41,355 nucleotides of DNA from Parcubacteria group bacterium. GTDB lineage: Bacteria > Patescibacteriota > Minisyncoccia > Phycocordibacterales > DATDWN01. This document shows, in pieces, positions 1 to 41,355 of this stretch (position 1 is its first letter; the number at the start of each line of letters is the position of its first letter). A model generated the notes under the pieces. The model had not been told where the DNA came from and searched no databases. It worked only from the letters and a program-made list of their open reading frames with translations. The stretch lies in contig JBKJHK010000003.1 of assembly GCA_046599035.1 (NCBI GenBank), positions 1 through 41,355 on the forward strand. Reading direction: 5' to 3'. The translations under genes and the position numbers were made by a program.

Positions 1-149
1 AGTTCACAGATGAAGAGTCTCTCAACATCCTTTTCTTTAACAATATCTCGGGCAACCCTCAACGCCTCATCGGGACTGTCTGTAATAAAGCGCGGGGCTC
101 TCCCAGAGATGAGCGAATCTAAATAATGGGAACTTAGTATCAAATACAC
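1..149 (-). CDS. hypothetical protein, N-terminal fragment running off the window edge
   Basis: Hand translation from GTG at 149, with AGGAG 5 nt upstream, gives VYLILSSHYLDSLISGRAPRFITDSPDEALRVARDIVKEKDVERLFICE and stays open to position 1. No family recognised. Confidence 0.3.
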   Translation of the reverse strand, partial: MYLILSSHYLDSLISGRAPRFITDSPDEALRVARDIVKEKDVERLFICE

Positions 150-201
150 AACTTCTCCTTTCTTAGGACATATTACACACTCAGCAGAAAAACACAAATA
201 C

Positions 202-229
202 AAAAGGCACACCCGGAGGCGCGCCTTTT
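202..229 (-). terminator. intrinsic terminator downstream of rplK
   Basis: Minus-strand RNA is AAAAGGCGCGCC-UCCG-GGUGUGCCUUUU. The 8-bp GC stem (with G-U pairs) is flanked by A and U runs and followed by a U-rich tract. Confidence 0.6.
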
Positions 230-277
230 GTTTGATTAGTATACCAGATACCTATTTCAAGTCAACTGTATTCCAGT

Positions 278-394
278 AACTTTCACAATCTGGATGAAAT
301 CCGCGGCGGACAAGAAAAATATTTGTAGACGTACTCGTTGTACGGCGGAAAATATTTTTTGCAGTCCAACAAAGGAGTTCGCCAGATTTGGAAG
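278..394. repeat. palindromic intergenic repeat, family A subfamily i, copy A1 (about 117 nt)
   Basis: The termini AACTTTCACAATCTGGATGAAATCCG and GAGTTCGCCAGATTTGGAAGTT are about 80% reverse-complementary to each other. They match copy A3 at 24/26 and 19/22 positions. The core is self-complementary (AAAAATATT..CGTAC-TCGTT-GTACG..AATATTTTT). The element ends on the rplK stop codon. Confidence 0.6.
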
Positions 395-817
395 TTACTT
401 CACGTCCACGCCCATTGAGCGAGCAGATCCAGCAATAATCTTCATCGCCGCTTCCACATCATGAGCATTGAGATCTACCATTTTCTTTTCTGCAATCTCC
501 TTGAGCTGAGCTCTGGTGAGCGTACCGATCTTTGAAGTCGCATTTTTACCTGAACCCTTTTCTTTTCCAAGCGCTTTCAAGATGAGACTTGATGCTGGTG
601 GAGTTTTAAGTACAAAGGTAAATGTTCGGTCTTCGTATACTGTAATTTCTACAGGTACGATATCACCCATCATCTTTGAGGTCGCATCGTTAAATTGCTT
701 TACGAACTCACCAATCGCAACACCTGCCTGTCCAAGAGCTGGACCGACTGGAGGAGCTGGGTTTGCTTTACCCGCAGGGATAACGAGTTTTAGTTTTTTT
801 GTTATTTTTTTAGCCAT
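395..817 (-). CDS. rplK: 50S ribosomal protein L11
   Basis: 140 aa with the conserved L11 N-terminal motif [17 protein letters not shown] and full-length similarity. It lies downstream of nusG as in the canonical cluster. Confidence 0.97.
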
Positions 818-865
818 AGTATTTTTGGAATTTTAATTAAAATCCCGAGAAGCGCGGGAAACGAC

Positions 866-894
866 ACTATACATTGTTTTTGAACTAAATTCAA
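866..894 (-). promoter_or_regulatory. candidate sigma70-type promoter for rplK
   Basis: On the minus strand, TTGAAT (889-894) is followed by a 17-nt spacer and TATAGT (866-871). The predicted leader contains a small hairpin, UCCCG-CGCUUCU-CGGGA plus UUUU (843-859), about 25 nt before the ATG. Confidence 0.4.
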
Positions 895-920
895 CTTACC
901 TTAAAATTGGAAGTTTTTAA

Positions 921-1038
921 AATAGCAAAATTTGAGCAAAGTTCTAGGCGGACTAGGAATTTGAGTGGAGGCGTACTAATGTACGATGACAATCAAATTG
1001 CCGACGTCCAACAACGAAATTTGCCAAATTTGGGTATT
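921..1038. repeat. palindromic intergenic repeat, family A subfamily ii, copy A2 (about 118 nt)
   Basis: The arms AATAGCAAAATTTGAGCAAAGTTCTAGGCGGAC and GTCCAACAACGAAATTTGCCAAATTTGGGTATT are mutually complementary. Stretches of 20/20 and 19/19 nt are identical to the inverted copy A4. The core hairpin is AATTTGA..CGTAC-TAAT-GTACG..TCAAATT. The element abuts the nusG stop codon. A partial extra arm, AAAATTGGAAGTTTTT, lies at 904-919. Confidence 0.55.
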
Positions 1039-1584
1039 TTAACTTTTTCGAACTTGGAGGAAGTCGAGTTCGACAGGAGTCTCTCGCCCAAACATAGCAA
1101 CAAGCACCTTCACCTTACCTCGCTCTTCATCGACATCTGACACCTTACCTTCAAGGTCTTTGAACGGTCCGTCAACAATAGAAACCATATCACCCACTAT
1201 AAGATCGATCTTGTGTTTCGCTGTGTGTGCATTCATACGAGCAAAGAGAGAGTCCACTTCTTTCTTGTCTACAGGCACTGGAAATACTCCAGATCCGACG
1301 AACCCAGTCACACGAGGAGTATTTCGCACCACATACCATGAATCGTCGGTTACGATCATATCTACAAGTACATAGCCCGGATAGATTTTTTCCTCTTCTT
1401 CTACTCGCTTGCCACCTTTGATCTTGATCTTTTTTTCAACAGGAACGACAACATCAAAGATCTTGTCTTCCATAGCTAAAGACTCGATACGCTGCTTCAA
1501 GTTTCTCTGCACCGCATTTTCATATCCTGCATATGTATGGATCACGTACCAATTGCGACCCTCGCCGATTTGTTGTTTTGACAT
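1039..1584 (-). CDS. nusG: transcription termination/antitermination factor NusG
   Basis: 181 aa with an NGN-domain start (WYVIHTYAGYENAV) and a C-terminal KOW motif (GDMVSIVDGPFKDLEGKV). Gene order is secE-nusG-rplK. Confidence 0.95.
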   Translation of the reverse strand: MSKQQIGEGRNWYVIHTYAGYENAVQRNLKQRIESLAMEDKIFDVVVPVEKKIKIKGGKRVEEEEKIYPGYVLVDMIVTDDSWYVVRNTPRVTGFVGSGVFPVPVDKKEVDSLFARMNAHTAKHKIDLIVGDMVSIVDGPFKDLEGKVSDVDEERGKVKVLVAMFGRETPVELDFLQVRKS

Positions 1585-1593
1585 AGTGTTAAA

Positions 1594-1626
1594 TAGAAGT
1601 TAGATAATAGAAGTTAGAAGTAAGAG
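1594..1626. repeat. short heptamer-type tandem repeat (AGAAGTT-like), copy C1
   Basis: TAGAAGTTAGATAATAGAAGTTAGAAGTAAGAG fills the 43-nt secE-nusG spacer. It is homologous to the longer array at 40240-40302. Confidence 0.5.
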
Positions 1627-1627
1627 A

Positions 1628-1807
1628 TTAGAGAACAAATTTTTCTAATACAATCTTGAAAATGTAGTCAAACAATCCGAGAAAAAATGCTACACCAAAA
1701 GAGACGAGAATCACGACGACCGTAAAGACTATTGCTTGGCCGCGAGTTGGCCATGTCACATGTTTAAGTTCCACTTGTGTTTCTTTGAAGTATTGTATAA
1801 GGCTCAT
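1628..1807 (-). CDS. secE: preprotein translocase subunit SecE
   Basis: A 59-aa ORF below the track cutoff. Hand translation is MSLIQYFKETQVELKHVTWPTRGQAIVFTVVVILVSFGVAFFLGLFDYIFKIVLEKFVL. It has the SecE-type E..KV.WP motif and one TM segment, and lies directly upstream of nusG. Confidence 0.85.
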   Translation of the reverse strand: MSLIQYFKETQVELKHVTWPTRGQAIVFTVVVILVSFGVAFFLGLFDYIFKIVLEKFVL

Positions 1808-1915
1808 AATTTTGGTTTGAAAAAAGCCCCCTTGGGCCGATTAATATGTATATATAATACTCTTCCTCATGTTAGATGTCAATAGAACTATACCAAGAAA
1901 AATTATATGAGAAAA

Positions 1916-1948
1916 GCCCAGCTTCAGTTTTTTAGACTGAGGCTGGGC
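1916..1948 (-). terminator. intrinsic terminator after the GC-rich orphan gene
   Basis: A 13-bp stem, GCCCAGCCUCAGU/ACUGAAGCUGGGC, with one mismatch. On the minus strand it is followed by UUUUCUC. Confidence 0.6.
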
Positions 1949-1997
1949 CGAAATTTGGGGCGGAAGGATCAAAGGATCCAATGATTGATTTGAGCGA

Positions 1998-2750
1998 CTA
2001 AGTACCCGAGGTCTCAGATAAGTCGCAGAAGCACAGAAGGCAAAAGCCGTCACTCCAGAAACCCCCGAAGCTGACGAGGTCGAACACGAAGTCACCACCG
2101 GAGTACGCGTGCACATAAGGCATCCTGTGGTCGCCGTCGCCGAACCAAAGCGCATCTTTCTCGTCAAAGGAGATGGACCACTTACCTTTCGGTAGGCTGG
2201 CCTTACCTTGTTCGTATGCGAGACTTGCGCCTTGCGCACCGACGAGCAGGCCGTTCTCGGACTTGATTTTGACGAGACACTCTTCTGAGCTCACCGACTT
2301 CCCAGACTTGATCCCGAAGATCTTGACCTGGAATTTCCGACCGGGCGCAAGCTGGATTGTCGCCTTGCCGAAGTTCGCGTCGGTGATGTTCTCGTTGTAG
2401 TAGTAGAACTGTTTCTTTTTTTCTTCAGTTTCTACTTCCGGCTGGTACACCGCTTTGAAGTCGGTCAAGCGAGTGGAGTGGTTGTAGCCATCCGGAACCG
2501 TGAGTTGAAACGTCGTGAGAAGTTCAAACTTGTCAGGTCTCGGTTTCGGTGGAGTGACCACCACCATTTTTTGTTCGGTGATAATCGCTCCCTCCAATAC
2601 CTTTTGCAGAGTAGTGTTAACTGCGGCCGGATCAAGTCCGCCCGCTTTGTACTGACGAATGAGTTCCGGAATCCTATTTTCGAGTAGAATTTCCCATTCC
2701 TCTGCAGTCGGTTTTCTTTTAGCTACCGCCTCGACAACTTGAGTCGCCAT
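1998..2750 (-). CDS. hypothetical protein (250 aa), GC-rich relative to its neighbours
   Basis: A long ORF with an AGGAG RBS, its own consensus promoter and its own terminator. No family recognised. Line 2101-2160 counts 35/60 G+C, against 23/60 for a sample line in the RND gene. Confidence 0.7.
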   Translation of the reverse strand: MATQVVEAVAKRKPTAEEWEILLENRIPELIRQYKAGGLDPAAVNTTLQKVLEGAIITEQKMVVVTPPKPRPDKFELLTTFQLTVPDGYNHSTRLTDFKAVYQPEVETEEKKKQFYYYNENITDANFGKATIQLAPGRKFQVKIFGIKSGKSVSSEECLVKIKSENGLLVGAQGASLAYEQGKASLPKGKWSISFDEKDALWFGDGDHRMPYVHAYSGGDFVFDLVSFGGFWSDGFCLLCFCDLSETSGT

Positions 2751-2791
2751 ACGACAGTCTCCTTTCCGGGTTGACCGGATTTTCTATGTAT

Positions 2792-2820
2792 ATTATACAC
2801 CTAGCATACCTACTTGTCAA
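2792..2820 (-). promoter_or_regulatory. consensus sigma70 promoter for ORF 1998-2750
   Basis: On the minus strand, TTGACA (2815-2820), an exact 17-nt spacer and TATAAT (2792-2797). AGGAG lies 7 nt before the ATG. Confidence 0.6.
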
Positions 2821-2836
2821 GATGGTTGCACGTAGC

Positions 2837-2864
2837 AAAAAACGCCTCAGTTAAGGCGTTTTTT
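2837..2864. terminator. bidirectional-type intrinsic terminator
   Basis: AAAAAACGCCT-CAGTTA-AGGCGTTTTTT lies downstream of the SIMPL gene and repeat A3. Confidence 0.6.
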
Positions 2865-2884
2865 GGTAATTCTTACTTTCCTAA

Positions 2885-3004
2885 AACTTTCACAATTTGA
2901 ATGAAATCCGACGTGAGAAATTAAAAATACGAGGAGCCTTACTTAATGGTAAGGTGACGAGAATTTTTAATTTGGGAACGAGGAGTTCATCAAATTTGGA
3001 AGTT
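2885..3004. repeat. palindromic intergenic repeat, family A subfamily i, copy A3 (about 120 nt)
   Basis: The termini are the same as A1 (AACTTTCACAATTTGAATGAAATCCG and GAGTTCATCAAATTTGGAAGTT). The core is unrelated but self-complementary (AAATTAAAAAT..CCTTAC-TTAATG-GTAAGG..ATTTTTAATTT). It ends 4 nt from the stop codon at 3009. Confidence 0.6.
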
Positions 3005-3008
3005 TTAA

Positions 3009-3812
3009 TTACTTGATTGAATAGGTAATGGTAACCATAGTCGTCAACTTGTTTTCCCCTGCAGGGAGTTTTGGTGCAACCTTTGCATCGAACTCGTACG
3101 CAGCTCCTTCATACGATCCTGACATCATTGGAGGATATGCATCCTGACCTGTCTCATAGAAACTCATGATTCTATCAAACTTTACTCCGAGTTCCTTTGC
3201 GAGAACTTTTGCTTTTTCTTTCGCATCTTTGATTGCTTGCTTTCTTATTTCTGCTTTTGCTGCTTCCATGTCGTCAACCACAAAACTGAGGCCTGAAACA
3301 TTTGATACATTCAAACCTCCGACAAGTGCGAGCATGTCGCCTGCTTTTTCAATATTCCGCACTTTTACTTCGATCGACTGATTTACCTCATATCCGACAA
3401 GTACAGATTTACTTGGAGGACATGAATACGGTGTACACACAGCATTGGAGTACTCGTATTTTGGATACATATTGTAAGAAATAGTCTTCACGTCTTTTTC
3501 TGGAATATCCGCTTTCTTTAGAGCATCGAGCACCGCATTGGTCTTTGCAGTCGCCTTTGTCTGTGCTTCTGTAGCAGTCTTTCCTTCTTCAAGGACGGTA
3601 TAGTTGAAAGATGCAATATCTGGCTTTACATAGGTCTCTCCCTTTCCAGTTACCGAAACAGTATTCATTACTGGAACATCTTTGCCAATATATGAATATT
3701 CTTTGAGTGCGCTAATTGCCTTTATTCCCAAAAAAACAGCGAGCACGATCACAAGGATCATGATATATTTTGCGATTTGTCGCTTATCTGCTGGGTCCAT
3801 TAATGTTTCCAT
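3009..3812 (-). CDS. SIMPL-domain (DUF541) protein with N-terminal membrane anchor
   Basis: 267 aa with one N-terminal TM segment. The pattern VSVTGKGE..V.PD.A, a central VGY.V.Q...V.V segment and the C-terminal VTITY are typical of SIMPL / 26-kDa periplasmic immunogenic proteins. Confidence 0.85.
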   Translation of the reverse strand: METLMDPADKRQIAKYIMILVIVLAVFLGIKAISALKEYSYIGKDVPVMNTVSVTGKGETYVKPDIASFNYTVLEEGKTATEAQTKATAKTNAVLDALKKADIPEKDVKTISYNMYPKYEYSNAVCTPYSCPPSKSVLVGYEVNQSIEVKVRNIEKAGDMLALVGGLNVSNVSGLSFVVDDMEAAKAEIRKQAIKDAKEKAKVLAKELGVKFDRIMSFYETGQDAYPPMMSGSYEGAAYEFDAKVAPKLPAGENKLTTMVTITYSIK

Positions 3813-3843
3813 AGTACTTAAGTCTTATCTTATAATCTGGCAA

Positions 3844-4707
3844 TTATACCATATTTTGATACATCTTCACCACTTGTTCAAAAAGACAGGCCACGGTTAA
3901 AGGCCCTACTCCGCCGGGAACCGGAGATATGGCAGAGACAAGAGGATAGACGGAAGCTTTATCAACATCTCCAACAAGAGCACCGTCTACGCGGTGAATT
4001 CCGACATCAATCACTACTGTACCTTTCGCGTTGTCAATCCAATCACCAGTTACAAATTCAGGCACTCCGCAGGCTACCACCAGCACGTCTGCTCTTCGAG
4101 AAAGCACCTTGGGATCTTCAGTTTGTCGATGAATAACCAAAACCTTGGCTCCACGAAGTCTGAGGAGTTCTGCCGTCGGTTTCCCTACCAAAGCCGATCT
4201 GCCGATCACCACCACCTCCTTATCCCTCAGCGCTATAGTGTAATATTCGAGTAATGCCAGAACTGCTCGAGCAGTTGCTGGTGCAGAATATTCATCTCCT
4301 TCTTCCAGTTTCTTTTGATGATACAGCGTCAGACAGTCCACATCTTTATCTGGAATGATACATTCGATAACAGTCCGATCGATATGTGTCGGGAGCGGCA
4401 GCTGAAGGATAATCCCACTTACCGACTGGTCCGCATTATGCATTTCTATTTCTCGTCCGAGCTCCTCTTTGGTCACTTCCTCACCGAGCTTTCTGTGTAG
4501 GACAAAAACACCGATCGACTCTCCAAACTTTATTTTCTGTTGTATATATACATTTGAATCATCTCTCTCGCCTATTTGAATAATGACAAGTTTTGGAGGT
4601 AACCTAAAATTATCGTGAAGACTTCTCACTTCTTCAGCAAGTTTTGCTCGCATTACATCACGTACGGTAAGACCACTTAAGATACGCGGTTGTGAAATCT
4701 CTTCCAT
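3844..4707 (-). CDS. folD: bifunctional methylenetetrahydrofolate dehydrogenase/cyclohydrolase
   Basis: 287 aa with FolD motifs: GIILQLPLP, PATARAVLALLEYY, VVVIGRSALVGKP and SPVPGGVGPLTVACL. Confidence 0.95.
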   Translation of the reverse strand: MEEISQPRILSGLTVRDVMRAKLAEEVRSLHDNFRLPPKLVIIQIGERDDSNVYIQQKIKFGESIGVFVLHRKLGEEVTKEELGREIEMHNADQSVSGIILQLPLPTHIDRTVIECIIPDKDVDCLTLYHQKKLEEGDEYSAPATARAVLALLEYYTIALRDKEVVVIGRSALVGKPTAELLRLRGAKVLVIHRQTEDPKVLSRRADVLVVACGVPEFVTGDWIDNAKGTVVIDVGIHRVDGALVGDVDKASVYPLVSAISPVPGGVGPLTVACLFEQVVKMYQNMV

Positions 4708-5210
4708 AGATAATCTGAGACGATAAGTGCAAGCACTCCAATAATAAATCCTACAATAACATCAGAGAACCAGTGTACACCTAAATACAGCCGGCTCATA
4801 CCGACAGCAATGGGTACAAGCACGCAGAAGGCAATGTGGATATACCGGTGAGCTCTGTTTCTGTCATGTCGCATAAAACGCAAGAAAAAAAGAAAGAATG
4901 TGGTAGCAAGGGCAGTATGAGCTGAAGGAAAGCTTGGACCGTATGCAGTAATGAGTCCGAACTCTGGCCTGGGTACATTGATCCAGATCTTTACTGTCCA
5001 CACAAGCAAGTAAGAAAAACTCAGTGCTCCCCAGAATTCGATAAGAGATTTGCGACTACTCCATTTGTAGAGAAAAAAAGAAACAATGAGAAACAGTAGA
5101 AACCCAGGAACTGCATTGAAAAACCAGGTAATGCTATAAAAAGAATATGTCAAAAAAGGACTTTGGATAGACTGGAAAAATTCAAATACTTTTAAGTCAA
5201 TTATGTTCAT
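4677..5210 (-). CDS. PAP2-family phosphatase (membrane)
   Basis: PAP2 motifs PSFPSAHTA and SRLYLGVHWFSDV in a multi-TM protein. ATG 5210 (MNIIDLK) is preferred. The track ORF extends to a GTG at 5276. Confidence 0.85.
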   Translation of the reverse strand: MNIIDLKVFEFFQSIQSPFLTYSFYSITWFFNAVPGFLLFLIVSFFLYKWSSRKSLIEFWGALSFSYLLVWTVKIWINVPRPEFGLITAYGPSFPSAHTALATTFFLFFLRFMRHDRNRAHRYIHIAFCVLVPIAVGMSRLYLGVHWFSDVIVGFIIGVLALIVSDYLWKRFHNRVS

Positions 5211-5224
5211 GTAGATAGTATATC

Positions 5225-5253
5225 TTGACTCTTTATTTGAGGCTAGATAAGAT
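5225..5253 (+). promoter_or_regulatory. candidate promoter of the plus-strand mini transcription unit
   Basis: TTGACT (5225-5230), a 17-nt spacer and TAAGAT (5248-5253). The predicted start is only about 5 nt before ATG 5266. Confidence 0.4.
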
Positions 5254-5265
5254 ATAAAAAGAATT

Positions 5266-5448
5266 ATGCCCCACACTGAATGCCAAGATCTTTCAGCTTT
5301 GTTTGGTTACAGAAAAGACGGAGGAGATGAAAAAGTTCTTCTGCCTCCTATACCCAAAGTTGCACCACAAACTGGACCCCATATGGAGGAGCCACTCCTC
5401 TACCCACAAGGGACAGAGCCCTACGAGTGGCCAGATAATACCGACTGA
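5266..5448 (+). CDS. candidate 60-aa acidic Pro-rich small protein, or alternatively a structured non-coding RNA
   Basis: The ORF MPHTECQDLSALFGYRKDGGDEKVLLPPIPKVAPQTGPHMEEPLLYPQGTEPYEWPDNTD ends 8-10 nt before a strong terminator. The region is locally GC-rich (line 5341-5400 counts 33/60). There is no SD and no recognisable family. Confidence 0.35.
   Translation: MPHTECQDLSALFGYRKDGGDEKVLLPPIPKVAPQTGPHMEEPLLYPQGTEPYEWPDNTD
5311..5348 (-). terminator. possible minus-strand terminator or attenuator hairpin upstream of the PAP2-folD genes
   Basis: Minus-strand RNA is GGAGG-C-AGAAGAA-CUUU-UUCAUCU-CCUCC followed by GUCUUUUCU. The stem has one mismatch and one bulge. Confidence 0.4.
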
Positions 5449-5455
5449 CCCCATA

Positions 5456-5495
5456 TTGCGTGCACCGACTTCTGTCGGTGCACGCAACTTTTTTT
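5456..5495 (+). terminator. strong intrinsic terminator (plus strand)
   Basis: A perfect 14-bp stem, TTGCGTGCACCGAC-TTCT-GTCGGTGCACGCAA, followed by a run of seven T residues. Confidence 0.8.
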
Positions 5496-5498
5496 GTA

Positions 5499-6389
5499 TT
5501 AAAATATTGCTCGAGCAAAAATACCTGCAGGGAGCAAGCGCTCCGTGTCTGACTCTTTGATTGCAAGCTCTCCTGATTCAATAGCAGCTTTTGGAAGAAC
5601 ACCTTTCAATGCATTTGCGTACGAAAGATGCGAATATTCTGAAGCATACCCGCTCACTACTACAAACAAAGGGTTATCCGAAAGCAATTCTACTACTCGA
5701 CCGAGAAGTGGAAGAAGGTCACTGTCGATATGCCACATTTGTTCTTTGTTTCCTTTTTTAACTCCCTTTCCATAGACTGGCGGGTCCATTAAAATTGCAT
5801 CGTAGGTCACTCCCCGCTTTATATCTCGCTCAACAAATTTACGCACGTCATCAAGCATGAATCGAATGTTTGCATTCTCAAGCCCTGCACACTTTTTGTT
5901 TTCATGTGCCCAGGTAATAGCAGCTTTTGAACTGTCTACATGAGTTACTTCAGCACCTGCGGCAGCCAAAGCCATTGTGGCTCCCCCTGTGTATCCAAAA
6001 AGATTGAGTATCTTGATTTCCCCCGACTTTACAGACTTTATGGACTTTCGACTTTCGACTTGTTTTATCATCCACTCCCATTGAGCTACTTGCTCGGGAA
6101 AGACTCCGACGTGCTTGTTATTTCCGAGCTTAAGAAGAAGCGGGTGTTTGTCAAACGTACAATTCCATTTCTGCGGAAATGTCTTTTTAGTATTCCATTT
6201 TGCACCACGCTCCCCACCTCTGAAATGCGCATGCGCACCCTCCCAGACTGATGCACTTTTTTGTTTGTTCCAAAGCACTTCGGGGTCCGGACGAGCAAGG
6301 ACAATATCCCCGAAGCGCTCGAGTTTTTCTCCGTCGCCTGAGTCGAGCAGCTCATAGTCTTTTTCTGCTTTTGTTATAAGAATCGTCAT
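5499..6389 (-). CDS. class I SAM-dependent methyltransferase (RlmI/RlmK-like, Methyltrans_SAM type)
   Basis: 296 aa with the motif LNLFGYTGGATMALAAAGAEVTHVDSS and the downstream ILMDPPVYG, as in the rRNA large-subunit methyltransferase I/K catalytic domains. Confidence 0.85.
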   Translation of the reverse strand: MTILITKAEKDYELLDSGDGEKLERFGDIVLARPDPEVLWNKQKSASVWEGAHAHFRGGERGAKWNTKKTFPQKWNCTFDKHPLLLKLGNNKHVGVFPEQVAQWEWMIKQVESRKSIKSVKSGEIKILNLFGYTGGATMALAAAGAEVTHVDSSKAAITWAHENKKCAGLENANIRFMLDDVRKFVERDIKRGVTYDAILMDPPVYGKGVKKGNKEQMWHIDSDLLPLLGRVVELLSDNPLFVVVSGYASEYSHLSYANALKGVLPKAAIESGELAIKESDTERLLPAGIFARAIF

Positions 6390-6390
6390 A

Positions 6391-6873
6391 TTAGTAGACC
6401 ACTACATTACCCACATTTTCTGGATGAAGTGAATTGTAATATTCCCAAATGCCGCTGTATACAAAATTGAATACGTACTCTCCATTTAATCCAAGTGCTT
6501 TCGGCTGATTGAGATCAGAAAAAGGTGGCTTGGCCGAACTGCTTGCAAAAATACGCATCGATGTATCTGTCTTGTTTACGAATTTTACTGTCGCGCCTCT
6601 GGGAATTTGTATTTCACTTGGCTCAAAACCATCTTCCGTATATGTAACCACATACATATCTTTAGAGGTTACTGCTGCTTTCTCTGCAGTACTTTTTTTA
6701 GTACTTGTTTGCGAAACACGAGGCTGTACTCTCGTTCTAATTATTCCTTGACTTACAGTAGCCTGCTCAAGAGTTGGATTGATCACCAGCATAGGCCGAT
6801 CTGCCAACACAAAGTAGCCTCCTAGAATCAGTAAAACCCCTGTACCTAATAGAAAAAAATATTTTTTATTCAT
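6391..6873 (-). CDS. membrane-anchored cupredoxin-like domain protein
   Basis: An N-terminal TM segment followed by a C-terminal beta-sandwich-like pattern (EIQIPRGATVKFVNKTD ... GIWEYYNSLHPENVGNVVVY). It has no Cys, so it is probably not a type-1 copper site. ATG 6873 is preferred over GTG 6891. Confidence 0.6.
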   Translation of the reverse strand: MNKKYFFLLGTGVLLILGGYFVLADRPMLVINPTLEQATVSQGIIRTRVQPRVSQTSTKKSTAEKAAVTSKDMYVVTYTEDGFEPSEIQIPRGATVKFVNKTDTSMRIFASSSAKPPFSDLNQPKALGLNGEYVFNFVYSGIWEYYNSLHPENVGNVVVY

Positions 6874-6877
6874 CGTA

Positions 6878-7903
6878 CTATGATTGTGCACGTATCATCC
6901 TCTCATAAATATGAACAAGCGAAAGACAGAGGCTTGCAATGACAGGACCAAGAAGGATTCCTTCTGGACCGAAAAAGGAAATACCTCCGAGCACTGAAAA
7001 AAGAACCACGAGCGGATGTAGTCGAGTGCCTTTCTTGTAGAAATATGGTCCGAGCATATTATCAATCGTACCCACCAAGAGCATTCCCCATGCAGTTAGT
7101 CCGAGTGCAAAAGGCGTATTCCCAGTCACAAAAAGATAAATGATTGCAGGGACGATAATGAGCGCAGTTCCAAGACCTGGTACAACTGCACAAAGCGCAG
7201 CAAGGGCACCCCAGAGGACTGCATTTGGAACTCCGAAGATCGAAAGTCCAAGTCCTGCAAGGAGTCCTTGGATAAGGGCGATAAGAAGCGTACCCTTCAC
7301 TACCGTGGTGATACTCTCAGTAGTATTTTGAAGTAGTTCAATATCATATGAGTCATGGAGTGGTGAAAGCACTATCAACTTTTGTACGATACGTTTACCA
7401 TCTTTCAAAAAGAAGAAGATAGCGATAATTATGAGAAATATGTCAGCAACAATCGTAAGCGTCCCGAACAATACATCTTTAAAATTGTCGGTTGCCCAGC
7501 CAAGTGCGTACTCTACATACTGGTCGATATTAATAGAAAAATCGGGAATAATTTGCCTCACCGGTTTTTCAATAGCACGGGCAAGATAGTCAAACTCGCT
7601 AATATTATTATTTGAAAGCTGTGTATACAAGCCATGTGCCTGTCCGAATGCCTGCTGACCTAAAAAGATGACTGGCAACATCACAAATACCAGGCCGACG
7701 AAAATAGAAATAAGTGCACTCACCGCTTCTTTTCCTCGCAGTGCAATACGGATCTTTTCATACAATGGAAACAATACGATACTAAACGTAGCCGCTAAAA
7801 ATAGCGTGGTGAAAAAAGGTTTGAATATAAAAAAGGCTAAGACAGCTGTTGCCCCAAACAAACCAGCGAAAAAGATAATTTCAATTTTACTTCTGTTAAT
7901 CAT
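6878..7903 (-). CDS. AI-2E family transporter (PerM/UPF0118)
   Basis: 341 aa and about 8 TM segments. The central FFFLKDGKRI motif and overall topology are typical of the AI-2E family. Confidence 0.9.
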   Translation of the reverse strand: MINRSKIEIIFFAGLFGATAVLAFFIFKPFFTTLFLAATFSIVLFPLYEKIRIALRGKEAVSALISIFVGLVFVMLPVIFLGQQAFGQAHGLYTQLSNNNISEFDYLARAIEKPVRQIIPDFSINIDQYVEYALGWATDNFKDVLFGTLTIVADIFLIIIAIFFFLKDGKRIVQKLIVLSPLHDSYDIELLQNTTESITTVVKGTLLIALIQGLLAGLGLSIFGVPNAVLWGALAALCAVVPGLGTALIIVPAIIYLFVTGNTPFALGLTAWGMLLVGTIDNMLGPYFYKKGTRLHPLVVLFSVLGGISFFGPEGILLGPVIASLCLSLVHIYERMIRAQS

Positions 7904-7931
7904 AATAATTAATTATACAATGATATTCTAA

Positions 7932-8101
7932 TTTGAAATACAAAACTCGTCGAATCATATCTTTTGAGGTGAGAAGTCGTAATACGACTTCGTAAAACCT
8001 TGAACGTTTCGTAATCGAAAGGTGAAAGGTGTACTGTTCCTGTAAGGAAACGAGTGTACGGTTTCAAAAGGATGTGATGAGAAAGAGGTTTTGAATTCAA
8101 A
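7932..8101. repeat. palindromic intergenic repeat, family B, copy B1 (about 170 nt)
   Basis: The outer arms TTTGAAATACAAAACTC and GAGGTTTTGAATTCAAA are complementary, as are the inner arms TCATATCTTTTG and CAAAAGGATGTGA. There is an internal hairpin, GAAGTCGTAATACGACTTC. A 28-nt motif at 8071-8098 recurs at 10274-10301. The element abuts the stop codon at 8110. Confidence 0.5.
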
Positions 8102-8109
8102 GTATTGTA

Positions 8110-9465
8110 TCATTGCGGATCAAAGATCATCGTGCTTGTTGCTCCATTTAACAGACTTGTTATGCGTTTCCCTCCAAATATAGACGGTAGAATTCCTACA
8201 CCATTGCACCCTATATTATACATCAAAACTTTATTTTTTGGCTCAAATCCAATGCGTCGTATTCCGTTTGGAGTATAGCCCATAAGTCCGTGCCAGGTAA
8301 ATTTATAGGTGATAGATTTATCTGGATCCGCCTCATACGTCTTTCTCACGAATTGATCGATCTTTTCCCCCATTTCTTCAGGATAGAGTAGCTCATGCGA
8401 ATATGCATACTTATCTTCCACTGAAAGTTCTGGTCCTCCAACTGAAATCAGATTGTATTCTTTATTCCCTTCATATTCATATTGTCGCCTGGTAAGGTAG
8501 AAATACGGATCACGCAAAGAGAGATCAGGGTCTGTGAAATAACTAATCGCAATCGGCGGTTTACTTAACGGTTCCATATACCCAGACATATACCCGATTG
8601 TTCCATGGACACTCTCGTGGAATTTCGTATCAATATCAAGACCTGACTCATTTATAATAAGCAAATTCTCAAAACCATTGGTACAAAGAACAACCGTATC
8701 GGTTGTGACAGTGTGTAGCCCAGCCTCCAGAAGCGCTCGCTCATGTTTCAAAACTACTTTCTGGATCGGAGTATGCTCATAAATACTCAAGCGATCCTTG
8801 TATGTAGCTTGTAAATACCCTACCACTTCTTCGCAAAACAATGCACTGTTGATACAACCTTTTTGATAGGAAAGTACTGCACAAAAGGCAGTATCTTCCG
8901 TCTCAAGAAGAGACAGAACAAGTTCATTGGGAACAAGGGTATAAAAGTCTTTATATACTTCAGGAATACTATTCACAAAATCGGCTGATTCTGAAATACG
9001 AAATGTTTCCACGAGGAGCCCTGCCTCTTTGCGAGCCTGACTGTCTTCTAGATGGCTCAATACCTGGTCATACGAGGAAAATCCGGCATGACCCACGAAC
9101 CGTGAAAAAGGTATGTCGAGTCCCGCCTCGGTATACATGAGGTCTAAGAGAGTCCAGGTCTCTTCGATCGCTTTCTGTGCATCTCCTGATTTTTCTATCC
9201 CGAACTCCGAAACGATATCTGCAAATGAACGTTCGAAATAACTGACCACTTGCCCGGCATTGTGTCCTGTTGCTCCCCGTGCAATCTTATTTGCTTCGAT
9301 CAATACGATTTTTTTATCTGTTTCTCTCAGGAGAAAAAATGCGGTTGCAACTCCTGCGATTCCGCTCCCTACAACAGTTACATCCGTACTAATATCAGAA
9401 GAAAGTGTAGGAAAAAATTCCGTACGAGTTAGCTGATGTATCCACGGTGAATGATTTTGACTCAT
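8110..9465 (-). CDS. FAD-dependent oxidoreductase (DAO family)
   Basis: 451 aa with an N-terminal dinucleotide-binding motif (VTVVGSGIAGVATAFFL...IEAN...GATGHNAG). Confidence 0.9.
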   Translation of the reverse strand: MSQNHSPWIHQLTRTEFFPTLSSDISTDVTVVGSGIAGVATAFFLLRETDKKIVLIEANKIARGATGHNAGQVVSYFERSFADIVSEFGIEKSGDAQKAIEETWTLLDLMYTEAGLDIPFSRFVGHAGFSSYDQVLSHLEDSQARKEAGLLVETFRISESADFVNSIPEVYKDFYTLVPNELVLSLLETEDTAFCAVLSYQKGCINSALFCEEVVGYLQATYKDRLSIYEHTPIQKVVLKHERALLEAGLHTVTTDTVVLCTNGFENLLIINESGLDIDTKFHESVHGTIGYMSGYMEPLSKPPIAISYFTDPDLSLRDPYFYLTRRQYEYEGNKEYNLISVGGPELSVEDKYAYSHELLYPEEMGEKIDQFVRKTYEADPDKSITYKFTWHGLMGYTPNGIRRIGFEPKNKVLMYNIGCNGVGILPSIFGGKRITSLLNGATSTMIFDPQ

Positions 9466-9471
9466 AAAAGT

Positions 9472-9614
9472 TATATATTTGGCAAATTTCGTTGTTAAAC
9501 TTCAAAAAATATTCCTCACCAGCGCACTCAGGCTGGCTCGTAATATTTTCCTCGTTTGCCTAGAACTTTGCTCAAATCTATAACTTTTATCATACTATAT
9601 ATTTGGCAAATTTG
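9472..9614. repeat. family A subfamily ii copy A4 (inverted relative to A2) plus a partial second arm
   Basis: TTTGGCAAATTTCGTTGTT and GCCTAGAACTTTGCTCAAAT are identical to the reverse complement of the A2 arms. The core is unrelated but self-complementary (AAAATATT..CCAGC-GCACTCAG-GCTGG..AATATTTT). The 18-mer TATATATTTGGCAAATTT occurs at 9472-9489 and again at 9596-9613. Confidence 0.55.
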
Positions 9615-9646
9615 ATTTAACAAAATCACCTACTTAGTCAGTTTAA

Positions 9647-10237
9647 TTAAAAAGTGCGAGCCACAAGCGCAATAATGAGGATACCAAAAAAGCTCATAAC
9701 AAAGCAGATCGGAATAAACAGAGACATGCGTACTTTTGAGATGCCAAGGAGTGCTATGGCAAACTCACGCGGCAATGGAGATGCGATAATAAGTGCAGCG
9801 AGAAGCGGCGAGAGCCAGCGAAAAAAACCTTTCTTAAAGAAATGAATGATCTTTTTCTCGTTTTTCAATGTATGAAGTACTTCGAGAATATCGTCGGCAA
9901 AATGATCGCGAATAAACAGAAAGATAACAAGATCCCCAACGAGGGACCCAAGCGCTCCCCAAAATGCAACAAGAAGTGGCGAAGTCGTCTGTGAAATCTG
10001 GGCAAGAGCGATCGCTGCGGGAGCAATCGTAAAAGCTGAAGTGAAGAAAAATCCTGCAATAAAACTGCCAATAATCTTCAGCTCATCGATAGTGGAAACT
10101 ATATCTTGGATCACTCCAAACCGAACAATCCCGATTGCTACAAACACTGAGACACCTATGATAAGCAGGTCTCTTTCAAGATCTGAGTATGGATTTTTAA
10201 TTATAGGTATATTTTTTTGCCCCGGCAGAAGAGTCAT
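9647..10237 (-). CDS. integral membrane protein, possibly DedA/VTT-domain-like
   Basis: 196 aa and about 5 TM segments. The segment GALGSLVGDLVIFLFIRD resembles the DedA/TVP38 signature. The assignment is tentative. Confidence 0.55.
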   Translation of the reverse strand: MTLLPGQKNIPIIKNPYSDLERDLLIIGVSVFVAIGIVRFGVIQDIVSTIDELKIIGSFIAGFFFTSAFTIAPAAIALAQISQTTSPLLVAFWGALGSLVGDLVIFLFIRDHFADDILEVLHTLKNEKKIIHFFKKGFFRWLSPLLAALIIASPLPREFAIALLGISKVRMSLFIPICFVMSFFGILIIALVARTF

Positions 10238-10273
10238 GAAAACAGTATACCATAAGCTGATTTTGTGAAAAAA

Positions 10274-10301
10274 GATGTGATGAGAAAAAGTTTTGTAATT
10301 C
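10274..10301. repeat. family B motif, copy B2 (28 nt)
   Basis: GATGTGATGAGAAAAAGTTTTGTAATTC matches 8071-8098 at 24/28 positions. It also lies just downstream of a minus-strand stop codon (10318). Confidence 0.45.
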
Positions 10302-10317
10302 TTCGTCTATTAAGAAT

Positions 10318-12063
10318 TTATGCATTACGCTCGCCGATCTGCTCACGCCACATCGCATTATAAAGTCCTTTTTCTAAAAGCAGTTCATCATGAGACCCGA
10401 CTTCGACTATCTTTCCTTTTTCAAGCACATAGATGCGGTTTGCGTGCATGATAGTCCCCAGTCTGTGTGCAATTAAAATAGTGACATGACCTGCATCTTT
10501 GGTCACATCCCGCATCGTTTTCGTGATTTCTTCCTCAGTCAGCGAATCAAGTGCAGATGTCGCTTCGTCAAAGATAATCATTTGCGGCTTACGGAGGAGC
10601 GCCCTGGCAATAGAAAGTCTTTGCTTTTCGCCACCAGAAACCTTGACTCCCCCTTCTCCAATAACCGTATCAAGTCCTTTTCCTCCTCTTTCGAGAAGTG
10701 CGGTGCATGCACTTTTCTGCAGAGCTTCCATGCACTCTTGATCTGTGGCGAGAGGTTTTACAAATAATAAATTTTCTCGGATCGTACCGGCGAACAGCTG
10801 CGTATCTTGCGTCACAAAGCCGATACGCGAACGAATGCTCTGCATGTCTGCGTCACTTTGTGAAATATCATTATAAAAAACACTACCCGCACTCGGCTTG
10901 TATAAACCGACAAGGAGCTTTACTAAGCTCGTCTTACCAGAACCCGATGGTCCCACAAATGCAACTGTTTCTCCAGAAGTTACTTCAAAAGAAACGTGGG
11001 ACAGTGCTGGTTCTATTCCAGAAGGATATGAAAACGTCAGATCATTGAAACCGATACGGCCAATACTCTCTATTTTCTTTGGGTGAAGTGGAGTTTCTTC
11101 GACAGGCATATCGAGGATCGCTTGGTATTTTTTAAGCGACACTTCAACTTCCCGATACATATTGACAACATTTCCAAGTTCCTGAAGCGGGCCGAAGACG
11201 AAAAATGAATAGATAAAGAGAGAAAAAAATTGTCCAAAGGTGATAACTCCAGCAAATATGAGATAGAGCATGAACAGAAGTATCGATGATCGCAAGAGAT
11301 TGATGAATGTGCCTTGGACGAAACTAACACTTCGTACATATCGGAGTTTCCGCAATTCAAGCGCCAAGATCTTTTCTGTTGTTGTATTCAGGCGATGTAT
11401 TTCCTGGTCAACCAGTCCGAGACTTTTCACAAGCTCTATATTGCGCAAGGACTCGGTCGTAGAGCCAGCAAGTACTGTGGTTTCTTTGACAATCTCTTGT
11501 TGAATCACCTTTACCTTTCGAGTAAGGACGTAGCTGAGCCCTCCAATGATCGGGATCGTCAGTGCATATGCAAGAGCAACTCCCCAGTAGATAGTGAGTG
11601 CGTATACTGATACAAATATAAATCCGACAAGCGATACGAACGTAATATTGATAGATGAAGCAATAAACTTTTCAACATCCGTACGAACTTTCTGTAATAT
11701 TCCGAGCGTCTCTCCACTTCTCTGATCTTCAAAGACACCATACGGCAGACTAAGTGAATGCTGTATTCCATCACCATAGAGTTCTGCTCCGACTCGCTGA
11801 GTGACTTCGTTTAAAAAGTAGTCTTGGAAATTCTTTGCAACACGAGAAACAAATGCTGCACCTATAGCAAGCAGAAGAAGTTTTGTCACTCCTTTAAAGA
11901 ATTCCTGTTCTGTATGCGCACCCGAGTTTGTCGCATACCCGTCGATAATATGTCTGAAGATAAGTGGGTCAATCAAGGTAAACACTTGATTAATTAAAGC
12001 GAGTACAAGGACACCCAGACAAAGCTTCCAATATTTCTTGAGATAGATAAAAAGCGTATTCAT
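10318..12063 (-). CDS. ABC exporter, fused permease/ATPase (MsbA/type 1 exporter-like)
   Basis: 581 aa with an N-terminal 6-TM domain, Walker A (GPSGSGKTS), the signature VSGGEKQR and Walker B (IIFDEATSALD). Confidence 0.95.
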   Translation of the reverse strand: MNTLFIYLKKYWKLCLGVLVLALINQVFTLIDPLIFRHIIDGYATNSGAHTEQEFFKGVTKLLLLAIGAAFVSRVAKNFQDYFLNEVTQRVGAELYGDGIQHSLSLPYGVFEDQRSGETLGILQKVRTDVEKFIASSINITFVSLVGFIFVSVYALTIYWGVALAYALTIPIIGGLSYVLTRKVKVIQQEIVKETTVLAGSTTESLRNIELVKSLGLVDQEIHRLNTTTEKILALELRKLRYVRSVSFVQGTFINLLRSSILLFMLYLIFAGVITFGQFFSLFIYSFFVFGPLQELGNVVNMYREVEVSLKKYQAILDMPVEETPLHPKKIESIGRIGFNDLTFSYPSGIEPALSHVSFEVTSGETVAFVGPSGSGKTSLVKLLVGLYKPSAGSVFYNDISQSDADMQSIRSRIGFVTQDTQLFAGTIRENLLFVKPLATDQECMEALQKSACTALLERGGKGLDTVIGEGGVKVSGGEKQRLSIARALLRKPQMIIFDEATSALDSLTEEEITKTMRDVTKDAGHVTILIAHRLGTIMHANRIYVLEKGKIVEVGSHDELLLEKGLYNAMWREQIGERNA

Positions 12064-12072
12064 CGCCTAAGC

Positions 12073-12339
12073 TTATATTTTTAGAGCACGCACCGCAAGA
12101 GCACGTGATAGCGCGAGCTTCTTTTCCCTTGGAAGCCTTTTGAGTTCAGCTTCGCGCCGACGCGCTTCTCCGAGGTTTTTTACTGTTTCTTTATATTTCA
12201 AAACGACTGGTCGACGTATCTTTGTATAGTGCGCACCACTTTTTAAATGATTGTGTGCGTAGAGGCGTTTTTCTAGGTCCGGAGTAGATCCTACATACAA
12301 AGTTTTATCCGCACATTCGAGAATATAGACTGTGTACAT
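12073..12339 (-). CDS. GIY-YIG domain protein (UPF0213-like)
   Basis: 88 aa with YTVYILECADKTLYVGSTPDLEKRLYAHN and a downstream RREAELK. Confidence 0.9.
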   Translation of the reverse strand: MYTVYILECADKTLYVGSTPDLEKRLYAHNHLKSGAHYTKIRRPVVLKYKETVKNLGEARRREAELKRLPREKKLALSRALAVRALKI

Positions 12340-12345
12340 GGTATT

Positions 12346-13347
12346 TTAGAGTGGTAACTCAAAACTGCATTTTGTATGCTCTAAATCTTTCAAGAAGGTA
12401 CTGCAGAAAGCATCTCGCTCGGTATCTTTCAAGAATTTTGGAGCAAACACATTGAGCTTGTATGGAAACAGCGTGAACACCGCTTTGTCAGAATAAAACC
12501 TCACTCCGGCACCGAGACCTTCGGTGGTACGGGGTGTATTTTGATCAAAAACAAAGTTACCAAGAGAATAAAAAATTGCTTTCCCTTTGTATATACGAAC
12601 TGGTTCTACAACATGTGGGTGATGCCCAAAGATTACATCTGCACCATTATCAATCAGTGCATGCGCAATCTTCTCTTGAACAGGAGTTTCTGTGAGTGCA
12701 TACTCAGTGCCCCAATGAATATTTACCACCACAAAGTCATTTTCCGTACTCAATCTTTTTATGAGCGGATAAAAATCTGAAACTGGGATCGGGACTGTAG
12801 TTTCGTCGATGCCAATAAAAGCCACTTTTTTATCATTGATTGTCTTAATGATATAACTCTTCTCGAGACTCCTGTCTCCCATGAAATCAATCTGAGCTTC
12901 AGTAAGATATTTCTTCGTACTTTCAAACCCGACTCGATAGCAGTCAAATGCATGATTATTAGCAATCGTCACCATTGTAATACCGATACTTTTGAGGCGT
13001 TGTGGTGTATCGCTTCCAAACTGGAAGTTGTAGGCTTTCTCTTGGCACTTGGCCCTATCCATCTCGACGATCGGACCTTCGAGGTTTGCAATCGTAACAT
13101 CAAAATCTTTTATGAGATCTCTGTCCTTTTTTATATACTCAAACGGATCTCTTTTTTTGTTTACAATAATGTTGCGCACTCCTCGATCGAACATCACATC
13201 TCCAAAATTAAGAATTCCAATTGATTCTTTTTTAACAAGACCTACAGATTGGAGAGATCTAACTATGGTTTCATTCTTATAAAGGAATAAAAATACAATG
13301 AGAAAAATAGCAATACTCATACACATGAAAAGAATGGCTTTTTTCAT
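12346..13347 (-). CDS. CapA-family protein (PGA_cap metallophosphatase-like)
   Basis: 333 aa with one N-terminal TM segment. Motifs: GDVMFDRGV, ANLEGP, ANNHAFD, NIHWGTEY, GHHPHVVEP and YSLGNFVFDQ. Confidence 0.9.
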   Translation of the reverse strand: MKKAILFMCMSIAIFLIVFLFLYKNETIVRSLQSVGLVKKESIGILNFGDVMFDRGVRNIIVNKKRDPFEYIKKDRDLIKDFDVTIANLEGPIVEMDRAKCQEKAYNFQFGSDTPQRLKSIGITMVTIANNHAFDCYRVGFESTKKYLTEAQIDFMGDRSLEKSYIIKTINDKKVAFIGIDETTVPIPVSDFYPLIKRLSTENDFVVVNIHWGTEYALTETPVQEKIAHALIDNGADVIFGHHPHVVEPVRIYKGKAIFYSLGNFVFDQNTPRTTEGLGAGVRFYSDKAVFTLFPYKLNVFAPKFLKDTERDAFCSTFLKDLEHTKCSFELPL

Positions 13348-13388
13348 TAGTATACTTTTTCCTTAAATCATTATAATTTTTAATCTTA

Positions 13389-14009
13389 CTATTTATACCA
13401 CTGTCGATACCAGTCCTGCATTTCTCGAATTTCCTTTGACTGTGATTCGATAATATTTTTTGCTAACTGCTGCATTTCCGGACGCTTGGTACCCGATTGA
13501 AGCATCTCTGTCATCATGATTGCCATCTGATGATGAGGAATCATTTGTTCAATAAACATCTTATCAAAATCAACATTAGTTTCTAATGCTTTTATGTCAT
13601 CTCCACTTCCATTATGTATTCCTCCTCCTGACATCATTCCACCTCCCATCATAGTTGTACTTCCTTGAGGGACATCTTCCCCAAACCAATTTTTATACCA
13701 TACGTTCATATCCTGAATTTCTTTCGTCTGGCCTTCTATAATTGCAGTGGCAAGAGTTTTGATCTCTGTACGTTTTGATTTTTGAAGTGCAAGTTGTGCC
13801 ATCAATACAGCTCCTTCGTGATGAGGAATCATTTGCTCAATGAAGTGCTTATCGATATTCCCCATCATCTGATTATTGTTTCCATTCATCATTCCATAGC
13901 CGCCATTTCCGTACCCAGAAAACATAGTTGAAGTGAAAAGCATTGCGAGTAGTACTCCAACGACAATTCCTCCGATTCCGTAGGTTATTTTATTGTTTTG
14001 ATTGTTCAT
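13389..14009 (-). CDS. DUF305 domain protein with two HH repeats and Met/Gly-rich linkers
   Basis: FIEQMIPHHEGAV and FIEQMIPHHQMAI repeats, one N-terminal TM segment, and Met-rich stretches (GYGMMNGNNNQMMGN and TTMMGGGMMSGGG). Confidence 0.9.
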   Translation of the reverse strand: MNNQNNKITYGIGGIVVGVLLAMLFTSTMFSGYGNGGYGMMNGNNNQMMGNIDKHFIEQMIPHHEGAVLMAQLALQKSKRTEIKTLATAIIEGQTKEIQDMNVWYKNWFGEDVPQGSTTMMGGGMMSGGGIHNGSGDDIKALETNVDFDKMFIEQMIPHHQMAIMMTEMLQSGTKRPEMQQLAKNIIESQSKEIREMQDWYRQWYK

Positions 14010-14067
14010 ATTTTTTTATTTTAACTAACAATTTATAATTTTACTAATATTCAACCAATCTGTAATT

Positions 14068-14274
14068 TTACACTTCCGTGAGTGTATATTTTGTATTTTT
14101 GAAATAACCACTAATAAAATCAATTCCAATATGTTCTTTCATTTCTACCTGGGCTGTGCCGGTTGCAATATTAACATTGGCAGAAACCACACCTTCTATT
14201 TCTAACAACATTTCTTCTACATTGTGAGCGCACCCACCACAACTCATTCCGCTTACTTTATATGTATGTATCAT
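14068..14274 (-). CDS. copZ: heavy-metal-associated (HMA) domain metallochaperone, CopZ-like
   Basis: 68 aa with a GMSCGGC metal-binding loop in a ferredoxin-like pattern. Confidence 0.9.
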   Translation of the reverse strand: MIHTYKVSGMSCGGCAHNVEEMLLEIEGVVSANVNIATGTAQVEMKEHIGIDFISGYFKNTKYTLTEV

Positions 14275-14285
14275 AATAATTTTTA

Positions 14286-16433
14286 TTATATTTCTATTAA
14301 TTCCTTCTCAGCTCGCTTCAGGAGCACTGCATTTACTGCCACAATAATCGAGGATATGCTCATGAGGAGCGCCGCAAACTCCGGACGAAGTGAGATGCCA
14401 TAAGATGGATAGAGGACACCAGCGGCAACTGGGATTGCAAGAACATTGTAAATTGAGGCCCAGAAAAGATTTTGCTTCATTTTGCGAACTGTGGCTTTAC
14501 TCAAACGGATTGCCCGTAATACATCTGCGGGGTCAGATTTCATGAGAACTACTTTTGCAGTTTCAATAGCTACATCAGTACCCGCACCAATAGCAATACC
14601 AATGTCGGCTGTAGCAAGAGCGGGAGCGTCGTTTACCCCATCGCCGACCATTGCCACAAACTTACCTTCATCTTGAAGCTTTTTAACATACTTTGCTTTG
14701 TCCTCTGGCATGACTTCAGAAAAAACTCGTTTAATACCAATCGCGTTTGCGACTGCCTCTGCTGTCTGCTTGTTATCTCCTGTGATCATCGCCACTTCAA
14801 TACCCATTTCATTCAATCTCTCAATCGTTATTTTTGCGTTTTGTTTTATGGGATCAATGGCACCGATAACAGCTGCAATTTTTCCGTCAACTGCAAGGAT
14901 CATGATCGTTTCTCCACGCCCGAGGAATTCGGTGATTTTAGATTCAAGAGATCCAAGTATTACATTACTTTCTTTCATAAGCCGAGCAGTACCGACAAGC
15001 ACTTGTTTTCCATCCACGACTGCTTTCACTCCAAGTCCAGAGAGGTTTTCAAATTTTTCAATTTGAGTCGGCATTTCAAGTTTTCTTTTTTTCAGTTCTT
15101 CCAAAATCGCATTACTAAGTGGATGATTTGATTTTGTTTCCGCTGCAGCAACGAGTTTGAGCGCCTCATTTTCATCAAATCCTTCCGCCACAGCTATGGA
15201 AGTCACTTTCGGTTTGCCCTCAGTGAGCGTCCCTGTTTTATCCAGTACTACTGCTTGAATTTTTGCAGCTTGCTCGAGTGTCGTAGCATCCTTAATAAGA
15301 ATATTATGTTTAGCGCCAAGACCTGTGCCGACTGCAACTGCAGTCGGTGTAGCGAGCCCAAGAGCATCAGGACAGGCGATCACTATTGTAGAAATAGCAA
15401 ATGTGAGGGCAACCATAAACGAAGCTCCGAGAACAAAATACCAAATTCCGAATGCGAGAAGCCCCCCGCCGACAGCAACAATAACCAAATACTTTGCAAA
15501 TCGATCTGCCAGCCTTTGTCCGGGAGCTTTAGAATTCTGTGCCGTCTCTACCATCTTCACTATCTGAGCGAGTGCAGTGTCGTTGCCCACTTTTGTCGCT
15601 TTAAATCTAACCGAACCACTTTGGTTAATTGATCCTCCAATAACTTTATCGCCGATACCCCTTAGCACAGGCAATGATTCTCCAGTAACAAGTGACTCAT
15701 CAATAGATGTTTCTCCTTCAGTAATTTCACCATCGACAGGAACTTTGTCACCCGGCTTTAAAATGACAATATCTCCAAGAAGAACTTCAGCAGTCGACAC
15801 AAGTATTTCTTTGCCATCTCGAAACACTCTCGCTTGAGGTGGCACCAAAGCAAACAGGGCTTGCAGGGCATCGGTCGTGCCACGGCGTGATTTCATTTCC
15901 ATCCAATGCCCAAAGAGAACAAAGGTAACGAGCATCGCCGCCGCTTCGTAAAATGAATCACTGCTTCCTTGAAAGGTTAGAAACACACTAAAGGCATAAG
16001 CGGCCGTAATACCGACAGCGATAAGCACTGCCATATTAAGTACTCGCGCTTGAAATGCTTTATATGTTGAGTAGAGAAAAATCCAGCCGGAATAAAAGAA
16101 GACTGGGGTGGTAAGAATAAAAAGAAGCCATGGGACAGAAATCGGTGATGGGAGCATGAGGCCGAATATTTTCTCACCGAGTGGAGAATACGCGATGATC
16201 GGTAGTGTAAAGACGAGCGCAACAAAAAATTTGTTGCGTATGTCAATTTCCATGAGCTTGGCCATCTCTCGCCCTGCAAGTCCACCATGTTCCATACCCA
16301 TACTCATAGTCATGCTCATTTTGAAACGTTGCCAGAATGTCATTTCGGCTACAGGTTTCATGGTGTGGTCTTCATGACCTGAATGCTCAGTAGGTGCGAC
16401 TTCTTTATTATGTTGTGAGTGATCGTGATTCAT
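14286..16433 (-). CDS. P1B-type heavy-metal ATPase, CopB-like, with a His/Met-rich N-terminus and an atypical CPD transmembrane motif
   Basis: 715 aa with DKTGTLT, GDGVNDAPAL, YN(x)4P and MSISS. The N-terminus is MNHDHSQHNKEVAPTEHSGHEDH...MSMTMSMGMEH. The TM motif reads IACPDALGLATP, and the codons TGT CCT GAT were verified by hand. Confidence 0.95.
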   Translation of the reverse strand: MNHDHSQHNKEVAPTEHSGHEDHTMKPVAEMTFWQRFKMSMTMSMGMEHGGLAGREMAKLMEIDIRNKFFVALVFTLPIIAYSPLGEKIFGLMLPSPISVPWLLFILTTPVFFYSGWIFLYSTYKAFQARVLNMAVLIAVGITAAYAFSVFLTFQGSSDSFYEAAAMLVTFVLFGHWMEMKSRRGTTDALQALFALVPPQARVFRDGKEILVSTAEVLLGDIVILKPGDKVPVDGEITEGETSIDESLVTGESLPVLRGIGDKVIGGSINQSGSVRFKATKVGNDTALAQIVKMVETAQNSKAPGQRLADRFAKYLVIVAVGGGLLAFGIWYFVLGASFMVALTFAISTIVIACPDALGLATPTAVAVGTGLGAKHNILIKDATTLEQAAKIQAVVLDKTGTLTEGKPKVTSIAVAEGFDENEALKLVAAAETKSNHPLSNAILEELKKRKLEMPTQIEKFENLSGLGVKAVVDGKQVLVGTARLMKESNVILGSLESKITEFLGRGETIMILAVDGKIAAVIGAIDPIKQNAKITIERLNEMGIEVAMITGDNKQTAEAVANAIGIKRVFSEVMPEDKAKYVKKLQDEGKFVAMVGDGVNDAPALATADIGIAIGAGTDVAIETAKVVLMKSDPADVLRAIRLSKATVRKMKQNLFWASIYNVLAIPVAAGVLYPSYGISLRPEFAALLMSISSIIVAVNAVLLKRAEKELIEI

Positions 16434-16436
16434 AAA

Positions 16437-17006
16437 TTATGTATGTGAAGTTAAGTTACCTACTGTCGAGAGTTTTCGTTTTGAAAAATAAAAGTAAACC
16501 ATAAAACTTACTATTGCTGCGAAAAAACACCAGACAGACACAAATGAAACCGAATAAAACCAGTATGCTGTGAGTGCCGAAAAAAATACTAGAACTCCGA
16601 AAATATTGATTATCTTTTTACTAGAGAAGAAACAACTAAGAATAGTTGCTGAAAAATAAAATCCTAATACCCAATAACCATAGAAATGTGAATTATTATA
16701 GGCAATGCTTTTATTAATTATTTCCGAAGTAACTAGAGATAGCGTATGAGAATAGAGAAGGTATCCTCCGACTACGATCCCAATAAGCTGAAATACGTAC
16801 AAGACTTTTTTCCGCCAAGGCTCTGTTTCTAGTGATCCTATTGCAAACGGAACAAAAATCGACCATACCACAAATGCAAACAATGAGAATGCATAGATCA
16901 TTACTGCATTGAGTATTGTGGAATGCCAACTAAATGAGAGCCAGACGAACCCTTCAATCAGTTGCTGGATACCAAAAAGCAGTGGGATCATTGCTGAGAA
17001 ACACAT
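16437..17006 (-). CDS. hypothetical polytopic membrane protein
   Basis: About 190 aa from ATG 17006 (MCFSAMIPLLFGIQQLIEGFVWLS) with 5-6 TM segments. The longer track ORF would overlap the DUF2933 gene. Confidence 0.6.
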   Translation of the reverse strand: MCFSAMIPLLFGIQQLIEGFVWLSFSWHSTILNAVMIYAFSLFAFVVWSIFVPFAIGSLETEPWRKKVLYVFQLIGIVVGGYLLYSHTLSLVTSEIINKSIAYNNSHFYGYWVLGFYFSATILSCFFSSKKIINIFGVLVFFSALTAYWFYSVSFVSVWCFFAAIVSFMVYFYFSKRKLSTVGNLTSHT

Positions 17007-17010
17007 ACTA

Positions 17011-17238
17011 TTATTTGTGAATGGAAGTAGAATCTCTTTCCATTTTATTATTCGTATCCTTAGAATCGTGTGAAATGCCATGTTTTCCATGTATAAATAA
17101 GTGCATGAAAAGACAACCGAATAGAAATGTAAAAGGTAAGTACGGAAATACATGCTGTCCATGATCGATCACAAGATATATTCCAATGACCACAAGAGAG
17201 ACAATGAGTACCCAACGTATTGTGTTGTTATTTTCCAT
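17011..17238 (-). CDS. DUF2933-like small membrane protein
   Basis: MENNNTIRWVLIVSLVVIGIYLV...FLFGCLFMHLFIHGKHG. The C.LMHLFMHG-type motif is typical of DUF2933 proteins found in metal-resistance loci. Confidence 0.7.
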   Translation of the reverse strand: MENNNTIRWVLIVSLVVIGIYLVIDHGQHVFPYLPFTFLFGCLFMHLFIHGKHGISHDSKDTNNKMERDSTSIHK

Positions 17239-17254
17239 AATTTTAAGCTCGTTA

Positions 17255-17476
17255 TTAAACAATCTCACCCTTCTTTTCGAGCATTATGTGGTGCATAGTA
17301 CTTACCGTAAACCAAATAGCGATAAGCATCAAAAGGCCAGAACAAAATAGCCAATGCTCTCGTGTGACACCTCACACAAGCGCATCTTCACTCATCGTTG
17401 CTCCTACAATAGCGGAAACAATACCGGCAAACCCAACAACCATACTTAAGATGTGCAAAGTTTTTGAGATTTTCAT
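17255..17476 (-). pseudogene. small two-TM ORF interrupted by one in-frame UGA (pseudogene or recoding candidate)
   Basis: Codon-by-codon hand translation gives MKISKTLHILSMVVGFAGIVSAIVGATMSEDALV*GVTREHWLFCSGLLMLIAIWFTVSTMHHIMLEKKGEIV. The UGA lies at 17372-17374, inside a 9-bp hairpin. Confidence 0.5.
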
Positions 17477-17485
17477 AGTGCTTTT

Positions 17486-17767
17486 TTATTTATTTGATAA
17501 TGTGTAAATTCTAATTAATTCTTTAATGGCTTTCTCGTCTTCACCTTTAGTTTGCATTTTATTCTTTACGTGAGTACGAAGATGATTCTCTAAAAGAAAG
17601 CTCTCGAGGCTTTTCAATGATCTTTCAATAGAACGAGATTGCTCCAACAGGGTTGGGCAATACTCTTCTTTTTCAATAGCTTTAGTGAGACCATCGACTT
17701 GACCTCGAATTATCTTTGCTCGATGGATAGCTCTACTTTTTAGTTTTTGGTCTACTGGAGAGTGCAT
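17486..17767 (-). CDS. CsoR/RcnR-family metalloregulator with an RcnR-type H-C-H-H ligand fingerprint
   Basis: 93 aa with His2, Cys37 (EEYCPTLL), His62 and His66 (ENHLRTH). The C-to-H spacing of 25 and the H-to-H spacing of 4 match RcnR. Confidence 0.9.
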   Translation of the reverse strand: MHSPVDQKLKSRAIHRAKIIRGQVDGLTKAIEKEEYCPTLLEQSRSIERSLKSLESFLLENHLRTHVKNKMQTKGEDEKAIKELIRIYTLSNK

Positions 17768-17814
17768 ATTTTATATATGAGTTAATAATCTTAGATTATC
17801 GACCTTTCATATAG

Positions 17815-17834
17815 TATATACCCCTATACCCTAT
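17815..17834. promoter_or_regulatory. candidate RcnR/CsoR-type operator
   Basis: TATATACCCCTATACCCTAT is a C/G tract flanked by an AT-rich inverted repeat (TATA-C4-TATA). It lies about 50-65 nt upstream of the regulator ATG. Confidence 0.45.
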
Positions 17835-17896
17835 CTTGTAAATAGATATGACTGTGTCTACTTGAACTTAGTATTTTCTAAATCTCTTTCACAACT

Positions 17897-17926
17897 AAAA
17901 ACCCTTGGTTCAAAGCCAAGGGTTTT
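17897..17926. terminator. intrinsic terminator separating the two metal operons
   Basis: AAAAACCCTTGG-TTCAAAG-CCAAGGGTTTTT lies directly after the RND pump stop codon. Confidence 0.65.
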
Positions 17927-17941
17927 TAGTTTGCTAATTTA

Positions 17942-20900
17942 TCAATTGATATTATCACTCTTGTGTAGAACTCCACGAATCCATTTGCGAGCACGAATGA
18001 ACATATCAGGATGCATACCGACAAAATAGAATACCGCAGGAGTTAAGAATATTGAGATAATAGTAGATGACACGAGTCCACCAAATATCACAACTGCGAG
18101 TGGGTGGAGTAATTCTTTACCCGGCTCTTCTGCTGCTAACATAAGAGGAATGAGGGCGAGAGCGGTAACCATAGATGTCATGAGTACTGGCACCAGTCTG
18201 TCTATCGTTGCTTCGACTACAACCTCTTTTGTAAGTTTACCAGCTTCTCTTACTTTACTTAGGCATCGTTCGATCAACAATATTCCATTACGAGACACGA
18301 TACCCGCAAGAGATATGAATCCAACAGTATGGGCGAGATTGATCACTCCCCCAGTTAGCCAGATAGCAATAATTCCACCAATAAAAACAGTTGGGATGTT
18401 CAACATGATCTGTAGTACAATTGGAATTTTTCGAAAGGCATAGAACAATATTCCAAAAATTAAACCGAGTGCAATGACAAACATCAATGCGAGACGAGTA
18501 CTATTTTCCTTTTGACTTTTGTATGTCCCTTCGTAGGATATAGCAATACCCGTTTTCAACTGTTTTGTATCCATTATCTTTTTTACATTTTCAACTGCAC
18601 CAACAATATCCTTACCTTGATAATTTGCAGTGACATTCATTACTCGTTTACCTCCTTCATGACTATATTTATTGCGACCACCCTCTATTCTGATATCCCC
18701 AGCATCAGAAAGCGTATCGACTGATTCGATTGGTAACGATAAATCACGGAGTGCAGTAGCGCTACCTTTTGAATTCTGATCAAACCGAAGCACTACATTA
18801 ATACGAGCACCTTCTTTCTGAACTTGACCAATTTCTTTCCCAAGTAAGCCCTCTTCGAGGGCATCGGCGACACGAGCGACAGAGACACCGTTTTCACCAA
18901 GTCTATTAGTATCGAGATAAATTCTAAATTCAGGGACAATCACCTCTTTTTGAATTTGAGGATTTTTTACACCATCTTGCTTTGCTAATTCGACCTTGAT
19001 GGTTTCGGCAGTTTCTTTCATCGCCCCTAGATCATCACCGAATACTTTCATGACAATAGGCGCTCTTACCCCGGACAGAGATTCTTCTACTTTATGCGTA
19101 ATTGGTTTTCCAAGCCCATAATCAGCACCTTTATAGAGGTCTAAAATCCCCTGTATCTCTTTCGACAAATCGTCTATTTTATTTTCGAGTCCAGGTTCAA
19201 AGATTACTTGTATCTCGCTCGTATTTGCACCACTATCATGAGGATCGGCCCCGGCACGCCCAGTGATATGGCTTACACGCGCAACACCTTCAATGTTTCC
19301 TATTTCTTTTTCTAAAATAGACGCAAAGGTATTTGAGGTATTGAGATCTGTTCCCGTAGGAAGCGTGACCGAGATAACAAGTGAGTTTTCATTAAATGGC
19401 GGAATACCTTCTTTTCCTGCAAACGAATAGAGTCCGACTGCGACAATAAGGGAGATTAATACTCCCAAACTAAGCTTCTTTATGTTATTGATGCTCCAGT
19501 AGATATGTGGGGTTATTTTTGTTTTTAACCATACGACCAGTTTTGTTTCACCTCGTTCGTTTGCCTCTATATTTTTTAATAGCAGTGCCGATAACGCTGG
19601 TGTAAGAGTGAGTGAAACTATAAGCGATGCAACGAGAGATATCAGATACGCAATACCGATTGAGGAAAGTAGCTTACCTTCGACATCTGGGATAAAGAAT
19701 ACTGGTAAGAAAACCACAACAACCAGTAATGTTGCATAGACGATTGAATTTCTGACTTCGACTGAAGCATTGAATATGACATCCTTAAATGGGGTGCTGA
19801 GTCCTTTATTCTTCCACTCTGTTAACCGATGGTGGATATTTTCTACATCAACAATAGCATCATCCACGAGCTCGCCGATAGCGATGGCAATACCACCGAG
19901 GGTCATTACATTAACCGACACTCCTATAAACTTAAATATGATTGCGCTGACTAGAATTGATACTGGAATAGCTGTGAGTGTAATGAGTGTAATTCTCCAT
20001 CTCATGAGAAAGAGTGAAACAATCAATATCACAAGCAGAATACCTTCAGCAAGGGCTTTTTTTACATTACTAAGTCCAGAATCAATAAACCACTGTTGAC
20101 GGAAAAGATCATTTTGAATTTTAACACCTGTAGGCAAGCTTTTACCGATTGTTACAAGCGCTTCATCTACCGACGTCGTAACTTTTAGTGTTTCTGCATC
20201 AGGTTGACGAGAAATACGCATGATTACACCAGGCTTCCCGTCTATCGTCGCAGCTCCACGAACAAGACTCGGACCTTCAATGATTGCTGCTACGTCCGCA
20301 AGCCTGACAGTTCCTCCAGCTTTATCTTTTCCGACTACTACATTTTGTAGATCTGCAATTTCTCGAGGTGCAACCATAATACGGATTGGATACTCTTTAT
20401 TTTTCTCAACCAGAAGACCTCCACTTTTATTATTAAGTATAGGCTCAAGTGAACCTGCAATATCTTCGACACCTATACCTAGACTTTTCATCGCAGTGGC
20501 ATTCATTTGAATCTGCCATTCCTTTACATCTCCACCTAAGACGATGATGTCAGATACTCCGGTTACACGCAGTAGTGCTGGACGTACCGTCCAATCAGCA
20601 AGCGTACGCAAATCCATACCTGACATATTTGGATCGTCCGATGTTACTCCGATCCACATTACTTCACCTAAAATTGACCCCACAGGACCCAACACCGGTC
20701 GAGCGCCGTTTGGCAACTCTAATCGTGATAGTCGCTCTTGGATAATTTGTCTATTGCGAAAAATATCCGAACCCCATTCAAATTCTGCATTTACAATTGC
20801 AAGCCCAAATGAAGCAGTGCTGCGAACACGGGTCACACCAGGAGCTCCTGATACAGCAGACTCCACAGGAAAAAGTATCAGTTTTTCTACATCTTCAGCA

Positions 20901-21070
20901 GACATACCTTCACCTTCAGTAAATATAGCAACAGTAGGTTTATTAATGTCTGGAAGGACATCAACCTTCATAGTGCTAAAGCTCCAAATACCTCCTATAA
21001 CGACGATAAGTGACAGTAAAACTACGATTCCTGTATGGTCGAGGGACCATTTGATTATTTTATTGAACAT
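17942..21070 (-). CDS. RND efflux pump, heavy-metal-efflux (HME) family, CusA-like
   Basis: 1042 aa with 12-TM RND architecture. The TM4 signature GGIAIAIGELVDDAIVDVENIHHRL closely resembles the CusA [25 protein letters not shown] segment as I recall it. Confidence 0.95.
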   Translation of the reverse strand: MFNKIIKWSLDHTGIVVLLSLIVVIGGIWSFSTMKVDVLPDINKPTVAIFTEGEGMSAEDVEKLILFPVESAVSGAPGVTRVRSTASFGLAIVNAEFEWGSDIFRNRQIIQERLSRLELPNGARPVLGPVGSILGEVMWIGVTSDDPNMSGMDLRTLADWTVRPALLRVTGVSDIIVLGGDVKEWQIQMNATAMKSLGIGVEDIAGSLEPILNNKSGGLLVEKNKEYPIRIMVAPREIADLQNVVVGKDKAGGTVRLADVAAIIEGPSLVRGAATIDGKPGVIMRISRQPDAETLKVTTSVDEALVTIGKSLPTGVKIQNDLFRQQWFIDSGLSNVKKALAEGILLVILIVSLFLMRWRITLITLTAIPVSILVSAIIFKFIGVSVNVMTLGGIAIAIGELVDDAIVDVENIHHRLTEWKNKGLSTPFKDVIFNASVEVRNSIVYATLLVVVVFLPVFFIPDVEGKLLSSIGIAYLISLVASLIVSLTLTPALSALLLKNIEANERGETKLVVWLKTKITPHIYWSINNIKKLSLGVLISLIVAVGLYSFAGKEGIPPFNENSLVISVTLPTGTDLNTSNTFASILEKEIGNIEGVARVSHITGRAGADPHDSGANTSEIQVIFEPGLENKIDDLSKEIQGILDLYKGADYGLGKPITHKVEESLSGVRAPIVMKVFGDDLGAMKETAETIKVELAKQDGVKNPQIQKEVIVPEFRIYLDTNRLGENGVSVARVADALEEGLLGKEIGQVQKEGARINVVLRFDQNSKGSATALRDLSLPIESVDTLSDAGDIRIEGGRNKYSHEGGKRVMNVTANYQGKDIVGAVENVKKIMDTKQLKTGIAISYEGTYKSQKENSTRLALMFVIALGLIFGILFYAFRKIPIVLQIMLNIPTVFIGGIIAIWLTGGVINLAHTVGFISLAGIVSRNGILLIERCLSKVREAGKLTKEVVVEATIDRLVPVLMTSMVTALALIPLMLAAEEPGKELLHPLAVVIFGGLVSSTIISIFLTPAVFYFVGMHPDMFIRARKWIRGVLHKSDNIN

Positions 21071-21078
21071 ATTATATC

Positions 21079-22803
21079 CTATTCATCATGACCGTGAGGC
21101 TGGCTTTCGTCTTGGACTTCTGTTTTTTTCTCTGATGGAACTATTTGTGGGGTAGCATTGTCTGTCGCTTTTACTTGCATACCATCTTTCATATCAGAAA
21201 TCGGACGAGTTACGATACGATCACCATCTATTAATCCTGTAGTGATTTCGACTGTATCACCAAATGTTCTCCCTGCAGTTATTTCTTTTGATAGCAACTT
21301 ATTTTCTGCTGTCACTGTCCACACACGAGTTTCACCCTCATCACTCCAGAAAATTGCAGTGAAAGGTACTACTGCTGTTGTAGCACCTGTATTACTTGGT
21401 ATGACTCGAACAGATGCATGTACAGGCCAGTCTGTAGGTTCGGTAAATTGTGCATCTGCCATGTATGAGCCGTTTGTATCGAGTGATACACCTACGCCAA
21501 TAACTTTAATTTTAATCTTAGTATCCAAGAATCCCGGACGAACCACAGTGAGCATATCGCCAGATTTTGGGGCGATTGCATTGCTTGGAATGCGGAACCG
21601 TATCAATTTTTCCTTATTGCTCGTTCCATTTATTGAAGCGAGTGTGTCTTCGGGTCGTACAAATTCTCCAACTCGCTTTGCAATAGTTGAAATAGTCCCA
21701 CTTCGTGTTGCCACTATTTCTAAACCTCCTGTGAGGCCACCTACCACACTGTTATACGAAGCTTGTTTTGCTATTACTTCTGCATTAGCTAGTGCAAGAT
21801 CTTTTTCAAGCTGAATGATTTCTGCATCAATCTCTTGGTTCTTAGCCACGATATCTTGATTTTTCCCGGCAATTTCTTGAATCTTTACGTCATTATCTAC
21901 AAGCGATTCTTTGTATTCTTTCAATGTAGTAACAAATTCTTGTTGTTCAGTCGTAACAACAGACTTAAGATTAGCAAGTACCGTTGAGTCCAAGTCTCCG
22001 TCTGTTATTGTTTCTGAGAGAAGTTTTACTGTTGCATCAAAATATGCAAGTCCGCTTACCTCAGGAACAAGCTCCTTGTTACTTAGATCTTTTAAGGCTT
22101 GGTGAATTTTTTCAGGATAGCTGTTTCTACTTGAACCGAAAAAACCTACATTCCATCTCAAATTAACTAAGGAATTTATGTTTGGGTATCCACTATTTGC
22201 TGAAATTGTGGGATATATTTTTGATATTGATCCTTGGAGCACTATCTGAACGTTACTCTTTTTTGTTTGAGTAAGAGAGTTAGTGTTACTTCCAAGATTG
22301 GAAGTGGAATAAGAATTTTTTAGATTAGAATAGGAATCTTTTAACGAGTTTAATTGTTCTATTTTCTTTTGATTGAATACTATGGTTGCTTGGGCCTGTG
22401 CTTTTGCGCGCACAAGCTCTTCTGACTCTGAAGCTATAGCTTGGACGATATCTGCTGTTTTTGGTGGAGCAGAAAGCTTACCCAAGGCTTGACCTTGGTA
22501 TACTTTTTGTCCGATTTTCACATTCCACTCTGCAATTGTTCCTTCACGCTTTGGTTGGACGTTTACATCATTGGCTGAGAGTATTTCTCCAGACCACGAA
22601 ACACCAGAGCCGATATCGAGAGTGTTTTCAGGTGTAGTTGTTTGTCCGATCGTTAGTACGGATACTTTCGGATAATTATTTTCATCGGATAGTAGATGTG
22701 TTTGTATAGTATCCTTACTTGAAATTTTTTTATATCCAATAGCGCCTCCCACGATAAGCACAGCTACAAGTACACCTATAATAAGAAGTTTGTTTTCTTT
22801 CAT
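21079..22803 (-). CDS. RND/MFP periplasmic adaptor subunit (HlyD-like), oversized, with a His-rich C-terminal tail
   Basis: 574 aa with an N-terminal TM segment, a lipoyl-like motif (GQKVYQGQALGKLSAP), a very long Ser/Asn- and coiled-coil-rich insert, C-terminal beta-barrel segments and the tail QDESQPHGHDE. Confidence 0.85.
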   Translation of the reverse strand: MKENKLLIIGVLVAVLIVGGAIGYKKISSKDTIQTHLLSDENNYPKVSVLTIGQTTTPENTLDIGSGVSWSGEILSANDVNVQPKREGTIAEWNVKIGQKVYQGQALGKLSAPPKTADIVQAIASESEELVRAKAQAQATIVFNQKKIEQLNSLKDSYSNLKNSYSTSNLGSNTNSLTQTKKSNVQIVLQGSISKIYPTISANSGYPNINSLVNLRWNVGFFGSSRNSYPEKIHQALKDLSNKELVPEVSGLAYFDATVKLLSETITDGDLDSTVLANLKSVVTTEQQEFVTTLKEYKESLVDNDVKIQEIAGKNQDIVAKNQEIDAEIIQLEKDLALANAEVIAKQASYNSVVGGLTGGLEIVATRSGTISTIAKRVGEFVRPEDTLASINGTSNKEKLIRFRIPSNAIAPKSGDMLTVVRPGFLDTKIKIKVIGVGVSLDTNGSYMADAQFTEPTDWPVHASVRVIPSNTGATTAVVPFTAIFWSDEGETRVWTVTAENKLLSKEITAGRTFGDTVEITTGLIDGDRIVTRPISDMKDGMQVKATDNATPQIVPSEKKTEVQDESQPHGHDE

Positions 22804-22827
22804 AGGTAATAAATATTGGTCTAGTAA

Positions 22828-23007
22828 TTACTCGTCATGTCCATGTGGCTGGCTCTCATCTTGGATAGGGGTATGCTCACCCGTAGTTTCATGAGTATGA
22901 TCTGTGTGACCATCTGATGCAGGATTAGTTCCCGGTCTTAAGATAAAAAATGCAGCACCAATTGCAAGGATAATGAGAACAGAAACAATAATAAGATTCT
23001 TTTTCAT
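22828..23007 (-). CDS. 59-aa membrane-anchored His-rich peptide
   Basis: Below the track cutoff. Hand translation is MKKNLIIVSVLIILAIGAAFFILRPGTNPASDGHTDHTHETTGEHTPIQDESQPHGHDE. The last 11 aa are identical to the adaptor C-terminus. Confidence 0.65.
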   Translation of the reverse strand: MKKNLIIVSVLIILAIGAAFFILRPGTNPASDGHTDHTHETTGEHTPIQDESQPHGHDE

Positions 23008-23082
23008 AAGTTAGTTTAAGTTAATAGTTAATACATACCAAAAAACCTATTGTGTTTGCAAAGGTTAATATAAATCATTAAG

Positions 23083-23457
23083 TTAAAACGACTTAGAGTT
23101 AAGAATGCCTCTTGAAAAAAGTAATGTGTATAGATTAAATAATCGAGGTGGTGAGCCTTCGGTGAGAGAAGATAGCTTTTGTGTTCGTTTCAACAGTAAA
23201 GATAGACTAATGACGGAGTTGGCAAAAAAACCAGACATCATTAGTACAAGGATAAATCCTAACTGTGTGTTATTTCTTGCTGTTGTAGTAAATGTAGATT
23301 CATGACATTCAACTGTCGATGATTCGTAATCATCGACTTTTTGACTATGTGCGTTGAATTCTAATGAGTTACAGGAAGATAACAAGAAAACAAACGAAAC
23401 CAAAATAGTTATCGGAAAAATTAAACTTAATATTAATTTTTTATGGTTTATAAACAT
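23083..23457 (-). CDS. hypothetical protein with a lipoprotein-type signal (LLSSC)
   Basis: 124 aa with an N-terminal signal and lipobox-like LLSSCNS, plus one more hydrophobic segment. No family recognised. Confidence 0.45.
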   Translation of the reverse strand: MFINHKKLILSLIFPITILVSFVFLLSSCNSLEFNAHSQKVDDYESSTVECHESTFTTTARNNTQLGFILVLMMSGFFANSVISLSLLLKRTQKLSSLTEGSPPRLFNLYTLLFSRGILNSKSF

Positions 23458-23491
23458 AATCTACTCATTGTAACATTATTAAAAATACGAC

Positions 23492-23962
23492 TCAAATACT
23501 TAAAGAATTTAGTTTTGCTTTCATCTGATCAATTTGTGATTGCTGGCTTGAGAGAATATCTTTACATAATTCTTTTAATTCAGAATCCTCTACAGGTGCT
23601 TTTTCGCACATAAGAATTGCACTGGCGTGGTGAGTAATCATCGATTTTAAAAACTGTCTATCCGAAATACCGGTTTGCTGTCTGATTAAAGTAAGAAAAA
23701 TAATTAATAGTAGGACGCTACTGGCAATTATAAAGGTATTCCATTTTTTGTTATAATACATAGCCCTCATAACAAAAAGCTCAATAATCACCATTGGAGC
23801 TGTCATCAAGCCTGCCATATAAAACTGGTTATAATTAATCAAAACATTGGCAAATGTGTTAACCATTGCATACATAAAAACAAACATTGATATAAACGAC
23901 AGTATAACCATAACGAGCAAATTACGATACTGCTTACTATTCATTGAATTTTCCATTTCCAT
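23492..23962 (-). CDS. DUF305 domain membrane protein
   Basis: 156 aa with three TM segments followed by FLKSMITHHASAILM, a DUF305 HH motif. Confidence 0.8.
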   Translation of the reverse strand: MEMENSMNSKQYRNLLVMVILSFISMFVFMYAMVNTFANVLINYNQFYMAGLMTAPMVIIELFVMRAMYYNKKWNTFIIASSVLLLIIFLTLIRQQTGISDRQFLKSMITHHASAILMCEKAPVEDSELKELCKDILSSQQSQIDQMKAKLNSLSI

Positions 23963-23997
23963 AAAATTAATTGTTAGTTAATAATTAAATTACTTCC

Positions 23998-24339
23998 TTA
24001 AAGGAAATATACTGCTAGGGCACTGCACCCGAATAAAAGTCCAATATCTCGATAGACTTCATGAAACTCATGTCTACTTGAAACTACAAGAACACCTAAA
24101 AGATGTGTAGCCGCTAATACTGCAGCTATACCGGTAAAATAACCACTTATAAGCCACGCTCCAATAAAGAGATCTCCTACTGCTGTCCCGAGCATGAAAG
24201 ATCTGGCAGACAAAAGATATCTAGAAAACCATTTCGGCAACATGTGGGTCCACTTATCTTTATCTTTTAGAATCAAAACACCTGTTAGAACAAAAGTTAT
24301 TCCGAGACCGATTCTTAAAATAAGTATTGGGAGTTCCAT
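23998..24339 (-). CDS. small 4-TM membrane protein, DoxX-like
   Basis: 113 aa. The topology and the N-terminal LRIGLGITFVLTG pattern resemble the DoxX family. The assignment is tentative. Confidence 0.5.
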   Translation of the reverse strand: MELPILILRIGLGITFVLTGVLILKDKDKWTHMLPKWFSRYLLSARSFMLGTAVGDLFIGAWLISGYFTGIAAVLAATHLLGVLVVSSRHEFHEVYRDIGLLFGCSALAVYFL

Positions 24340-24345
24340 ATTATT

Positions 24346-25281
24346 TTAATGCATCATTGCTCCTCCTGATTGATTCGTTTGTCCCTTAGCCACATTTACC
24401 ACAAAGTCAGAGGTAATAATATTTCCTTCGTGTTGGAACTGCGAGAAAAGTTTATAATTTCCGGCTTCAGGAAACGTAATCTCGAAGTTAACTTTTCCTG
24501 TTTGAATATCAGTAAGCTTTTGGGTTGCATGAGCATGAATGAACTGAAGATCACTTTCTCGCAGAACAACAGTGTGTCCAAGCGCCCCTAAATACTTTTC
24601 TAGATTTGTGACAGATTTTCCGTCTTTTTTAATTTCAAAGTCAAATCCTGTTGATTTTCCTGATTCGATAGAAGGCAGGGCTGAAACTAAGCTAACCTGA
24701 TACCTGTCAAATATTTTACTCGTAGTGGTGTCTCCAATGGATTGTGGTTTGTAATTTGCCTGACTTCCTACTCTTATGTCTTCGGATATAATAACTGGTA
24801 ACTTAGTGCCATTTTGGTCCATTTGACTTGTGGTTGGAGTAAAGTCTGCAAAAATGCGGTAATCTCCATCGGATGGTAGAGTGAGGTCGGAAAAAGCAAA
24901 TTCTCCTGTTGTTTGATTAAATTCCGGATGTACATGCTGGAAGTTAGCAAGGTCTTTTCGGACAATTATAAAATGCATACGTTTCTCATGGACAACATCA
25001 AGATTTTTTAAAGTATTTCCTTGATCGTCAATAATTGAGTATGTGAAGCTCGTAGGAGTATTGGGTGCAAAGCTTTTTATATCAGCATTAGATTTTATGC
25101 AATAGCTTCTGTGACTTTGGATTGGCATCGTATCAATCAGTGTGCCACCTGACGAACAATAAACCTTGCCCTGATCTTTAGTGAAGACTTGTGGATTTTT
25201 ATCCGACTTATTTAAAGTAAATATTCCCCCTGCGACTATAACTACTACTAAGATAATTCCTATAAGTATTTTTTTGTTCAT
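24346..25281 (-). CDS. secreted or anchored protein with two His-motif beta-sandwich-like modules (putative metal binding)
   Basis: 311 aa with an N-terminal TM/signal segment. The repeated motifs MHFIIVRKDLANFQHVHPE and LQFIHAHAT are each followed by a GDY/GNYK.F beta-strand pattern. Confidence 0.6.
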   Translation of the reverse strand: MNKKILIGIILVVVIVAGGIFTLNKSDKNPQVFTKDQGKVYCSSGGTLIDTMPIQSHRSYCIKSNADIKSFAPNTPTSFTYSIIDDQGNTLKNLDVVHEKRMHFIIVRKDLANFQHVHPEFNQTTGEFAFSDLTLPSDGDYRIFADFTPTTSQMDQNGTKLPVIISEDIRVGSQANYKPQSIGDTTTSKIFDRYQVSLVSALPSIESGKSTGFDFEIKKDGKSVTNLEKYLGALGHTVVLRESDLQFIHAHATQKLTDIQTGKVNFEITFPEAGNYKLFSQFQHEGNIITSDFVVNVAKGQTNQSGGAMMH

Positions 25282-25292
25282 GTAATTATAGT

Positions 25293-25682
25293 TTAGTTTT
25301 TAAATTCAACTTCAAACGGGTACATCCCCATCCCACAGGTCCCCTCTAGAGTAGCTACTTTTTGTGTACCAATATCAATATCAGTCGAGCCAGTTTGCGG
25401 AAGCACCTGGCTTATATCCATGCTCGGAATACGGACCGATGAGGAACAGTCGAATGTTCCGCTCGTATCGAATCGTATGACTGTAGGAATGCCTGCGCGA
25501 GCGATGCTCTTTCGTGGCTCGTATCCGCTTTTAGCATTAATGGTGATGATCTGTTTTCCATCGACGATAACAACATTATTTACATTTACCACCGGCTCTG
25601 TGCTTCCAGCATTTTTTGTAAGCATAAAAGCTCCTCCAATGAGAACGCCTGCTACAATTATTGATATAATGGTTGATTTCAT
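25293..25682 (-). CDS. cupredoxin-like small secreted protein with a C...CGMGM motif
   Basis: 129 aa with an N-terminal TM segment. The pattern GYEPRKSIARAGIPTVIRFDT...FDCSSSVRIP...GTCGMGMYPFEVEF is seen in cupredoxin-type proteins encoded beside HMA/TauE genes. Confidence 0.65.
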   Translation of the reverse strand: MKSTIISIIVAGVLIGGAFMLTKNAGSTEPVVNVNNVVIVDGKQIITINAKSGYEPRKSIARAGIPTVIRFDTSGTFDCSSSVRIPSMDISQVLPQTGSTDIDIGTQKVATLEGTCGMGMYPFEVEFKN

Positions 25683-25745
25683 AGATTTTCTTTATTAGTT
25701 CCTCAGCTCAGAAATGGTAAATAACCTGGACTCTGCGCCTTTGGT

Positions 25746-26171
25746 TCAATACCATTTATTATATACTAATCGAGTGAGGAAAAAAACAATGGGAACTATA
25801 ATGATCATTTGTAAAATTGGTGTAAAACCCACATCAAGAAACGGGATGGTGGGCATGAGCTCGTTGTAGGACCATCTTTCAGTTCCTAGTCCATAAAGCT
25901 CAATTATTACAGCAAAAATTAGACTAACAACCAAAAGAATAGTTAATTTTCCTTTTGAGAAATACTGAAACCAATTCCATCCTCTAAAAACAAAGGACAT
26001 TATAAGATATATCAAAGTGATTATCACAACATCTCCTAGGGTTGCCGCCAAGCACATCAAAAAACTGGACAAAAATCCATCATACCCATTATACAAAAAC
26101 ATTTGTCCGTTCTCCCAAATTAAATTGAGAAAAAATGAAGTTATAAGTGCTGTCGCAATCGTTTTTTTCAT
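25746..26171 (-). CDS. hypothetical 4-TM membrane protein
   Basis: 141 aa from ATG 26171 (MKKTIATALITSFF). The longer track ORF would overlap the upstream gene. Confidence 0.55.
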   Translation of the reverse strand: MKKTIATALITSFFLNLIWENGQMFLYNGYDGFLSSFLMCLAATLGDVVIITLIYLIMSFVFRGWNWFQYFSKGKLTILLVVSLIFAVIIELYGLGTERWSYNELMPTIPFLDVGFTPILQMIIIVPIVFFLTRLVYNKWY

Positions 26172-26184
26172 ACTGAATATTAAT

Positions 26185-27234
26185 CTAGAAATTAAACAAG
26201 GGTGGAATAACCCCAATCACCACCAAACTATTCAAAAGATTGAATAGTGCAAACATAATCACCACAAGTCCTGCAGTCTTGAAGAAAACTCCCGACTTTG
26301 AACTGTTTTGAATACTGAATGAACTGAAGCTCAGGAGTGCAAGTACAGGAAATGTTCCTAGGGCAAATGCAAGCATGGTGAGACCTCCAGTGATAAAGCT
26401 CCCTGTACTTAAGGCATAGAGTTGCATTGACTGAGTAAACCCGCACGGCAAGAAGAACGTAGCGACACCCACAAGTAGTGGCGTGAGTACGTGATTCAAT
26501 TTACTTACACCGAGTGCGTGTTTTGAGAGAAATTTTGGCATACTCGGCTCTAGTTTTTTTACCCATGGAAAAACATCGAGAAGATTTATACCCAGAATAA
26601 GCATGACGATGCCAATAATGAGGCTCAGTACAAAAGTTCCTGAGGTGTTTAATGTAAAGGCTGATCCGATTGCTCCGATAATCCCCCCAAGAATAAAAAA
26701 TGAAACTATTCGACCAGCATGGAACATAAGCTGGGGCTTTATTTTATCACCTCCTTTCGCAAAGGTGGCCGACATTGAAAGGAGAAGACCTCCGACCACA
26801 GCCATGCAGGTCGAAAGTGAAGCAATGATACCAATCGTAAATGCCGTGCCGTACGTGACATTTCCCCCTCCAACCAAGTTAACAAGACCGATCTTTTGAA
26901 GGACAATAAACAAAACTGCAAATCCAACTGCAATCGGAACTGCAATGTTAAAATCAGACCACTTATTTTCCCCACTATTATTTTCTTTTTTTATAGAGAC
27001 AGTGTAGCCATAAGGTTTGAGCGGTATAGTTAACTCTTCTGCAATCTGCTCCTGTGTTTTGTCGCCAAAGTCACCACTTACTTCCACCGAATGATTTTCG
27101 AGGTTTGATGTTGCGTGAGTAATATAAGGTAAGTCTTTCAACTCACTTTCAGTCATGAAGACACATGCATTACAATGCATGCCGTGAACATGGAAGGTAT
27201 ACCTCTGCAAATTATTTTTATTGTTGGTAATCAT
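26185..27234 (-). CDS. HMA domain fused to a TauE/SafE-like (sulfite-exporter family) membrane domain
   Basis: 349 aa with an N-terminal HMA domain (VHGMHCNAC) and then about 7 TM segments carrying Gly-rich motifs and a conserved Cys (SLSTCMAVVGG). Confidence 0.85.
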   Translation of the reverse strand: MITNNKNNLQRYTFHVHGMHCNACVFMTESELKDLPYITHATSNLENHSVEVSGDFGDKTQEQIAEELTIPLKPYGYTVSIKKENNSGENKWSDFNIAVPIAVGFAVLFIVLQKIGLVNLVGGGNVTYGTAFTIGIIASLSTCMAVVGGLLLSMSATFAKGGDKIKPQLMFHAGRIVSFFILGGIIGAIGSAFTLNTSGTFVLSLIIGIVMLILGINLLDVFPWVKKLEPSMPKFLSKHALGVSKLNHVLTPLLVGVATFFLPCGFTQSMQLYALSTGSFITGGLTMLAFALGTFPVLALLSFSSFSIQNSSKSGVFFKTAGLVVIMFALFNLLNSLVVIGVIPPLFNF

Positions 27235-27251
27235 AATAATTATTCTATTTG

Positions 27252-29549
27252 TTATAGTGACTTAGCCTTAATTCGAAGTGAATTCGACACGACCGACACA
27301 CTTGATAATGCCATCGCTAATCCTGCAAACACCGGATTGAGGAGCCAACCAAAGATCGGGTAAAATATCCCTGCCGCAAGAGGAATACCTACGATGTTGT
27401 AGATAAATGCCCAAAAGAGATTTTGCTTAATACCTCGCATGGTCATTTTCGATAGCTTTATCGCCTTCACCAATTTTGAAATGTCACCACCAAGAAGCGT
27501 AATACCCGCCGATTCTATTGCAACGTCAGTTCCTGTACCCATCGCAATACCTACGTCCGCCTGTGCAAGCGCCGGAGCGTCATTTACACCATCCCCTGCC
27601 ATTGCTACGATTCTTCCCTGTGACTGCAGCTCTTTAATTTTTTCTAGTTTATCTTGTGGTAAGACATGAGCCACGACGTCAGTAATACCGACCAGGGACC
27701 CAATATATTTTGCGGTCTTTTCATCATCACCAGTAAGCATCACTACTTTAATCCCGAGGGCATGGAGATCTTTCACTGCCTCGACTGATTCTTCTTTTAT
27801 CGGGTCAGACACCATTACAAAACCGAGGACTTTTTCTTTAGTTGCGAGAATAACAGGGGTCTTACCTTGCAACGTAAATTCATGTAACGTTTCAGCATCA
27901 AAAGAAATATTGAGATCATGTATAAGTTTTGTATTACCGACAAAATATTCTACACCATTAACTCTGCCCTTAAGTCCTTTACCTTGCATACCTTCAAAAT
28001 TCGAGATTTCTGATACGGGAATATTTTTCTCCTCTGCGTAACTTACAATTGCATGAGCGATCGGATGCTCGGACTTCTTTTCAAGTGAGGCGAGTATTGA
28101 TACTAATTCTTCGTTTTTCTCACCTGATAGACTAACTATGTCTACAAGCGTCGGCTTCCCTTTTGTAATCGTACCTGTCTTGTCCACCACTACCGTATCT
28201 ACCTTGTGAAGTTTCTCAAGTGTAGCTGCGTCCTTTATTAAAATACCCTCTTTTGCTCCTTTGCCGACTCCGACAATGATAGCTGTTGGTGTTGCCAGTC
28301 CAAGTGCACACGGACAAGCAATAACAAGGACTCCGACAAATGAAACAAGGCCATATGAGAGTGCTTGCGAGAATCCAAGTGCAGGAGTTCCAAAGAATAA
28401 CCATGCTCCGAGTGAAAGAACTGCAATGACAAGTACGATAGGAACAAATACTGACGATATTTTATCTGCCAGTGCTTGGATCGGGGCACGACTTCCTTGG
28501 GCTTCTTCCACCATTTTTATGATCGAAGCGAGCAGTGTTTCAGACCCGACTTTAGTTGCTTTGAAAATGAATGCTCCGTTTGTATTAATTGTTCCCGCAA
28601 CAACAGAGTCTCCTATGTTCTTCTGGGCAGGCATTGGTTCACCAGTCACCATTGATTCATCTACAAACGATGAGCCTTCACTTACGACGCCATCAACCGG
28701 AATTTTCGCACCTGGTTTTATGATAATCAAATCTCCATGCTTCACTTCATGTACAGATATTTCTACTTCTTTTCTATCACGCATTACGAGTGCAGTTTTT
28801 GCCTGTAAGTTGAGAAGTTTTTCAATAGCGTCCCCTGTCTTTATTTTTGATCGAGCTTCCAAATATTTACCAAGCGCAATAAAGGTGATGACCACAATCG
28901 TAACGTCGTAGTAGGTGTGATCCACGTTTATAAACGGACGAAGTGATTCTTCAAAAGCTGTGATAACAAAACTATACACGTACGCTGCGACTGTTCCGAT
29001 ACCAATGAGCGTGTCCATGTTGGCCTTGCCATAACGGAGAAAGCGATAGAAACCAAGAAGGTACGGCTTACCCACCACGAAAAGCATGTATGTCGCCATA
29101 AGAGGTAGCAGGTGGTGGACAAACTCATACACAGTGGTGCTCATTTCTGAAACAGCACCATATTCCGCCAAAATATCCCAAGTCATAATAACTATACTGA
29201 AAATTGCGAGCGGTATAGCTGATACCACCAATGTCTTTTGACTTGCTACTTCAGCGAGCTTTTCCTTCTTTGATTGATTCAAGCCAAGATGCCCTCTGTG
29301 CTCATCTGCAGTCATCCCCATCTCCTCTGCAGTCTGCCCCATAATAAGAGAATACCCTAATGGTTCGATTTTTTTCGAAAGGTGGTGTGGGTTTGTTTTC
29401 GATTCATCGAAAGACACCTGAGCGGTTTCCGTACCGTAGTTAACCTCTGCGGATTCTACACCGTCAGTTTTCCTGAACGTCTTCTCAATGATACTTGCAC
29501 AGGAAGCGCAATGCATTCCTTTTATGTGATATGTTTTAGATGTATTCAT
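27252..29549 (-). CDS. copA: Cu(I)-translocating P1B-1 ATPase
   Basis: 765 aa with an N-terminal HMA domain (GMHCASCAS), the TM motif CPCALGLATP, DKTGTIT, GDGVNDAPAL, YN(x)4P and MALSSVSV. Confidence 0.95.
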   Translation of the reverse strand: MNTSKTYHIKGMHCASCASIIEKTFRKTDGVESAEVNYGTETAQVSFDESKTNPHHLSKKIEPLGYSLIMGQTAEEMGMTADEHRGHLGLNQSKKEKLAEVASQKTLVVSAIPLAIFSIVIMTWDILAEYGAVSEMSTTVYEFVHHLLPLMATYMLFVVGKPYLLGFYRFLRYGKANMDTLIGIGTVAAYVYSFVITAFEESLRPFINVDHTYYDVTIVVITFIALGKYLEARSKIKTGDAIEKLLNLQAKTALVMRDRKEVEISVHEVKHGDLIIIKPGAKIPVDGVVSEGSSFVDESMVTGEPMPAQKNIGDSVVAGTINTNGAFIFKATKVGSETLLASIIKMVEEAQGSRAPIQALADKISSVFVPIVLVIAVLSLGAWLFFGTPALGFSQALSYGLVSFVGVLVIACPCALGLATPTAIIVGVGKGAKEGILIKDAATLEKLHKVDTVVVDKTGTITKGKPTLVDIVSLSGEKNEELVSILASLEKKSEHPIAHAIVSYAEEKNIPVSEISNFEGMQGKGLKGRVNGVEYFVGNTKLIHDLNISFDAETLHEFTLQGKTPVILATKEKVLGFVMVSDPIKEESVEAVKDLHALGIKVVMLTGDDEKTAKYIGSLVGITDVVAHVLPQDKLEKIKELQSQGRIVAMAGDGVNDAPALAQADVGIAMGTGTDVAIESAGITLLGGDISKLVKAIKLSKMTMRGIKQNLFWAFIYNIVGIPLAAGIFYPIFGWLLNPVFAGLAMALSSVSVVSNSLRIKAKSL

Positions 29550-29553
29550 AAAA

Positions 29554-29817
29554 TTACTTTCGCTTAAGGCGATATACTTTTAATATTTCATCAATCGGTT
29601 TCTTTTGCTCTCCTTTCTTTATCTGGCTTATAACACAGGTACTCAAATGATTCTCCATCAGTGCATCCTCTATACCTGAAAGAGCCTGCTTGACTGCCGA
29701 TGTCTGAGTAATCACATCAATGCAGTATGCATTTTTTTCTATCATGTCCTGCAGTCCACGTACCTGCCCTTCTATAATCTTGAGTCGCCGAATTAATTTA
29801 GTTTTATGTTCGTTCAT
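29554..29817 (-). CDS. csoR: copper-sensing repressor CsoR (x-C-H-C fingerprint)
   Basis: 87 aa from ATG 29817 (MNEHKTKLIRRLKIIEGQVRGL) with Cys32, His57 and Cys61. The longer track ORF would read through the operator. Confidence 0.92.
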   Translation of the reverse strand: MNEHKTKLIRRLKIIEGQVRGLQDMIEKNAYCIDVITQTSAVKQALSGIEDALMENHLSTCVISQIKKGEQKKPIDEILKVYRLKRK

Positions 29818-29818
29818 A

Positions 29819-29853
29819 GACCCATTATACCCCCATGGGGTATAATGGGTCAA
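29819..29853. promoter_or_regulatory. CsoR operator (perfect 15-3-15 palindrome) overlapping the csoR-copA promoter
   Basis: GACCCATTATACCCC-CAT-GGGGTATAATGGGTC (29819-29851) contains the ATACCCC/GGGGTAT core. On the minus strand, TTGACC (29848-29853), an 18-nt spacer and TATAAT (29824-29829) lie only 6 nt before the ATG. Confidence 0.75.
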
Positions 29854-30009
29854 CTGATTTTGTGTTAATCCTCTAGACTGCAATCATACTGAGTTAGAAC
29901 TAAAAAATCCTTACTAATTAATAATTTTTAGTTGAATTTTATTCTCGGTGCCACATTAGAAGATGTTAGAACTGTGCTTGAGAGAAAAAATGCTATGCCA
30001 ATTTCATAC

Positions 30010-30693
30010 TTACTTTTGCAATATAATAAAAAGATGTTCATGTGGAAAAAATAATTCATTTCCTTTTTTAAATTCACTTTGTAATTTATCTGCAATCTTA
30101 TCTTGCCATTTATTTTTTTCTAACTTTAAAGACCAACAAATGACATCAATCAAATCATTAACGTTTGCAGTCTTTTCAGTACTTATAATTTTTTTTATTT
30201 TTGGTTGACCGAGTTTATTGAGTATTCGCATCATTTCATTGTATTTATCCCCATCGTATATTTCACATTTTCCCATAAGTTCACACTCAAATTTTGATAA
30301 AGTATCATTTGCTCCTTTAAAAGTAATTATGACCAAATATCCACTGTTGTTTACAAGACTCCATGCTTTGTGTAAAAATAATTCATATTCACTAATTATT
30401 TCTGGTATTGAATGTGAAGACAACACTAAATCAAATTTTTCTTCTATTTCGCAGGGAAATTTTTTATTAATAACTGGAATATTTGCTTCTAGCAATTTCT
30501 TAGCTCTCTTTTCGTCTTGCTCAATAGCTTGATATTTTTTGACACTTTCCTTGTAAGATTTCGCTGTTTTTAAATCCCCTGCTCCAATGTCTAACATTGA
30601 AGTTACTTCGCAAGAGAAGATCAAATCTAAAACAGCTTTTACCAAAATATCCTTTTGATTATAGGTGTATGAACCAGAAAAATTAAAATCCAT
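30010..30693 (-). CDS. class I SAM-dependent methyltransferase (very AT-rich)
   Basis: 227 aa with motif I (MLDIGAGDLKTA) and the post-I/II spacing typical of the Methyltransf_11/23 type. Confidence 0.7.
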   Translation of the reverse strand: MDFNFSGSYTYNQKDILVKAVLDLIFSCEVTSMLDIGAGDLKTAKSYKESVKKYQAIEQDEKRAKKLLEANIPVINKKFPCEIEEKFDLVLSSHSIPEIISEYELFLHKAWSLVNNSGYLVIITFKGANDTLSKFECELMGKCEIYDGDKYNEMMRILNKLGQPKIKKIISTEKTANVNDLIDVICWSLKLEKNKWQDKIADKLQSEFKKGNELFFPHEHLFIILQK

Positions 30694-30715
30694 ACAAAAA
30701 GTCTATCATGATAAA

Positions 30716-30748
30716 CTAAAAAATCCCTACAATGTAGGGATTTTTTAG
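30716..30748. terminator. bidirectional hairpin terminator after tRNA-His
   Basis: CTAAAAAATCCCTA-CAATG-TAGGGATTTTTTAG. Confidence 0.6.
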
Positions 30749-30774
30749 TATTTGACAAAACATATTTTATATTA

Positions 30775-30850
30775 TGGGGTGACTAGAGGGAATCGAACCC
30801 TCATTTTTGCTTCCACAAAGCAAAGTCCTAACCGTTGAACGATAGCCACC
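30775..30850 (-). tRNA. tRNA-His (GTG)
   Basis: Hand-folded 76-nt cloverleaf with G(-1), acceptor GTGGCTA/TAGTCAC, anticodon arm TTGCT-TTGTGGA-AGCAA, T arm GAGGG-TTCGATT-CCCTC and an encoded CCA. Confidence 0.9.
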
Positions 30851-30921
30851 ATAAAAGCTTAACGGAATGATTAAGCCACTTCTTTATACCAGAAAAATTA
30901 GTAAAAATCTAGCTCAAAATG

Positions 30922-31245
30922 CTAACCTAGAAATATCTCTTTAAACTTTTCCAAAACCCTACTCATATCCTGCCTCTCAATACCACCTATTTTTCCCAGT
31001 ATCATCTTCTTTTCCAAGGTAGCTATCTTTTGTGGAAGGAGGAAGGAATTCTGCTTCAAGCCGTTACTTTTGCTTTGCACCACCAAAACAAAGTTTTTTG
31101 TATTCGGTTTTTTAGAAGTGAAGAAACACAAGACCACATCATTACCAAGTGGTTTCTTTGAGATTATGAGCGCAGGTCTCACCTTCTCGCTCGACAGGTC
31201 GGTGAACGGAAAAGGTACAAGAACGATATTACCTTGATCGTACAT
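30922..31245 (-). CDS. type II toxin, PemK/MazF family endoribonuclease
   Basis: 107 aa. GNIVLVPFPFTDLSSEKVRPALIIS is the canonical MazF/PemK N-terminal motif. Confidence 0.9.
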   Translation of the reverse strand: MYDQGNIVLVPFPFTDLSSEKVRPALIISKKPLGNDVVLCFFTSKKPNTKNFVLVVQSKSNGLKQNSFLLPQKIATLEKKMILGKIGGIERQDMSRVLEKFKEIFLG

Positions 31246-31495
31246 GTTTTTTAATTATGTCAGAAGCAGAGTAGAGATCAGGCTCTGATTTTAAAAACTG
31301 AAAGCTTTGAGAGTACGCATTTATATTTGAAAGGAGAGACAGATTTGGATTATACGCTTCAGGGAATTTCATAATGATTACCTCCGGATTTTTATGCGAA
31401 CCAATGACAAAAACCTCATTAGTCAGTCTAACCTTCTCTATAAGCACTCTCATATTCGCTCGCGCTTTGGTTGTAGATATAGAATTTATTTTCAT
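31229..31495 (-). CDS. antitoxin, Phd/YefM-like
   Basis: 88 aa from ATG 31495 (MKINSISTTKARANMRVLIEKV...EVFVIGSHKNPEVIIM). It overlaps the toxin start by 17 nt. Confidence 0.7.
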   Translation of the reverse strand: MKINSISTTKARANMRVLIEKVRLTNEVFVIGSHKNPEVIIMKFPEAYNPNLSLLSNINAYSQSFQFLKSEPDLYSASDIIKKHVRSR

Positions 31496-31538
31496 ACAAA
31501 TATTGTACATTTTGTACAAAATAAATCAAGACGACTGT

Positions 31539-31976
31539 TTAAAGTCCTTTTAACACATCCCTATATTTCTGCAGTACCACAGCAGTCCCTGAATGAAGAT
31601 TTTCTGGCACCGTATCCAATGTAAACCACTGAATATCGTCAAATTTATGTGGCTCTCCATTTTTTACTTTTTCTGGATCTATCAAGACTGCATGATCGAT
31701 TGCAATCCAATGAGTCGGAGTATCATTATCAATTCGATGCATATCTCTTACGCCGAGGAATAGAACTTCTTTTGCATCAACAGAATATTCTTCCTTGATT
31801 TCTTTCAAAAGCGTATTTTCTACTGTGTCATGAATCTCAAGTCCCCCCCCACCAATATCCCACTTTTCATGTTCATCTCTACAATTTTTACTTCGAAGTT
31901 GCATCAGAAAATTCCCCTTTCCATCATGACAGAAAAATGTCACGCACACTCCGACAAAATCAATTCCTTTTTTCAT
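31539..31976 (-). CDS. NUDIX hydrolase
   Basis: Nudix box GGGGLEIHDTVENTLLKEIKEEYSV. ATG 31976 (MKKGIDFVGV) is preferred over the TTG at 31991. Confidence 0.85.
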   Translation of the reverse strand: MKKGIDFVGVCVTFFCHDGKGNFLMQLRSKNCRDEHEKWDIGGGGLEIHDTVENTLLKEIKEEYSVDAKEVLFLGVRDMHRIDNDTPTHWIAIDHAVLIDPEKVKNGEPHKFDDIQWFTLDTVPENLHSGTAVVLQKYRDVLKGL

Positions 31977-32048
31977 ATTTTTGAATATCAATTATACCAT
32001 ACGGCCCTCCCCTTGCTCGAGTGCGGACTTTCAGCATATACTCAACAC

Positions 32049-33326
32049 ATGAAAACCTCAAAACCGATCGCTTTTGATCCTTACGATTTCTCAAAGACTG
32101 AAGTGAACGGAGTCCCTCTGTATTACAAGAATCTCCCCTGGGCATCATGTATCCATATCTACATGTCATTTGAAATCGGAGCATTTCATGACCCTGTAGA
32201 AAAGGAAGGCCTTTCTCATTTTCTCGAACATATGATTTTTGACGGCTCGCCAAGCTTACCCACCCGGAAAGCAACTCATGAATGGAGAAAAACAGAAACT
32301 CTCGGAAGTTGGAATGCATATACGAGCCACTACAACACCGCCTACCATCTGAAGTGTTTTCCTGAAAAGCTCGAGAGCGTACTTACCCTTATGAAAGAGC
32401 AGATATTCTCTCCCCTCCTTCGAGCAGAAGATGTGGAGCATGAAAGAAAAGTGATCACTCAAGAAGCATGGGGACGGTATCAAAACGAAAAACTTTTGAA
32501 CTATACAAAGGAATACACTGAAAAGATTTTCCCTGGACACTCACTTTCTCGAGTGGCAAGTGCTCTTGGCTGGCCAAAAACAATCCTTGCTATTACAGCA
32601 GAAGATATTAGGATGTGGCACAAAAAGAACTATCACGCGGGCAATCTATCGATCGTGGTGACCGGAAATATTGACGAGCAATCAATCGAAACGTTTCGTA
32701 CCGTGATGAATGACATTCCCCAGAGCGAGAAAAGACCTATACTTAGAGAATTCATACCCACACCTCTTCTGTATGAGATCATAAAGACAGCAGATGAGAT
32801 TGGCCTCGTAAAAGAGCAAGTTGAGATTAGTATTTCAAGTTATAAAAACAAGCCTGAGCACCTCCGAGAACACGAGAGAGCATTTGGTAGTCTTCTCCAC
32901 GATATTCTCCACGAGAAACTACGTGATGAAAATGCATTGTGCTATGGGGTGGGTGTATCCACAAGTCGAGGTACTGACTACGTCAATCTCGGTATCGACA
33001 TCAAAACATCCGAAGAACATATCGATATCGTAAAAAAAATAATACATGAAGAAATCGGGCTTGTACTCGACACCGATACATATAAAGAGCGTTTTGAACA
33101 AGTAAAGACGACAAGTCTAGAACGCCTCCGAGCTGCCGAACATGACTCAGAAGATATTGCTCATAGTTCCACTACTGAGCTCGTACGAAAACAGAAGATT
33201 AAGACCTTGAAGGAAGCAATAGAAAATCGAGAAGCGATGACATTTGAGGATATGCAGAAAGCTGGGAAGTATATGTTTGATCCGAAGTATACAGTGACAG
33301 AGGTGATACTGCCGTCCTTGAAGTAA
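32049..33326 (+). CDS. M16-family (pitrilysin/insulinase-like) zinc peptidase
   Basis: 425 aa from ATG 32049 with the inverted zinc motif HFLEHMIF (HxxEH). The track ORF's 5' extension overlaps the Nudix gene on the opposite strand. Confidence 0.9.
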   Translation: MKTSKPIAFDPYDFSKTEVNGVPLYYKNLPWASCIHIYMSFEIGAFHDPVEKEGLSHFLEHMIFDGSPSLPTRKATHEWRKTETLGSWNAYTSHYNTAYHLKCFPEKLESVLTLMKEQIFSPLLRAEDVEHERKVITQEAWGRYQNEKLLNYTKEYTEKIFPGHSLSRVASALGWPKTILAITAEDIRMWHKKNYHAGNLSIVVTGNIDEQSIETFRTVMNDIPQSEKRPILREFIPTPLLYEIIKTADEIGLVKEQVEISISSYKNKPEHLREHERAFGSLLHDILHEKLRDENALCYGVGVSTSRGTDYVNLGIDIKTSEEHIDIVKKIIHEEIGLVLDTDTYKERFEQVKTTSLERLRAAEHDSEDIAHSSTTELVRKQKIKTLKEAIENREAMTFEDMQKAGKYMFDPKYTVTEVILPSLK

Positions 33327-33327
33327 G

Positions 33328-33401
33328 AAAAAACCGCTCATTCAGTAGACGATTTAGTAAAATCGCCTCGGGGCTGACCTACTGGGTTGAGCGGTTTTTT
33401 T
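33328..33401 (+). terminator. terminator-like conserved hairpin, motif D copy 1
   Basis: AAAAAACCGCTCA-TTCAGTAGA...TGACCTACTGGGT-TGAGCGGTTTTTTT. It shares the inner motif with 35434-35484 and carries a 27-nt nested hairpin insertion. Confidence 0.65.
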
Positions 33402-33459
33402 GATACCCAATACATTTGACTTATTTTTTTAAAAATATACTCTAGTTCTAGGAGTATTC

Positions 33460-33726
33460 ATGCAAAATCTTAGTTTTTTAACTCCTAGAGAACTCTATGA
33501 GTTTGGAGCAATATCTGAATCCAAGGACTTAGGCGAGATTTGCAAAACTTTCGCCAAGTGTACCTTCTTGCTCCCTAAGGAGCTCGCAAATCTTGCTAGT
33601 CTGCTTTCGAGACTTGATCTCTCTTGTCTTGATGAAATATCGAGTAATCACCTCTCTCAGACAGTGGAGGTTAATCGAATCGTTTGGCAAGAATACTCAC
33701 GAAGAGAAATTCTTGTCCCTGCATAA
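33460..33726 (+). CDS. hypothetical protein (88 aa)
   Basis: AGGAG lies 5 nt before the ATG, and a clean terminator starts 3 nt after the stop. No family recognised. Confidence 0.55.
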   Translation: MQNLSFLTPRELYEFGAISESKDLGEICKTFAKCTFLLPKELANLASLLSRLDLSCLDEISSNHLSQTVEVNRIVWQEYSRREILVPA

Positions 33727-33728
33727 GT

Positions 33729-33758
33729 AGCGGAGTCGAAAGACTCCGCTATATTTTT
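33729..33758 (+). terminator. intrinsic terminator
   Basis: AGCGGAGTC-GAAA-GACTCCGCT followed by ATATTTTT. Confidence 0.7.
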
Positions 33759-33837
33759 AAAATTTAAGGGATGTTCCGTCTGGGACGACGTCCGAATGGT
33801 TTTATGGAGTAATAATACAAAAGCTTATTGATTTTGA

Positions 33838-34158
33838 CTACCTACTATCAAAACCTCGTGCAAGAATCTGTTTTGCCTTTTGCGGTTCTTTTTTTAGCCA
33901 ATCAAGCATAAGAAACGCCCCGACTGGATGAAGATTTTTTTCTTTCATAAGTCTTTCAAGATTCCATCCTTCAACTTCTAAGTCTGGTAGGTCACCAGTT
34001 TCCAAGAATTTTTCAAATTCGGTTCGTAAAGGTTCAGAAAGTTTTTCAATATCTTCAAGTGTCACTAAGAGAGCATGTTCTTGGATATAATCATTCGGCC
34101 ATTTCTCTCTAATCTTTTGTTTTATTTGTAAGATTTCCATATATTTCATCCTATCCAT
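33838..34158 (-). CDS. hypothetical protein (106 aa)
   Basis: The ORF overlaps the GNAT stop codon by 13 nt, so the two are probably translationally coupled. No family recognised. Confidence 0.55.
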   Translation of the reverse strand: MDRMKYMEILQIKQKIREKWPNDYIQEHALLVTLEDIEKLSEPLRTEFEKFLETGDLPDLEVEGWNLERLMKEKNLHPVGAFLMLDWLKKEPQKAKQILARGFDSR

Positions 34159-34487
34159 TCATACAATCCTCTACCATTTGCAATAGTACCTATCTGTTTT
34201 GCTAGACCCTTGCGAACAAATTTCTCCCAAAGATTTTCACCTAATTCAGAAAGTTGCATATCAGATCGTAGTGGTTTATCGAGAGACTCAACTACTTTTT
34301 TATAAACAACTTCACCCAAACCTTTTCCTCTTAGACTTTCATCAATAGTTATAAAACCAACACTATAATAATCTCCATGGTCACTTAATGCTACAACTCC
34401 AACTCGCTTACCGTCGAGCATAATCTTTCTATCTGCAATTTCCATTCTTCCTTCAAAATTTTCTTGATTTTGTGGCACACCTTCCAT
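34146..34487 (-). CDS. GNAT-family N-acetyltransferase (short)
   Basis: 113 aa with the acetyl-CoA binding motif LRGKGLGEVVYKKVVESL (motif A, R/Q-x-x-G-x-G/A). Confidence 0.85.
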   Translation of the reverse strand: MEGVPQNQENFEGRMEIADRKIMLDGKRVGVVALSDHGDYYSVGFITIDESLRGKGLGEVVYKKVVESLDKPLRSDMQLSELGENLWEKFVRKGLAKQIGTIANGRGLYEWIG

Positions 34488-34534
34488 GGTTATATATTAA
34501 CATTTTTATGGTTTAGAGAGGAGTCTTTCCCTCA

Positions 34535-34700
34535 AAATTCTTCATCTTGTCAGATGAAGAATTTCTGGGCACCGGATTTCCGACACGAGCTACTGCTCGC
34601 GTAAACCGGAAATCCGTTCAAGTCCTCACGTAAAAGTGCAACGCACTTTTACTTCCTGGGCACAAATGAAAAAACTCCCTTACGGAAGTTTTTTCATTTG
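34535..34700. other. structured tRNA-Leu trailer: four hairpins including an inverted partial copy of the tRNA-Leu 3' end
   Basis: A 22-bp perfect inverted repeat (34655-34676 / 34687-34708) overlaps the tRNA 3' end. The left arm continues as GTTCAAGTCCTC (34616-34627), which matches the tRNA T-loop, and is interrupted by a 26-nt hairpin. Further hairpins lie at 34573-34616 and 34535-34564. Confidence 0.6.
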
Positions 34701-34782
34701 TGCCCAGGAGAGGACTTGAACCTCCACGGCTTGCGCCATACGAACCTCAATCGTACGTGGTTACCAGTTACACCACCTGGGC
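34701..34782 (-). tRNA. tRNA-Leu (GAG)
   Basis: Hand-folded 82-nt type II tRNA with acceptor GCCCAGG/CCTGGGC, anticodon arm TACGA-TTGAGGT-TCGTA, a long variable arm GGC-GCAA-GCC and T arm GGAGG-TTCAAGT-CCTCT. CCA is not encoded. Confidence 0.9.
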
Positions 34783-34858
34783 AATATTTTATCAAAATAC
34801 ACTTAGGTCACTTGAGGTACACCCATGATACCTAAAGATTTGTTAATTTTCAATCTTT

Positions 34859-35119
34859 TCAATTATACAGATTTGAATGCGTGTCTATATCTAGAAATAT
34901 AATTGTTCCACTATCTTCAAACTTATATATTACTCTCAGGTCCCCTCCGACGTTAATACTCCACTTTCCCATTTGATCTCCTTTTAATTGATGATTTTGT
35001 AATAAAGGATCGTGAGGATCTACTAAAAACAAATTTCTTCTTTTTTTAAATCTTATTTTCTCTCCCTCTCGAAGTTTTTTAAATTTCTTGCCAAAATTTT
35101 TATGAATGACAATTATCAT
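34859..35119 (-). CDS. type II toxin, RelE/YafQ-like mRNA interferase
   Basis: 86 aa from ATG 35119. LQNHQLKGDQMGKWSINVGGDLRVIY...IIFLDIDTHSNLY fits the RelE/YafQ pattern (H.L.G....s..v..d.R.iy....GtHs.lY). Confidence 0.8.
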   Translation of the reverse strand: MIIVIHKNFGKKFKKLREGEKIRFKKRRNLFLVDPHDPLLQNHQLKGDQMGKWSINVGGDLRVIYKFEDSGTIIFLDIDTHSNLYN

Positions 35120-35123
35120 ATAC

Positions 35124-35396
35124 TTATAGAGATGCGAGGTATGTGTCCATTTCTCGAGCAGTACGAAATTTAGGCGATAGGTTTTTCCCATTCTTTATAT
35201 CTTGATCAATACTCTTCAAGAGTCTTGATGTTTTTTTATTCACTGTATGTGCAGAAAAATACGCTTCTTTGTTTCTAATAAACTCTTTAAGATAATTGTT
35301 TACAAGAATAGAAAGTGGGAGGTTCATCTCCTGAGCCACTCTTTGAGCCTCTTTCTTAACGACTGGATCCACCTTTACATTTAGTACTGTTTTCAT
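35124..35396 (-). CDS. antitoxin, RelB/DinJ-like (RHH)
   Basis: MKTVLNVKVDPVVKKEAQRVAQEMNLPLSILVNNYLKEF is a DinJ-type N-terminal RHH pattern. The gene lies 4 nt upstream of the toxin. Confidence 0.75.
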   Translation of the reverse strand: MKTVLNVKVDPVVKKEAQRVAQEMNLPLSILVNNYLKEFIRNKEAYFSAHTVNKKTSRLLKSIDQDIKNGKNLSPKFRTAREMDTYLASL

Positions 35397-35433
35397 AACC
35401 AAAGTATACACAACGGTTATTTTTACGTCAATT

Positions 35434-35484
35434 AAAAAAACACCTCATTTAGTAGAATGACCTACTGGGCTGAGGTGTTTTTTG
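35434..35484. terminator. terminator-like conserved hairpin, motif D copy 2 (after rplS)
   Basis: AAAAAAACACCTCA-TTTAGTAGAATGACCTACTGGGC-TGAGGTGTTTTTT, with A and T runs on both sides. Confidence 0.65.
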
Positions 35485-35488
35485 TTTT

Positions 35489-35920
35489 TTATTCTGCTGC
35501 TACTTCTACTGAGGCTTCCTCTTCGACAACTTCTTCCTCTGTAGATTTTTTTGTAGTTCGGATATTTCGCATCTGTCGGCGGATCTCTTTCGCTGCCTTG
35601 TCTCGGATATGGTAGAGCTTTGCTCGTCGTACCTTTGCTCGCTTCAAAACTTCTATCGAGTCAATCATTGGAGAATAAAGTGGGAAAATTTTCTCAACCC
35701 CTACTCCTGAAGCGATTTTTCGTACTGTAAATGTAGAGCCGGCTTCTTTGCCGTGCTTGACTGCAATTGTGAGACCTTCAAATGCCTGAAGTCGAGTCTT
35801 TCCTTTTTCCTGAATCTTCTGCCATACACGAATCGTATCTCCAGATCGAATATCCATCTTCTTTCGATCTGCGACGGTAACAGGAGAATGTATTGTAGTG
35901 CCGGTTGCTTTTGTTGCCAT
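35489..35920 (-). CDS. rplS: 50S ribosomal protein L19 with an acidic C-terminal extension
   Basis: IRSGDTIRVWQKIQEKGKTRLQAFEGLTIAVKHGKEAGSTFTVRKIASGVGVEKIFPLYSP matches the L19 core. ATG 35920 is preferred over TTG 35932. Confidence 0.93.
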   Translation of the reverse strand: MATKATGTTIHSPVTVADRKKMDIRSGDTIRVWQKIQEKGKTRLQAFEGLTIAVKHGKEAGSTFTVRKIASGVGVEKIFPLYSPMIDSIEVLKRAKVRRAKLYHIRDKAAKEIRRQMRNIRTTKKSTEEEVVEEEASVEVAAE

Positions 35921-35947
35921 AGTGATAAGCAATTTAGCATAGATATG

Positions 35948-36667
35948 CTAATTCCGCAACAACCTCAAACCTTCTTCAAAATCGGCCGGGTACGGTGCCT
36001 CGACCCTCACTTGTTTCCCCTCAGTATTGGTAAATTCTATAGAGCGGGCATGGAGAGCGGTATGGGTAAAACCGAGAGCAGGAGGCATGGTAGGAGCATA
36101 CAAGCTATCCCCTACAAGCGGGTGTCGGATCACCTTGAAATGCACTCGTATTTGGTGAGTTCGCCCGGTTTCGGGCATAGCCTGTACAAATGCAATACCA
36201 TGACCTGACTCCTTGACCACATACCGAGTGACTGCTTCCCGCTTCTGTCCTCGAGCCCCTCTTTCAGAAGACCAGAGACGGACGTCGTGCTGGCTGCGCC
36301 CGATTGGCTTGTCGATGAGTCCCCTTGGGTGTTTTGGAACACCATGCACAAATGCATGATATATTTTCTTGATTTCTCGATTCTGAAATTGACTCTTCAG
36401 TGTTTGGAACCCTTCTTCTGTTTTTGCAATGAGCATTACCCCTGACGTATCACGGTCCAACCTGTGCACAATACCAGGCCGGTCGATAAATTCATCTTCA
36501 TCGATTTCCATTGGCTCCCCCACGTCCTTAATACCGGGAAATTTCTTTACAACCCAGTCAGTAAGAGTTGGTTCAGTGGATTTCCCATCTCCATGCACCA
36601 CAAGACCACTCGGCTTGTTCACCGCCGCTATATCGTTGTCTTCGTATAAAATAGTTGGTTCTTCCAT
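35948..36667 (-). CDS. RluA-family pseudouridine synthase
   Basis: 239 aa with the catalytic motif HRLDRDTSGVMLIAKT and the C-terminal THQIRVH. It has no N-terminal S4 domain. Confidence 0.92.
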   Translation of the reverse strand: MEEPTILYEDNDIAAVNKPSGLVVHGDGKSTEPTLTDWVVKKFPGIKDVGEPMEIDEDEFIDRPGIVHRLDRDTSGVMLIAKTEEGFQTLKSQFQNREIKKIYHAFVHGVPKHPRGLIDKPIGRSQHDVRLWSSERGARGQKREAVTRYVVKESGHGIAFVQAMPETGRTHQIRVHFKVIRHPLVGDSLYAPTMPPALGFTHTALHARSIEFTNTEGKQVRVEAPYPADFEEGLRLLRN

Positions 36668-36673
36668 AGAGTG

Positions 36674-37357
36674 TTATGCGCCAAAACGTCGCTGACGCTC
36701 AGCATATTCTCGCATCATACCTAAAAATTCGTCTTTAGAGAAATCGGGCCAGAGTGTCTCTGTAAAGAAAAGCTCACTGTATACACTTTGCCATGGTAGA
36801 AAACCAGAAAGACGCTTTTCTCCCGAAGTGCGAATGATCATGTCCGGATCAGGCATCGGCTGCGTCTGCAAATGCTTATTGAAATATTCTTCGTTGATCT
36901 CCTCTATTTTCGGATGCTCCTCCACTATTTTTTTCACTGCACTCAAAATTTCCTGCCGACCACCGTAGTTGAGTGCAAAGTAAATATGAGGACCCTTGTT
37001 ATCTTTCGTTTTCTCTTCTGCGTTCTTAAAAATCTGCTGCAGATCATTTGGAAACTTTAGCGTATCCCCCACACAATGCAGCACACCACCTTCAGCATGA
37101 AAATTGTCCAGTTCTTTCGTGATGAATTCTCCGATCAAAGAAAGTAGATACGAGACTTCCTCAATCTTCCTGTTCCAGTTTTCGGTGGAAAACGTAAAAA
37201 AAACAACATGCTGTATGCCGCATTCTTTTACCCACTGCACTACTTCTTTGAGCTTCTTCCCTCCTGCCCGGTGTCCTTCAAATACGGGTAACTCCTTACC
37301 TTTAGCCCATCTTCGATTACCGTCCATGATCACGCCGATACACTGTGGTTTTTCCAT
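36674..37357 (-). CDS. uppS: undecaprenyl (isoprenyl) diphosphate synthase
   Basis: 227 aa with IGVIMDGNRRWA, the FSTENW region and RTSGEKRLSGFLPWQS. Confidence 0.95.
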   Translation of the reverse strand: MEKPQCIGVIMDGNRRWAKGKELPVFEGHRAGGKKLKEVVQWVKECGIQHVVFFTFSTENWNRKIEEVSYLLSLIGEFITKELDNFHAEGGVLHCVGDTLKFPNDLQQIFKNAEEKTKDNKGPHIYFALNYGGRQEILSAVKKIVEEHPKIEEINEEYFNKHLQTQPMPDPDMIIRTSGEKRLSGFLPWQSVYSELFFTETLWPDFSKDEFLGMMREYAERQRRFGA

Positions 37358-37441
37358 ATAATTGTATAGTATACCAGAGACTCTACACGAAAGTATTGTA
37401 AAAACAAGTTATTTAGTATATAAATAGTGGGTTAAAAGGTT

Positions 37442-37514
37442 GCGCGATTAGCTCAGTTGGTAGAGCGCTTCATTTACACTGAAGATGCCGCAGGTTCGAG
37501 TCCTGCATCGCGCA
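37442..37514 (+). tRNA. tRNA-Val (TAC)
   Basis: Hand-folded 73-nt cloverleaf with acceptor GCGCGAT/ATCGCGC, anticodon arm CTTCA-TTTACAC-TGAAG and T arm GCAGG-TTCGAGT-CCTGC. Confidence 0.9.
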
Positions 37515-37561
37515 CATAATATAAAAAACCTGGACTGATCCAGGTTTTTTATATTATGTGC
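37512..37561. terminator. long perfect hairpin terminator overlapping the tRNA-Val 3' end
   Basis: GCACATAATATAAAAAACCTGGA-CTGA-TCCAGGTTTTTTATATTATGTGC is a 23-bp stem containing A and T runs. Confidence 0.7.
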
Positions 37562-37686
37562 GAGCCGGAGACATGTTTCGTCAGTAGACGAAACGGTCGA
37601 GGCACGGTCATGAAAATTTCCGAGTGGCGACGAGGAAATTATTCCTGACCACATTTGACTTACCCAAAAAGGAGTTTTTTCATTTG

Positions 37687-37758
37687 TGCTCCCGGTAGGA
37701 ATCGAACCTACATTAACGGCTTAGAAGTCCGCTGTTCTATCCATTGAACTACGGGAGC
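37687..37758 (-). tRNA. tRNA-Arg (TCT)
   Basis: Hand-folded 72 nt with acceptor GCTCCCG/CGGGAGC, anticodon loop CTTCTAA and T arm GTAGG-TTCGATT-CCTAC. The anticodon stem has one A-G mismatch at 31:39. Confidence 0.8.
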
Positions 37759-37785
37759 AATACCCCACCTTAGCACGAAGAATTA

Positions 37786-38124
37786 TTAGAGTGAAGGGTC
37801 TGCTTGTACCGAAGGGGTTTCTTTCAGTCTCTGGAACTCTTCTGCCTGCTTGTTAAAACGCTCCAAAGCAATCTGTAGAAGTTTTTTATCTATTTTTACT
37901 TGATAGGATGCACCTACTTCGGGAACTGGCCACCATGAATTATTTTTTACGCCGATATAAATAAAGACATGGACGCATGCAGCGCACAGTACTAAAAAAA
38001 TGAATGTGAAGACAATAATCTTCCAGTCAGTACCTGGCCGAACACCTTTCTTGCGATAGATGCCTCGCACTTGGTTCGTCTTCTTATTATAGAATGCTGT
38101 AAACGAAGAAAATAGATTTTTCAT
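37786..38124 (-). CDS. hypothetical single-TM protein, last gene of the pil cluster
   Basis: 112 aa with one TM segment. It overlaps the pilO-like stop codon by 4 nt. No family recognised. Confidence 0.55.
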   Translation of the reverse strand: MKNLFSSFTAFYNKKTNQVRGIYRKKGVRPGTDWKIIVFTFIFLVLCAACVHVFIYIGVKNNSWWPVPEVGASYQVKIDKKLLQIALERFNKQAEEFQRLKETPSVQADPSL

Positions 38125-38669
38125 ATATTTTTCTGCTTAAGCACACGGATACTATAAACCCCTCTCCATATGACAGGTTTATCTTTTTCAGCCGGCGTAC
38201 TGAAGAGAGCGATAGAATTCACATCTACCGAATATGGCAATGTAGGAAGAAGCTTTGAGAAATTCCAGACTGAAAGCCATGTCCCTTTTACCTCCACTCG
38301 AAGCACGAGATACTCCATTCCATGAGTTGCAAGTGAAGTGGGTGCATCGAGCGAAACCGAGTTGATTTTTATCTCCAACCCCTGATCTCGAGCAGTTTTT
38401 TCCACAAATTCGATAAAATCAACTTCTCCTTGTTTTTTCACAAAGAAGTTTCTGAGATTGTCGATATCTGGCTGCGTCGTCTGAAACGAACGCAGCAGGT
38501 CTTCTGCATATTGTTTTTTCTCCCCTCCGAAAATGATGTCATTTTTGTATGCAGAGACACGAGCAGCCTTTTCCCACACATTTTGTATCAGGAAAAAATA
38601 TGCGGCCATTGCCAAGCCAATGCACAAACTAAGGAGAGCCATACTGTAATAATGCTTTTTCTCAATCAT
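38121..38669 (-). CDS. pilO: PilO-like type IV pilus assembly protein
   Basis: 182 aa with an N-terminal TM segment, a coiled segment and a C-terminal alpha/beta domain. It sits after pilM-pilN, with overlapping stop and start codons. Confidence 0.6.
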   Translation of the reverse strand: MIEKKHYYSMALLSLCIGLAMAAYFFLIQNVWEKAARVSAYKNDIIFGGEKKQYAEDLLRSFQTTQPDIDNLRNFFVKKQGEVDFIEFVEKTARDQGLEIKINSVSLDAPTSLATHGMEYLVLRVEVKGTWLSVWNFSKLLPTLPYSVDVNSIALFSTPAEKDKPVIWRGVYSIRVLKQKNI

Positions 38670-39202
38670 CGTATTTTTACATTTACAGAAAACTCGATAT
38701 CTTTATCCTTGGCAAAATTAGATACGGGCAGTACAACATCAAAGAATCCTTTTGTAGATTCAAGTTTATTTACAAATTCTCGGAGGGCTTCACGTTTGAG
38801 AGCAATACCTTTGAGTACAAGCACTGACGTACTTGCGGTATCTTCCCTATATTCTATTTCATTTACATGTATAAATGAATTCTTTGCTTCCCCCACTTTC
38901 TCCAAAGTGAGGAGAGGGTCAATCGGGTTCCCTGACATCGCGAGTGCCCGTAGTTGCTCATTGGTCTCTTTTATTGTCTCCACTACAACATCCGCTTCCT
39001 TTAGTTGAAGCGAATTATTTATAAGTACAGTATCCGCAAGTGTATTTTTTTCTTCAAAAAAGATATAGGCATAGGTGGGTAGGAGAAATATGAGAAGCAT
39101 CACTACACACACAAGCAAGCCAAAAAGCCAAACGACAATGCGACGGTGCTTGTAGTCTTTCAAGATTCTCTCTTTTACGATATCGGGAACAAGGTTGAAC
39201 AT
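38666..39202 (-). CDS. pilN: PilN-like type IV pilus assembly protein
   Basis: 178 aa from ATG 39202. It has the N-terminal FNLVPDI motif (the PilM-binding INLLP type), one TM segment and a periplasmic domain. Confidence 0.7.
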   Translation of the reverse strand: MFNLVPDIVKERILKDYKHRRIVVWLFGLLVCVVMLLIFLLPTYAYIFFEEKNTLADTVLINNSLQLKEADVVVETIKETNEQLRALAMSGNPIDPLLTLEKVGEAKNSFIHVNEIEYREDTASTSVLVLKGIALKREALREFVNKLESTKGFFDVVLPVSNFAKDKDIEFSVNVKIR

Positions 39203-39207
39203 ATAAT

Positions 39208-40182
39208 TTAAATCAAAATATGGGTCGGTAATGCAAGGCCGATCGCCGGAGCATATTTTACCGAATCGATAAAAGAAAGCTCTGGTACAGACTCGTGTAT
39301 ATTGAATGCATTGGTCCACACATTTCCCACCGTCACATCCACTTTAACAAGTGCGGTTAAGGTGGGCGCAAAATCATCATTAAAGCCTTCCCCTGTTACG
39401 AAAATATGTTCAATGTCTTTTGAAACAGTGTCGTCGGAAACATGAGAGTTCTTCCAATATGTAATCACTTTCTTTATTTCCGGAGCGACCATACTCGGAT
39501 CAAATCCTCCATCTGTCTTTGTGGTATTAAAAGTAGAAGTGAAATGTATAATACTATGGCTCACGATGTATAAGCCAACTTTCTCTGGAGCACAGTGGAC
39601 GATAACATATGTGCCTCGCTCAGCTTTTGTGAGAAGTGCGCGGGCGATTGCTTGGGATTCCATTTCAAGAGAATATGTTATAAACCCTGCAGATTCAAAT
39701 ACTTCTACATACAGATCAATAAGTAGAGACGGGATCGCAGAGACCACTACATCAAAATGCTCTTTCTTTGGATCCTTAGGATCAATGACCGCAAAGTCAA
39801 ACACAAGAGTGTTTGCAGGAAGAGGAACATTCTCTTCCAATTTGAATTCTATATTACTCCTAATCTCATTTGAAGGAACAAATGGTATGTTTGTTTTGAA
39901 GAGGTATGCCTTCTCTTCGGGGAGTGATGCTCGTACGTACGGAGTCTTGATCTCTTTCTTTATATCTTTAAGAACCGCGATCACCTCGTCGGTGTTGTGA
40001 ATATGACCTGAGACGATAGCACCGGCAGGAAGCGGTCGCTCAAGATATTTTTTAATAGCTAGATTTCTTCCACTCTTTTCAAACTGGAAAAACCTGATCG
40101 AGGTATCAGAAACTGACACGCCAGAATACTCTGGATCAAGAAATTTTGGTGTTGGAAAAAACTTTAAAAAACGATTCTGCAT
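39208..40182 (-). CDS. pilM: type IV pilus assembly ATPase-fold protein PilM
   Basis: 324 aa with an actin-like fold pattern. The N-terminus (SGVSVSDTSIRFFQFEK) and overall length are typical of PilM. It is followed by pilN and pilO. Confidence 0.88.
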   Translation of the reverse strand: MQNRFLKFFPTPKFLDPEYSGVSVSDTSIRFFQFEKSGRNLAIKKYLERPLPAGAIVSGHIHNTDEVIAVLKDIKKEIKTPYVRASLPEEKAYLFKTNIPFVPSNEIRSNIEFKLEENVPLPANTLVFDFAVIDPKDPKKEHFDVVVSAIPSLLIDLYVEVFESAGFITYSLEMESQAIARALLTKAERGTYVIVHCAPEKVGLYIVSHSIIHFTSTFNTTKTDGGFDPSMVAPEIKKVITYWKNSHVSDDTVSKDIEHIFVTGEGFNDDFAPTLTALVKVDVTVGNVWTNAFNIHESVPELSFIDSVKYAPAIGLALPTHILI

Positions 40183-40239
40183 TATGTCATAAGTATATAA
40201 TGCAATTCTTAGTTTTAAAACTGAGTTGTCCCCTTTGGG

Positions 40240-40302
40240 TAGAAGTTAGATGATAGAGGTTAGATGATAGAAGTTAGAAGTTAGAAGTTAGAAGTTAGAA
40301 GT
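40240..40302. repeat. heptanucleotide tandem repeat (AGAAGTT)n with degenerate 14-mer units, copy C2
   Basis: TAGAAGTTAGATGA TAGAGGTTAGATGA TAGAAGTT is followed by four perfect AGAAGTT units (40269-40296) and one partial unit. It lies 57 nt upstream of the pilM ATG. Confidence 0.8.
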
Positions 40303-40320
40303 AAAAAAAAGAACTCAAGA

Positions 40321-40647
40321 TTACTTAACGAGAGAACCTGGGGGTACGTTGTCGTCCAATTTCAACAACGAAAAGTATCCTTCACCGGAAACTGCAAGAA
40401 TCATTCCCTGACTCAGAAGTCCCATCATTGGACGTGGCTCAAGATTTGCAACAAAACCGCAGGTAATACCCGCAAGTCCTTCCCCTTCAGGAAAATATTT
40501 TGCAATACCAGAAAGAACCGTACGTGGAGCTTCCTCGCCAAAATCAACAGTGAGTTTCAATAATTTATCCGATCCTTCTATCAAAGCAACCTCCAGTATT
40601 TTCCCTGCACGTATTTCAACTTTTTTTACATCATCAATAGTGATCAT
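40321..40647 (-). CDS. tRNA-binding domain protein (CsaA/Trbp111-like, EMAP fold)
   Basis: 108 aa. VEIRAGKILEV...SDKLLKLTVDFGEE..RTVLSGIAKYF...FVANLEPRPMMGLLSQGMIL is typical of the MetRS C-terminal / CsaA OB-fold. Confidence 0.88.
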   Translation of the reverse strand: MITIDDVKKVEIRAGKILEVALIEGSDKLLKLTVDFGEEAPRTVLSGIAKYFPEGEGLAGITCGFVANLEPRPMMGLLSQGMILAVSGEGYFSLLKLDDNVPPGSLVK

Positions 40648-41042
40648 ACAGTTTCTTCTTTATATTTCTTTAAGTCTAAGTAACTACTTAAGATAAGTGC
40701 CGCAGCAGACGCATCGAGCATATCATTTTTACCCTGTAGTCGCTCTGCCTGGCTCGAAGTCATAAATTCAGGATGCAGGACAACAGGGATAGTAACTGCT
40801 TGCTTCAAACTTTCGATAAAAGGGGTGATCTCTTGCATAATGACATTATCCTCCCCTTTGAAATCCTTGCTGTCCCCTACAACAATCTCTCCTACATCGT
40901 TTAAAGTACAGAGCTCTTTCACCTCTCTCACAATATGCTCATTATTTTCCACCACCCCATATGGCAAGGCAAAGCTATTCGATTCGTCCGACAATGCAAT
41001 CCCGATACGTTTTGATCCGAAATCAATTCCTAGTGTTCTCAT
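40644..41042 (-). CDS. ruvX: Holliday junction resolvase-like RuvX (YqgF)
   Basis: 132 aa with the N-terminal LGIDFGSKRIGIALSD motif and C-terminal SSQAERL...DASAAALIL. Confidence 0.92.
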   Translation of the reverse strand: MRTLGIDFGSKRIGIALSDESNSFALPYGVVENNEHIVREVKELCTLNDVGEIVVGDSKDFKGEDNVIMQEITPFIESLKQAVTIPVVLHPEFMTSSQAERLQGKNDMLDASAAALILSSYLDLKKYKEETV

Positions 41043-41166
41043 AGGGATATTGTATAGGTAAACTAAACACCCTACAATGCCTCTTTCAATTGCAAAATCA
41101 GCTTTTTCTGATACTATAGACTCTGTCAGTAATGAGGTTTTAAACTAGCTACTATTGACAAAACTC

Positions 41167-41253
41167 GGAGGAGTGGCAGAGTGGTCGAATGCACTTGTCT
41201 TGAAAACAAGAGTCTGGGTAACTGGACCGTGAGTTCGAATCTCACCTCCTCCG
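41167..41253 (+). tRNA. tRNA-Ser (TGA)
   Basis: Hand-folded 87-nt type II tRNA with acceptor GGAGGAG/CTCCTCC, anticodon arm CTTGT-CTTGAAA-ACAAG, a long variable arm and T arm GTGAG-TTCGAAT-CTCAC. Confidence 0.9.
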
Positions 41254-41258
41254 CAAGC

Positions 41259-41281
41259 AAAACCGCCTAAAAGGCGGTTTT
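41259..41281 (+). terminator. intrinsic terminator after tRNA-Ser
   Basis: AAAACCGCC-TAAAA-GGCGGTTTT. Confidence 0.7.
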
Positions 41282-41355
41282 GACTTGTCGGAGGAAGAAA
41301 AATTTAAAATTTTTCGGGTGAGATTCAAACAGATTTACGGTCTACGCTCGCAGTA

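Follow-up and report, generated by a model that had tools for sequence, protein, structure and literature searches.

A mosaic family of hairpin-forming DNA elements abutting stop codons in a Zambryskibacteria genome, probably propagated as single-stranded DNA

The window analysed here is a stretch of 41,355 nt from a 692-kb Zambryskibacteria genome. Three long, imperfect palindromic hairpins lie near its left end on the + strand, next to rplK, nusG and a SIMPL-family gene, with predicted minimum free energies of −40 to −50 kcal/mol. An additional fourth copy is inverted (Table 1). The palindromes had been proposed in an earlier note made from the sequence alone, and they are real. The arm identities claimed there were recovered as well, with 24 of 26 positions matching between copies 1 and 3, and 20 of 20 in both arms between copies 2 and 4. 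So was the contact with stop codons: those of rplK and nusG (1039-1041) are located within the outer stem, and copy 3 abuts that of the SIMPL-family gene (3009-3011), which adjoins the stem.

For copy 1, the model strand, that is the better-folding one, is the + strand (−50.5 kcal/mol, versus −40.3 for the − strand), and the rplK mRNA carries its reverse complement. This copy scored E=6.8e-28 with nhmmer and 113.8 bits with the covariance model (CM). Copy 4 has a sense, 5′-UTR-type placement, its model 3′ end being 2 nt from the longest-ORF start of the gene at 8110-9465. Traces of other copies may also be present. A short segment adjoins copy 2, and its reverse complement shares its first 11 nt with the start of copy 3; as read from the sequence, it could be the trace of an earlier insertion at the nusG stop codon. 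The duplicate of one copy 4 arm is probably the remnant of a second copy.

Each element was also thought to be followed by a separate terminator hairpin. Of the three hairpins, the one after copy 3 (2836-2865) is alone in having the plain look of a terminator. After copies 1 and 2, a promoter-like box precedes each hairpin (200-231 and 843-859, respectively), and the next transcription unit may have these as hairpins in its 5′ leader.

Table 1. Elements and associated features in the window.
Feature	Position	Strand	Description	Basis
Element copy 1	275..399	+	Type-A middle layer, tip type 1 (GTAGACGTAC..GTACGGCGGA)	
rplK stop codon TAA	395..397	-	Base-paired to TTA/TAA (277-279) at the opposite hairpin end	Sequence, ORF list
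Putative remnant, gene-proximal end of an older element	899..917	+	Reverse complement AAAACTTCCAATTTTAAGG	Read from sequence
Element copy 2	917..1042	+	Type-A middle layer, tip type 2 (GGAGGCGTACTAATGTACGATGAC)	
Element copy 3	2882..3008	+	Type-A middle variant, tip type 4 (GAGCCTTAC..GTAAGGTGA)	
Element copy 4	9464..9591	-	Type A, tip type 3 (GAGCCAGCCTGAGTGCGCTGGTGAG)	
Duplicate of one copy 4 arm, 18 nt	9596..9613	+	TATATATTTGGCAAATTT, outside the element	blastn 18/18

Family members were gathered with blastn, nhmmer and the CM, plus a fold scan of intergenic regions. A search for more copies across the genome, suggested by the earlier note, gave 63 loci, which is beyond chance. Among these, 46 are full length (124-128 nt). 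The repeat occupies approximately 1% of the genome, and several copies are found at contig ends. Comparison with the Rfam covariance models gave no family match (at E≤1, a single chance-level hit below the gathering score), and no description of this repeat family was found in the literature. The best pairwise identity between copies in this genome is about 89-91%. No near-identical pair exists, and there is therefore no sign of a recent burst.

Predicted folds show the element as one long imperfect stem-loop, unbranched and with a single tip, in which four layers are nested. An outer stem is combined with a middle layer (type A or B) whose purine-rich internal loop is conserved, with an A/T-rich stem, and with a 25-nt tip hairpin of which there are four to five kinds. 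Middle layer A is associated with tips 1 to 5 in 2, 11, 7, 3 and 3 copies, and middle layer B with tips 1 to 4 in 7, 2, 2 and 1 copies; every main tip type combines with both A and B. Over its full length the element is an imperfect inverted repeat, whose ends are often AACTTTC...GGAAGTT, and TA(A/G)...(C/T)TA is common, not universal, at these ends.

The first impression of conserved termini enclosing unique cores has to be abandoned. All layers vary, termini included, and they are drawn from small recombining sets. Cores are indeed unrelated among the four window copies, but genome-wide the core types other than that of copy 3 recur many times, and the tip type of copy 3 itself recurs in 4-5 copies. 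Two copies may share arms and yet differ in core because layers swap between copies. Tips do not behave as independent mini-elements nested in older hairpins, a possibility that was ruled out since no tip is found alone: 44 of 45 tip matches are inside listed elements, and the remaining one falls in a weak, divergent nhmmer hit (C10:2943-3016).

Compensatory variation is abundant in the hairpin. Paired cells amount to 92.5%, compared to 32-48% in slid controls, and double changes occur in 31 of 38 pairs. Double-change cells number 188, against 50 in shuffles, and none of 500 shuffles was as high. Being far above both kinds of control, this variation agrees with the proposal that the structure is under constraint. 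Arm covariation alone does not prove selection on the fold, because whole-module swapping would yield covariation too.

The position of the elements relative to genes was analysed with the 46 full-length copies and ORFs of at least 80 codons. The model 3′ end was within −12 to +8 nt of an ORF end for 29 of 46 copies, as compared to 2 of 46 for the model 5′ end. In a looser test (ORFs of at least 50 codons), 8% of random positions pass. The stem opens with base pairs formed by the TAA or TAG of the anchored gene. In fewer cases, the model 3′ end is instead 17-60 nt upstream of a start codon. Orientation tracks the abutted gene, including in neighbours separated by 1.5 kb, and the abutted genes include those for L11, L14, L17, L33, S13, EF-Tu, EF-G, SSB, HU, NusG, FtsZ and SecY. 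To our knowledge, such exact anchoring on stop codons is not accounted for by known ssDNA transposition chemistry.

All 46 copies fold better on one strand (−50.1 versus −38.2 kcal/mol), and this is the strand opposite the mRNA of the abutting gene. On the better-folding strand, mismatches are more frequently of the G.T type than of the A.C type (153 versus 69), and more frequently purine-purine than pyrimidine-pyrimidine (434 versus 46). Because the best-folding strand is complementary to the abutting mRNA, folded ssDNA is the most likely constrained form, and a 3′-UTR RNA is less likely. The earlier note had considered a 3′-UTR stabiliser or a 3′-UTR-derived sRNA. More generally, the hairpin could serve the host as RNA, by protecting against 3′ exonucleases, as a processing mark, or in stop/start coupling for coupled translation. 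Because it follows the stop codon and precedes the next promoter or terminator, the element is transcribed with its gene, and folding is retained in the mRNA-sense strand, at about −38 kcal/mol. Uniform length, the many highly expressed housekeeping genes among those abutted, and the copies that fill the stop-to-start gap exactly (C9:1268, for example) are also in keeping with an RNA function. Such a function is nevertheless weakened by the better fold of the other strand in every copy, with the wobble and purine-purine mismatches on that strand, by its absence at the same genes in sister species, and by sites that carry interchangeable, even unrelated, hairpin families. We consider it unlikely.

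Alternatively, the better-folding strand could itself be transcribed, from a dispersed family of antisense small-RNA genes. The conserved purine-rich internal loops, the GAG...UGA motif of the tip and the covarying stems form a structured-RNA pattern, and it is the better-folding strand that would be transcribed where a copy is sense-oriented in a 5′ UTR (tuf, clpP, dnaK, ftsZ). However, no conserved promoter is present within or beside the element, flanks are unrelated between copies, nothing would drive antisense transcription in same-direction operons, and Rfam gave no match. This makes an antisense RNA family extremely unlikely.

Comparison with related genomes revealed a high turnover. 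At least 15 of 43 element sites are empty in one of the congeners G001 and G006. The rplK site is empty in G001; at the nusG site, G001, G003 and G004 have an element with different modules (the module set of copy 3 being found after nusG in G001 and G004), whereas G006 and G021 have an empty site. At orthologous sites that are filled, elements differ in modules or have opposite orientation, conserved outer arms enclose a replaced interior, and in some cases unrelated hairpin families are present. G006 has a 44-nt derivative made of the outer arm only. This pattern of presence and absence, together with module replacement at orthologous sites, is consistent with the mobile hairpin with a diversifying core that the earlier note had envisaged. 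On a larger scale, BLAST detected the repeat in 19 of the 24 same-family genomes, and the CM gave full-length matches in 23 of 150 further genomes from the class, with a patchy distribution. An element is near nusG in only 3 of the nusG regions of 80 species, indicating that the nusG site is not ancient. In pairs of filled and empty sites (C49:15173, C40:6496 and C4:5126 versus G001 and G006), a clean target-site duplication was not readable. A derivation of the outer stems from a palindromic target was ruled out, the empty sites not being palindromic.

The repeat is tied to no recognisable transposase or other enzyme. In this 96%-complete genome, no match was found for reverse transcriptase, TnpB-type, IS110, DDE_3 or rve, and there is no DUF559 gene. 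In G021, which has at least 28 repeat hits, no arm pair encloses a gene, and a search between split arms for an autonomous gene-carrying form gave only fragments. A check for RAYT/IS200-type transposases did reveal two RAYT-like genes, unlinked to the repeat by flanks or co-occurrence. These two ORFs, on contig C49, pass the Y1_Tnp cut-off, and their best NCBIfam model is the REP-associated tyrosine transposase. The hairpins could then be REP doublets moved by these two enzymes, as in REPIN-RAYT systems. Tip type 1, and no other, begins with the GTAG tag that marks one REP superfamily (PMC3733652), other tips having GGAG or CGAG, and the long-hairpin architecture with a strand-specific fold resembles that of REPINs (PMC3116915). 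Against this, the NCBIfam scores of 40-48 bits are under the cut-off of 80, the element arms are not themselves REP hairpins, and the small hairpins on either side of the RAYT-like genes are of another kind, confined to that location, with more than 3 kb to the nearest family members. Moreover, there is no Y1_Tnp match in the repeat-carrying, element-rich genomes G021, G007, G008, G016 and G023, and many genomes devoid of the repeat have RAYT-like genes. Because the co-occurrence data go against it, movement by the RAYT-like genes is largely refuted, and we rate it as highly improbable.

The window also contains a small single-domain GIY-YIG gene (12073-12339), in a tight operon and with no flanking copies. 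Ssn proteins are GIY-YIG ssDNA nucleases associated with NTS/SRM hairpin repeats, the SRM motif being HGTCWY..RNCYNB (PMC11893778). Strand-specific ssDNA hairpin repeats around genes are common to both situations. A link was however ruled out: the SRM motif is not enriched (3 matches, versus 0-3 in shuffles) and never falls within an element, and the gene does not co-occur with the repeat, being missing from the repeat-carrying G001, G002, G003, G005 and G019.

Another possibility is that the elements are recombination sites of the attC kind. Sites of this kind are found right after ORFs, fold on the strand opposite the coding strand, have a variable palindromic centre and measure 57-141 nt. 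Our elements share the position directly downstream of an ORF, the opposite-strand fold, conserved ends around a variable self-complementary centre, the size range and, in many copies, AAC...GTT-type ends. The folded strand opposite the mRNA would be an Xer-type substrate, by which hairpin interiors or whole elements are exchanged, and interiors are indeed replaced inside conserved outer arms at orthologous sites. Yet AAC/GTT is missing from many outer stems, and the elements follow dispersed housekeeping genes rather than forming cassette arrays. There is no attI and no integron integrase: the single tyrosine recombinase of the genome is Xer-like, with 137 bits on the integron-integrase model integrase_gron, for a cut-off of 265. 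We therefore view genuine attC-like sites as very unlikely.

The interpretation that we favour, with a probability of roughly 0.6, is that these repeats are a lineage-wide family of non-autonomous hairpin-forming DNA elements of about 125 bp, probably propagated as ssDNA. As species diverge, elements are gained, are lost or have their interiors replaced, and they land repeatedly at the same kind of place, with one end on the stop codon of the incoming gene. Recombination between copies would exchange layers and produce the mosaics. By analogy with REP/REPIN sequences, IS200/IS605 ends and attC sites, the constrained form would be folded single-stranded DNA used in propagation, and mobilisation may be due to a host enzyme or to some other enzyme. 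A further step, which we regard as speculative and rather doubtful, would be to see here a novel type of mobile module at gene ends: an ssDNA hairpin that folds in a strand-specific manner and needs no dedicated transposase. Host replication or recombination would copy or exchange the element, for example by template switching at hairpins or through the Xer recombinase; the element would be directed to translation stop sites, with the stop codon being rebuilt, and copies would swap their nested stem layers in a somewhat cassette-like manner.

Patescibacteria genomes are among the smallest and most streamlined in bacteria. A hairpin repeat making up about 1% of such a genome was unexpected, as were its turnover between sister species without a recognisable mobilising enzyme, and its location directly on core-gene stop codons (ribosomal proteins, elongation factors, SSB, HU, FtsZ). 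How it moves and is tolerated could reveal a new transposition or recombination route, and could also point to a structure-specific ssDNA-binding activity. In metagenome-assembled genomes, gene calling and contig breaks are affected by the repeat, since several copies are at contig ends, and the covariance model provides a ready marker of the family across the class.

The repeat is REPIN- or MITE-like in behaviour and is a member of neither group. Like REPIN/REP sequences with their RAYTs (PMC3116915, PMC3337134), it consists of extragenic hairpins of about 100 nt in tens to hundreds of copies, with a strand-specific fold, a population-like diversity in which pairing is kept, and a lineage-wide spread, here family-wide by BLAST and patchy across the class. 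Unlike them, it has no cognate RAYT, flanking or co-occurring, it forms a single continuous hairpin instead of an inverted pair of REPs, which are short palindromes tagged by GTAG or CGTC, and it combines one end anchored on stop codons with a high site turnover between congeners. ERIC/IRU and Correia (CREE/NEMIS) repeats are MITE-like imperfect palindromes of Enterobacteria and Neisseria that occupy transcribed intergenic space near gene ends, have internal-insertion variants, and are co-transcribed as an RNA hairpin. Our repeat shares all of these features, as well as the whole-length imperfect palindrome and terminal inverted repeats, and has nearly the same length as the 127-bp ERIC/IRU units (PMC2759123). 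It differs in that a TA duplication could not be demonstrated, and in that a search limited to DDE_3 and rve among DDE families turned up neither a parent IS nor a DDE transposase in the genome. Its orientation is tied to the abutted gene, with the better fold on the antisense strand, and its stem layers re-assort combinatorially. Modular, mosaic repeats are known in BOX of Streptococcus pneumoniae and in the BIMEs of E. coli, and the use of a small set of modules in varying combinations is the same here. In place of linear boxes, however, the modules of the present repeat are nested, paired stem layers of one hairpin, and its total length is constant.

The three palindromes that the earlier note had placed in the first 3 kb were borne out as long imperfect palindromes, all within the window's first 3.3 kb, and a fourth came to light from a repeat scan and from the sequence at 9200-9800. 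Each of these four copies of the repeat, called family 1, is predicted to fold into a single unbranched hairpin of 45-50 pairs. Arm identities were as claimed (24/26 between copies 1 and 3; 20/20 in both arms between copies 2 and 4), and so was the association with stop codons.

Features in the window and elsewhere in the source genome G000 (C, contig)
Feature	Position	Strand	Remark
Family-1 copy 1	275-399
Family-1 copy 2	917-1042
Family-1 copy 3	2882-3008
Family-1 copy 4	9464-9591		opposite orientation to copies 1-3
rplK stop codon	395-397		within outer stem of copy 1 (ORF list)
nusG stop codon	1039-1041		within outer stem of copy 2 (ORF list)
SIMPL-family gene stop codon	3009-3011		directly abuts stem of copy 3 (ORF list)
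Promoter-like box, then immediately hairpin and T-run	200-265	-	TTGACT-16-TATACT
Promoter-like box, then immediately hairpin and T-run	843-894	-	TTGAAT-17-TATAGT
Remnant of older element end	899-917		just past copy 2
Duplicated arm piece	9596-9613		past copy 4
Second-family copies	7987-8046; C2:5648-5730; C13:9973-10049; C15:10463-10522; C38:2035-2084; others
Small GIY-YIG gene	12073-12339	-	88-aa single-domain protein, within tight operon
RAYT-like Y1 transposase gene	C49:2878-3597	-
RAYT-like Y1 transposase gene	C49:23576-24265	+	flanked by three hairpin copies
Perfect 72-bp inverted repeat	C52:15-162		148 nt, -129 kcal/mol; very start of 4.4-kb contig

The cores had been described as unrelated between copies. 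This did not hold in the whole assembly (692 kb, 56 contigs, 96% complete, 41.6% G+C), which the nusG relatives assign to Candidatus Zambryskibacteria (Paceibacteria/Parcubacteria of the CPR) and of which the window is contig C20: the core of copy 1 was found again at more than 10 places, and those of copies 2 and 4 likewise. A blastn census with the four window copies as queries, iterated to closure, gave about 50 loci, and two nhmmer profiles gave 63, of which 46 are full-length and always 124-128 nt long. The same loci were recovered independently by a fold scan of intergenic DNA. Several lie at contig ends, as expected of repeats that break assemblies.

The element consists of layers nested in one another. 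Outermost is a stem, often AACTTTC../..GGAAGTT but with numerous alternatives; inside it comes a middle layer, which is either type A (..GTTCGAGGCGGAC / GTCCAACAAAGAAAT..) or type B (..AAGGTCGCGTATAAAAT / ATTTTAGACGATGAGATT..), then a stem rich in A/T and finally a tip of 25 nt, of which there are four to five kinds. Every main tip type is combined with both middle types, and tips were never found outside elements in G000. Since cores recur and layers re-assort, the combination of conserved arms and unrelated cores reflects the sampling of a mosaic family.

The hairpin itself appears to be under constraint. In an alignment of 28 type-A copies (consensus hairpin of 38 pairs), two-sided changes were present in 31 of the 38 pairs; 92.5% of cells were paired, versus 73.5% in shuffles and 32-48% when partners were slid, and double-change cells numbered 188 versus 50, none of 500 shuffles scoring as high. 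The more stable fold was on the same strand in all 46 full-length copies (mean -50.1 versus -38.2 kcal/mol), an asymmetry partly inherited from a common ancestor, so that these are not 46 independent tests. In an orientation-neutral arm-to-arm alignment, mismatches on the better-folding strand were G.T-type rather than A.C-type (153 versus 69) and purine-purine rather than pyrimidine-pyrimidine (434 versus 46). Purine-rich internal loops are conserved while neighbouring stems vary, and the GAG...TGA frame flanking the tip is constant despite variable stems.

Model orientation was defined by the better-folding strand. In 29 of the 46 full-length copies, an ORF of 80 codons or more ends between -12 and +8 nt from the model 3' end, and 2 of the 46 show this at the model 5' end; a looser test (at least 50 codons) was positive at about 8% of random positions. 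The abutting stop codon (TAA, 19; TAG, 11; TGA, 1) is usually where base pairing of the stem begins. The abutted gene points into the element, so that what appears in its mRNA is the reverse complement, which folds less stably. Orientation tracks the abutted gene even in two neighbours separated by 1.5 kb (C15:13976 and C15:15440), so replication direction does not determine it. About 10 copies are reversed relative to local transcription, 7 of them with the model 3' end 2-58 nt from a downstream ORF start. Five of the downstream genes look, by eye from their N-terminal sequences, like tuf, clpP, dnaK, ftsZ and a typA-like gene, and the true starts of these putative genes would be about 17-30 nt from the element.

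Abutted genes, named partly from Pfam and partly by eye, include those for L11, L14, L17, L33, S13, EF-Tu, EF-G, LepA, SecY, NusG, SSB, HU, FtsZ, MraZ and an RRM protein. Elements are found within ribosomal-protein operons too, and hence cannot be strong terminators. A separate terminator had been proposed behind each copy; downstream of copy 3 it is indeed a classical one, but behind copies 1 and 2 promoter-like boxes precede the hairpins, which resemble leader hairpins or attenuators, not terminators for the gene upstream. Upstream of rplK, the order of box, hairpin and T-run is kept throughout the genus.

Sites differ between congeners. The element after nusG is present in G000, G001, G003 and G004, with differing module sets, and absent in G006 and G021; after rplK, G000 and G004 carry an element and G001 lacks one. 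Queried with the joined flanks of 43 G000 elements, at least 15 sites were empty in G001 and/or G006, the flanks being 70-95% conserved. Clean empty sites are non-palindromic (for example ATGTAAG|AAATAT for C49:15173), hence the outer stem is part of the element, and no unambiguous target duplication was seen in these comparisons. At the C4:5126 site, G006 has a 44-nt derivative consisting of outer arms only. Where both species are filled, the interior may differ (type A versus type B at C48:4173 and C15:12647) or the orientation be reversed (C27:3328). The remnants beside copies 2 and 4 point to repeated arrivals at one place.

Some G000 element sites hold an unrelated palindromic family in other species. 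Such other occupants of gene-end sites were seen at loci L134 (G006:C21:17800-17980), L136, L138 and L139, one family being rich in TACGAAT units and another an A/T-rich AAATTT-type palindrome. Just past rplK, G003 (L018) and G006 (L016) share a GC-rich insert, roughly 85 nt long, ..CGAGCCGGA..GAGGCGGGC.CGCGCAACTTTTCA.TAGAAAAGTATGTGTG.., in place of the hairpin element. G000 also has a second repeat family (about 85 nt, at least 13 copies, three small hairpins, no Rfam match), laid out as GTGAGAAGTGA..TCACTTCGCAAGACCTTGA-hairpin-AAAGGTGTAC-hairpin. Of its copies, four lie within or next to the tip hairpin of a family-1 element, three of the four immediately following CGT. The perfect inverted repeat on C52 may have arisen as a fold-back artefact of assembly, or it may be the terminus of a linear element with hairpin ends.

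Within the taxonomic family of G000, 19 of 24 genomes have family 1 by BLAST; 16 other families of the same order gave no match. Among 150 further genomes of the class, 23 had full-length covariance-model matches (124-128 nt), distributed patchily over more than 12 families. In one of the class, G168, all 18 matches lie on the + strand over more than 200 kb (C1, C2, C3, C5, C6), which suggests a very strong gene-strand bias there.

RAYT/IS200-type transposases had been suggested as something to look for. Two RAYT-like Y1 proteins are encoded in G000, but private hairpins, not family 1, flank both genes; those of the C49:23576-24265 gene, ATCAACCCG(A/T)CGGGTTGAT, are found nowhere else in G000. 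These proteins do not co-occur with family 1, being without counterpart in five element-bearing genomes and common where the repeat is absent, and we rejected them as movers. The small GIY-YIG protein is similar in size to Ssn; compared with the Ssn/SRM system (PMC11893778), however, the SRM motif is not enriched in G000 and the gene does not co-occur with the repeat. DUF559, reverse transcriptase, TnpB-type, IS110, DDE_3 and rve families had no match in G000, whose sole tyrosine recombinase is Xer-like.

These results agree with a hairpin element that is non-autonomous and either mobile or recombining. Its constrained form would be one folded strand, the complement of the mRNA; the element therefore most likely works as single-stranded DNA, and the mosaics would be explained by recombination between copies. 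Literature searches found no description of the family-1 repeat. It is similar in some respects to REPINs, to ERIC/Correia MITEs and to attC sites, but fails at least one defining test of each of them.

Follow-up and report, generated by a model that had tools for sequence, protein, structure and literature searches.

What does a P1B-type ATPase transport when aspartate occupies the last position of its intramembrane CPx motif? The question is raised by an operon in the window (the whole 41,355-nucleotide stretch analyzed here), in which a pump of this kind follows a CsoR/RcnR-family regulator. The window also contains a canonical copper operon. Features lie on the minus strand unless stated otherwise.

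A widespread CPD motif

The pump gene (14286-16433) encodes a 715-residue P1B-type ATPase of the CopB lineage. Its Pfam domains are E1-E2_ATPase and Hydrolase, HMA being absent, and the protein passes the NCBIfam copper-translocating model TIGR01511 (589.8 bits; cut-off 397). Its best solved relatives are the Cu(I) pumps LpCopA (3RFU, 570 bits) and AfCopA (540 bits); ZntA and 7QBZ, a Co pump, score 273 and 274.5 bits. The CPx metal-site motif is C354-P355-D356, encoded by TGT CCT GAT at 15366-15374 (context read from 15374 to 15366: atc gcc TGT CCT GAT gct ctt ggg, I-A-C354-P355-D356-A-L-G), confirming the codons reported in the preliminary description. Its third residue, Asp356, stands in place of the CopB His and of the second Cys of CopA (LpCopA C384).

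The motif is invariant across our alignment of homologues. It is present in all 120 of the best protein-cluster matches (73-100% identity), in 79 of 80 species-representative loci and in seven of seven plasmid genes examined, whose hosts include Rhodococcus, Nitrobacter, Ralstonia, Deinococcus and Pseudomonas; a check of its frequency thus reveals a large, widespread group. Contigs from two independent soil-metagenome runs in public archives, one of 2021 and one of 2024 and from different studies, show no differences between 15200 and 15550. A premature TGA in a neighboring small open reading frame does point to some decay within the operon, but we found no support for an error at the CPD site, where the contigs of both runs agree. 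With the pump open reading frame intact and every catalytic motif in place, the chance that CPD is an artifact of sequencing or assembly, or a product of gene decay, is negligible, and we regard this candidate as already ruled out by the conservation data.

The CPD motif is widespread and uncharacterized in the literature searched, in which one paper mentions it and we found no experimental characterization of any CPD pump, yet it was already noted in 2017, when three rhizobial sequences gave rise to the naming of a CPD subtype of P1B-3 (PMC5552934). The earlier claim that the motif lies outside the current P1B subclass rules thus stands as regards experimental characterization but not as regards naming.

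Copper-type features of the pump

In our tree CPD and CPH pumps form one clade (bootstrap 93) apart from CPC pumps. The two groups share the motif G175-H-W-M-E-M180 (15894-15911), a signature of the CopB lineage located in the second core transmembrane helix; it surrounds the Glu of the entry site (E179, aligned with LpCopA E205), and its H176, W177 and M180 differ in CPC pumps. The pump is therefore CopB-like, as first described. P1B-3/CopB pumps are now seen as Cu(I) transporters (PMC10654040).

The N-terminus is His- and Met-rich, as had been noted. A tail with seven His in residues 1-23 (MNHDHSQHNKEVAPTEHSGHEDH; 16365-16433) varies in length and sequence across homologues. Between this tail and the membrane domain lies a Met-rich motif, M39-x-M-x-M-x-M-G-M-E-H49 (MSMTMSMGMEH; 16287-16319), in which M39, M41, M43, M45, G46, M47 and H49 are invariant among 47 aligned homologues. 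Six patterns, MTMSMGME among them, together matched no fewer than 599 stretches of GTDB species genomes. MxM motifs provide soft-metal ligands for Cu(I) and Ag(I).

Examination of the TM5/TM6 partner motifs revealed Cu(I)-type sequences as in LpCopA: Y662-N663-x4-P668 (14430-14450) aligns with LpCopA Y688/N689 and M691-S-I-S-S695 (MSxSS; 14349-14363) with M717...S721, and both are present throughout the 120 homologues. Zn and Co pump signatures are absent from the pump, which has Asn at 663, Met at 691, no SPC and no HEGxT.

A carboxylate just after the proline is a hard ligand, and Asp is unusual as a ligand for Cu(I), an observation that speaks against copper. The position itself is equivalent to Glu309 in the PEGL motif of the Ca pump.

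Regulator and operator

The operon is headed by a 93-residue CsoR/RcnR-family repressor (17486-17767; Pfam PF02583, Trns_repr_metal, 63.4 bits), whose candidate ligands are H2 (17764-17762), C37 (17659-17657), H62 (17584-17582) and H66 (17572-17570). The preliminary description identified this ligand set correctly and took it as an RcnR (Ni/Co) fingerprint. The H-C-H-H pattern is indeed present, but it is also that of Thermus thermophilus CsoR, and the protein fails the RcnR model (25.5 bits; cut-off 138). The CsoR-type second-shell residues Y36 and E83 are in place, the best solved relatives are Mycobacterium tuberculosis CsoR (40.9 bits), FrmR and T. thermophilus CsoR, and we saw no RcnA-type exporter in the set of proteins scanned. 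T. thermophilus CsoR represses copZ-csoR-copA, and a similarity-network cluster of Thermus-type C-H-H CsoRs has been assigned to Cu(I) sensing; in vitro the Thermus protein also responds to Cu(II), Zn, Cd and Ni (PMC5057107). The YC...H...H pattern is conserved in 118 of 120 regulator homologues. An N-terminal His is absent from about 70 of the 120 closest, but almost every 93-residue form has one at position 2 or 3, a pattern suggesting that a higher coordination number has been selected for, as in Ni/Co sensors. The literature searched yielded no metal tests on members of this clade.

Upstream of the regulator we identified a predicted sigma-70-like promoter (17813-17842; -35 TTTACA at 17842-17837, 18-nt spacer, -10 TATACT at 17818-17813) that is the top-scoring promoter-like site within 13300-23100 (10 of 12 matches); orthologous loci carry TTGACA at the corresponding place. 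The putative operator ATAGGGTATAGGGGTATA (17817-17834), which contains TATA-G4-TATA, occupies the spacer of this promoter and extends into the -10; its two G tracts lie on the same strand and are flanked by ATA/TATA. The motif ATAGGG-N4-GGGGTATA has a single occurrence in the window; none of 100 shuffles contained it. It is exactly conserved upstream of the regulator in seven loci (L002, L008, L016, L059, L061, L090 and L091) and recurs, as such or in near-identical form, at about 24 of the 26 other orthologous loci (about 30 loci overall). The type 1 operator proposed earlier is thus borne out, its 12-mer fitting the written definition of that type (PMC3902906). Same-strand G tracts and AT-rich flanking repeats liken the site to those of RcnR and set it apart from the CsoR palindrome, a feature that tells against copper. 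Just upstream of the promoter, an intrinsic terminator hairpin (17897-17929; dG -23.2 kcal/mol, z -5.86 by RNA fold, equaled in 0 of 200 shuffles) ends the RND/membrane-fusion-protein operon and would insulate the regulator promoter.

Other operon genes and a canonical copper operon

Gaps of 4-59 nt between successive genes confirm, at the level of sequence, that the regulator through DUF305 form one predicted operon. A small membrane-protein gene of 73 codons (17255-17476) starts 10 nt past the regulator stop and contains the in-frame TGA (17374-17372), which is also found in the contigs of the two runs. At 20 of the 33 orthologous loci the regulator is followed by an intact homologue, and L091 has Trp near the TGA position. 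Next come a DUF2933 small membrane protein (17011-17238, start taken as ATG 17238; PF11666, 50.6 bits) and a DUF6629 membrane protein (16437-17006, likely start ATG 17006, MCFSAMIPLLF...; PF20334, 68.6 bits). The latter matches the profile from position 35 and is without about 30 N-terminal residues of proteobacterial members; in Nitrobacter and Croceicoccus, DUF6629 genes adjoin the CPD pump or lie in its vicinity, as does an unannotated similar protein in Ralstonia. Downstream of the pump are a CopZ-like HMA metallochaperone (14068-14274; GMSCGGC; Pfam HMA, 50 bits), for which NCBIfam CopZ models are the best match yet score below their cut-offs, and a DUF305/CopM-family protein with Met/Gly-rich stretches (13389-14009; Pfam DUF305, 146.8 bits) that passes the NCBIfam CopM model (114.3 bits; cut-off 90).

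The second operon (27252-29817) pairs an x-C-H-C CsoR (29554-29817; PF02583, 90.6 bits) with a CPC CopA (27252-29549) that has an N-terminal HMA domain and MALSS, in agreement with the preliminary description. We additionally found a palindromic CsoR box, ATACCCCCATGGGGTAT (29827-29843, plus strand), an exact match to ATACCC-N5-GGGTAT positioned 10 nt before the probable start codon of this CsoR (ATG 29817). Because the genome already has this canonical pair, a second copper system needs a reason, which is a point against the copper reading.

Gene context in other genomes

The closest relative, L090, whose pump is 94% identical, has the regulator, CPD pump, an HMA protein and a multicopper oxidase in one operon. 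Neighbors over 79 related loci include CPC CopA or HMA proteins (43), CsoR (30), DUF305 (19) and multicopper oxidase (11). On plasmid loci fetched from cultured bacteria, the CPD pumps of Rhodococcus, Ralstonia, Deinococcus and Pseudomonas lie beside copper-associated genes (multicopper oxidase, CopC, CueP, four-helix copper-binding proteins, DUF305, DUF2933 and HMA). Several cultured bacteria carry the CPD pump in an island with an MFS transporter, a phosphoketolase and an MBL hydrolase but without obvious metal genes, an arrangement that counts against copper.

Regulator orthologues and the same operator are found upstream of CPH pumps at four loci, CPD pumps at four and CPC pumps at two, and across 33 loci a multicopper oxidase (14) or DUF302-YHS proteins (17) lie downstream of the regulator. 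Conversely, C-H-C CsoRs and palindromic boxes directly precede CPD pumps in three other loci (L020, L027 and L057). Many loci, like the window itself, contain both a CPD and a CPC pump.

Alternative substrates and roles

The preliminary description combined the Asp with the RcnR-like sensor to propose a divalent-metal pump (Ni, Co, Zn, Cu(II) or, we add, Cd/Pb), which, if true, would belong to a functional subclass of its own, beyond P1B-1 to P1B-7. D356 is invariant and therefore under selection, Asp is a hard ligand, and ZntA requires a membrane Asp for Zn(II); all Cu(I)-pathway and CopB-specific residues other than D356 are nevertheless kept, Zn/Co signatures are absent and the invariant N-terminal motif is Met-rich. 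The recurrent His of 93-residue regulators, the RcnR-like operator and the in vitro response of Thermus CsoR to other metals are compatible with a divalent metal, but many homologues dispense with that His, the protein fails the RcnR model, no RcnA-type partner is in view within the set scanned, the same regulator clade and operator also drive CPH CopB, CPC CopA and multicopper oxidases, and C-H-C CsoRs control CPD pumps elsewhere. Even with a separate canonical Cu(I) system in the window, we therefore consider a divalent substrate unlikely, the copper-type residues, the Thermus CsoR fingerprint and the shared regulon all weighing against the original proposal.

Alternatively, the substrate could be copper and the job different, the CPD pump supplying extracytoplasmic cuproproteins (multicopper oxidase, cupredoxin) or differing in affinity or rate. 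Such a role would explain its coexistence with CPC CopA, from which it would differ as CopA2/FixI-type pumps differ from CopA1. The co-operonic multicopper oxidase of L090, and those downstream of the regulator elsewhere, fit this scenario, as do the distinct repressors and operators of the two operons, which make separate induction possible. A metal-released repressor with a chaperone and DUF305 is, however, the usual layout of a resistance operon, and in other genomes CPH and CPC pumps are under the control of this regulator, so that a supply role appears rather improbable.

A proposed model for copper efflux

Comparative sequence evidence points to copper rather than to a new metal specificity. 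We think it reasonably probable that this is a Cu(I), and probably also Ag(I), efflux/resistance operon with a CopB-lineage CPD pump under a CsoR-type repressor, most likely the ordinary copper resistance of a soil candidate-phyla-radiation (Patescibacteria) bacterium. Without metal, a CsoR-family tetramer would occupy the operator ATAGGGTATAGGGGTATA, which takes up the spacer and reaches into the -10 of the regulator's own promoter, and so block RNA polymerase. Cu(I) bound at C37/H62/H66 would release the repressor through an allosteric signal via Y36 and E83. H2, on the N-terminal arm, would be an optional fourth ligand and, following a proposal made for Thermus CsoR, may widen the response or tune it. 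A single transcript would then encode the small membrane protein (a pseudogene here), DUF2933, DUF6629, the ATPase, the CopZ-like chaperone and CopM/DUF305. The His tail and the MxMxMxMGMEH segment may collect metal, which would enter the pump by M134/E179/D310, bind in the membrane at C354, D356, Y662/N663 and M691/S695 and exit past E163.

Comparison with known systems

The regulator aligns ligand for ligand with T. thermophilus CsoR (H5-C41-H66-H70), H2 matching His5. Relative to the LpCopA Cu(I) pathway, M148, E189, E205, D337, C382, Y688, N689, M717 and S721 are kept and invariant in the family, and C384 alone is changed, to Asp. The CPD pump likewise shares H176, W177, M180, G185, L316, A320, G324 and A666 with CPH CopB pumps, from which D356 is its only membrane-site difference.

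Organization of the operon and its neighbors

Genes between positions 13389 and 17842 (minus strand) have the layout of a single transcription unit, with intergenic gaps of just 4–59 nt. The region's best promoter-like site, TTTACA-18 nt-TATACT, is at 17842–17813 (minus strand), and a strong terminator hairpin (17897–17929, −23.2 kcal/mol, z −5.9) marks the end of the upstream RND/membrane-fusion-protein genes. The unit encodes a 93-amino acid CsoR/RcnR-family protein (17767–17486, minus strand) and then, from a 73-codon gene (17476–17255, minus strand) interrupted by an in-frame TGA, a membrane protein, followed in order by DUF2933, DUF6629, the 715-amino acid P1B ATPase (16433–14286, minus strand), a CopZ-like heavy-metal-associated (HMA) protein, and a DUF305 protein that scores above the cut-off of NCBI's CopM model.

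The 73-codon gene, first 3′ of the regulator, encodes a two-helix membrane protein with no Pfam family and the motif ...IWxxxxTxHHxMLEKxGEI. The interrupting TGA (17374–17372), apparently a TGG (Trp) to TGA change, is also present in contigs of two runs, and 20 of 33 orthologous loci have an uninterrupted copy 3′ of the regulator. We rejected an alternative genetic code as the explanation because TGA is the stop codon of 9 of the 43 genes in the window.

The DUF6629 membrane protein (16437–17006, minus strand) likewise adjoins or lies near the CPD pump on plasmids of Nitrobacter (L084, 5009–5677) and Croceicoccus (L089, 1978–2664) and may be a conserved partner of these pumps. The window copy is without about 30 N-terminal residues of the proteobacterial ones. 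An unannotated neighbor of the CPD pump in Ralstonia (L085, 5084–5734) looks similar in sequence to DUF6629, as judged by eye.

Positions 13.4–29.9 kb of the window form a metal and redox island. An RND permease (1042 amino acids, with AIGELVDDAIVDVEN in its fourth helix) and a membrane-fusion protein occupy 17942–22803 (minus strand) in this Patescibacterium-looking genome. The membrane-fusion protein ends in QDESQPHGHDE, and the same 11 residues end a 59-amino acid His-rich ORF just upstream (22828–23007, minus strand). A CusA-type assignment was rejected for the permease: it has S/T/E at the positions of the CusA Met triad (M573/M623/M672) and is 27.5% identical to CusA, and the RND pump thus says nothing about the operon's metal. 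The second operon has the composition given in the preliminary description, a C-H-C CsoR with a CPC CopA; the CopA carries an HMA domain, and the operon also has a perfect palindromic CsoR box, ATACCCCCATGGGGTAT, at 29827–29843. The second CsoR ORF as called (29554–29883, minus strand) begins at a TTG and runs through its own operator, so that TPWGY is the translated CsoR box; translation most probably begins at the ATG at 29817. The stretch 23492–27234 (minus strand), downstream of the CPC CopA, encodes an HMA-DsbD_2 fusion, a cupredoxin-like and a DoxX protein, and a further DUF305 protein, which is short.

A CopB-like pump with an invariant CPD motif

The pump had been described as CopB-like, with a His/Met-rich N-terminus and a CPD variant of the CPx metal-site motif, and each of these features held up. 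Seven His residues lie within residues 1–23, followed by MSMTMSMGMEH, and Pfam gives no HMA match. The motif (C354-P355-D356) is encoded by TGT CCT GAT at 15374–15366. A sequencing or assembly error is excluded, as the contigs of two independent soil-metagenome runs are identical over the CPD codon, regulator, and operator. CPD is found in all 120 nearest protein clusters and in 79 of 80 species-representative loci.

The P1B-3/CopB class is defined, as quoted in a 2017 survey, by CPH, (G)YN(x)4P, MSxST, and a His-rich N-terminal region of 30–100 amino acids without a CxxC HMA domain (Cubillas et al., 2017; PMC5552934). The window pump has the His-rich N-terminus without a CxxC HMA domain and, on examination of its partner motifs, carries (G)YN(x)4P in the next-to-last helix (I-Y662-N663-VLAI-P668). 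It departs from the definition in having CPD, invariant among homologues, for CPH and in reading MSISS in the last helix; 120 of 120 homologues have MSxSS, and MSAST nevertheless occurs in one deeper CPD representative (P0124) and a Deinococcus protein. Judged as a P1B-1 CopA, it lacks both CPC and the N-terminal CxxC HMA domain, while the partner motifs YN(x)4P and MxxSS are present and the TIGR01511 score is 589.8 bits against a cut-off of 397. As marks of P1B-2 we used CPC with the Lys and the DxG Asp of the last two helices, and as marks of P1B-4 we used SPC with HEGxT. None of these was found in the window pump, which has N663 and M691 at the matching positions, no SPC, and no HEGxT.

In similarity searches, the pump falls far under the cut-off of the ZntA equivalog models, and among solved structures it matches Legionella pneumophila CopA (LpCopA) at 570 bits, Archaeoglobus CopA at 540, ZntA at about 273, and a Co pump at 274.5. 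Within a library of 50%-identity representatives, the best-scoring relatives (48–61% identical) are all CPD pumps, followed by CPC CopA-like (about 45–50%) and CPH CopB-like (42–44%) proteins.

In a neighbor-joining tree built from 640 columns of 88 sequences, with 100 bootstraps and an outgroup of ZntA plus a P1B-4 pump, CPD and CPH pumps jointly separate from CPC pumps at 93% bootstrap, a value for the joint group and not for CPD alone; CPH pumps by themselves form a clade at 85%. CPD groups with CPH because of shared lineage residues identified by column analysis: H176, W177, and M180 (GHWMEM, around the entry-site Glu), G185, L316, A320, G324, and A666. In the same comparison with CPH pumps, D356 is the sole CPD-specific membrane-site residue. 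Alignment to LpCopA showed that M148, E189, E205, D337, C382, Y688, N689, M717, and S721, which we take from the Gourdon and Andersson structures to be Cu(I) entry, binding, and exit residues, are all present and that only C384 is altered. These nine residues, together with a Met-rich MxMxMxMGMEH segment, are invariant in the pump family. An AlphaFold2 model built from 47 homologues had a mean pLDDT of 66.6 and fell below 50 around the metal-site helices, and was excluded from geometry; positional statements about the pump rest on the LpCopA alignment. Tree, column analysis, and alignment thus describe a CopB-lineage pump set apart by a single His-to-Asp exchange and by MSxSS in place of MSxST. 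CopB pumps are now taken as Cu(I) transporters and folded into P1B-1 (PMC10654040).

Distribution of CPD pumps

We find that at least 573 species genomes, mostly of Patescibacteria, encode a close relative of the pump. Going by record titles (L001–L080), pumps 67–81% identical span many Patescibacteria classes. They also appear in MAGs labelled Bathyarchaeota, Micrarchaeota, Methanosarcinales, Bacteroidota, Ignavibacteriaceae, and "uncultured Gammaproteobacteria", a pattern due either to frequent horizontal transfer or to wrong binning and labelling.

A translated search showed that many cultured bacteria have plasmid-borne relatives of about 50% identity, and seven of the seven plasmid proteins examined are CPD (Rhodococcus, Nitrobacter, Ralstonia, Mycolicibacterium, Deinococcus, Pseudomonas pG20, and Croceicoccus). 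Hundreds of Patescibacteria species have the variant, as do plasmids from cultured members of the Actinomycetota, Pseudomonadota, and Deinococcota. On plasmids of Nitrobacter (L084), Ralstonia (L085), Mycolicibacterium (L086), and Croceicoccus (L089), the pump recurs in an island that does not look like metal resistance, beside genes for an MFS transporter, a phosphoketolase, an MBL-fold hydrolase, a thymidine-phosphorylase-family protein, a ribose-phosphate pyrophosphokinase (PRPP synthetase), and an ECF-type sigma factor.

The earlier suggestion that CPD lies outside current subclass rules stands in part. A CPD subtype of P1B-3 was already named in 2017 from three Rhizobiales proteins, of Xanthobacter, Nitrobacter hamburgensis, and Bradyrhizobium (Cubillas et al., 2017; PMC5552934). 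That rhizobial survey is the sole mention of the motif in the searchable literature, where we found no characterization of CPD pumps.

The regulator combines an RcnR-like ligand set with a CsoR second shell

The ligand set H2-C37-H62-H66 proposed for the regulator (17486–17767, minus strand) was confirmed in the sequence and matches the RcnR H-C-H-H (W-X-Y-Z) fingerprint. C37, H62, and H66 equally provide the Cys-His-Cys/His set at X-Y-Z, and Y-C...H...H is present in 118 of the 120 closest clusters. The second-shell Tyr before the Cys and a helix-3 Glu have been tied to CsoR allostery (PMC11672702). Both are present in the window regulator, as Y36 before C37 and E83 in a K-E-L-I segment, and inspection of the alignment shows the Glu column to be conserved among the locus regulators. 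The RcnR model NF011613 scores 25.5 bits, far below its cut-off of 138.

Among solved proteins, the regulator scores best with Mycobacterium tuberculosis CsoR (40.9 bits); an FrmR variant follows at 35.9 and Thermus thermophilus CsoR at 34.1. The Thermus protein aligns ligand for ligand (H2/His5, C37/Cys41, H62/His66, H66/His70). It represses copZ-csoR-copA, and its fingerprint has been written H-C-H-H (PMC5057107). CopA and CopZ neighbors and retained second-shell residues are the grounds on which the similarity-network cluster of Thermus CsoR has been assigned to Cu(I) sensing (PMC8643695; PMC11672702). By genomic neighborhood, an RcnA-type Ni/Co exporter marks RcnR, and a copper P1B pump with CopZ marks CsoR (PMC8643695). 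The copper neighborhood was found in the window operon, in L090 (the locus of the closest relative, with a pump 94% identical), and in the 33 orthologous loci; an RcnA-type exporter was absent from the window operon and from the scanned cluster representatives of orthologous regulons.

The regulator clade has two forms. About 70 of 120 clusters have a 90-amino acid form that starts M-[LV]-[DN]-Q-K-L and lacks the N-terminal His, and about 40, the window included, have a 93-amino acid form with His nearly always at position 2 or 3. The extra His thus looks selected in one sub-lineage and not essential to the clade. Among other CsoR-family proteins encoded upstream of CPD pumps, those of L014 (3184–3459), L028 (5457–5822), and L060 (250–558) carry a C-x-C (SCTC or PCPC) at the Cys position, have Tyr and Asp/Asn in place of the His and Cys/His ligands (C-Y-D, C-Y-N), and are preceded by palindrome-like boxes.

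Operators

The putative operator ATAGGGTATAGGGGTATA (coding strand, minus; 17815–17834) sits between the −35 and −10 elements. The pattern ATAGGG-N4-GGGGTATA has a single occurrence in the window, against 0 in 100 shuffles. Seven loci with an orthologue likewise have exactly one copy each, just 5′ of the regulator. Nearly all of 26 further loci retrieved with the regulator have the arrangement TTGACA, ATAGGr-N4-GGGGTATA, N3, TAT.

This element had been read as a type 1 site, that is, a single G/C tract of 3–8 bp between AT-rich inverted repeats 6–9 bp apart (PMC3902906). The inner TATA-GGGG-TATA fits that definition. The conserved 18-mer, however, has a pair of G tracts on the same strand, and its AT-rich flanks are 11 bp apart; it can be read as a hybrid with type 2 spacing or as two type 1 sites that overlap. 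Elsewhere, C-H-H and C-H-C regulators adjoining CPD pumps use the classical palindromic ATACCCC-N3-GGGGTAT box. A candidate second operator 5′ of the RND operon (22864–22875) was rejected as a weak match to TATAGGGGTATA with two mismatches inside a small coding ORF; such matches number five against 2.3 expected, which is not above chance.

One regulator clade precedes three pump types

In loci anchored on the regulator, the next downstream pump is a CPH CopB in four cases, a CPD pump in four, and a CPC CopA in two, with none within 7 kb in 16. The four CPH pumps have MSxST, GHWLEM or GHYLEM, and an HMBD domain. Same-strand downstream genes across 33 loci include the 73-amino acid membrane protein (20 loci), a P1B pump or HMA protein (20), DUF302-YHS (17), a multicopper oxidase (14), and a DUF2933-like protein (12). 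The L090 operon comprises the regulator, a CPD pump, an HXXEE protein, an HMA protein, DUF4396, and a multicopper oxidase.

In a sample anchored on the pump, a C-H-H regulator lies 5′ of the CPD pump in 17 loci and a C-H-C CsoR in nine, directly adjacent in three of these. The commonest neighbors are CPC CopA or HMA proteins, CsoR, thiol-disulfide proteins, DUF305, and a multicopper oxidase. The idea that C-H-H regulators are exclusive to CPD pumps held in this sample and was refuted by the mix of CPH, CPD, and CPC pumps in the regulator-anchored loci. Since one regulator clade precedes all three, the CPx variants behave as interchangeable cargo of one copper-type regulon, which speaks against a special pairing of CPD with a Ni/Co sensor.

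Substrate of the CPD pump

Taken together, comparisons at the sequence level indicate that the window system is most likely a conventional CsoR-controlled copper-resistance operon that includes an already noted CPD variant of copper P1B pumps. The preliminary description had combined CPD with the H-C-H-H regulator into an argument for a divalent metal, which the comparative evidence does not back. The residue after the Pro is an ion-binding Glu in Ca and Na/K pumps, and an invariant Asp at this position is chemically odd for Cu(I); the conserved His 2/3 of one regulator sub-lineage also hints at a higher coordination number. Transport of a divalent metal is unlikely all the same: the same regulator clade drives CPH, CPD, and CPC pumps interchangeably alongside multicopper oxidases and DUF302-YHS proteins, canonical C-H-C CsoRs precede CPD pumps in nine loci, the regulator fails the RcnR model and has the CsoR second shell, and the Cu(I)-pathway residues of LpCopA are kept except C384.

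CPD pumps may constitute a large subclass of the CopB lineage in which the membrane carboxylate alters either the substrate (Cu(II) or a borderline divalent ion) or the mode (Cu(I) with an obligatory Asp proton), and the His-bearing form of the H-C-H-H regulator would have acquired a higher-coordination site to suit it; we regard this as rather improbable. If true, it would add a new specificity class to the P1B scheme and provide a natural Cys/His/Asp series for selectivity studies. That the substrate is copper and the CPD pump has a different job seems more doubtful still.

The third CPx residue is the classic predictor of heavy-metal pump substrate, and the Cu(I) versus Cu(II) dispute over CPH CopB pumps was settled only lately. 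If CPD pumps move Cu(I), as their context says, the site tolerates Cys, His, or Asp and annotation should not equate Asp with "divalent"; if they do not, a new specificity class exists. These data show CPD to be more than an oddity of three rhizobial genes: among Patescibacteria it is the dominant CopB-type pump, with a close relative encoded in at least 573 species genomes and CPD in 79 of the 80 examined, and it is also common on plasmids of cultured soil and marine bacteria. The variant is readily testable in cultured hosts, among them Rhodococcus, Pseudomonas (pG20), Ralstonia, and Deinococcus. The regulator clade and its 18-bp operator together mark a copper regulon of these uncultured bacteria.

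Comparison with known systems

Relative to the CopB/P1B-3 proteins of Enterococcus hirae, Archaeoglobus fulgidus, and Sphaerobacter thermophilus, the window pump shares the His-rich N-terminus without a CxxC HMA domain, YN(x)4P, GHWMEM, and membership of the joint clade at 93%, and in sister genomes CopB pumps lie under the same regulator clade and operator. It differs in having CPD for CPH, MSxSS for MSxST, and the invariant MxMxMxMGMEH segment. An HMBD (YTCPMHPE) domain, present in many close homologues, is absent from the window pump. [quoted passage not shown] Rhizobial, actinobacterial, and Deinococcus CPD forms are about 100 amino acids longer, with a degenerate HMA-like fold lacking CxxC and a CGxHC motif, whereas a short His tail and the Met-rich motif characterize the window pump. 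LpCopA (PDB 3RFU/4BBJ), the reference structure for Cu(I) P1B pumps, is the best solved match, with site residues kept, P383 included. Unlike LpCopA, the window pump has Asp356 for C384, no HMA domain, and CopB-type residues around the entry-site Glu.

Among regulators, T. thermophilus HB8 CsoR (PDB 3AAI) agrees with the window protein in H-C-H-H position by position, in the Tyr before the Cys, and in regulating a P1B pump and CopZ. The match is only about 34 bits, the two fall in separate clades, and most members of the window clade lack the N-terminal His. Escherichia coli RcnR shares H-C-H-H and an R-A-x-x in helix 1 (RAKI in the window protein, RASK in RcnR), and, if Met1 is retained (Met-aminopeptidase rule), His would be the second residue of the mature regulator, as in RcnR. 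Unlike RcnR, the window regulator fails the RcnR model, has the CsoR second shell, and heads a copper-gene regulon in which no RcnA-type partner was seen; to our knowledge, the second-shell Tyr and Glu are absent from RcnR. RicR of M. tuberculosis (x-C-H-C) is the second-best NCBIfam match of the window regulator (37.5 bits against a cut-off of 175). Like the Cu(I) sensors CsoR and RicR of M. tuberculosis, the two window regulators are paralogues within one genome that have different operators and each head copper-related genes.

What the first reader, a model, noticed from the sequence alone, without database searches (positions are those of the whole stretch)
21079..23007. His-rich 59-aa peptide and the RND adaptor share an identical C-terminal tail kept by synonymous-only divergence
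- An unannotated 59-aa ORF (22828-23007, one TM segment, His-rich ectodomain DGHTDHTHETTGEHTP) ends with QDESQPHGHDE.
- The adaptor encoded immediately downstream (21079-22803) ends with the same 11 residues.
- At the DNA level, 7 of the 11 codons differ (GAG/GAA, GAC/GAT, GGA/GGT, CAT/CAC, CCA/CCT, GAG/GAA, GAT/GAC), and every difference is synonymous.
- This pattern argues for purifying selection on the peptide rather than a recent duplication.
- Inference: the tail may be a shared metal-binding or docking tag. The small protein could be a membrane-tethered functional analogue of the periplasmic chaperone CusF that hands metal to the pump.
Basis: seen in the sequence. Interest (0 to 1): 0.68.

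Follow-up and report, generated by a model that had tools for sequence, protein, structure and literature searches.

The report
Mini-protein sharing the adaptor's metal tail
A 59-residue, membrane-anchored, histidine-rich mini-protein encoded just upstream of a metal-efflux pump's adaptor ends in the same 11 residues as the adaptor; selection has kept that end-piece, and comparison with related genomes indicates it is a metal-binding tag matched to the pump's own metal site.

Summary
ORF 22828-23007(-) and the RND adaptor 21079-22803(-) both end in QDESQPHGHDE. Seven of the 11 codons differ and all seven differences are synonymous (saturated; P<5e-6 by chance).

The small ORF is a genuine gene:
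- At least 12 distinct homologues of 44-60 aa lie directly upstream of the adaptor gene (or at a contig end where one would follow) in related Patescibacteria contigs.
- dN/dS is about 0.11, the same as for the adaptor.

The tail is a conserved island (dN 0.03) at the end of a fast-evolving, disordered adaptor linker (dN 0.54).

Across the adaptor family, the C-terminal tail is either His-type or Met-type. Tail type matches the pump residue aligned with CusA M672 in 25 of 25 loci: Glu with His tails, Met with Met or mixed tails. This points to a metal-binding tail rather than a pure docking tag, and to a divalent-cation pump here.

The mini-protein's N-terminal module (anchor plus DGHTDHTHE) and its tail also occur at the two ends of a YtkA-like protein in sister genomes. 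The gene is absent from several relatives, so it is accessory.

Most likely role: a tethered metal-capture and hand-off peptide, analogous to CusF or SilE. This is untested.

The parts
22828..23007 (-). Small ORF of 59 aa: N-in membrane anchor, a His-rich disordered outer segment, and a tail identical to the adaptor's.
   Evidence: Searches give the sequence. Searches give homologues of 44-60 aa. One search gives dN/dS of about 0.11 against L001. predicts a helix at residues 3-23 followed by coil. Searches find no Pfam or NCBIfam family.
22939..23001 (-). Hydrophobic anchor (KNLIIVSVLIILAIGAAFFIL, residues 3-23). Cleavage as a signal peptide is not excluded.
   Evidence: The first 40 residues, anchor included, are about 75% identical (30 of 40, my count from the alignment) to the N-terminus of the YtkA-like protein in L028.
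22888..22914 (-). DGHTDHTHE His motif (residues 32-40).
   Evidence: It is repeated 2-3 times in the small proteins of L007 and L050. It is absent from the small proteins of L046, L047 and L049. It is also found at the N-terminus of YtkA-like proteins in L028, L034 and L035.
22831..22863 (-). Tail QDESQPHGHDE of the small protein (residues 49-59).
   Evidence: Residues Q49-S52, P54, H55, H57 and D58 are invariant across 8 small-protein sequences.
21079..22803 (-). RND periplasmic-adaptor (membrane fusion protein) homologue of 574 aa, with an N-terminal TM anchor and a very long helical hairpin.
   Evidence: Searches give HlyD_3 and TIGR01730 hits. One search gives the AlphaFold model. One search gives Foldseek matches to AcrA, MexA, MacA, ZneB and CusB at E values down to 6e-18.
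21082..21114 (-). Tail QDESQPHGHDE of the adaptor (residues 564-574).
   Evidence: The motif DES[QK]PH[GS]HDE is kept in the 8 closest adaptor clusters and in two at 37-38% identity. Tail dN is 0.03. pLDDT is 32-37, i.e. disordered.
21115..21156 (-). [quoted passage not shown]
   Evidence: One search gives pLDDT below 50 from residue 550. One search gives dN 0.54 for codons -41 to -13.
17942..21070 (-). Heavy-metal-type RND permease of 1042 aa. It starts 9 nt after the adaptor's stop codon.
   Evidence: One search gives ACR_tran at 1.8e-220. One search gives TIGR00914 CusA/CzcA at 620 bits. One search gives ZneA as the best solved relative, followed by CusA.
19082..19084 (-). Codon for Glu663 of the pump, in the column aligned with CusA Met672 of the Cu(I) triad. 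The residue here tracks the adaptor's tail chemistry.
   Evidence: The column is E in 19 of 19 pumps with His-tail adaptors and M in 6 of 6 with Met or mixed tails.
23083..23457 (-). Conserved 124-aa two-TM Cys/His protein ending ...FSRGILNSKSF, probably the first gene of the operon.
   Evidence: Searches show homologues upstream of the adaptor in most loci. Searches find no family. One search finds a promoter-like site just upstream, at 23495-23467.
24346..25281 (-). YtkA-like outer-face protein of 311 aa. This copy lacks the DGHTDH N-terminus and the DESxPH tail and ends GGAMMH. It is a paralogue of the protein that carries both modules in sister genomes.
   Evidence: One search gives weak YtkA hits. 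Searches give homologues, 608 at E<=0.001, whose C-termini are Met/His-rich among the 120 listed. One search gives 29% identity to the L028 protein.
17486..17767 (-). CsoR/RcnR-family metal-sensing repressor downstream of the pump gene.
   Evidence: One search gives Trns_repr_metal at 2.7e-17. One search gives weak FrmR, RicR and RcnR hits.

Best explanation
**What it is**
- The small ORF encodes a real, single-pass (N-in) membrane-anchored mini-protein. About 35 disordered, His/Asp/Glu-rich residues lie on the outer face of the membrane.
- It is built from two short modules that also decorate the other outer-face proteins of this Patescibacteria metal-efflux system:
  - an anchor plus DGHTDHTHE motif, also the N-terminus of a YtkA-like protein in sister genomes;
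  - the DES[QK]PHxHDE end-tag, also the C-terminus of the RND adaptor and, in shortened form, of the YtkA-like protein.

**What the end-tag does (comparative inference)**
- It is a metal-binding tail. On the adaptor it hangs on a flexible linker from the membrane-proximal domain, next to the pump's entry cleft.
- Its ligand chemistry (His plus carboxylate) matches the carboxylate at the pump's cleft site (Glu663, the CusA Met672 position).
- This points to a divalent cation (Zn, Co, Ni, Cd or Cu(II)) as substrate.

**Proposed mechanism (inferred, not shown)**
- The mini-protein captures metal at the membrane surface.
- It exchanges the metal with the chemically identical adaptor tail, in the way metallochaperones exchange with like motifs on their targets.
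- The adaptor tail feeds the pump cleft or switches the pump on.

**Other points**
- The gene is accessory: some relatives lack it.
- In some genomes that lack it, the YtkA-like protein next to the adaptor carries one or both modules.
- Its likely origin is an in-frame loss of the globular core of a YtkA-like gene copy, or module shuffling. This is inference.
For: **The shared tail is selected at the peptide level**
- Identical tail with 7 of 7 synonymous differences; P<5e-6 by simulation.
- Synonymous sites are saturated between all copies, so there has been no recent gene conversion.

**The small ORF is a real gene**
- At least 12 distinct homologues of 44-60 aa, all intact, lying directly upstream of the adaptor gene or at a contig end. 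In L031 and L044 they overlap the adaptor start.
- dN/dS of 0.11/0.97 against 0.11/0.85 for the adaptor.

**The tail is the conserved element**
- The small proteins of L046, L047 and L049 keep only the anchor and the tail.
- Adaptor tail dN is 0.03 against 0.54 for the linker.
- The tail and linker are disordered.

**The tail chemistry is metal chemistry**
- Adaptor homologues end in DESxPHxHDE, GDGHGHxHDE or GDGHDHEH, or in MGGMQM, MRAMGM or MPGMEM.
- The pump motif QPITH[RK]xE[E/M]LLSG has E with His tails (19/19) and M with Met or mixed tails (6/6). This includes two pumps (L033, L016) whose remaining class-specific columns mostly follow the other group.
- That column is Met672 of CusA's Cu(I) triad (PMC8092243).
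- In the alignment it falls on ZneA D658.

**Modules are shared with the YtkA-like protein**
- 32 of 50 identities to the L028 N-terminus.
- L035 carries both DGHTDHTHD and DESKPHGH*.
- L038 carries TDESKPH....

**Parallel in Met-type loci**
- A roughly 108-aa anchored Met-rich protein lies just downstream of the pump gene in L020-L022.

**Precedents**
- The CusB N-terminal tail receives Cu from CusF. The disordered His/Met C-terminal tail of SilB binds Ag and interplays with disordered SilE (PMC8686694, PMC10407283).
Against: - No experiment or expression data exist. Metal binding, transfer and topology are all inferred.
- Non-ligand residues (Q, S, P) in the tail are as conserved as the His and Asp/Glu residues. 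This suggests recognition by a partner as well as, or instead of, simple chelation.
- The small ORF is missing from L025, L028, L033, L038 and L043 although their adaptors keep the tail.
- In L007 the small protein lacks the tail while the adaptor has it.
- Residue-level covariation between paired tails within the clade is not significant (P=0.13).
- The His/Met classes of pump are largely two clades, so the 25/25 association rests on few independent events. At least L033 and L016 look independent.
- The anchor could be a cleaved signal peptide, which would make the peptide soluble.
Confidence: 0.55

Rival explanations
1. The tail is mainly a docking epitope, possibly metal-dependent, recognised by a site on the pump or on another partner. 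The mini-protein would then be a tail mimic that competes with, or substitutes for, the adaptor's tail, acting as a regulator or decoy rather than a metal carrier.
For: - Non-ligand positions Q, S and P of QDESQPH are invariant or nearly so in both proteins.
- The tail is the one element kept in the shortest small proteins.
- Tail architecture changes together in one side clade: both proteins end ...PH[DE]H* in L047.
Against: - The tail switches wholesale to Met-rich sequences in other adaptors, together with a ligand residue in the pump cleft. That is what metal chemistry predicts, not a peptide-binding groove.
- Paired tails within the clade do not covary significantly.
- No partner site has been identified.
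Confidence: 0.2
2. The mini-protein is a passive, membrane-tethered metal buffer, or 'sponge' (in the manner of SilE or PcoE). It lowers free metal at the membrane surface without passing it to the pump. The shared tail reflects only the same metal preference.
For: - Three His clusters lie within 30 disordered residues.
- Variants with 2-3 DGHTDH repeats and no adaptor-type tail exist in L007 and L050.
- The gene is accessory.
Against: - A one-to-few-site peptide made at operon stoichiometry has little buffering capacity.
- It is strictly placed directly upstream of the adaptor gene and overlaps it in L031 and L044.
- The minimal forms keep only the adaptor-type tail.
Confidence: 0.15
3. The small ORF is a non-functional remnant, left by deletion within a duplicated YtkA-like or adaptor gene. 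It happens to stay open, and the match reflects recent duplication or gene conversion.
For: - Both halves of the ORF have obvious donors in neighbouring genes.
- The ORF is absent from several relatives.
- There is no Shine-Dalgarno motif before it.
Against: - dN/dS is about 0.11 with dS of about 1.
- At least 12 intact variants exist with only in-frame length changes.
- Synonymous saturation between the two tails excludes recent copying.
- Most genes of this window lack a Shine-Dalgarno motif.
Confidence: 0.04

Closest known systems
CusF metallochaperone and the N-terminal Met tail of CusB (E. coli CusCFBA)
   Same: - A small accessory protein is encoded next to the adaptor of a heavy-metal RND pump.
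- The adaptor carries a flexible terminal tail, emerging from the membrane-proximal domain, with the same ligand type as the accessory protein. Metal passes between them (PMC6235853, PMC8686694 introduction).
   Different: - CusF is a soluble OB-fold protein with a Met2His/Trp site for Cu(I)/Ag(I).
- The protein here is a 59-aa anchored, disordered peptide with His and carboxylate ligands and no Met. It has no family hit and no beta fold.
- The adaptor tail is C-terminal, not N-terminal.
- Accessory and adaptor share an identical linear motif rather than only the ligand type.
SilE and the C-terminal disordered tail of SilB (Salmonella Sil system)
   Same: - A disordered His/Met C-terminal tail of the adaptor binds metal.
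- A separate disordered His/Met-rich protein of the same operon competes or cooperates with it (PMC8686694, PMC10407283).
- This is the nearest published parallel to 'adaptor C-tail plus disordered accessory'.
   Different: - SilE is soluble, about 140 aa, has HxxM/MxxH motifs and folds on Ag binding.
- It shares no sequence motif with SilB.
- The system here has an anchored peptide with tail identity, and probably handles a divalent metal.
SilB of Cupriavidus metallidurans, with a C-terminal CusF-like domain
   Same: The adaptor's C-terminus carries the same metal-binding module as the free-standing accessory protein of the system (Bersch et al. 2011, cited in PMC10407283 and PMC8686694).
   Different: That module is a folded OB domain. 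Here it is an 11-residue linear motif on a disordered linker.
CzcI
   Same: A small protein encoded next to a divalent-metal RND operon, proposed to chaperone metal to the adaptor CzcB (PMC10393844).
   Different: CzcI is a soluble periplasmic protein. No sequence similarity was detected, and it shares no tail with CzcB.
AcrZ (49-aa single-TM partner of AcrB)
   Same: A micro-protein with one TM helix acting with an RND pump (from my own knowledge; AcrABZ structures appear among the hits).
   Different: - AcrZ has no metal-binding ectodomain and acts through its TM helix and cytoplasmic tail.
- No similarity was detected.
- Binding of the present peptide to the pump is untested.

Membership tests
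RND periplasmic adaptor / membrane fusion protein (applied to 21079-22803) | Lipoyl, beta-barrel and membrane-proximal domains with an alpha-hairpin, detectable by family profiles. | tested here: met
   - HlyD_3 at 1.6e-7, above its cut-off.
- TIGR01730 at 3.8e-26: 91.8 bits against a cut-off of 94.9.
- Precomputed RND-MFP_C and YknX_C families on the homologues.
RND periplasmic adaptor / membrane fusion protein (applied to 21079-22803) | Fold equivalent to solved adaptors. | tested here: met
   The AlphaFold model has mean pLDDT 78. Foldseek matches AcrA, MexA, MacA, ZneB and CusB with E values from 6e-18 to 4e-10 at probability 1.00.
RND periplasmic adaptor / membrane fusion protein (applied to 21079-22803) | Encoded next to its inner-membrane transporter. 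| tested here: met
   The RND permease gene starts 9 nt after the adaptor's stop codon. The same order is seen in 26 loci.
Tripartite (adaptor, RND, outer-membrane factor) efflux system | A TolC/CusC-type outer-membrane factor. | tested here: inconclusive
   None was found among the roughly 25 window ORFs scanned or among the called genes of related loci. The host is a Patescibacteria-type organism. The rest of the genome was not available.
CusA-type Cu(I)/Ag(I) RND pump (applied to 17942-21070) | Periplasmic-cleft methionine triad M573/M623/M672. | tested here: not met
   The aligned residues are S, T and E in the window pump. The triad is defined in PMC8092243.
Heavy-metal-efflux RND (CusA/CzcA, TIGR00914) | Profile score above the curated cut-off, and the TM4 acidic motif. 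| tested here: inconclusive
   - 620 bits against a cut-off of 701.
- TM4 reads AIGELVDDAIVDVEN, keeping the Asp and Glu of the proton relay.
- The best solved relatives are ZneA at 9e-115 and CusA at 5e-104.
CusF family (applied to the small ORF) | OB-fold beta-barrel with a Met/Met/His(/Trp) site, detectable by profile. | tested here: not met
   There is no Pfam or NCBIfam hit. The model is one helix plus coil. The sequence has no Met after residue 1.
SilE/PcoE family (applied to the small ORF) | Soluble disordered periplasmic protein with repeated HxxM/MxxH motifs. | tested here: not met
   There is no family hit. The protein has no Met-containing motifs and has an N-terminal hydrophobic anchor.
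AcrZ-like RND-binding micro-protein (applied to the small ORF) | The TM helix binds a groove of the RND transmembrane domain. | not testable with these tools
   No multimer prediction was possible, and there is no sequence similarity.
YtkA-like domain proteins (applied to 24346-25281 and the L028/L035 proteins) | PF13115 YtkA-like domain. | tested here: inconclusive
   The window protein gives E=0.0018, at 19.3 bits against a cut-off of 25.9. Many homologues carry a precomputed PF13115 hit.

The most novel reading that the evidence does not exclude
The mini-protein is a new kind of RND-pump micro-subunit that works by molecular mimicry: a free-standing, membrane-tethered copy of the adaptor's C-terminal tail. 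It would dock, in a metal-dependent way, at the same site on the pump's entry cleft as the adaptor tail, either delivering metal or gating the pump. More broadly, Patescibacteria heavy-metal pumps would use interchangeable C-terminal 'ligand tails' on adaptors as specificity elements, co-evolving with a single cleft residue (the CusA-672 position).
Probability: 0.2. Interest if true: 0.75.

Novelty: new variant of a known kind. Interest (0 to 1): 0.58.

Why it matters
- **An open mechanistic question becomes testable.** How adaptors and accessory proteins pass metals to heavy-metal RND pumps is still debated for Cus, Sil and Czc (funnel versus switch).
  - This system reduces the question to an 11-residue tail present on both partners, plus one matching residue in the pump cleft.
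  - That gives simple swaps to try: His tail to Met tail, and Glu663 to Met.
- **An unnamed micro-protein family.** It has no Pfam or NCBIfam family. A full profile search of 1.84 billion representative proteins found only 7 matches.
- **Adaptor tails as a predictor.** The C-terminal tails of Patescibacteria adaptors can be read as predictors of metal class.
- **Pumps without an outer membrane factor.** The system bears on how RND pumps work in organisms where no outer-membrane factor is evident.

Tried and rejected
- **Recent duplication or gene conversion as the cause of the identity: rejected.** The two tails differ at 7, 6 and 9 of 33 nt within genomes, as much as between genomes.
- **Residue-by-residue covariation of paired tails (G/G, S/S, K/K looked promising): not upheld.** With 6 pairs in the clade, P=0.13. 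L042 and L046 break the Q/K match. Over all 9 pairs P=0.014, but this is not corrected for phylogeny.
- **'Mini-adaptor' origin (adaptor N-terminus plus adaptor tail): set aside.** The N-terminus matches the YtkA-like protein far better (32/50).
- **Stop-codon read-through fusion with the adaptor: dismissed.** The small ORF and adaptor are in frame in the window (24-nt gap). They are out of frame in L001 (26-nt gap), and in L031 and L044 they overlap by 8 nt.
- **A tail-mimic small ORF upstream of Met-tail adaptors: none found.** A different anchored Met-rich protein lies downstream of the pump gene instead.
- **Metagenome scan with the small-protein motifs: limited yield.** Only 8 loci were recovered and none held a close small-ORF homologue, though it revealed the YtkA-like carriers of both modules.
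- **Family searches on the small ORF and the 124-aa neighbour: nothing.** Pfam and NCBIfam gave no usable hit.
- **Literature searches for Patescibacteria/CPR RND pumps or adaptor C-terminal metal tails: nothing specific**.
- **ZneA ligand list: could not be read.** PMC3832018 is not held, so the identity of D654 and D658 as Zn ligands rests on my memory of Pak et al. 2013.
Full report
**1.

On the minus strand, ORF 22828-23007 encodes MKKNLIIVSVLIILAIGAAFFILRPGTNPASDGHTDHTHETTGEHTPIQDESQPHGHDE. ORF 21079-22803 encodes a 574-aa protein ending ...TEVQDESQPHGHDE.
- The last 11 residues are identical. Seven of the 11 codons differ, all synonymously, and the stop codons differ as well.
- None of 200,000 simulations with seven random substitutions preserved the peptide.
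- No other pair among 443 six-frame open segments of at least 40 aa shares five or more C-terminal residues.
- With mostly two-fold degenerate codons, seven differences is about what full synonymous saturation gives. The two coding stretches are as different as they can be while encoding the same peptide.

**2. Context**

The window has 40% G+C. Related contigs are labelled Patescibacteria, Parcubacteria or Paceibacterota MAGs. The region is a metal-resistance island, all on the minus strand. Listed by coordinate:

| Coordinates | Gene product |
|---|---|
| 14286-16433 | P1B ATPase with a His-rich N-terminus |
| 16437-17162 | DUF6629 protein |
| 17011-17268 | DUF2933 protein |
| 17486-17767 | CsoR/RcnR-family repressor |
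| 17942-21070 | Heavy-metal-type RND permease |
| 21079-22803 | Adaptor |
| 22828-23007 | Small ORF |
| 23083-23457 | Conserved 124-aa two-TM Cys/His protein |
| 23492-23962 | DUF305 protein |
| 23998-24339 | DoxX protein |
| 24346-25281 | YtkA-like protein |
| 25293-25682 | Cupredoxin-like protein |
| 26185-27234 | HMA-DsbD-like protein |
| 27252-29549 | CopA |
| 29554-29883 | Second CsoR-type repressor |

- No terminator-like site lies on the minus strand between the 124-aa ORF, the small ORF and the adaptor. The only promoter-like sites lie upstream of or within the 124-aa ORF.
- Most genes here lack a Shine-Dalgarno motif, so its absence before the small ORF says nothing.

**3. The small ORF is a real gene**

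- A word-indexed search of 5.8 billion proteins found six further clusters, all exactly 59 aa, at 61-80% identity.
- A full HMM scan of 1.84 billion representative proteins found only seven matches in all. These included shorter forms of 44-53 aa.
- Wherever enough flanking DNA exists, the gene lies directly upstream of the adaptor gene. This holds in L001, L031/32, L042, L044/45, L046, L047/48 and L050. In L031 and L044 it overlaps the adaptor start by 8 nt.
- Between the window and L001, the small ORF has dN 0.11 and dS 0.97. The adaptor has dN 0.11 and dS 0.85.
- AlphaFold predicts one helix (residues 3-23) followed by coil.
- No Pfam or NCBIfam family matches.

**4. The tail is the selected element**

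- In the adaptor, the last 12 codons have dN 0.03, while the 29 codons before them have dN 0.54.
- In the adaptor model, residues 550-574 are disordered (pLDDT 32-37). They follow the last strand of the membrane-proximal domain.
- The model matches AcrA, MexA, MacA, ZneB and CusB.
- The eight closest adaptor clusters, and two at only 37-38% identity, end in DES[QK]PH[GS]HDE.
- Among the small proteins, the tail is the only outer-face element kept in the minimal forms:
  - L046: ...VQDESKPHSHDQ
  - L049: ...KVQDESQPHSHDE
  - L047: ...VVDESQPHDH
  
  All three lack the DGHTDH motif.
- Synonymous sites are saturated between every pair of tail copies. Differences within genomes (7, 6 and 9 of 33 nt) are as large as between genomes.

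**5. What the tail is**

Across the wider adaptor family the C-terminus comes in two chemistries:
- His type: DESxPHxHDE, GDGHGHxHDE, GDGHDHEH.
- Met type: MGGMQM, MRAMGM, MPGMEM.
- A few are mixed, for example GHEHMEGMQM.

I extracted the pump encoded downstream of each adaptor and aligned 25 non-redundant pump sequences with E. coli CusA.
- In the conserved cleft motif QPITH[RK]xE[E/M]LLSG, the variable position aligns with CusA Met672. That residue belongs to the Cu(I)-binding triad M573/M623/M672 (PMC8092243).
- The position is Glu in all 19 pumps whose adaptor has a His tail. It is Met in all 6 with a Met or mixed tail.
- The CusA-573 position is S, G or N (once M, in L033) in His-tail pumps. 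It is M in 5 of the 6 Met or mixed-tail pumps and I in L016.
- Two pumps follow the tail at position 672 although most of their other class-specific columns go with the other group: L033 (His tail) and L016 (mixed tail).
- In the phmmer alignment to ZneA, window Glu663 falls on ZneA D658 and window His659 on ZneA D654. I recall both as proximal-site Zn(II) ligands from Pak et al. 2013. I could not read that paper.
- The best solved relative of the pump is ZneA.
- TM4 reads AIGELVDDAIVDVEN.

Together these results indicate two things. The adaptor tail is a metal-ligand tail matched to the pump's entry site. The window's pump handles a harder, probably divalent, cation rather than Cu(I)/Ag(I). 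This is comparative inference, and the two classes are largely two clades.

**6. Where the mini-protein's parts come from**

- Its first 50 residues are 64% identical to the N-terminus of a 301-aa YtkA-like protein encoded directly upstream of the adaptor in L028. The first 40 residues are about 75% identical (30 of 40, my count from the alignment).
- A 321-aa homologue in L035 starts ...VASDGHTDHTHD and ends ...TIDESKPHGH*.
- The L038 homologue ends ...TDESKPHTDIVPHN, and its adaptor ends ...IQDESQPHDH*.
- The tail motif therefore marks three kinds of outer-face protein in this system. The mini-protein looks like the two ends of the YtkA-like protein without its globular core.
- In L031, L044 and L049 the order is YtkA-like gene, then small ORF, followed in L031 and L044 by the adaptor gene (the L049 contig ends after the small ORF). 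This fits duplication of the YtkA-like gene followed by in-frame loss of the core. Module shuffling cannot be excluded.
- The window's own YtkA-like protein (24346-25281) belongs to a different subfamily with 608 homologues at E<=0.001; among the 120 listed the C-termini are Met/His-rich. It carries neither module.
- The small ORF is absent from L025-27, L028-30, L033, L038 and L043, whose adaptors keep the tail. In four of these five, a YtkA-like gene directly abuts the adaptor gene. In L028 it carries the DGHTDHTH module and in L038 a DESKPH-type tail. The distribution is loosely complementary, which is suggestive only.
- L007 and L050 have variants with two or three DGHTDH repeats and no DESxPH tail.
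- Met-type loci L020-L022 have no such upstream ORF. They encode an anchored Met-rich protein of about 108 aa just after the pump gene. This is an analogous accessory with matching chemistry.

**7. Mechanism proposed**

Shown directly:
- Gene reality.
- Selection on the tail.
- Disorder of the tail.
- Position of the tail at the membrane-proximal end of the adaptor.
- The match between tail chemistry and the pump-cleft residue.

Inferred:
- The mini-protein sits N-in with its His-rich segment on the outer face.
- It binds the substrate metal and exchanges it with the identical tail on the adaptor.
- The adaptor tail then delivers the metal to the cleft around His659, Glu662 and Glu663, or activates the pump there.

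Exchange between like motifs is how known metallochaperones work with their targets (CopZ and the CopA N-terminal domains; CusF and the CusB N-terminus). The closest published parallels are:
- the disordered His/Met C-terminal tail of Salmonella SilB and its interplay with disordered SilE (PMC8686694, PMC10407283);
- the CusF-like C-terminal domain of C. metallidurans SilB (Bersch 2011, cited there);
- CzcI as a proposed chaperone for CzcB (PMC10393844).

The conservation of non-ligand residues (Q, S, P) keeps a docking or decoy role open.

**8. Verdict**

- The selection argument is supported.
- The 'shared metal tag' reading is supported by new comparative evidence.
- The 'CusF analogue' reading is plausible in function but not in family membership.
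- I found no description of this system in the literature available here.
- I rate it a new variant of a known kind: an accessory metal-handling partner of a heavy-metal RND pump.
- It is of moderate to good interest. It offers a very small, swap-testable model for how adaptors and accessory proteins feed these pumps.

Noticed in passing
window 23083-23457 (-); homologues in L003, L004, L007, L018-L022, L025, L029, L031, L033, L044 and L050: A 120-160 aa protein with two TM segments, a Cys/His-rich loop (CNSLEF..H..ECH.S) and a conserved C-terminus (..LFSRGILNxK..). It is encoded upstream of the adaptor (or of the small ORF or YtkA-like gene) in nearly all loci of both tail types. No Pfam or NCBIfam family matches. 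It is probably a fourth conserved component of these pumps.
   Followed up: partly
L020 10631-10963, L021 6357-6680, L022 10703-11029: In loci whose adaptor has a Met-type or mixed tail, an anchored Met-rich protein of about 108 aa (for example ..MMQEQSVMIQKMGEMMKSGGMMMQEMG..) is encoded just downstream of the pump gene. It is a possible Cu(I) counterpart of the His-rich mini-protein.
   Followed up: partly
window 14286-16433 (-): The P1B-type ATPase has a His-rich N-terminus (MNHDHSQHNKEVAPTEHSGHEDH) and reads CPD at residues 354-356 (ACPDALGLATP), which by position looks like the conserved CPx motif (my judgement). From memory, the usual forms are CPC, CPH or SPC. Its metal specificity is unclear.
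   Followed up: no
window 21079-22803 (-), residues 117-358 of the adaptor: The adaptor has an N-terminal TM anchor instead of a lipobox, and a helical hairpin region of about 240 residues, far longer than in AcrA or CusB. No outer-membrane factor gene was seen in the window or in related loci. How the pump's exit path is built in these organisms is open.
   Followed up: partly
window 17486-17767 (-): The CsoR/RcnR-family repressor next to the pump has Cys37 and ..ENHLRTHV.. By my reading this puts His, not Cys, at the second thiolate position of the CsoR signature, and there is a His at residue 2. That pattern is RcnR-like rather than CsoR-like and would fit a non-Cu(I) effector. Regulators in some other loci (L016, L021) have Cys there.
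   Followed up: no
window 24346-25281 (-) and its listed homologues (P0077-P0195): The YtkA-like proteins of this subfamily almost all end in short Met/His-rich tails (..GGAMMH, ..MPGMDHSMH, ..MEGMDH). Variable C-terminal ligand tails are thus a general feature of outer-face metal proteins in these genomes.
   Followed up: partly
L047 975-1247 and 1274-2758 (also L048): In these contigs the adaptor is split into a 90-aa N-terminal ORF and a 494-aa ORF. This is either a frameshift or pseudogene, or an assembly error, seen in two independent runs. The upstream 44-aa small ORF is intact.
   Followed up: no
window 16437-17162 and 17011-17268 (-): The mechanically listed DUF6629 ORF overlaps the DUF2933 ORF by about 150 nt in another frame. 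The DUF6629 profile match starts at residue 57, so its true start is probably internal.
   Followed up: no
L039 332-967 and L036/L037 (high-GC actinobacterial-type contigs): The motif ASDGHTDHTHE also occurs just after the lipoprotein signal of DUF305-like proteins in unrelated high-GC bacteria. DGHTDHTH is therefore a recurrent outer-face metal motif and is not specific to this lineage.
   Followed up: no
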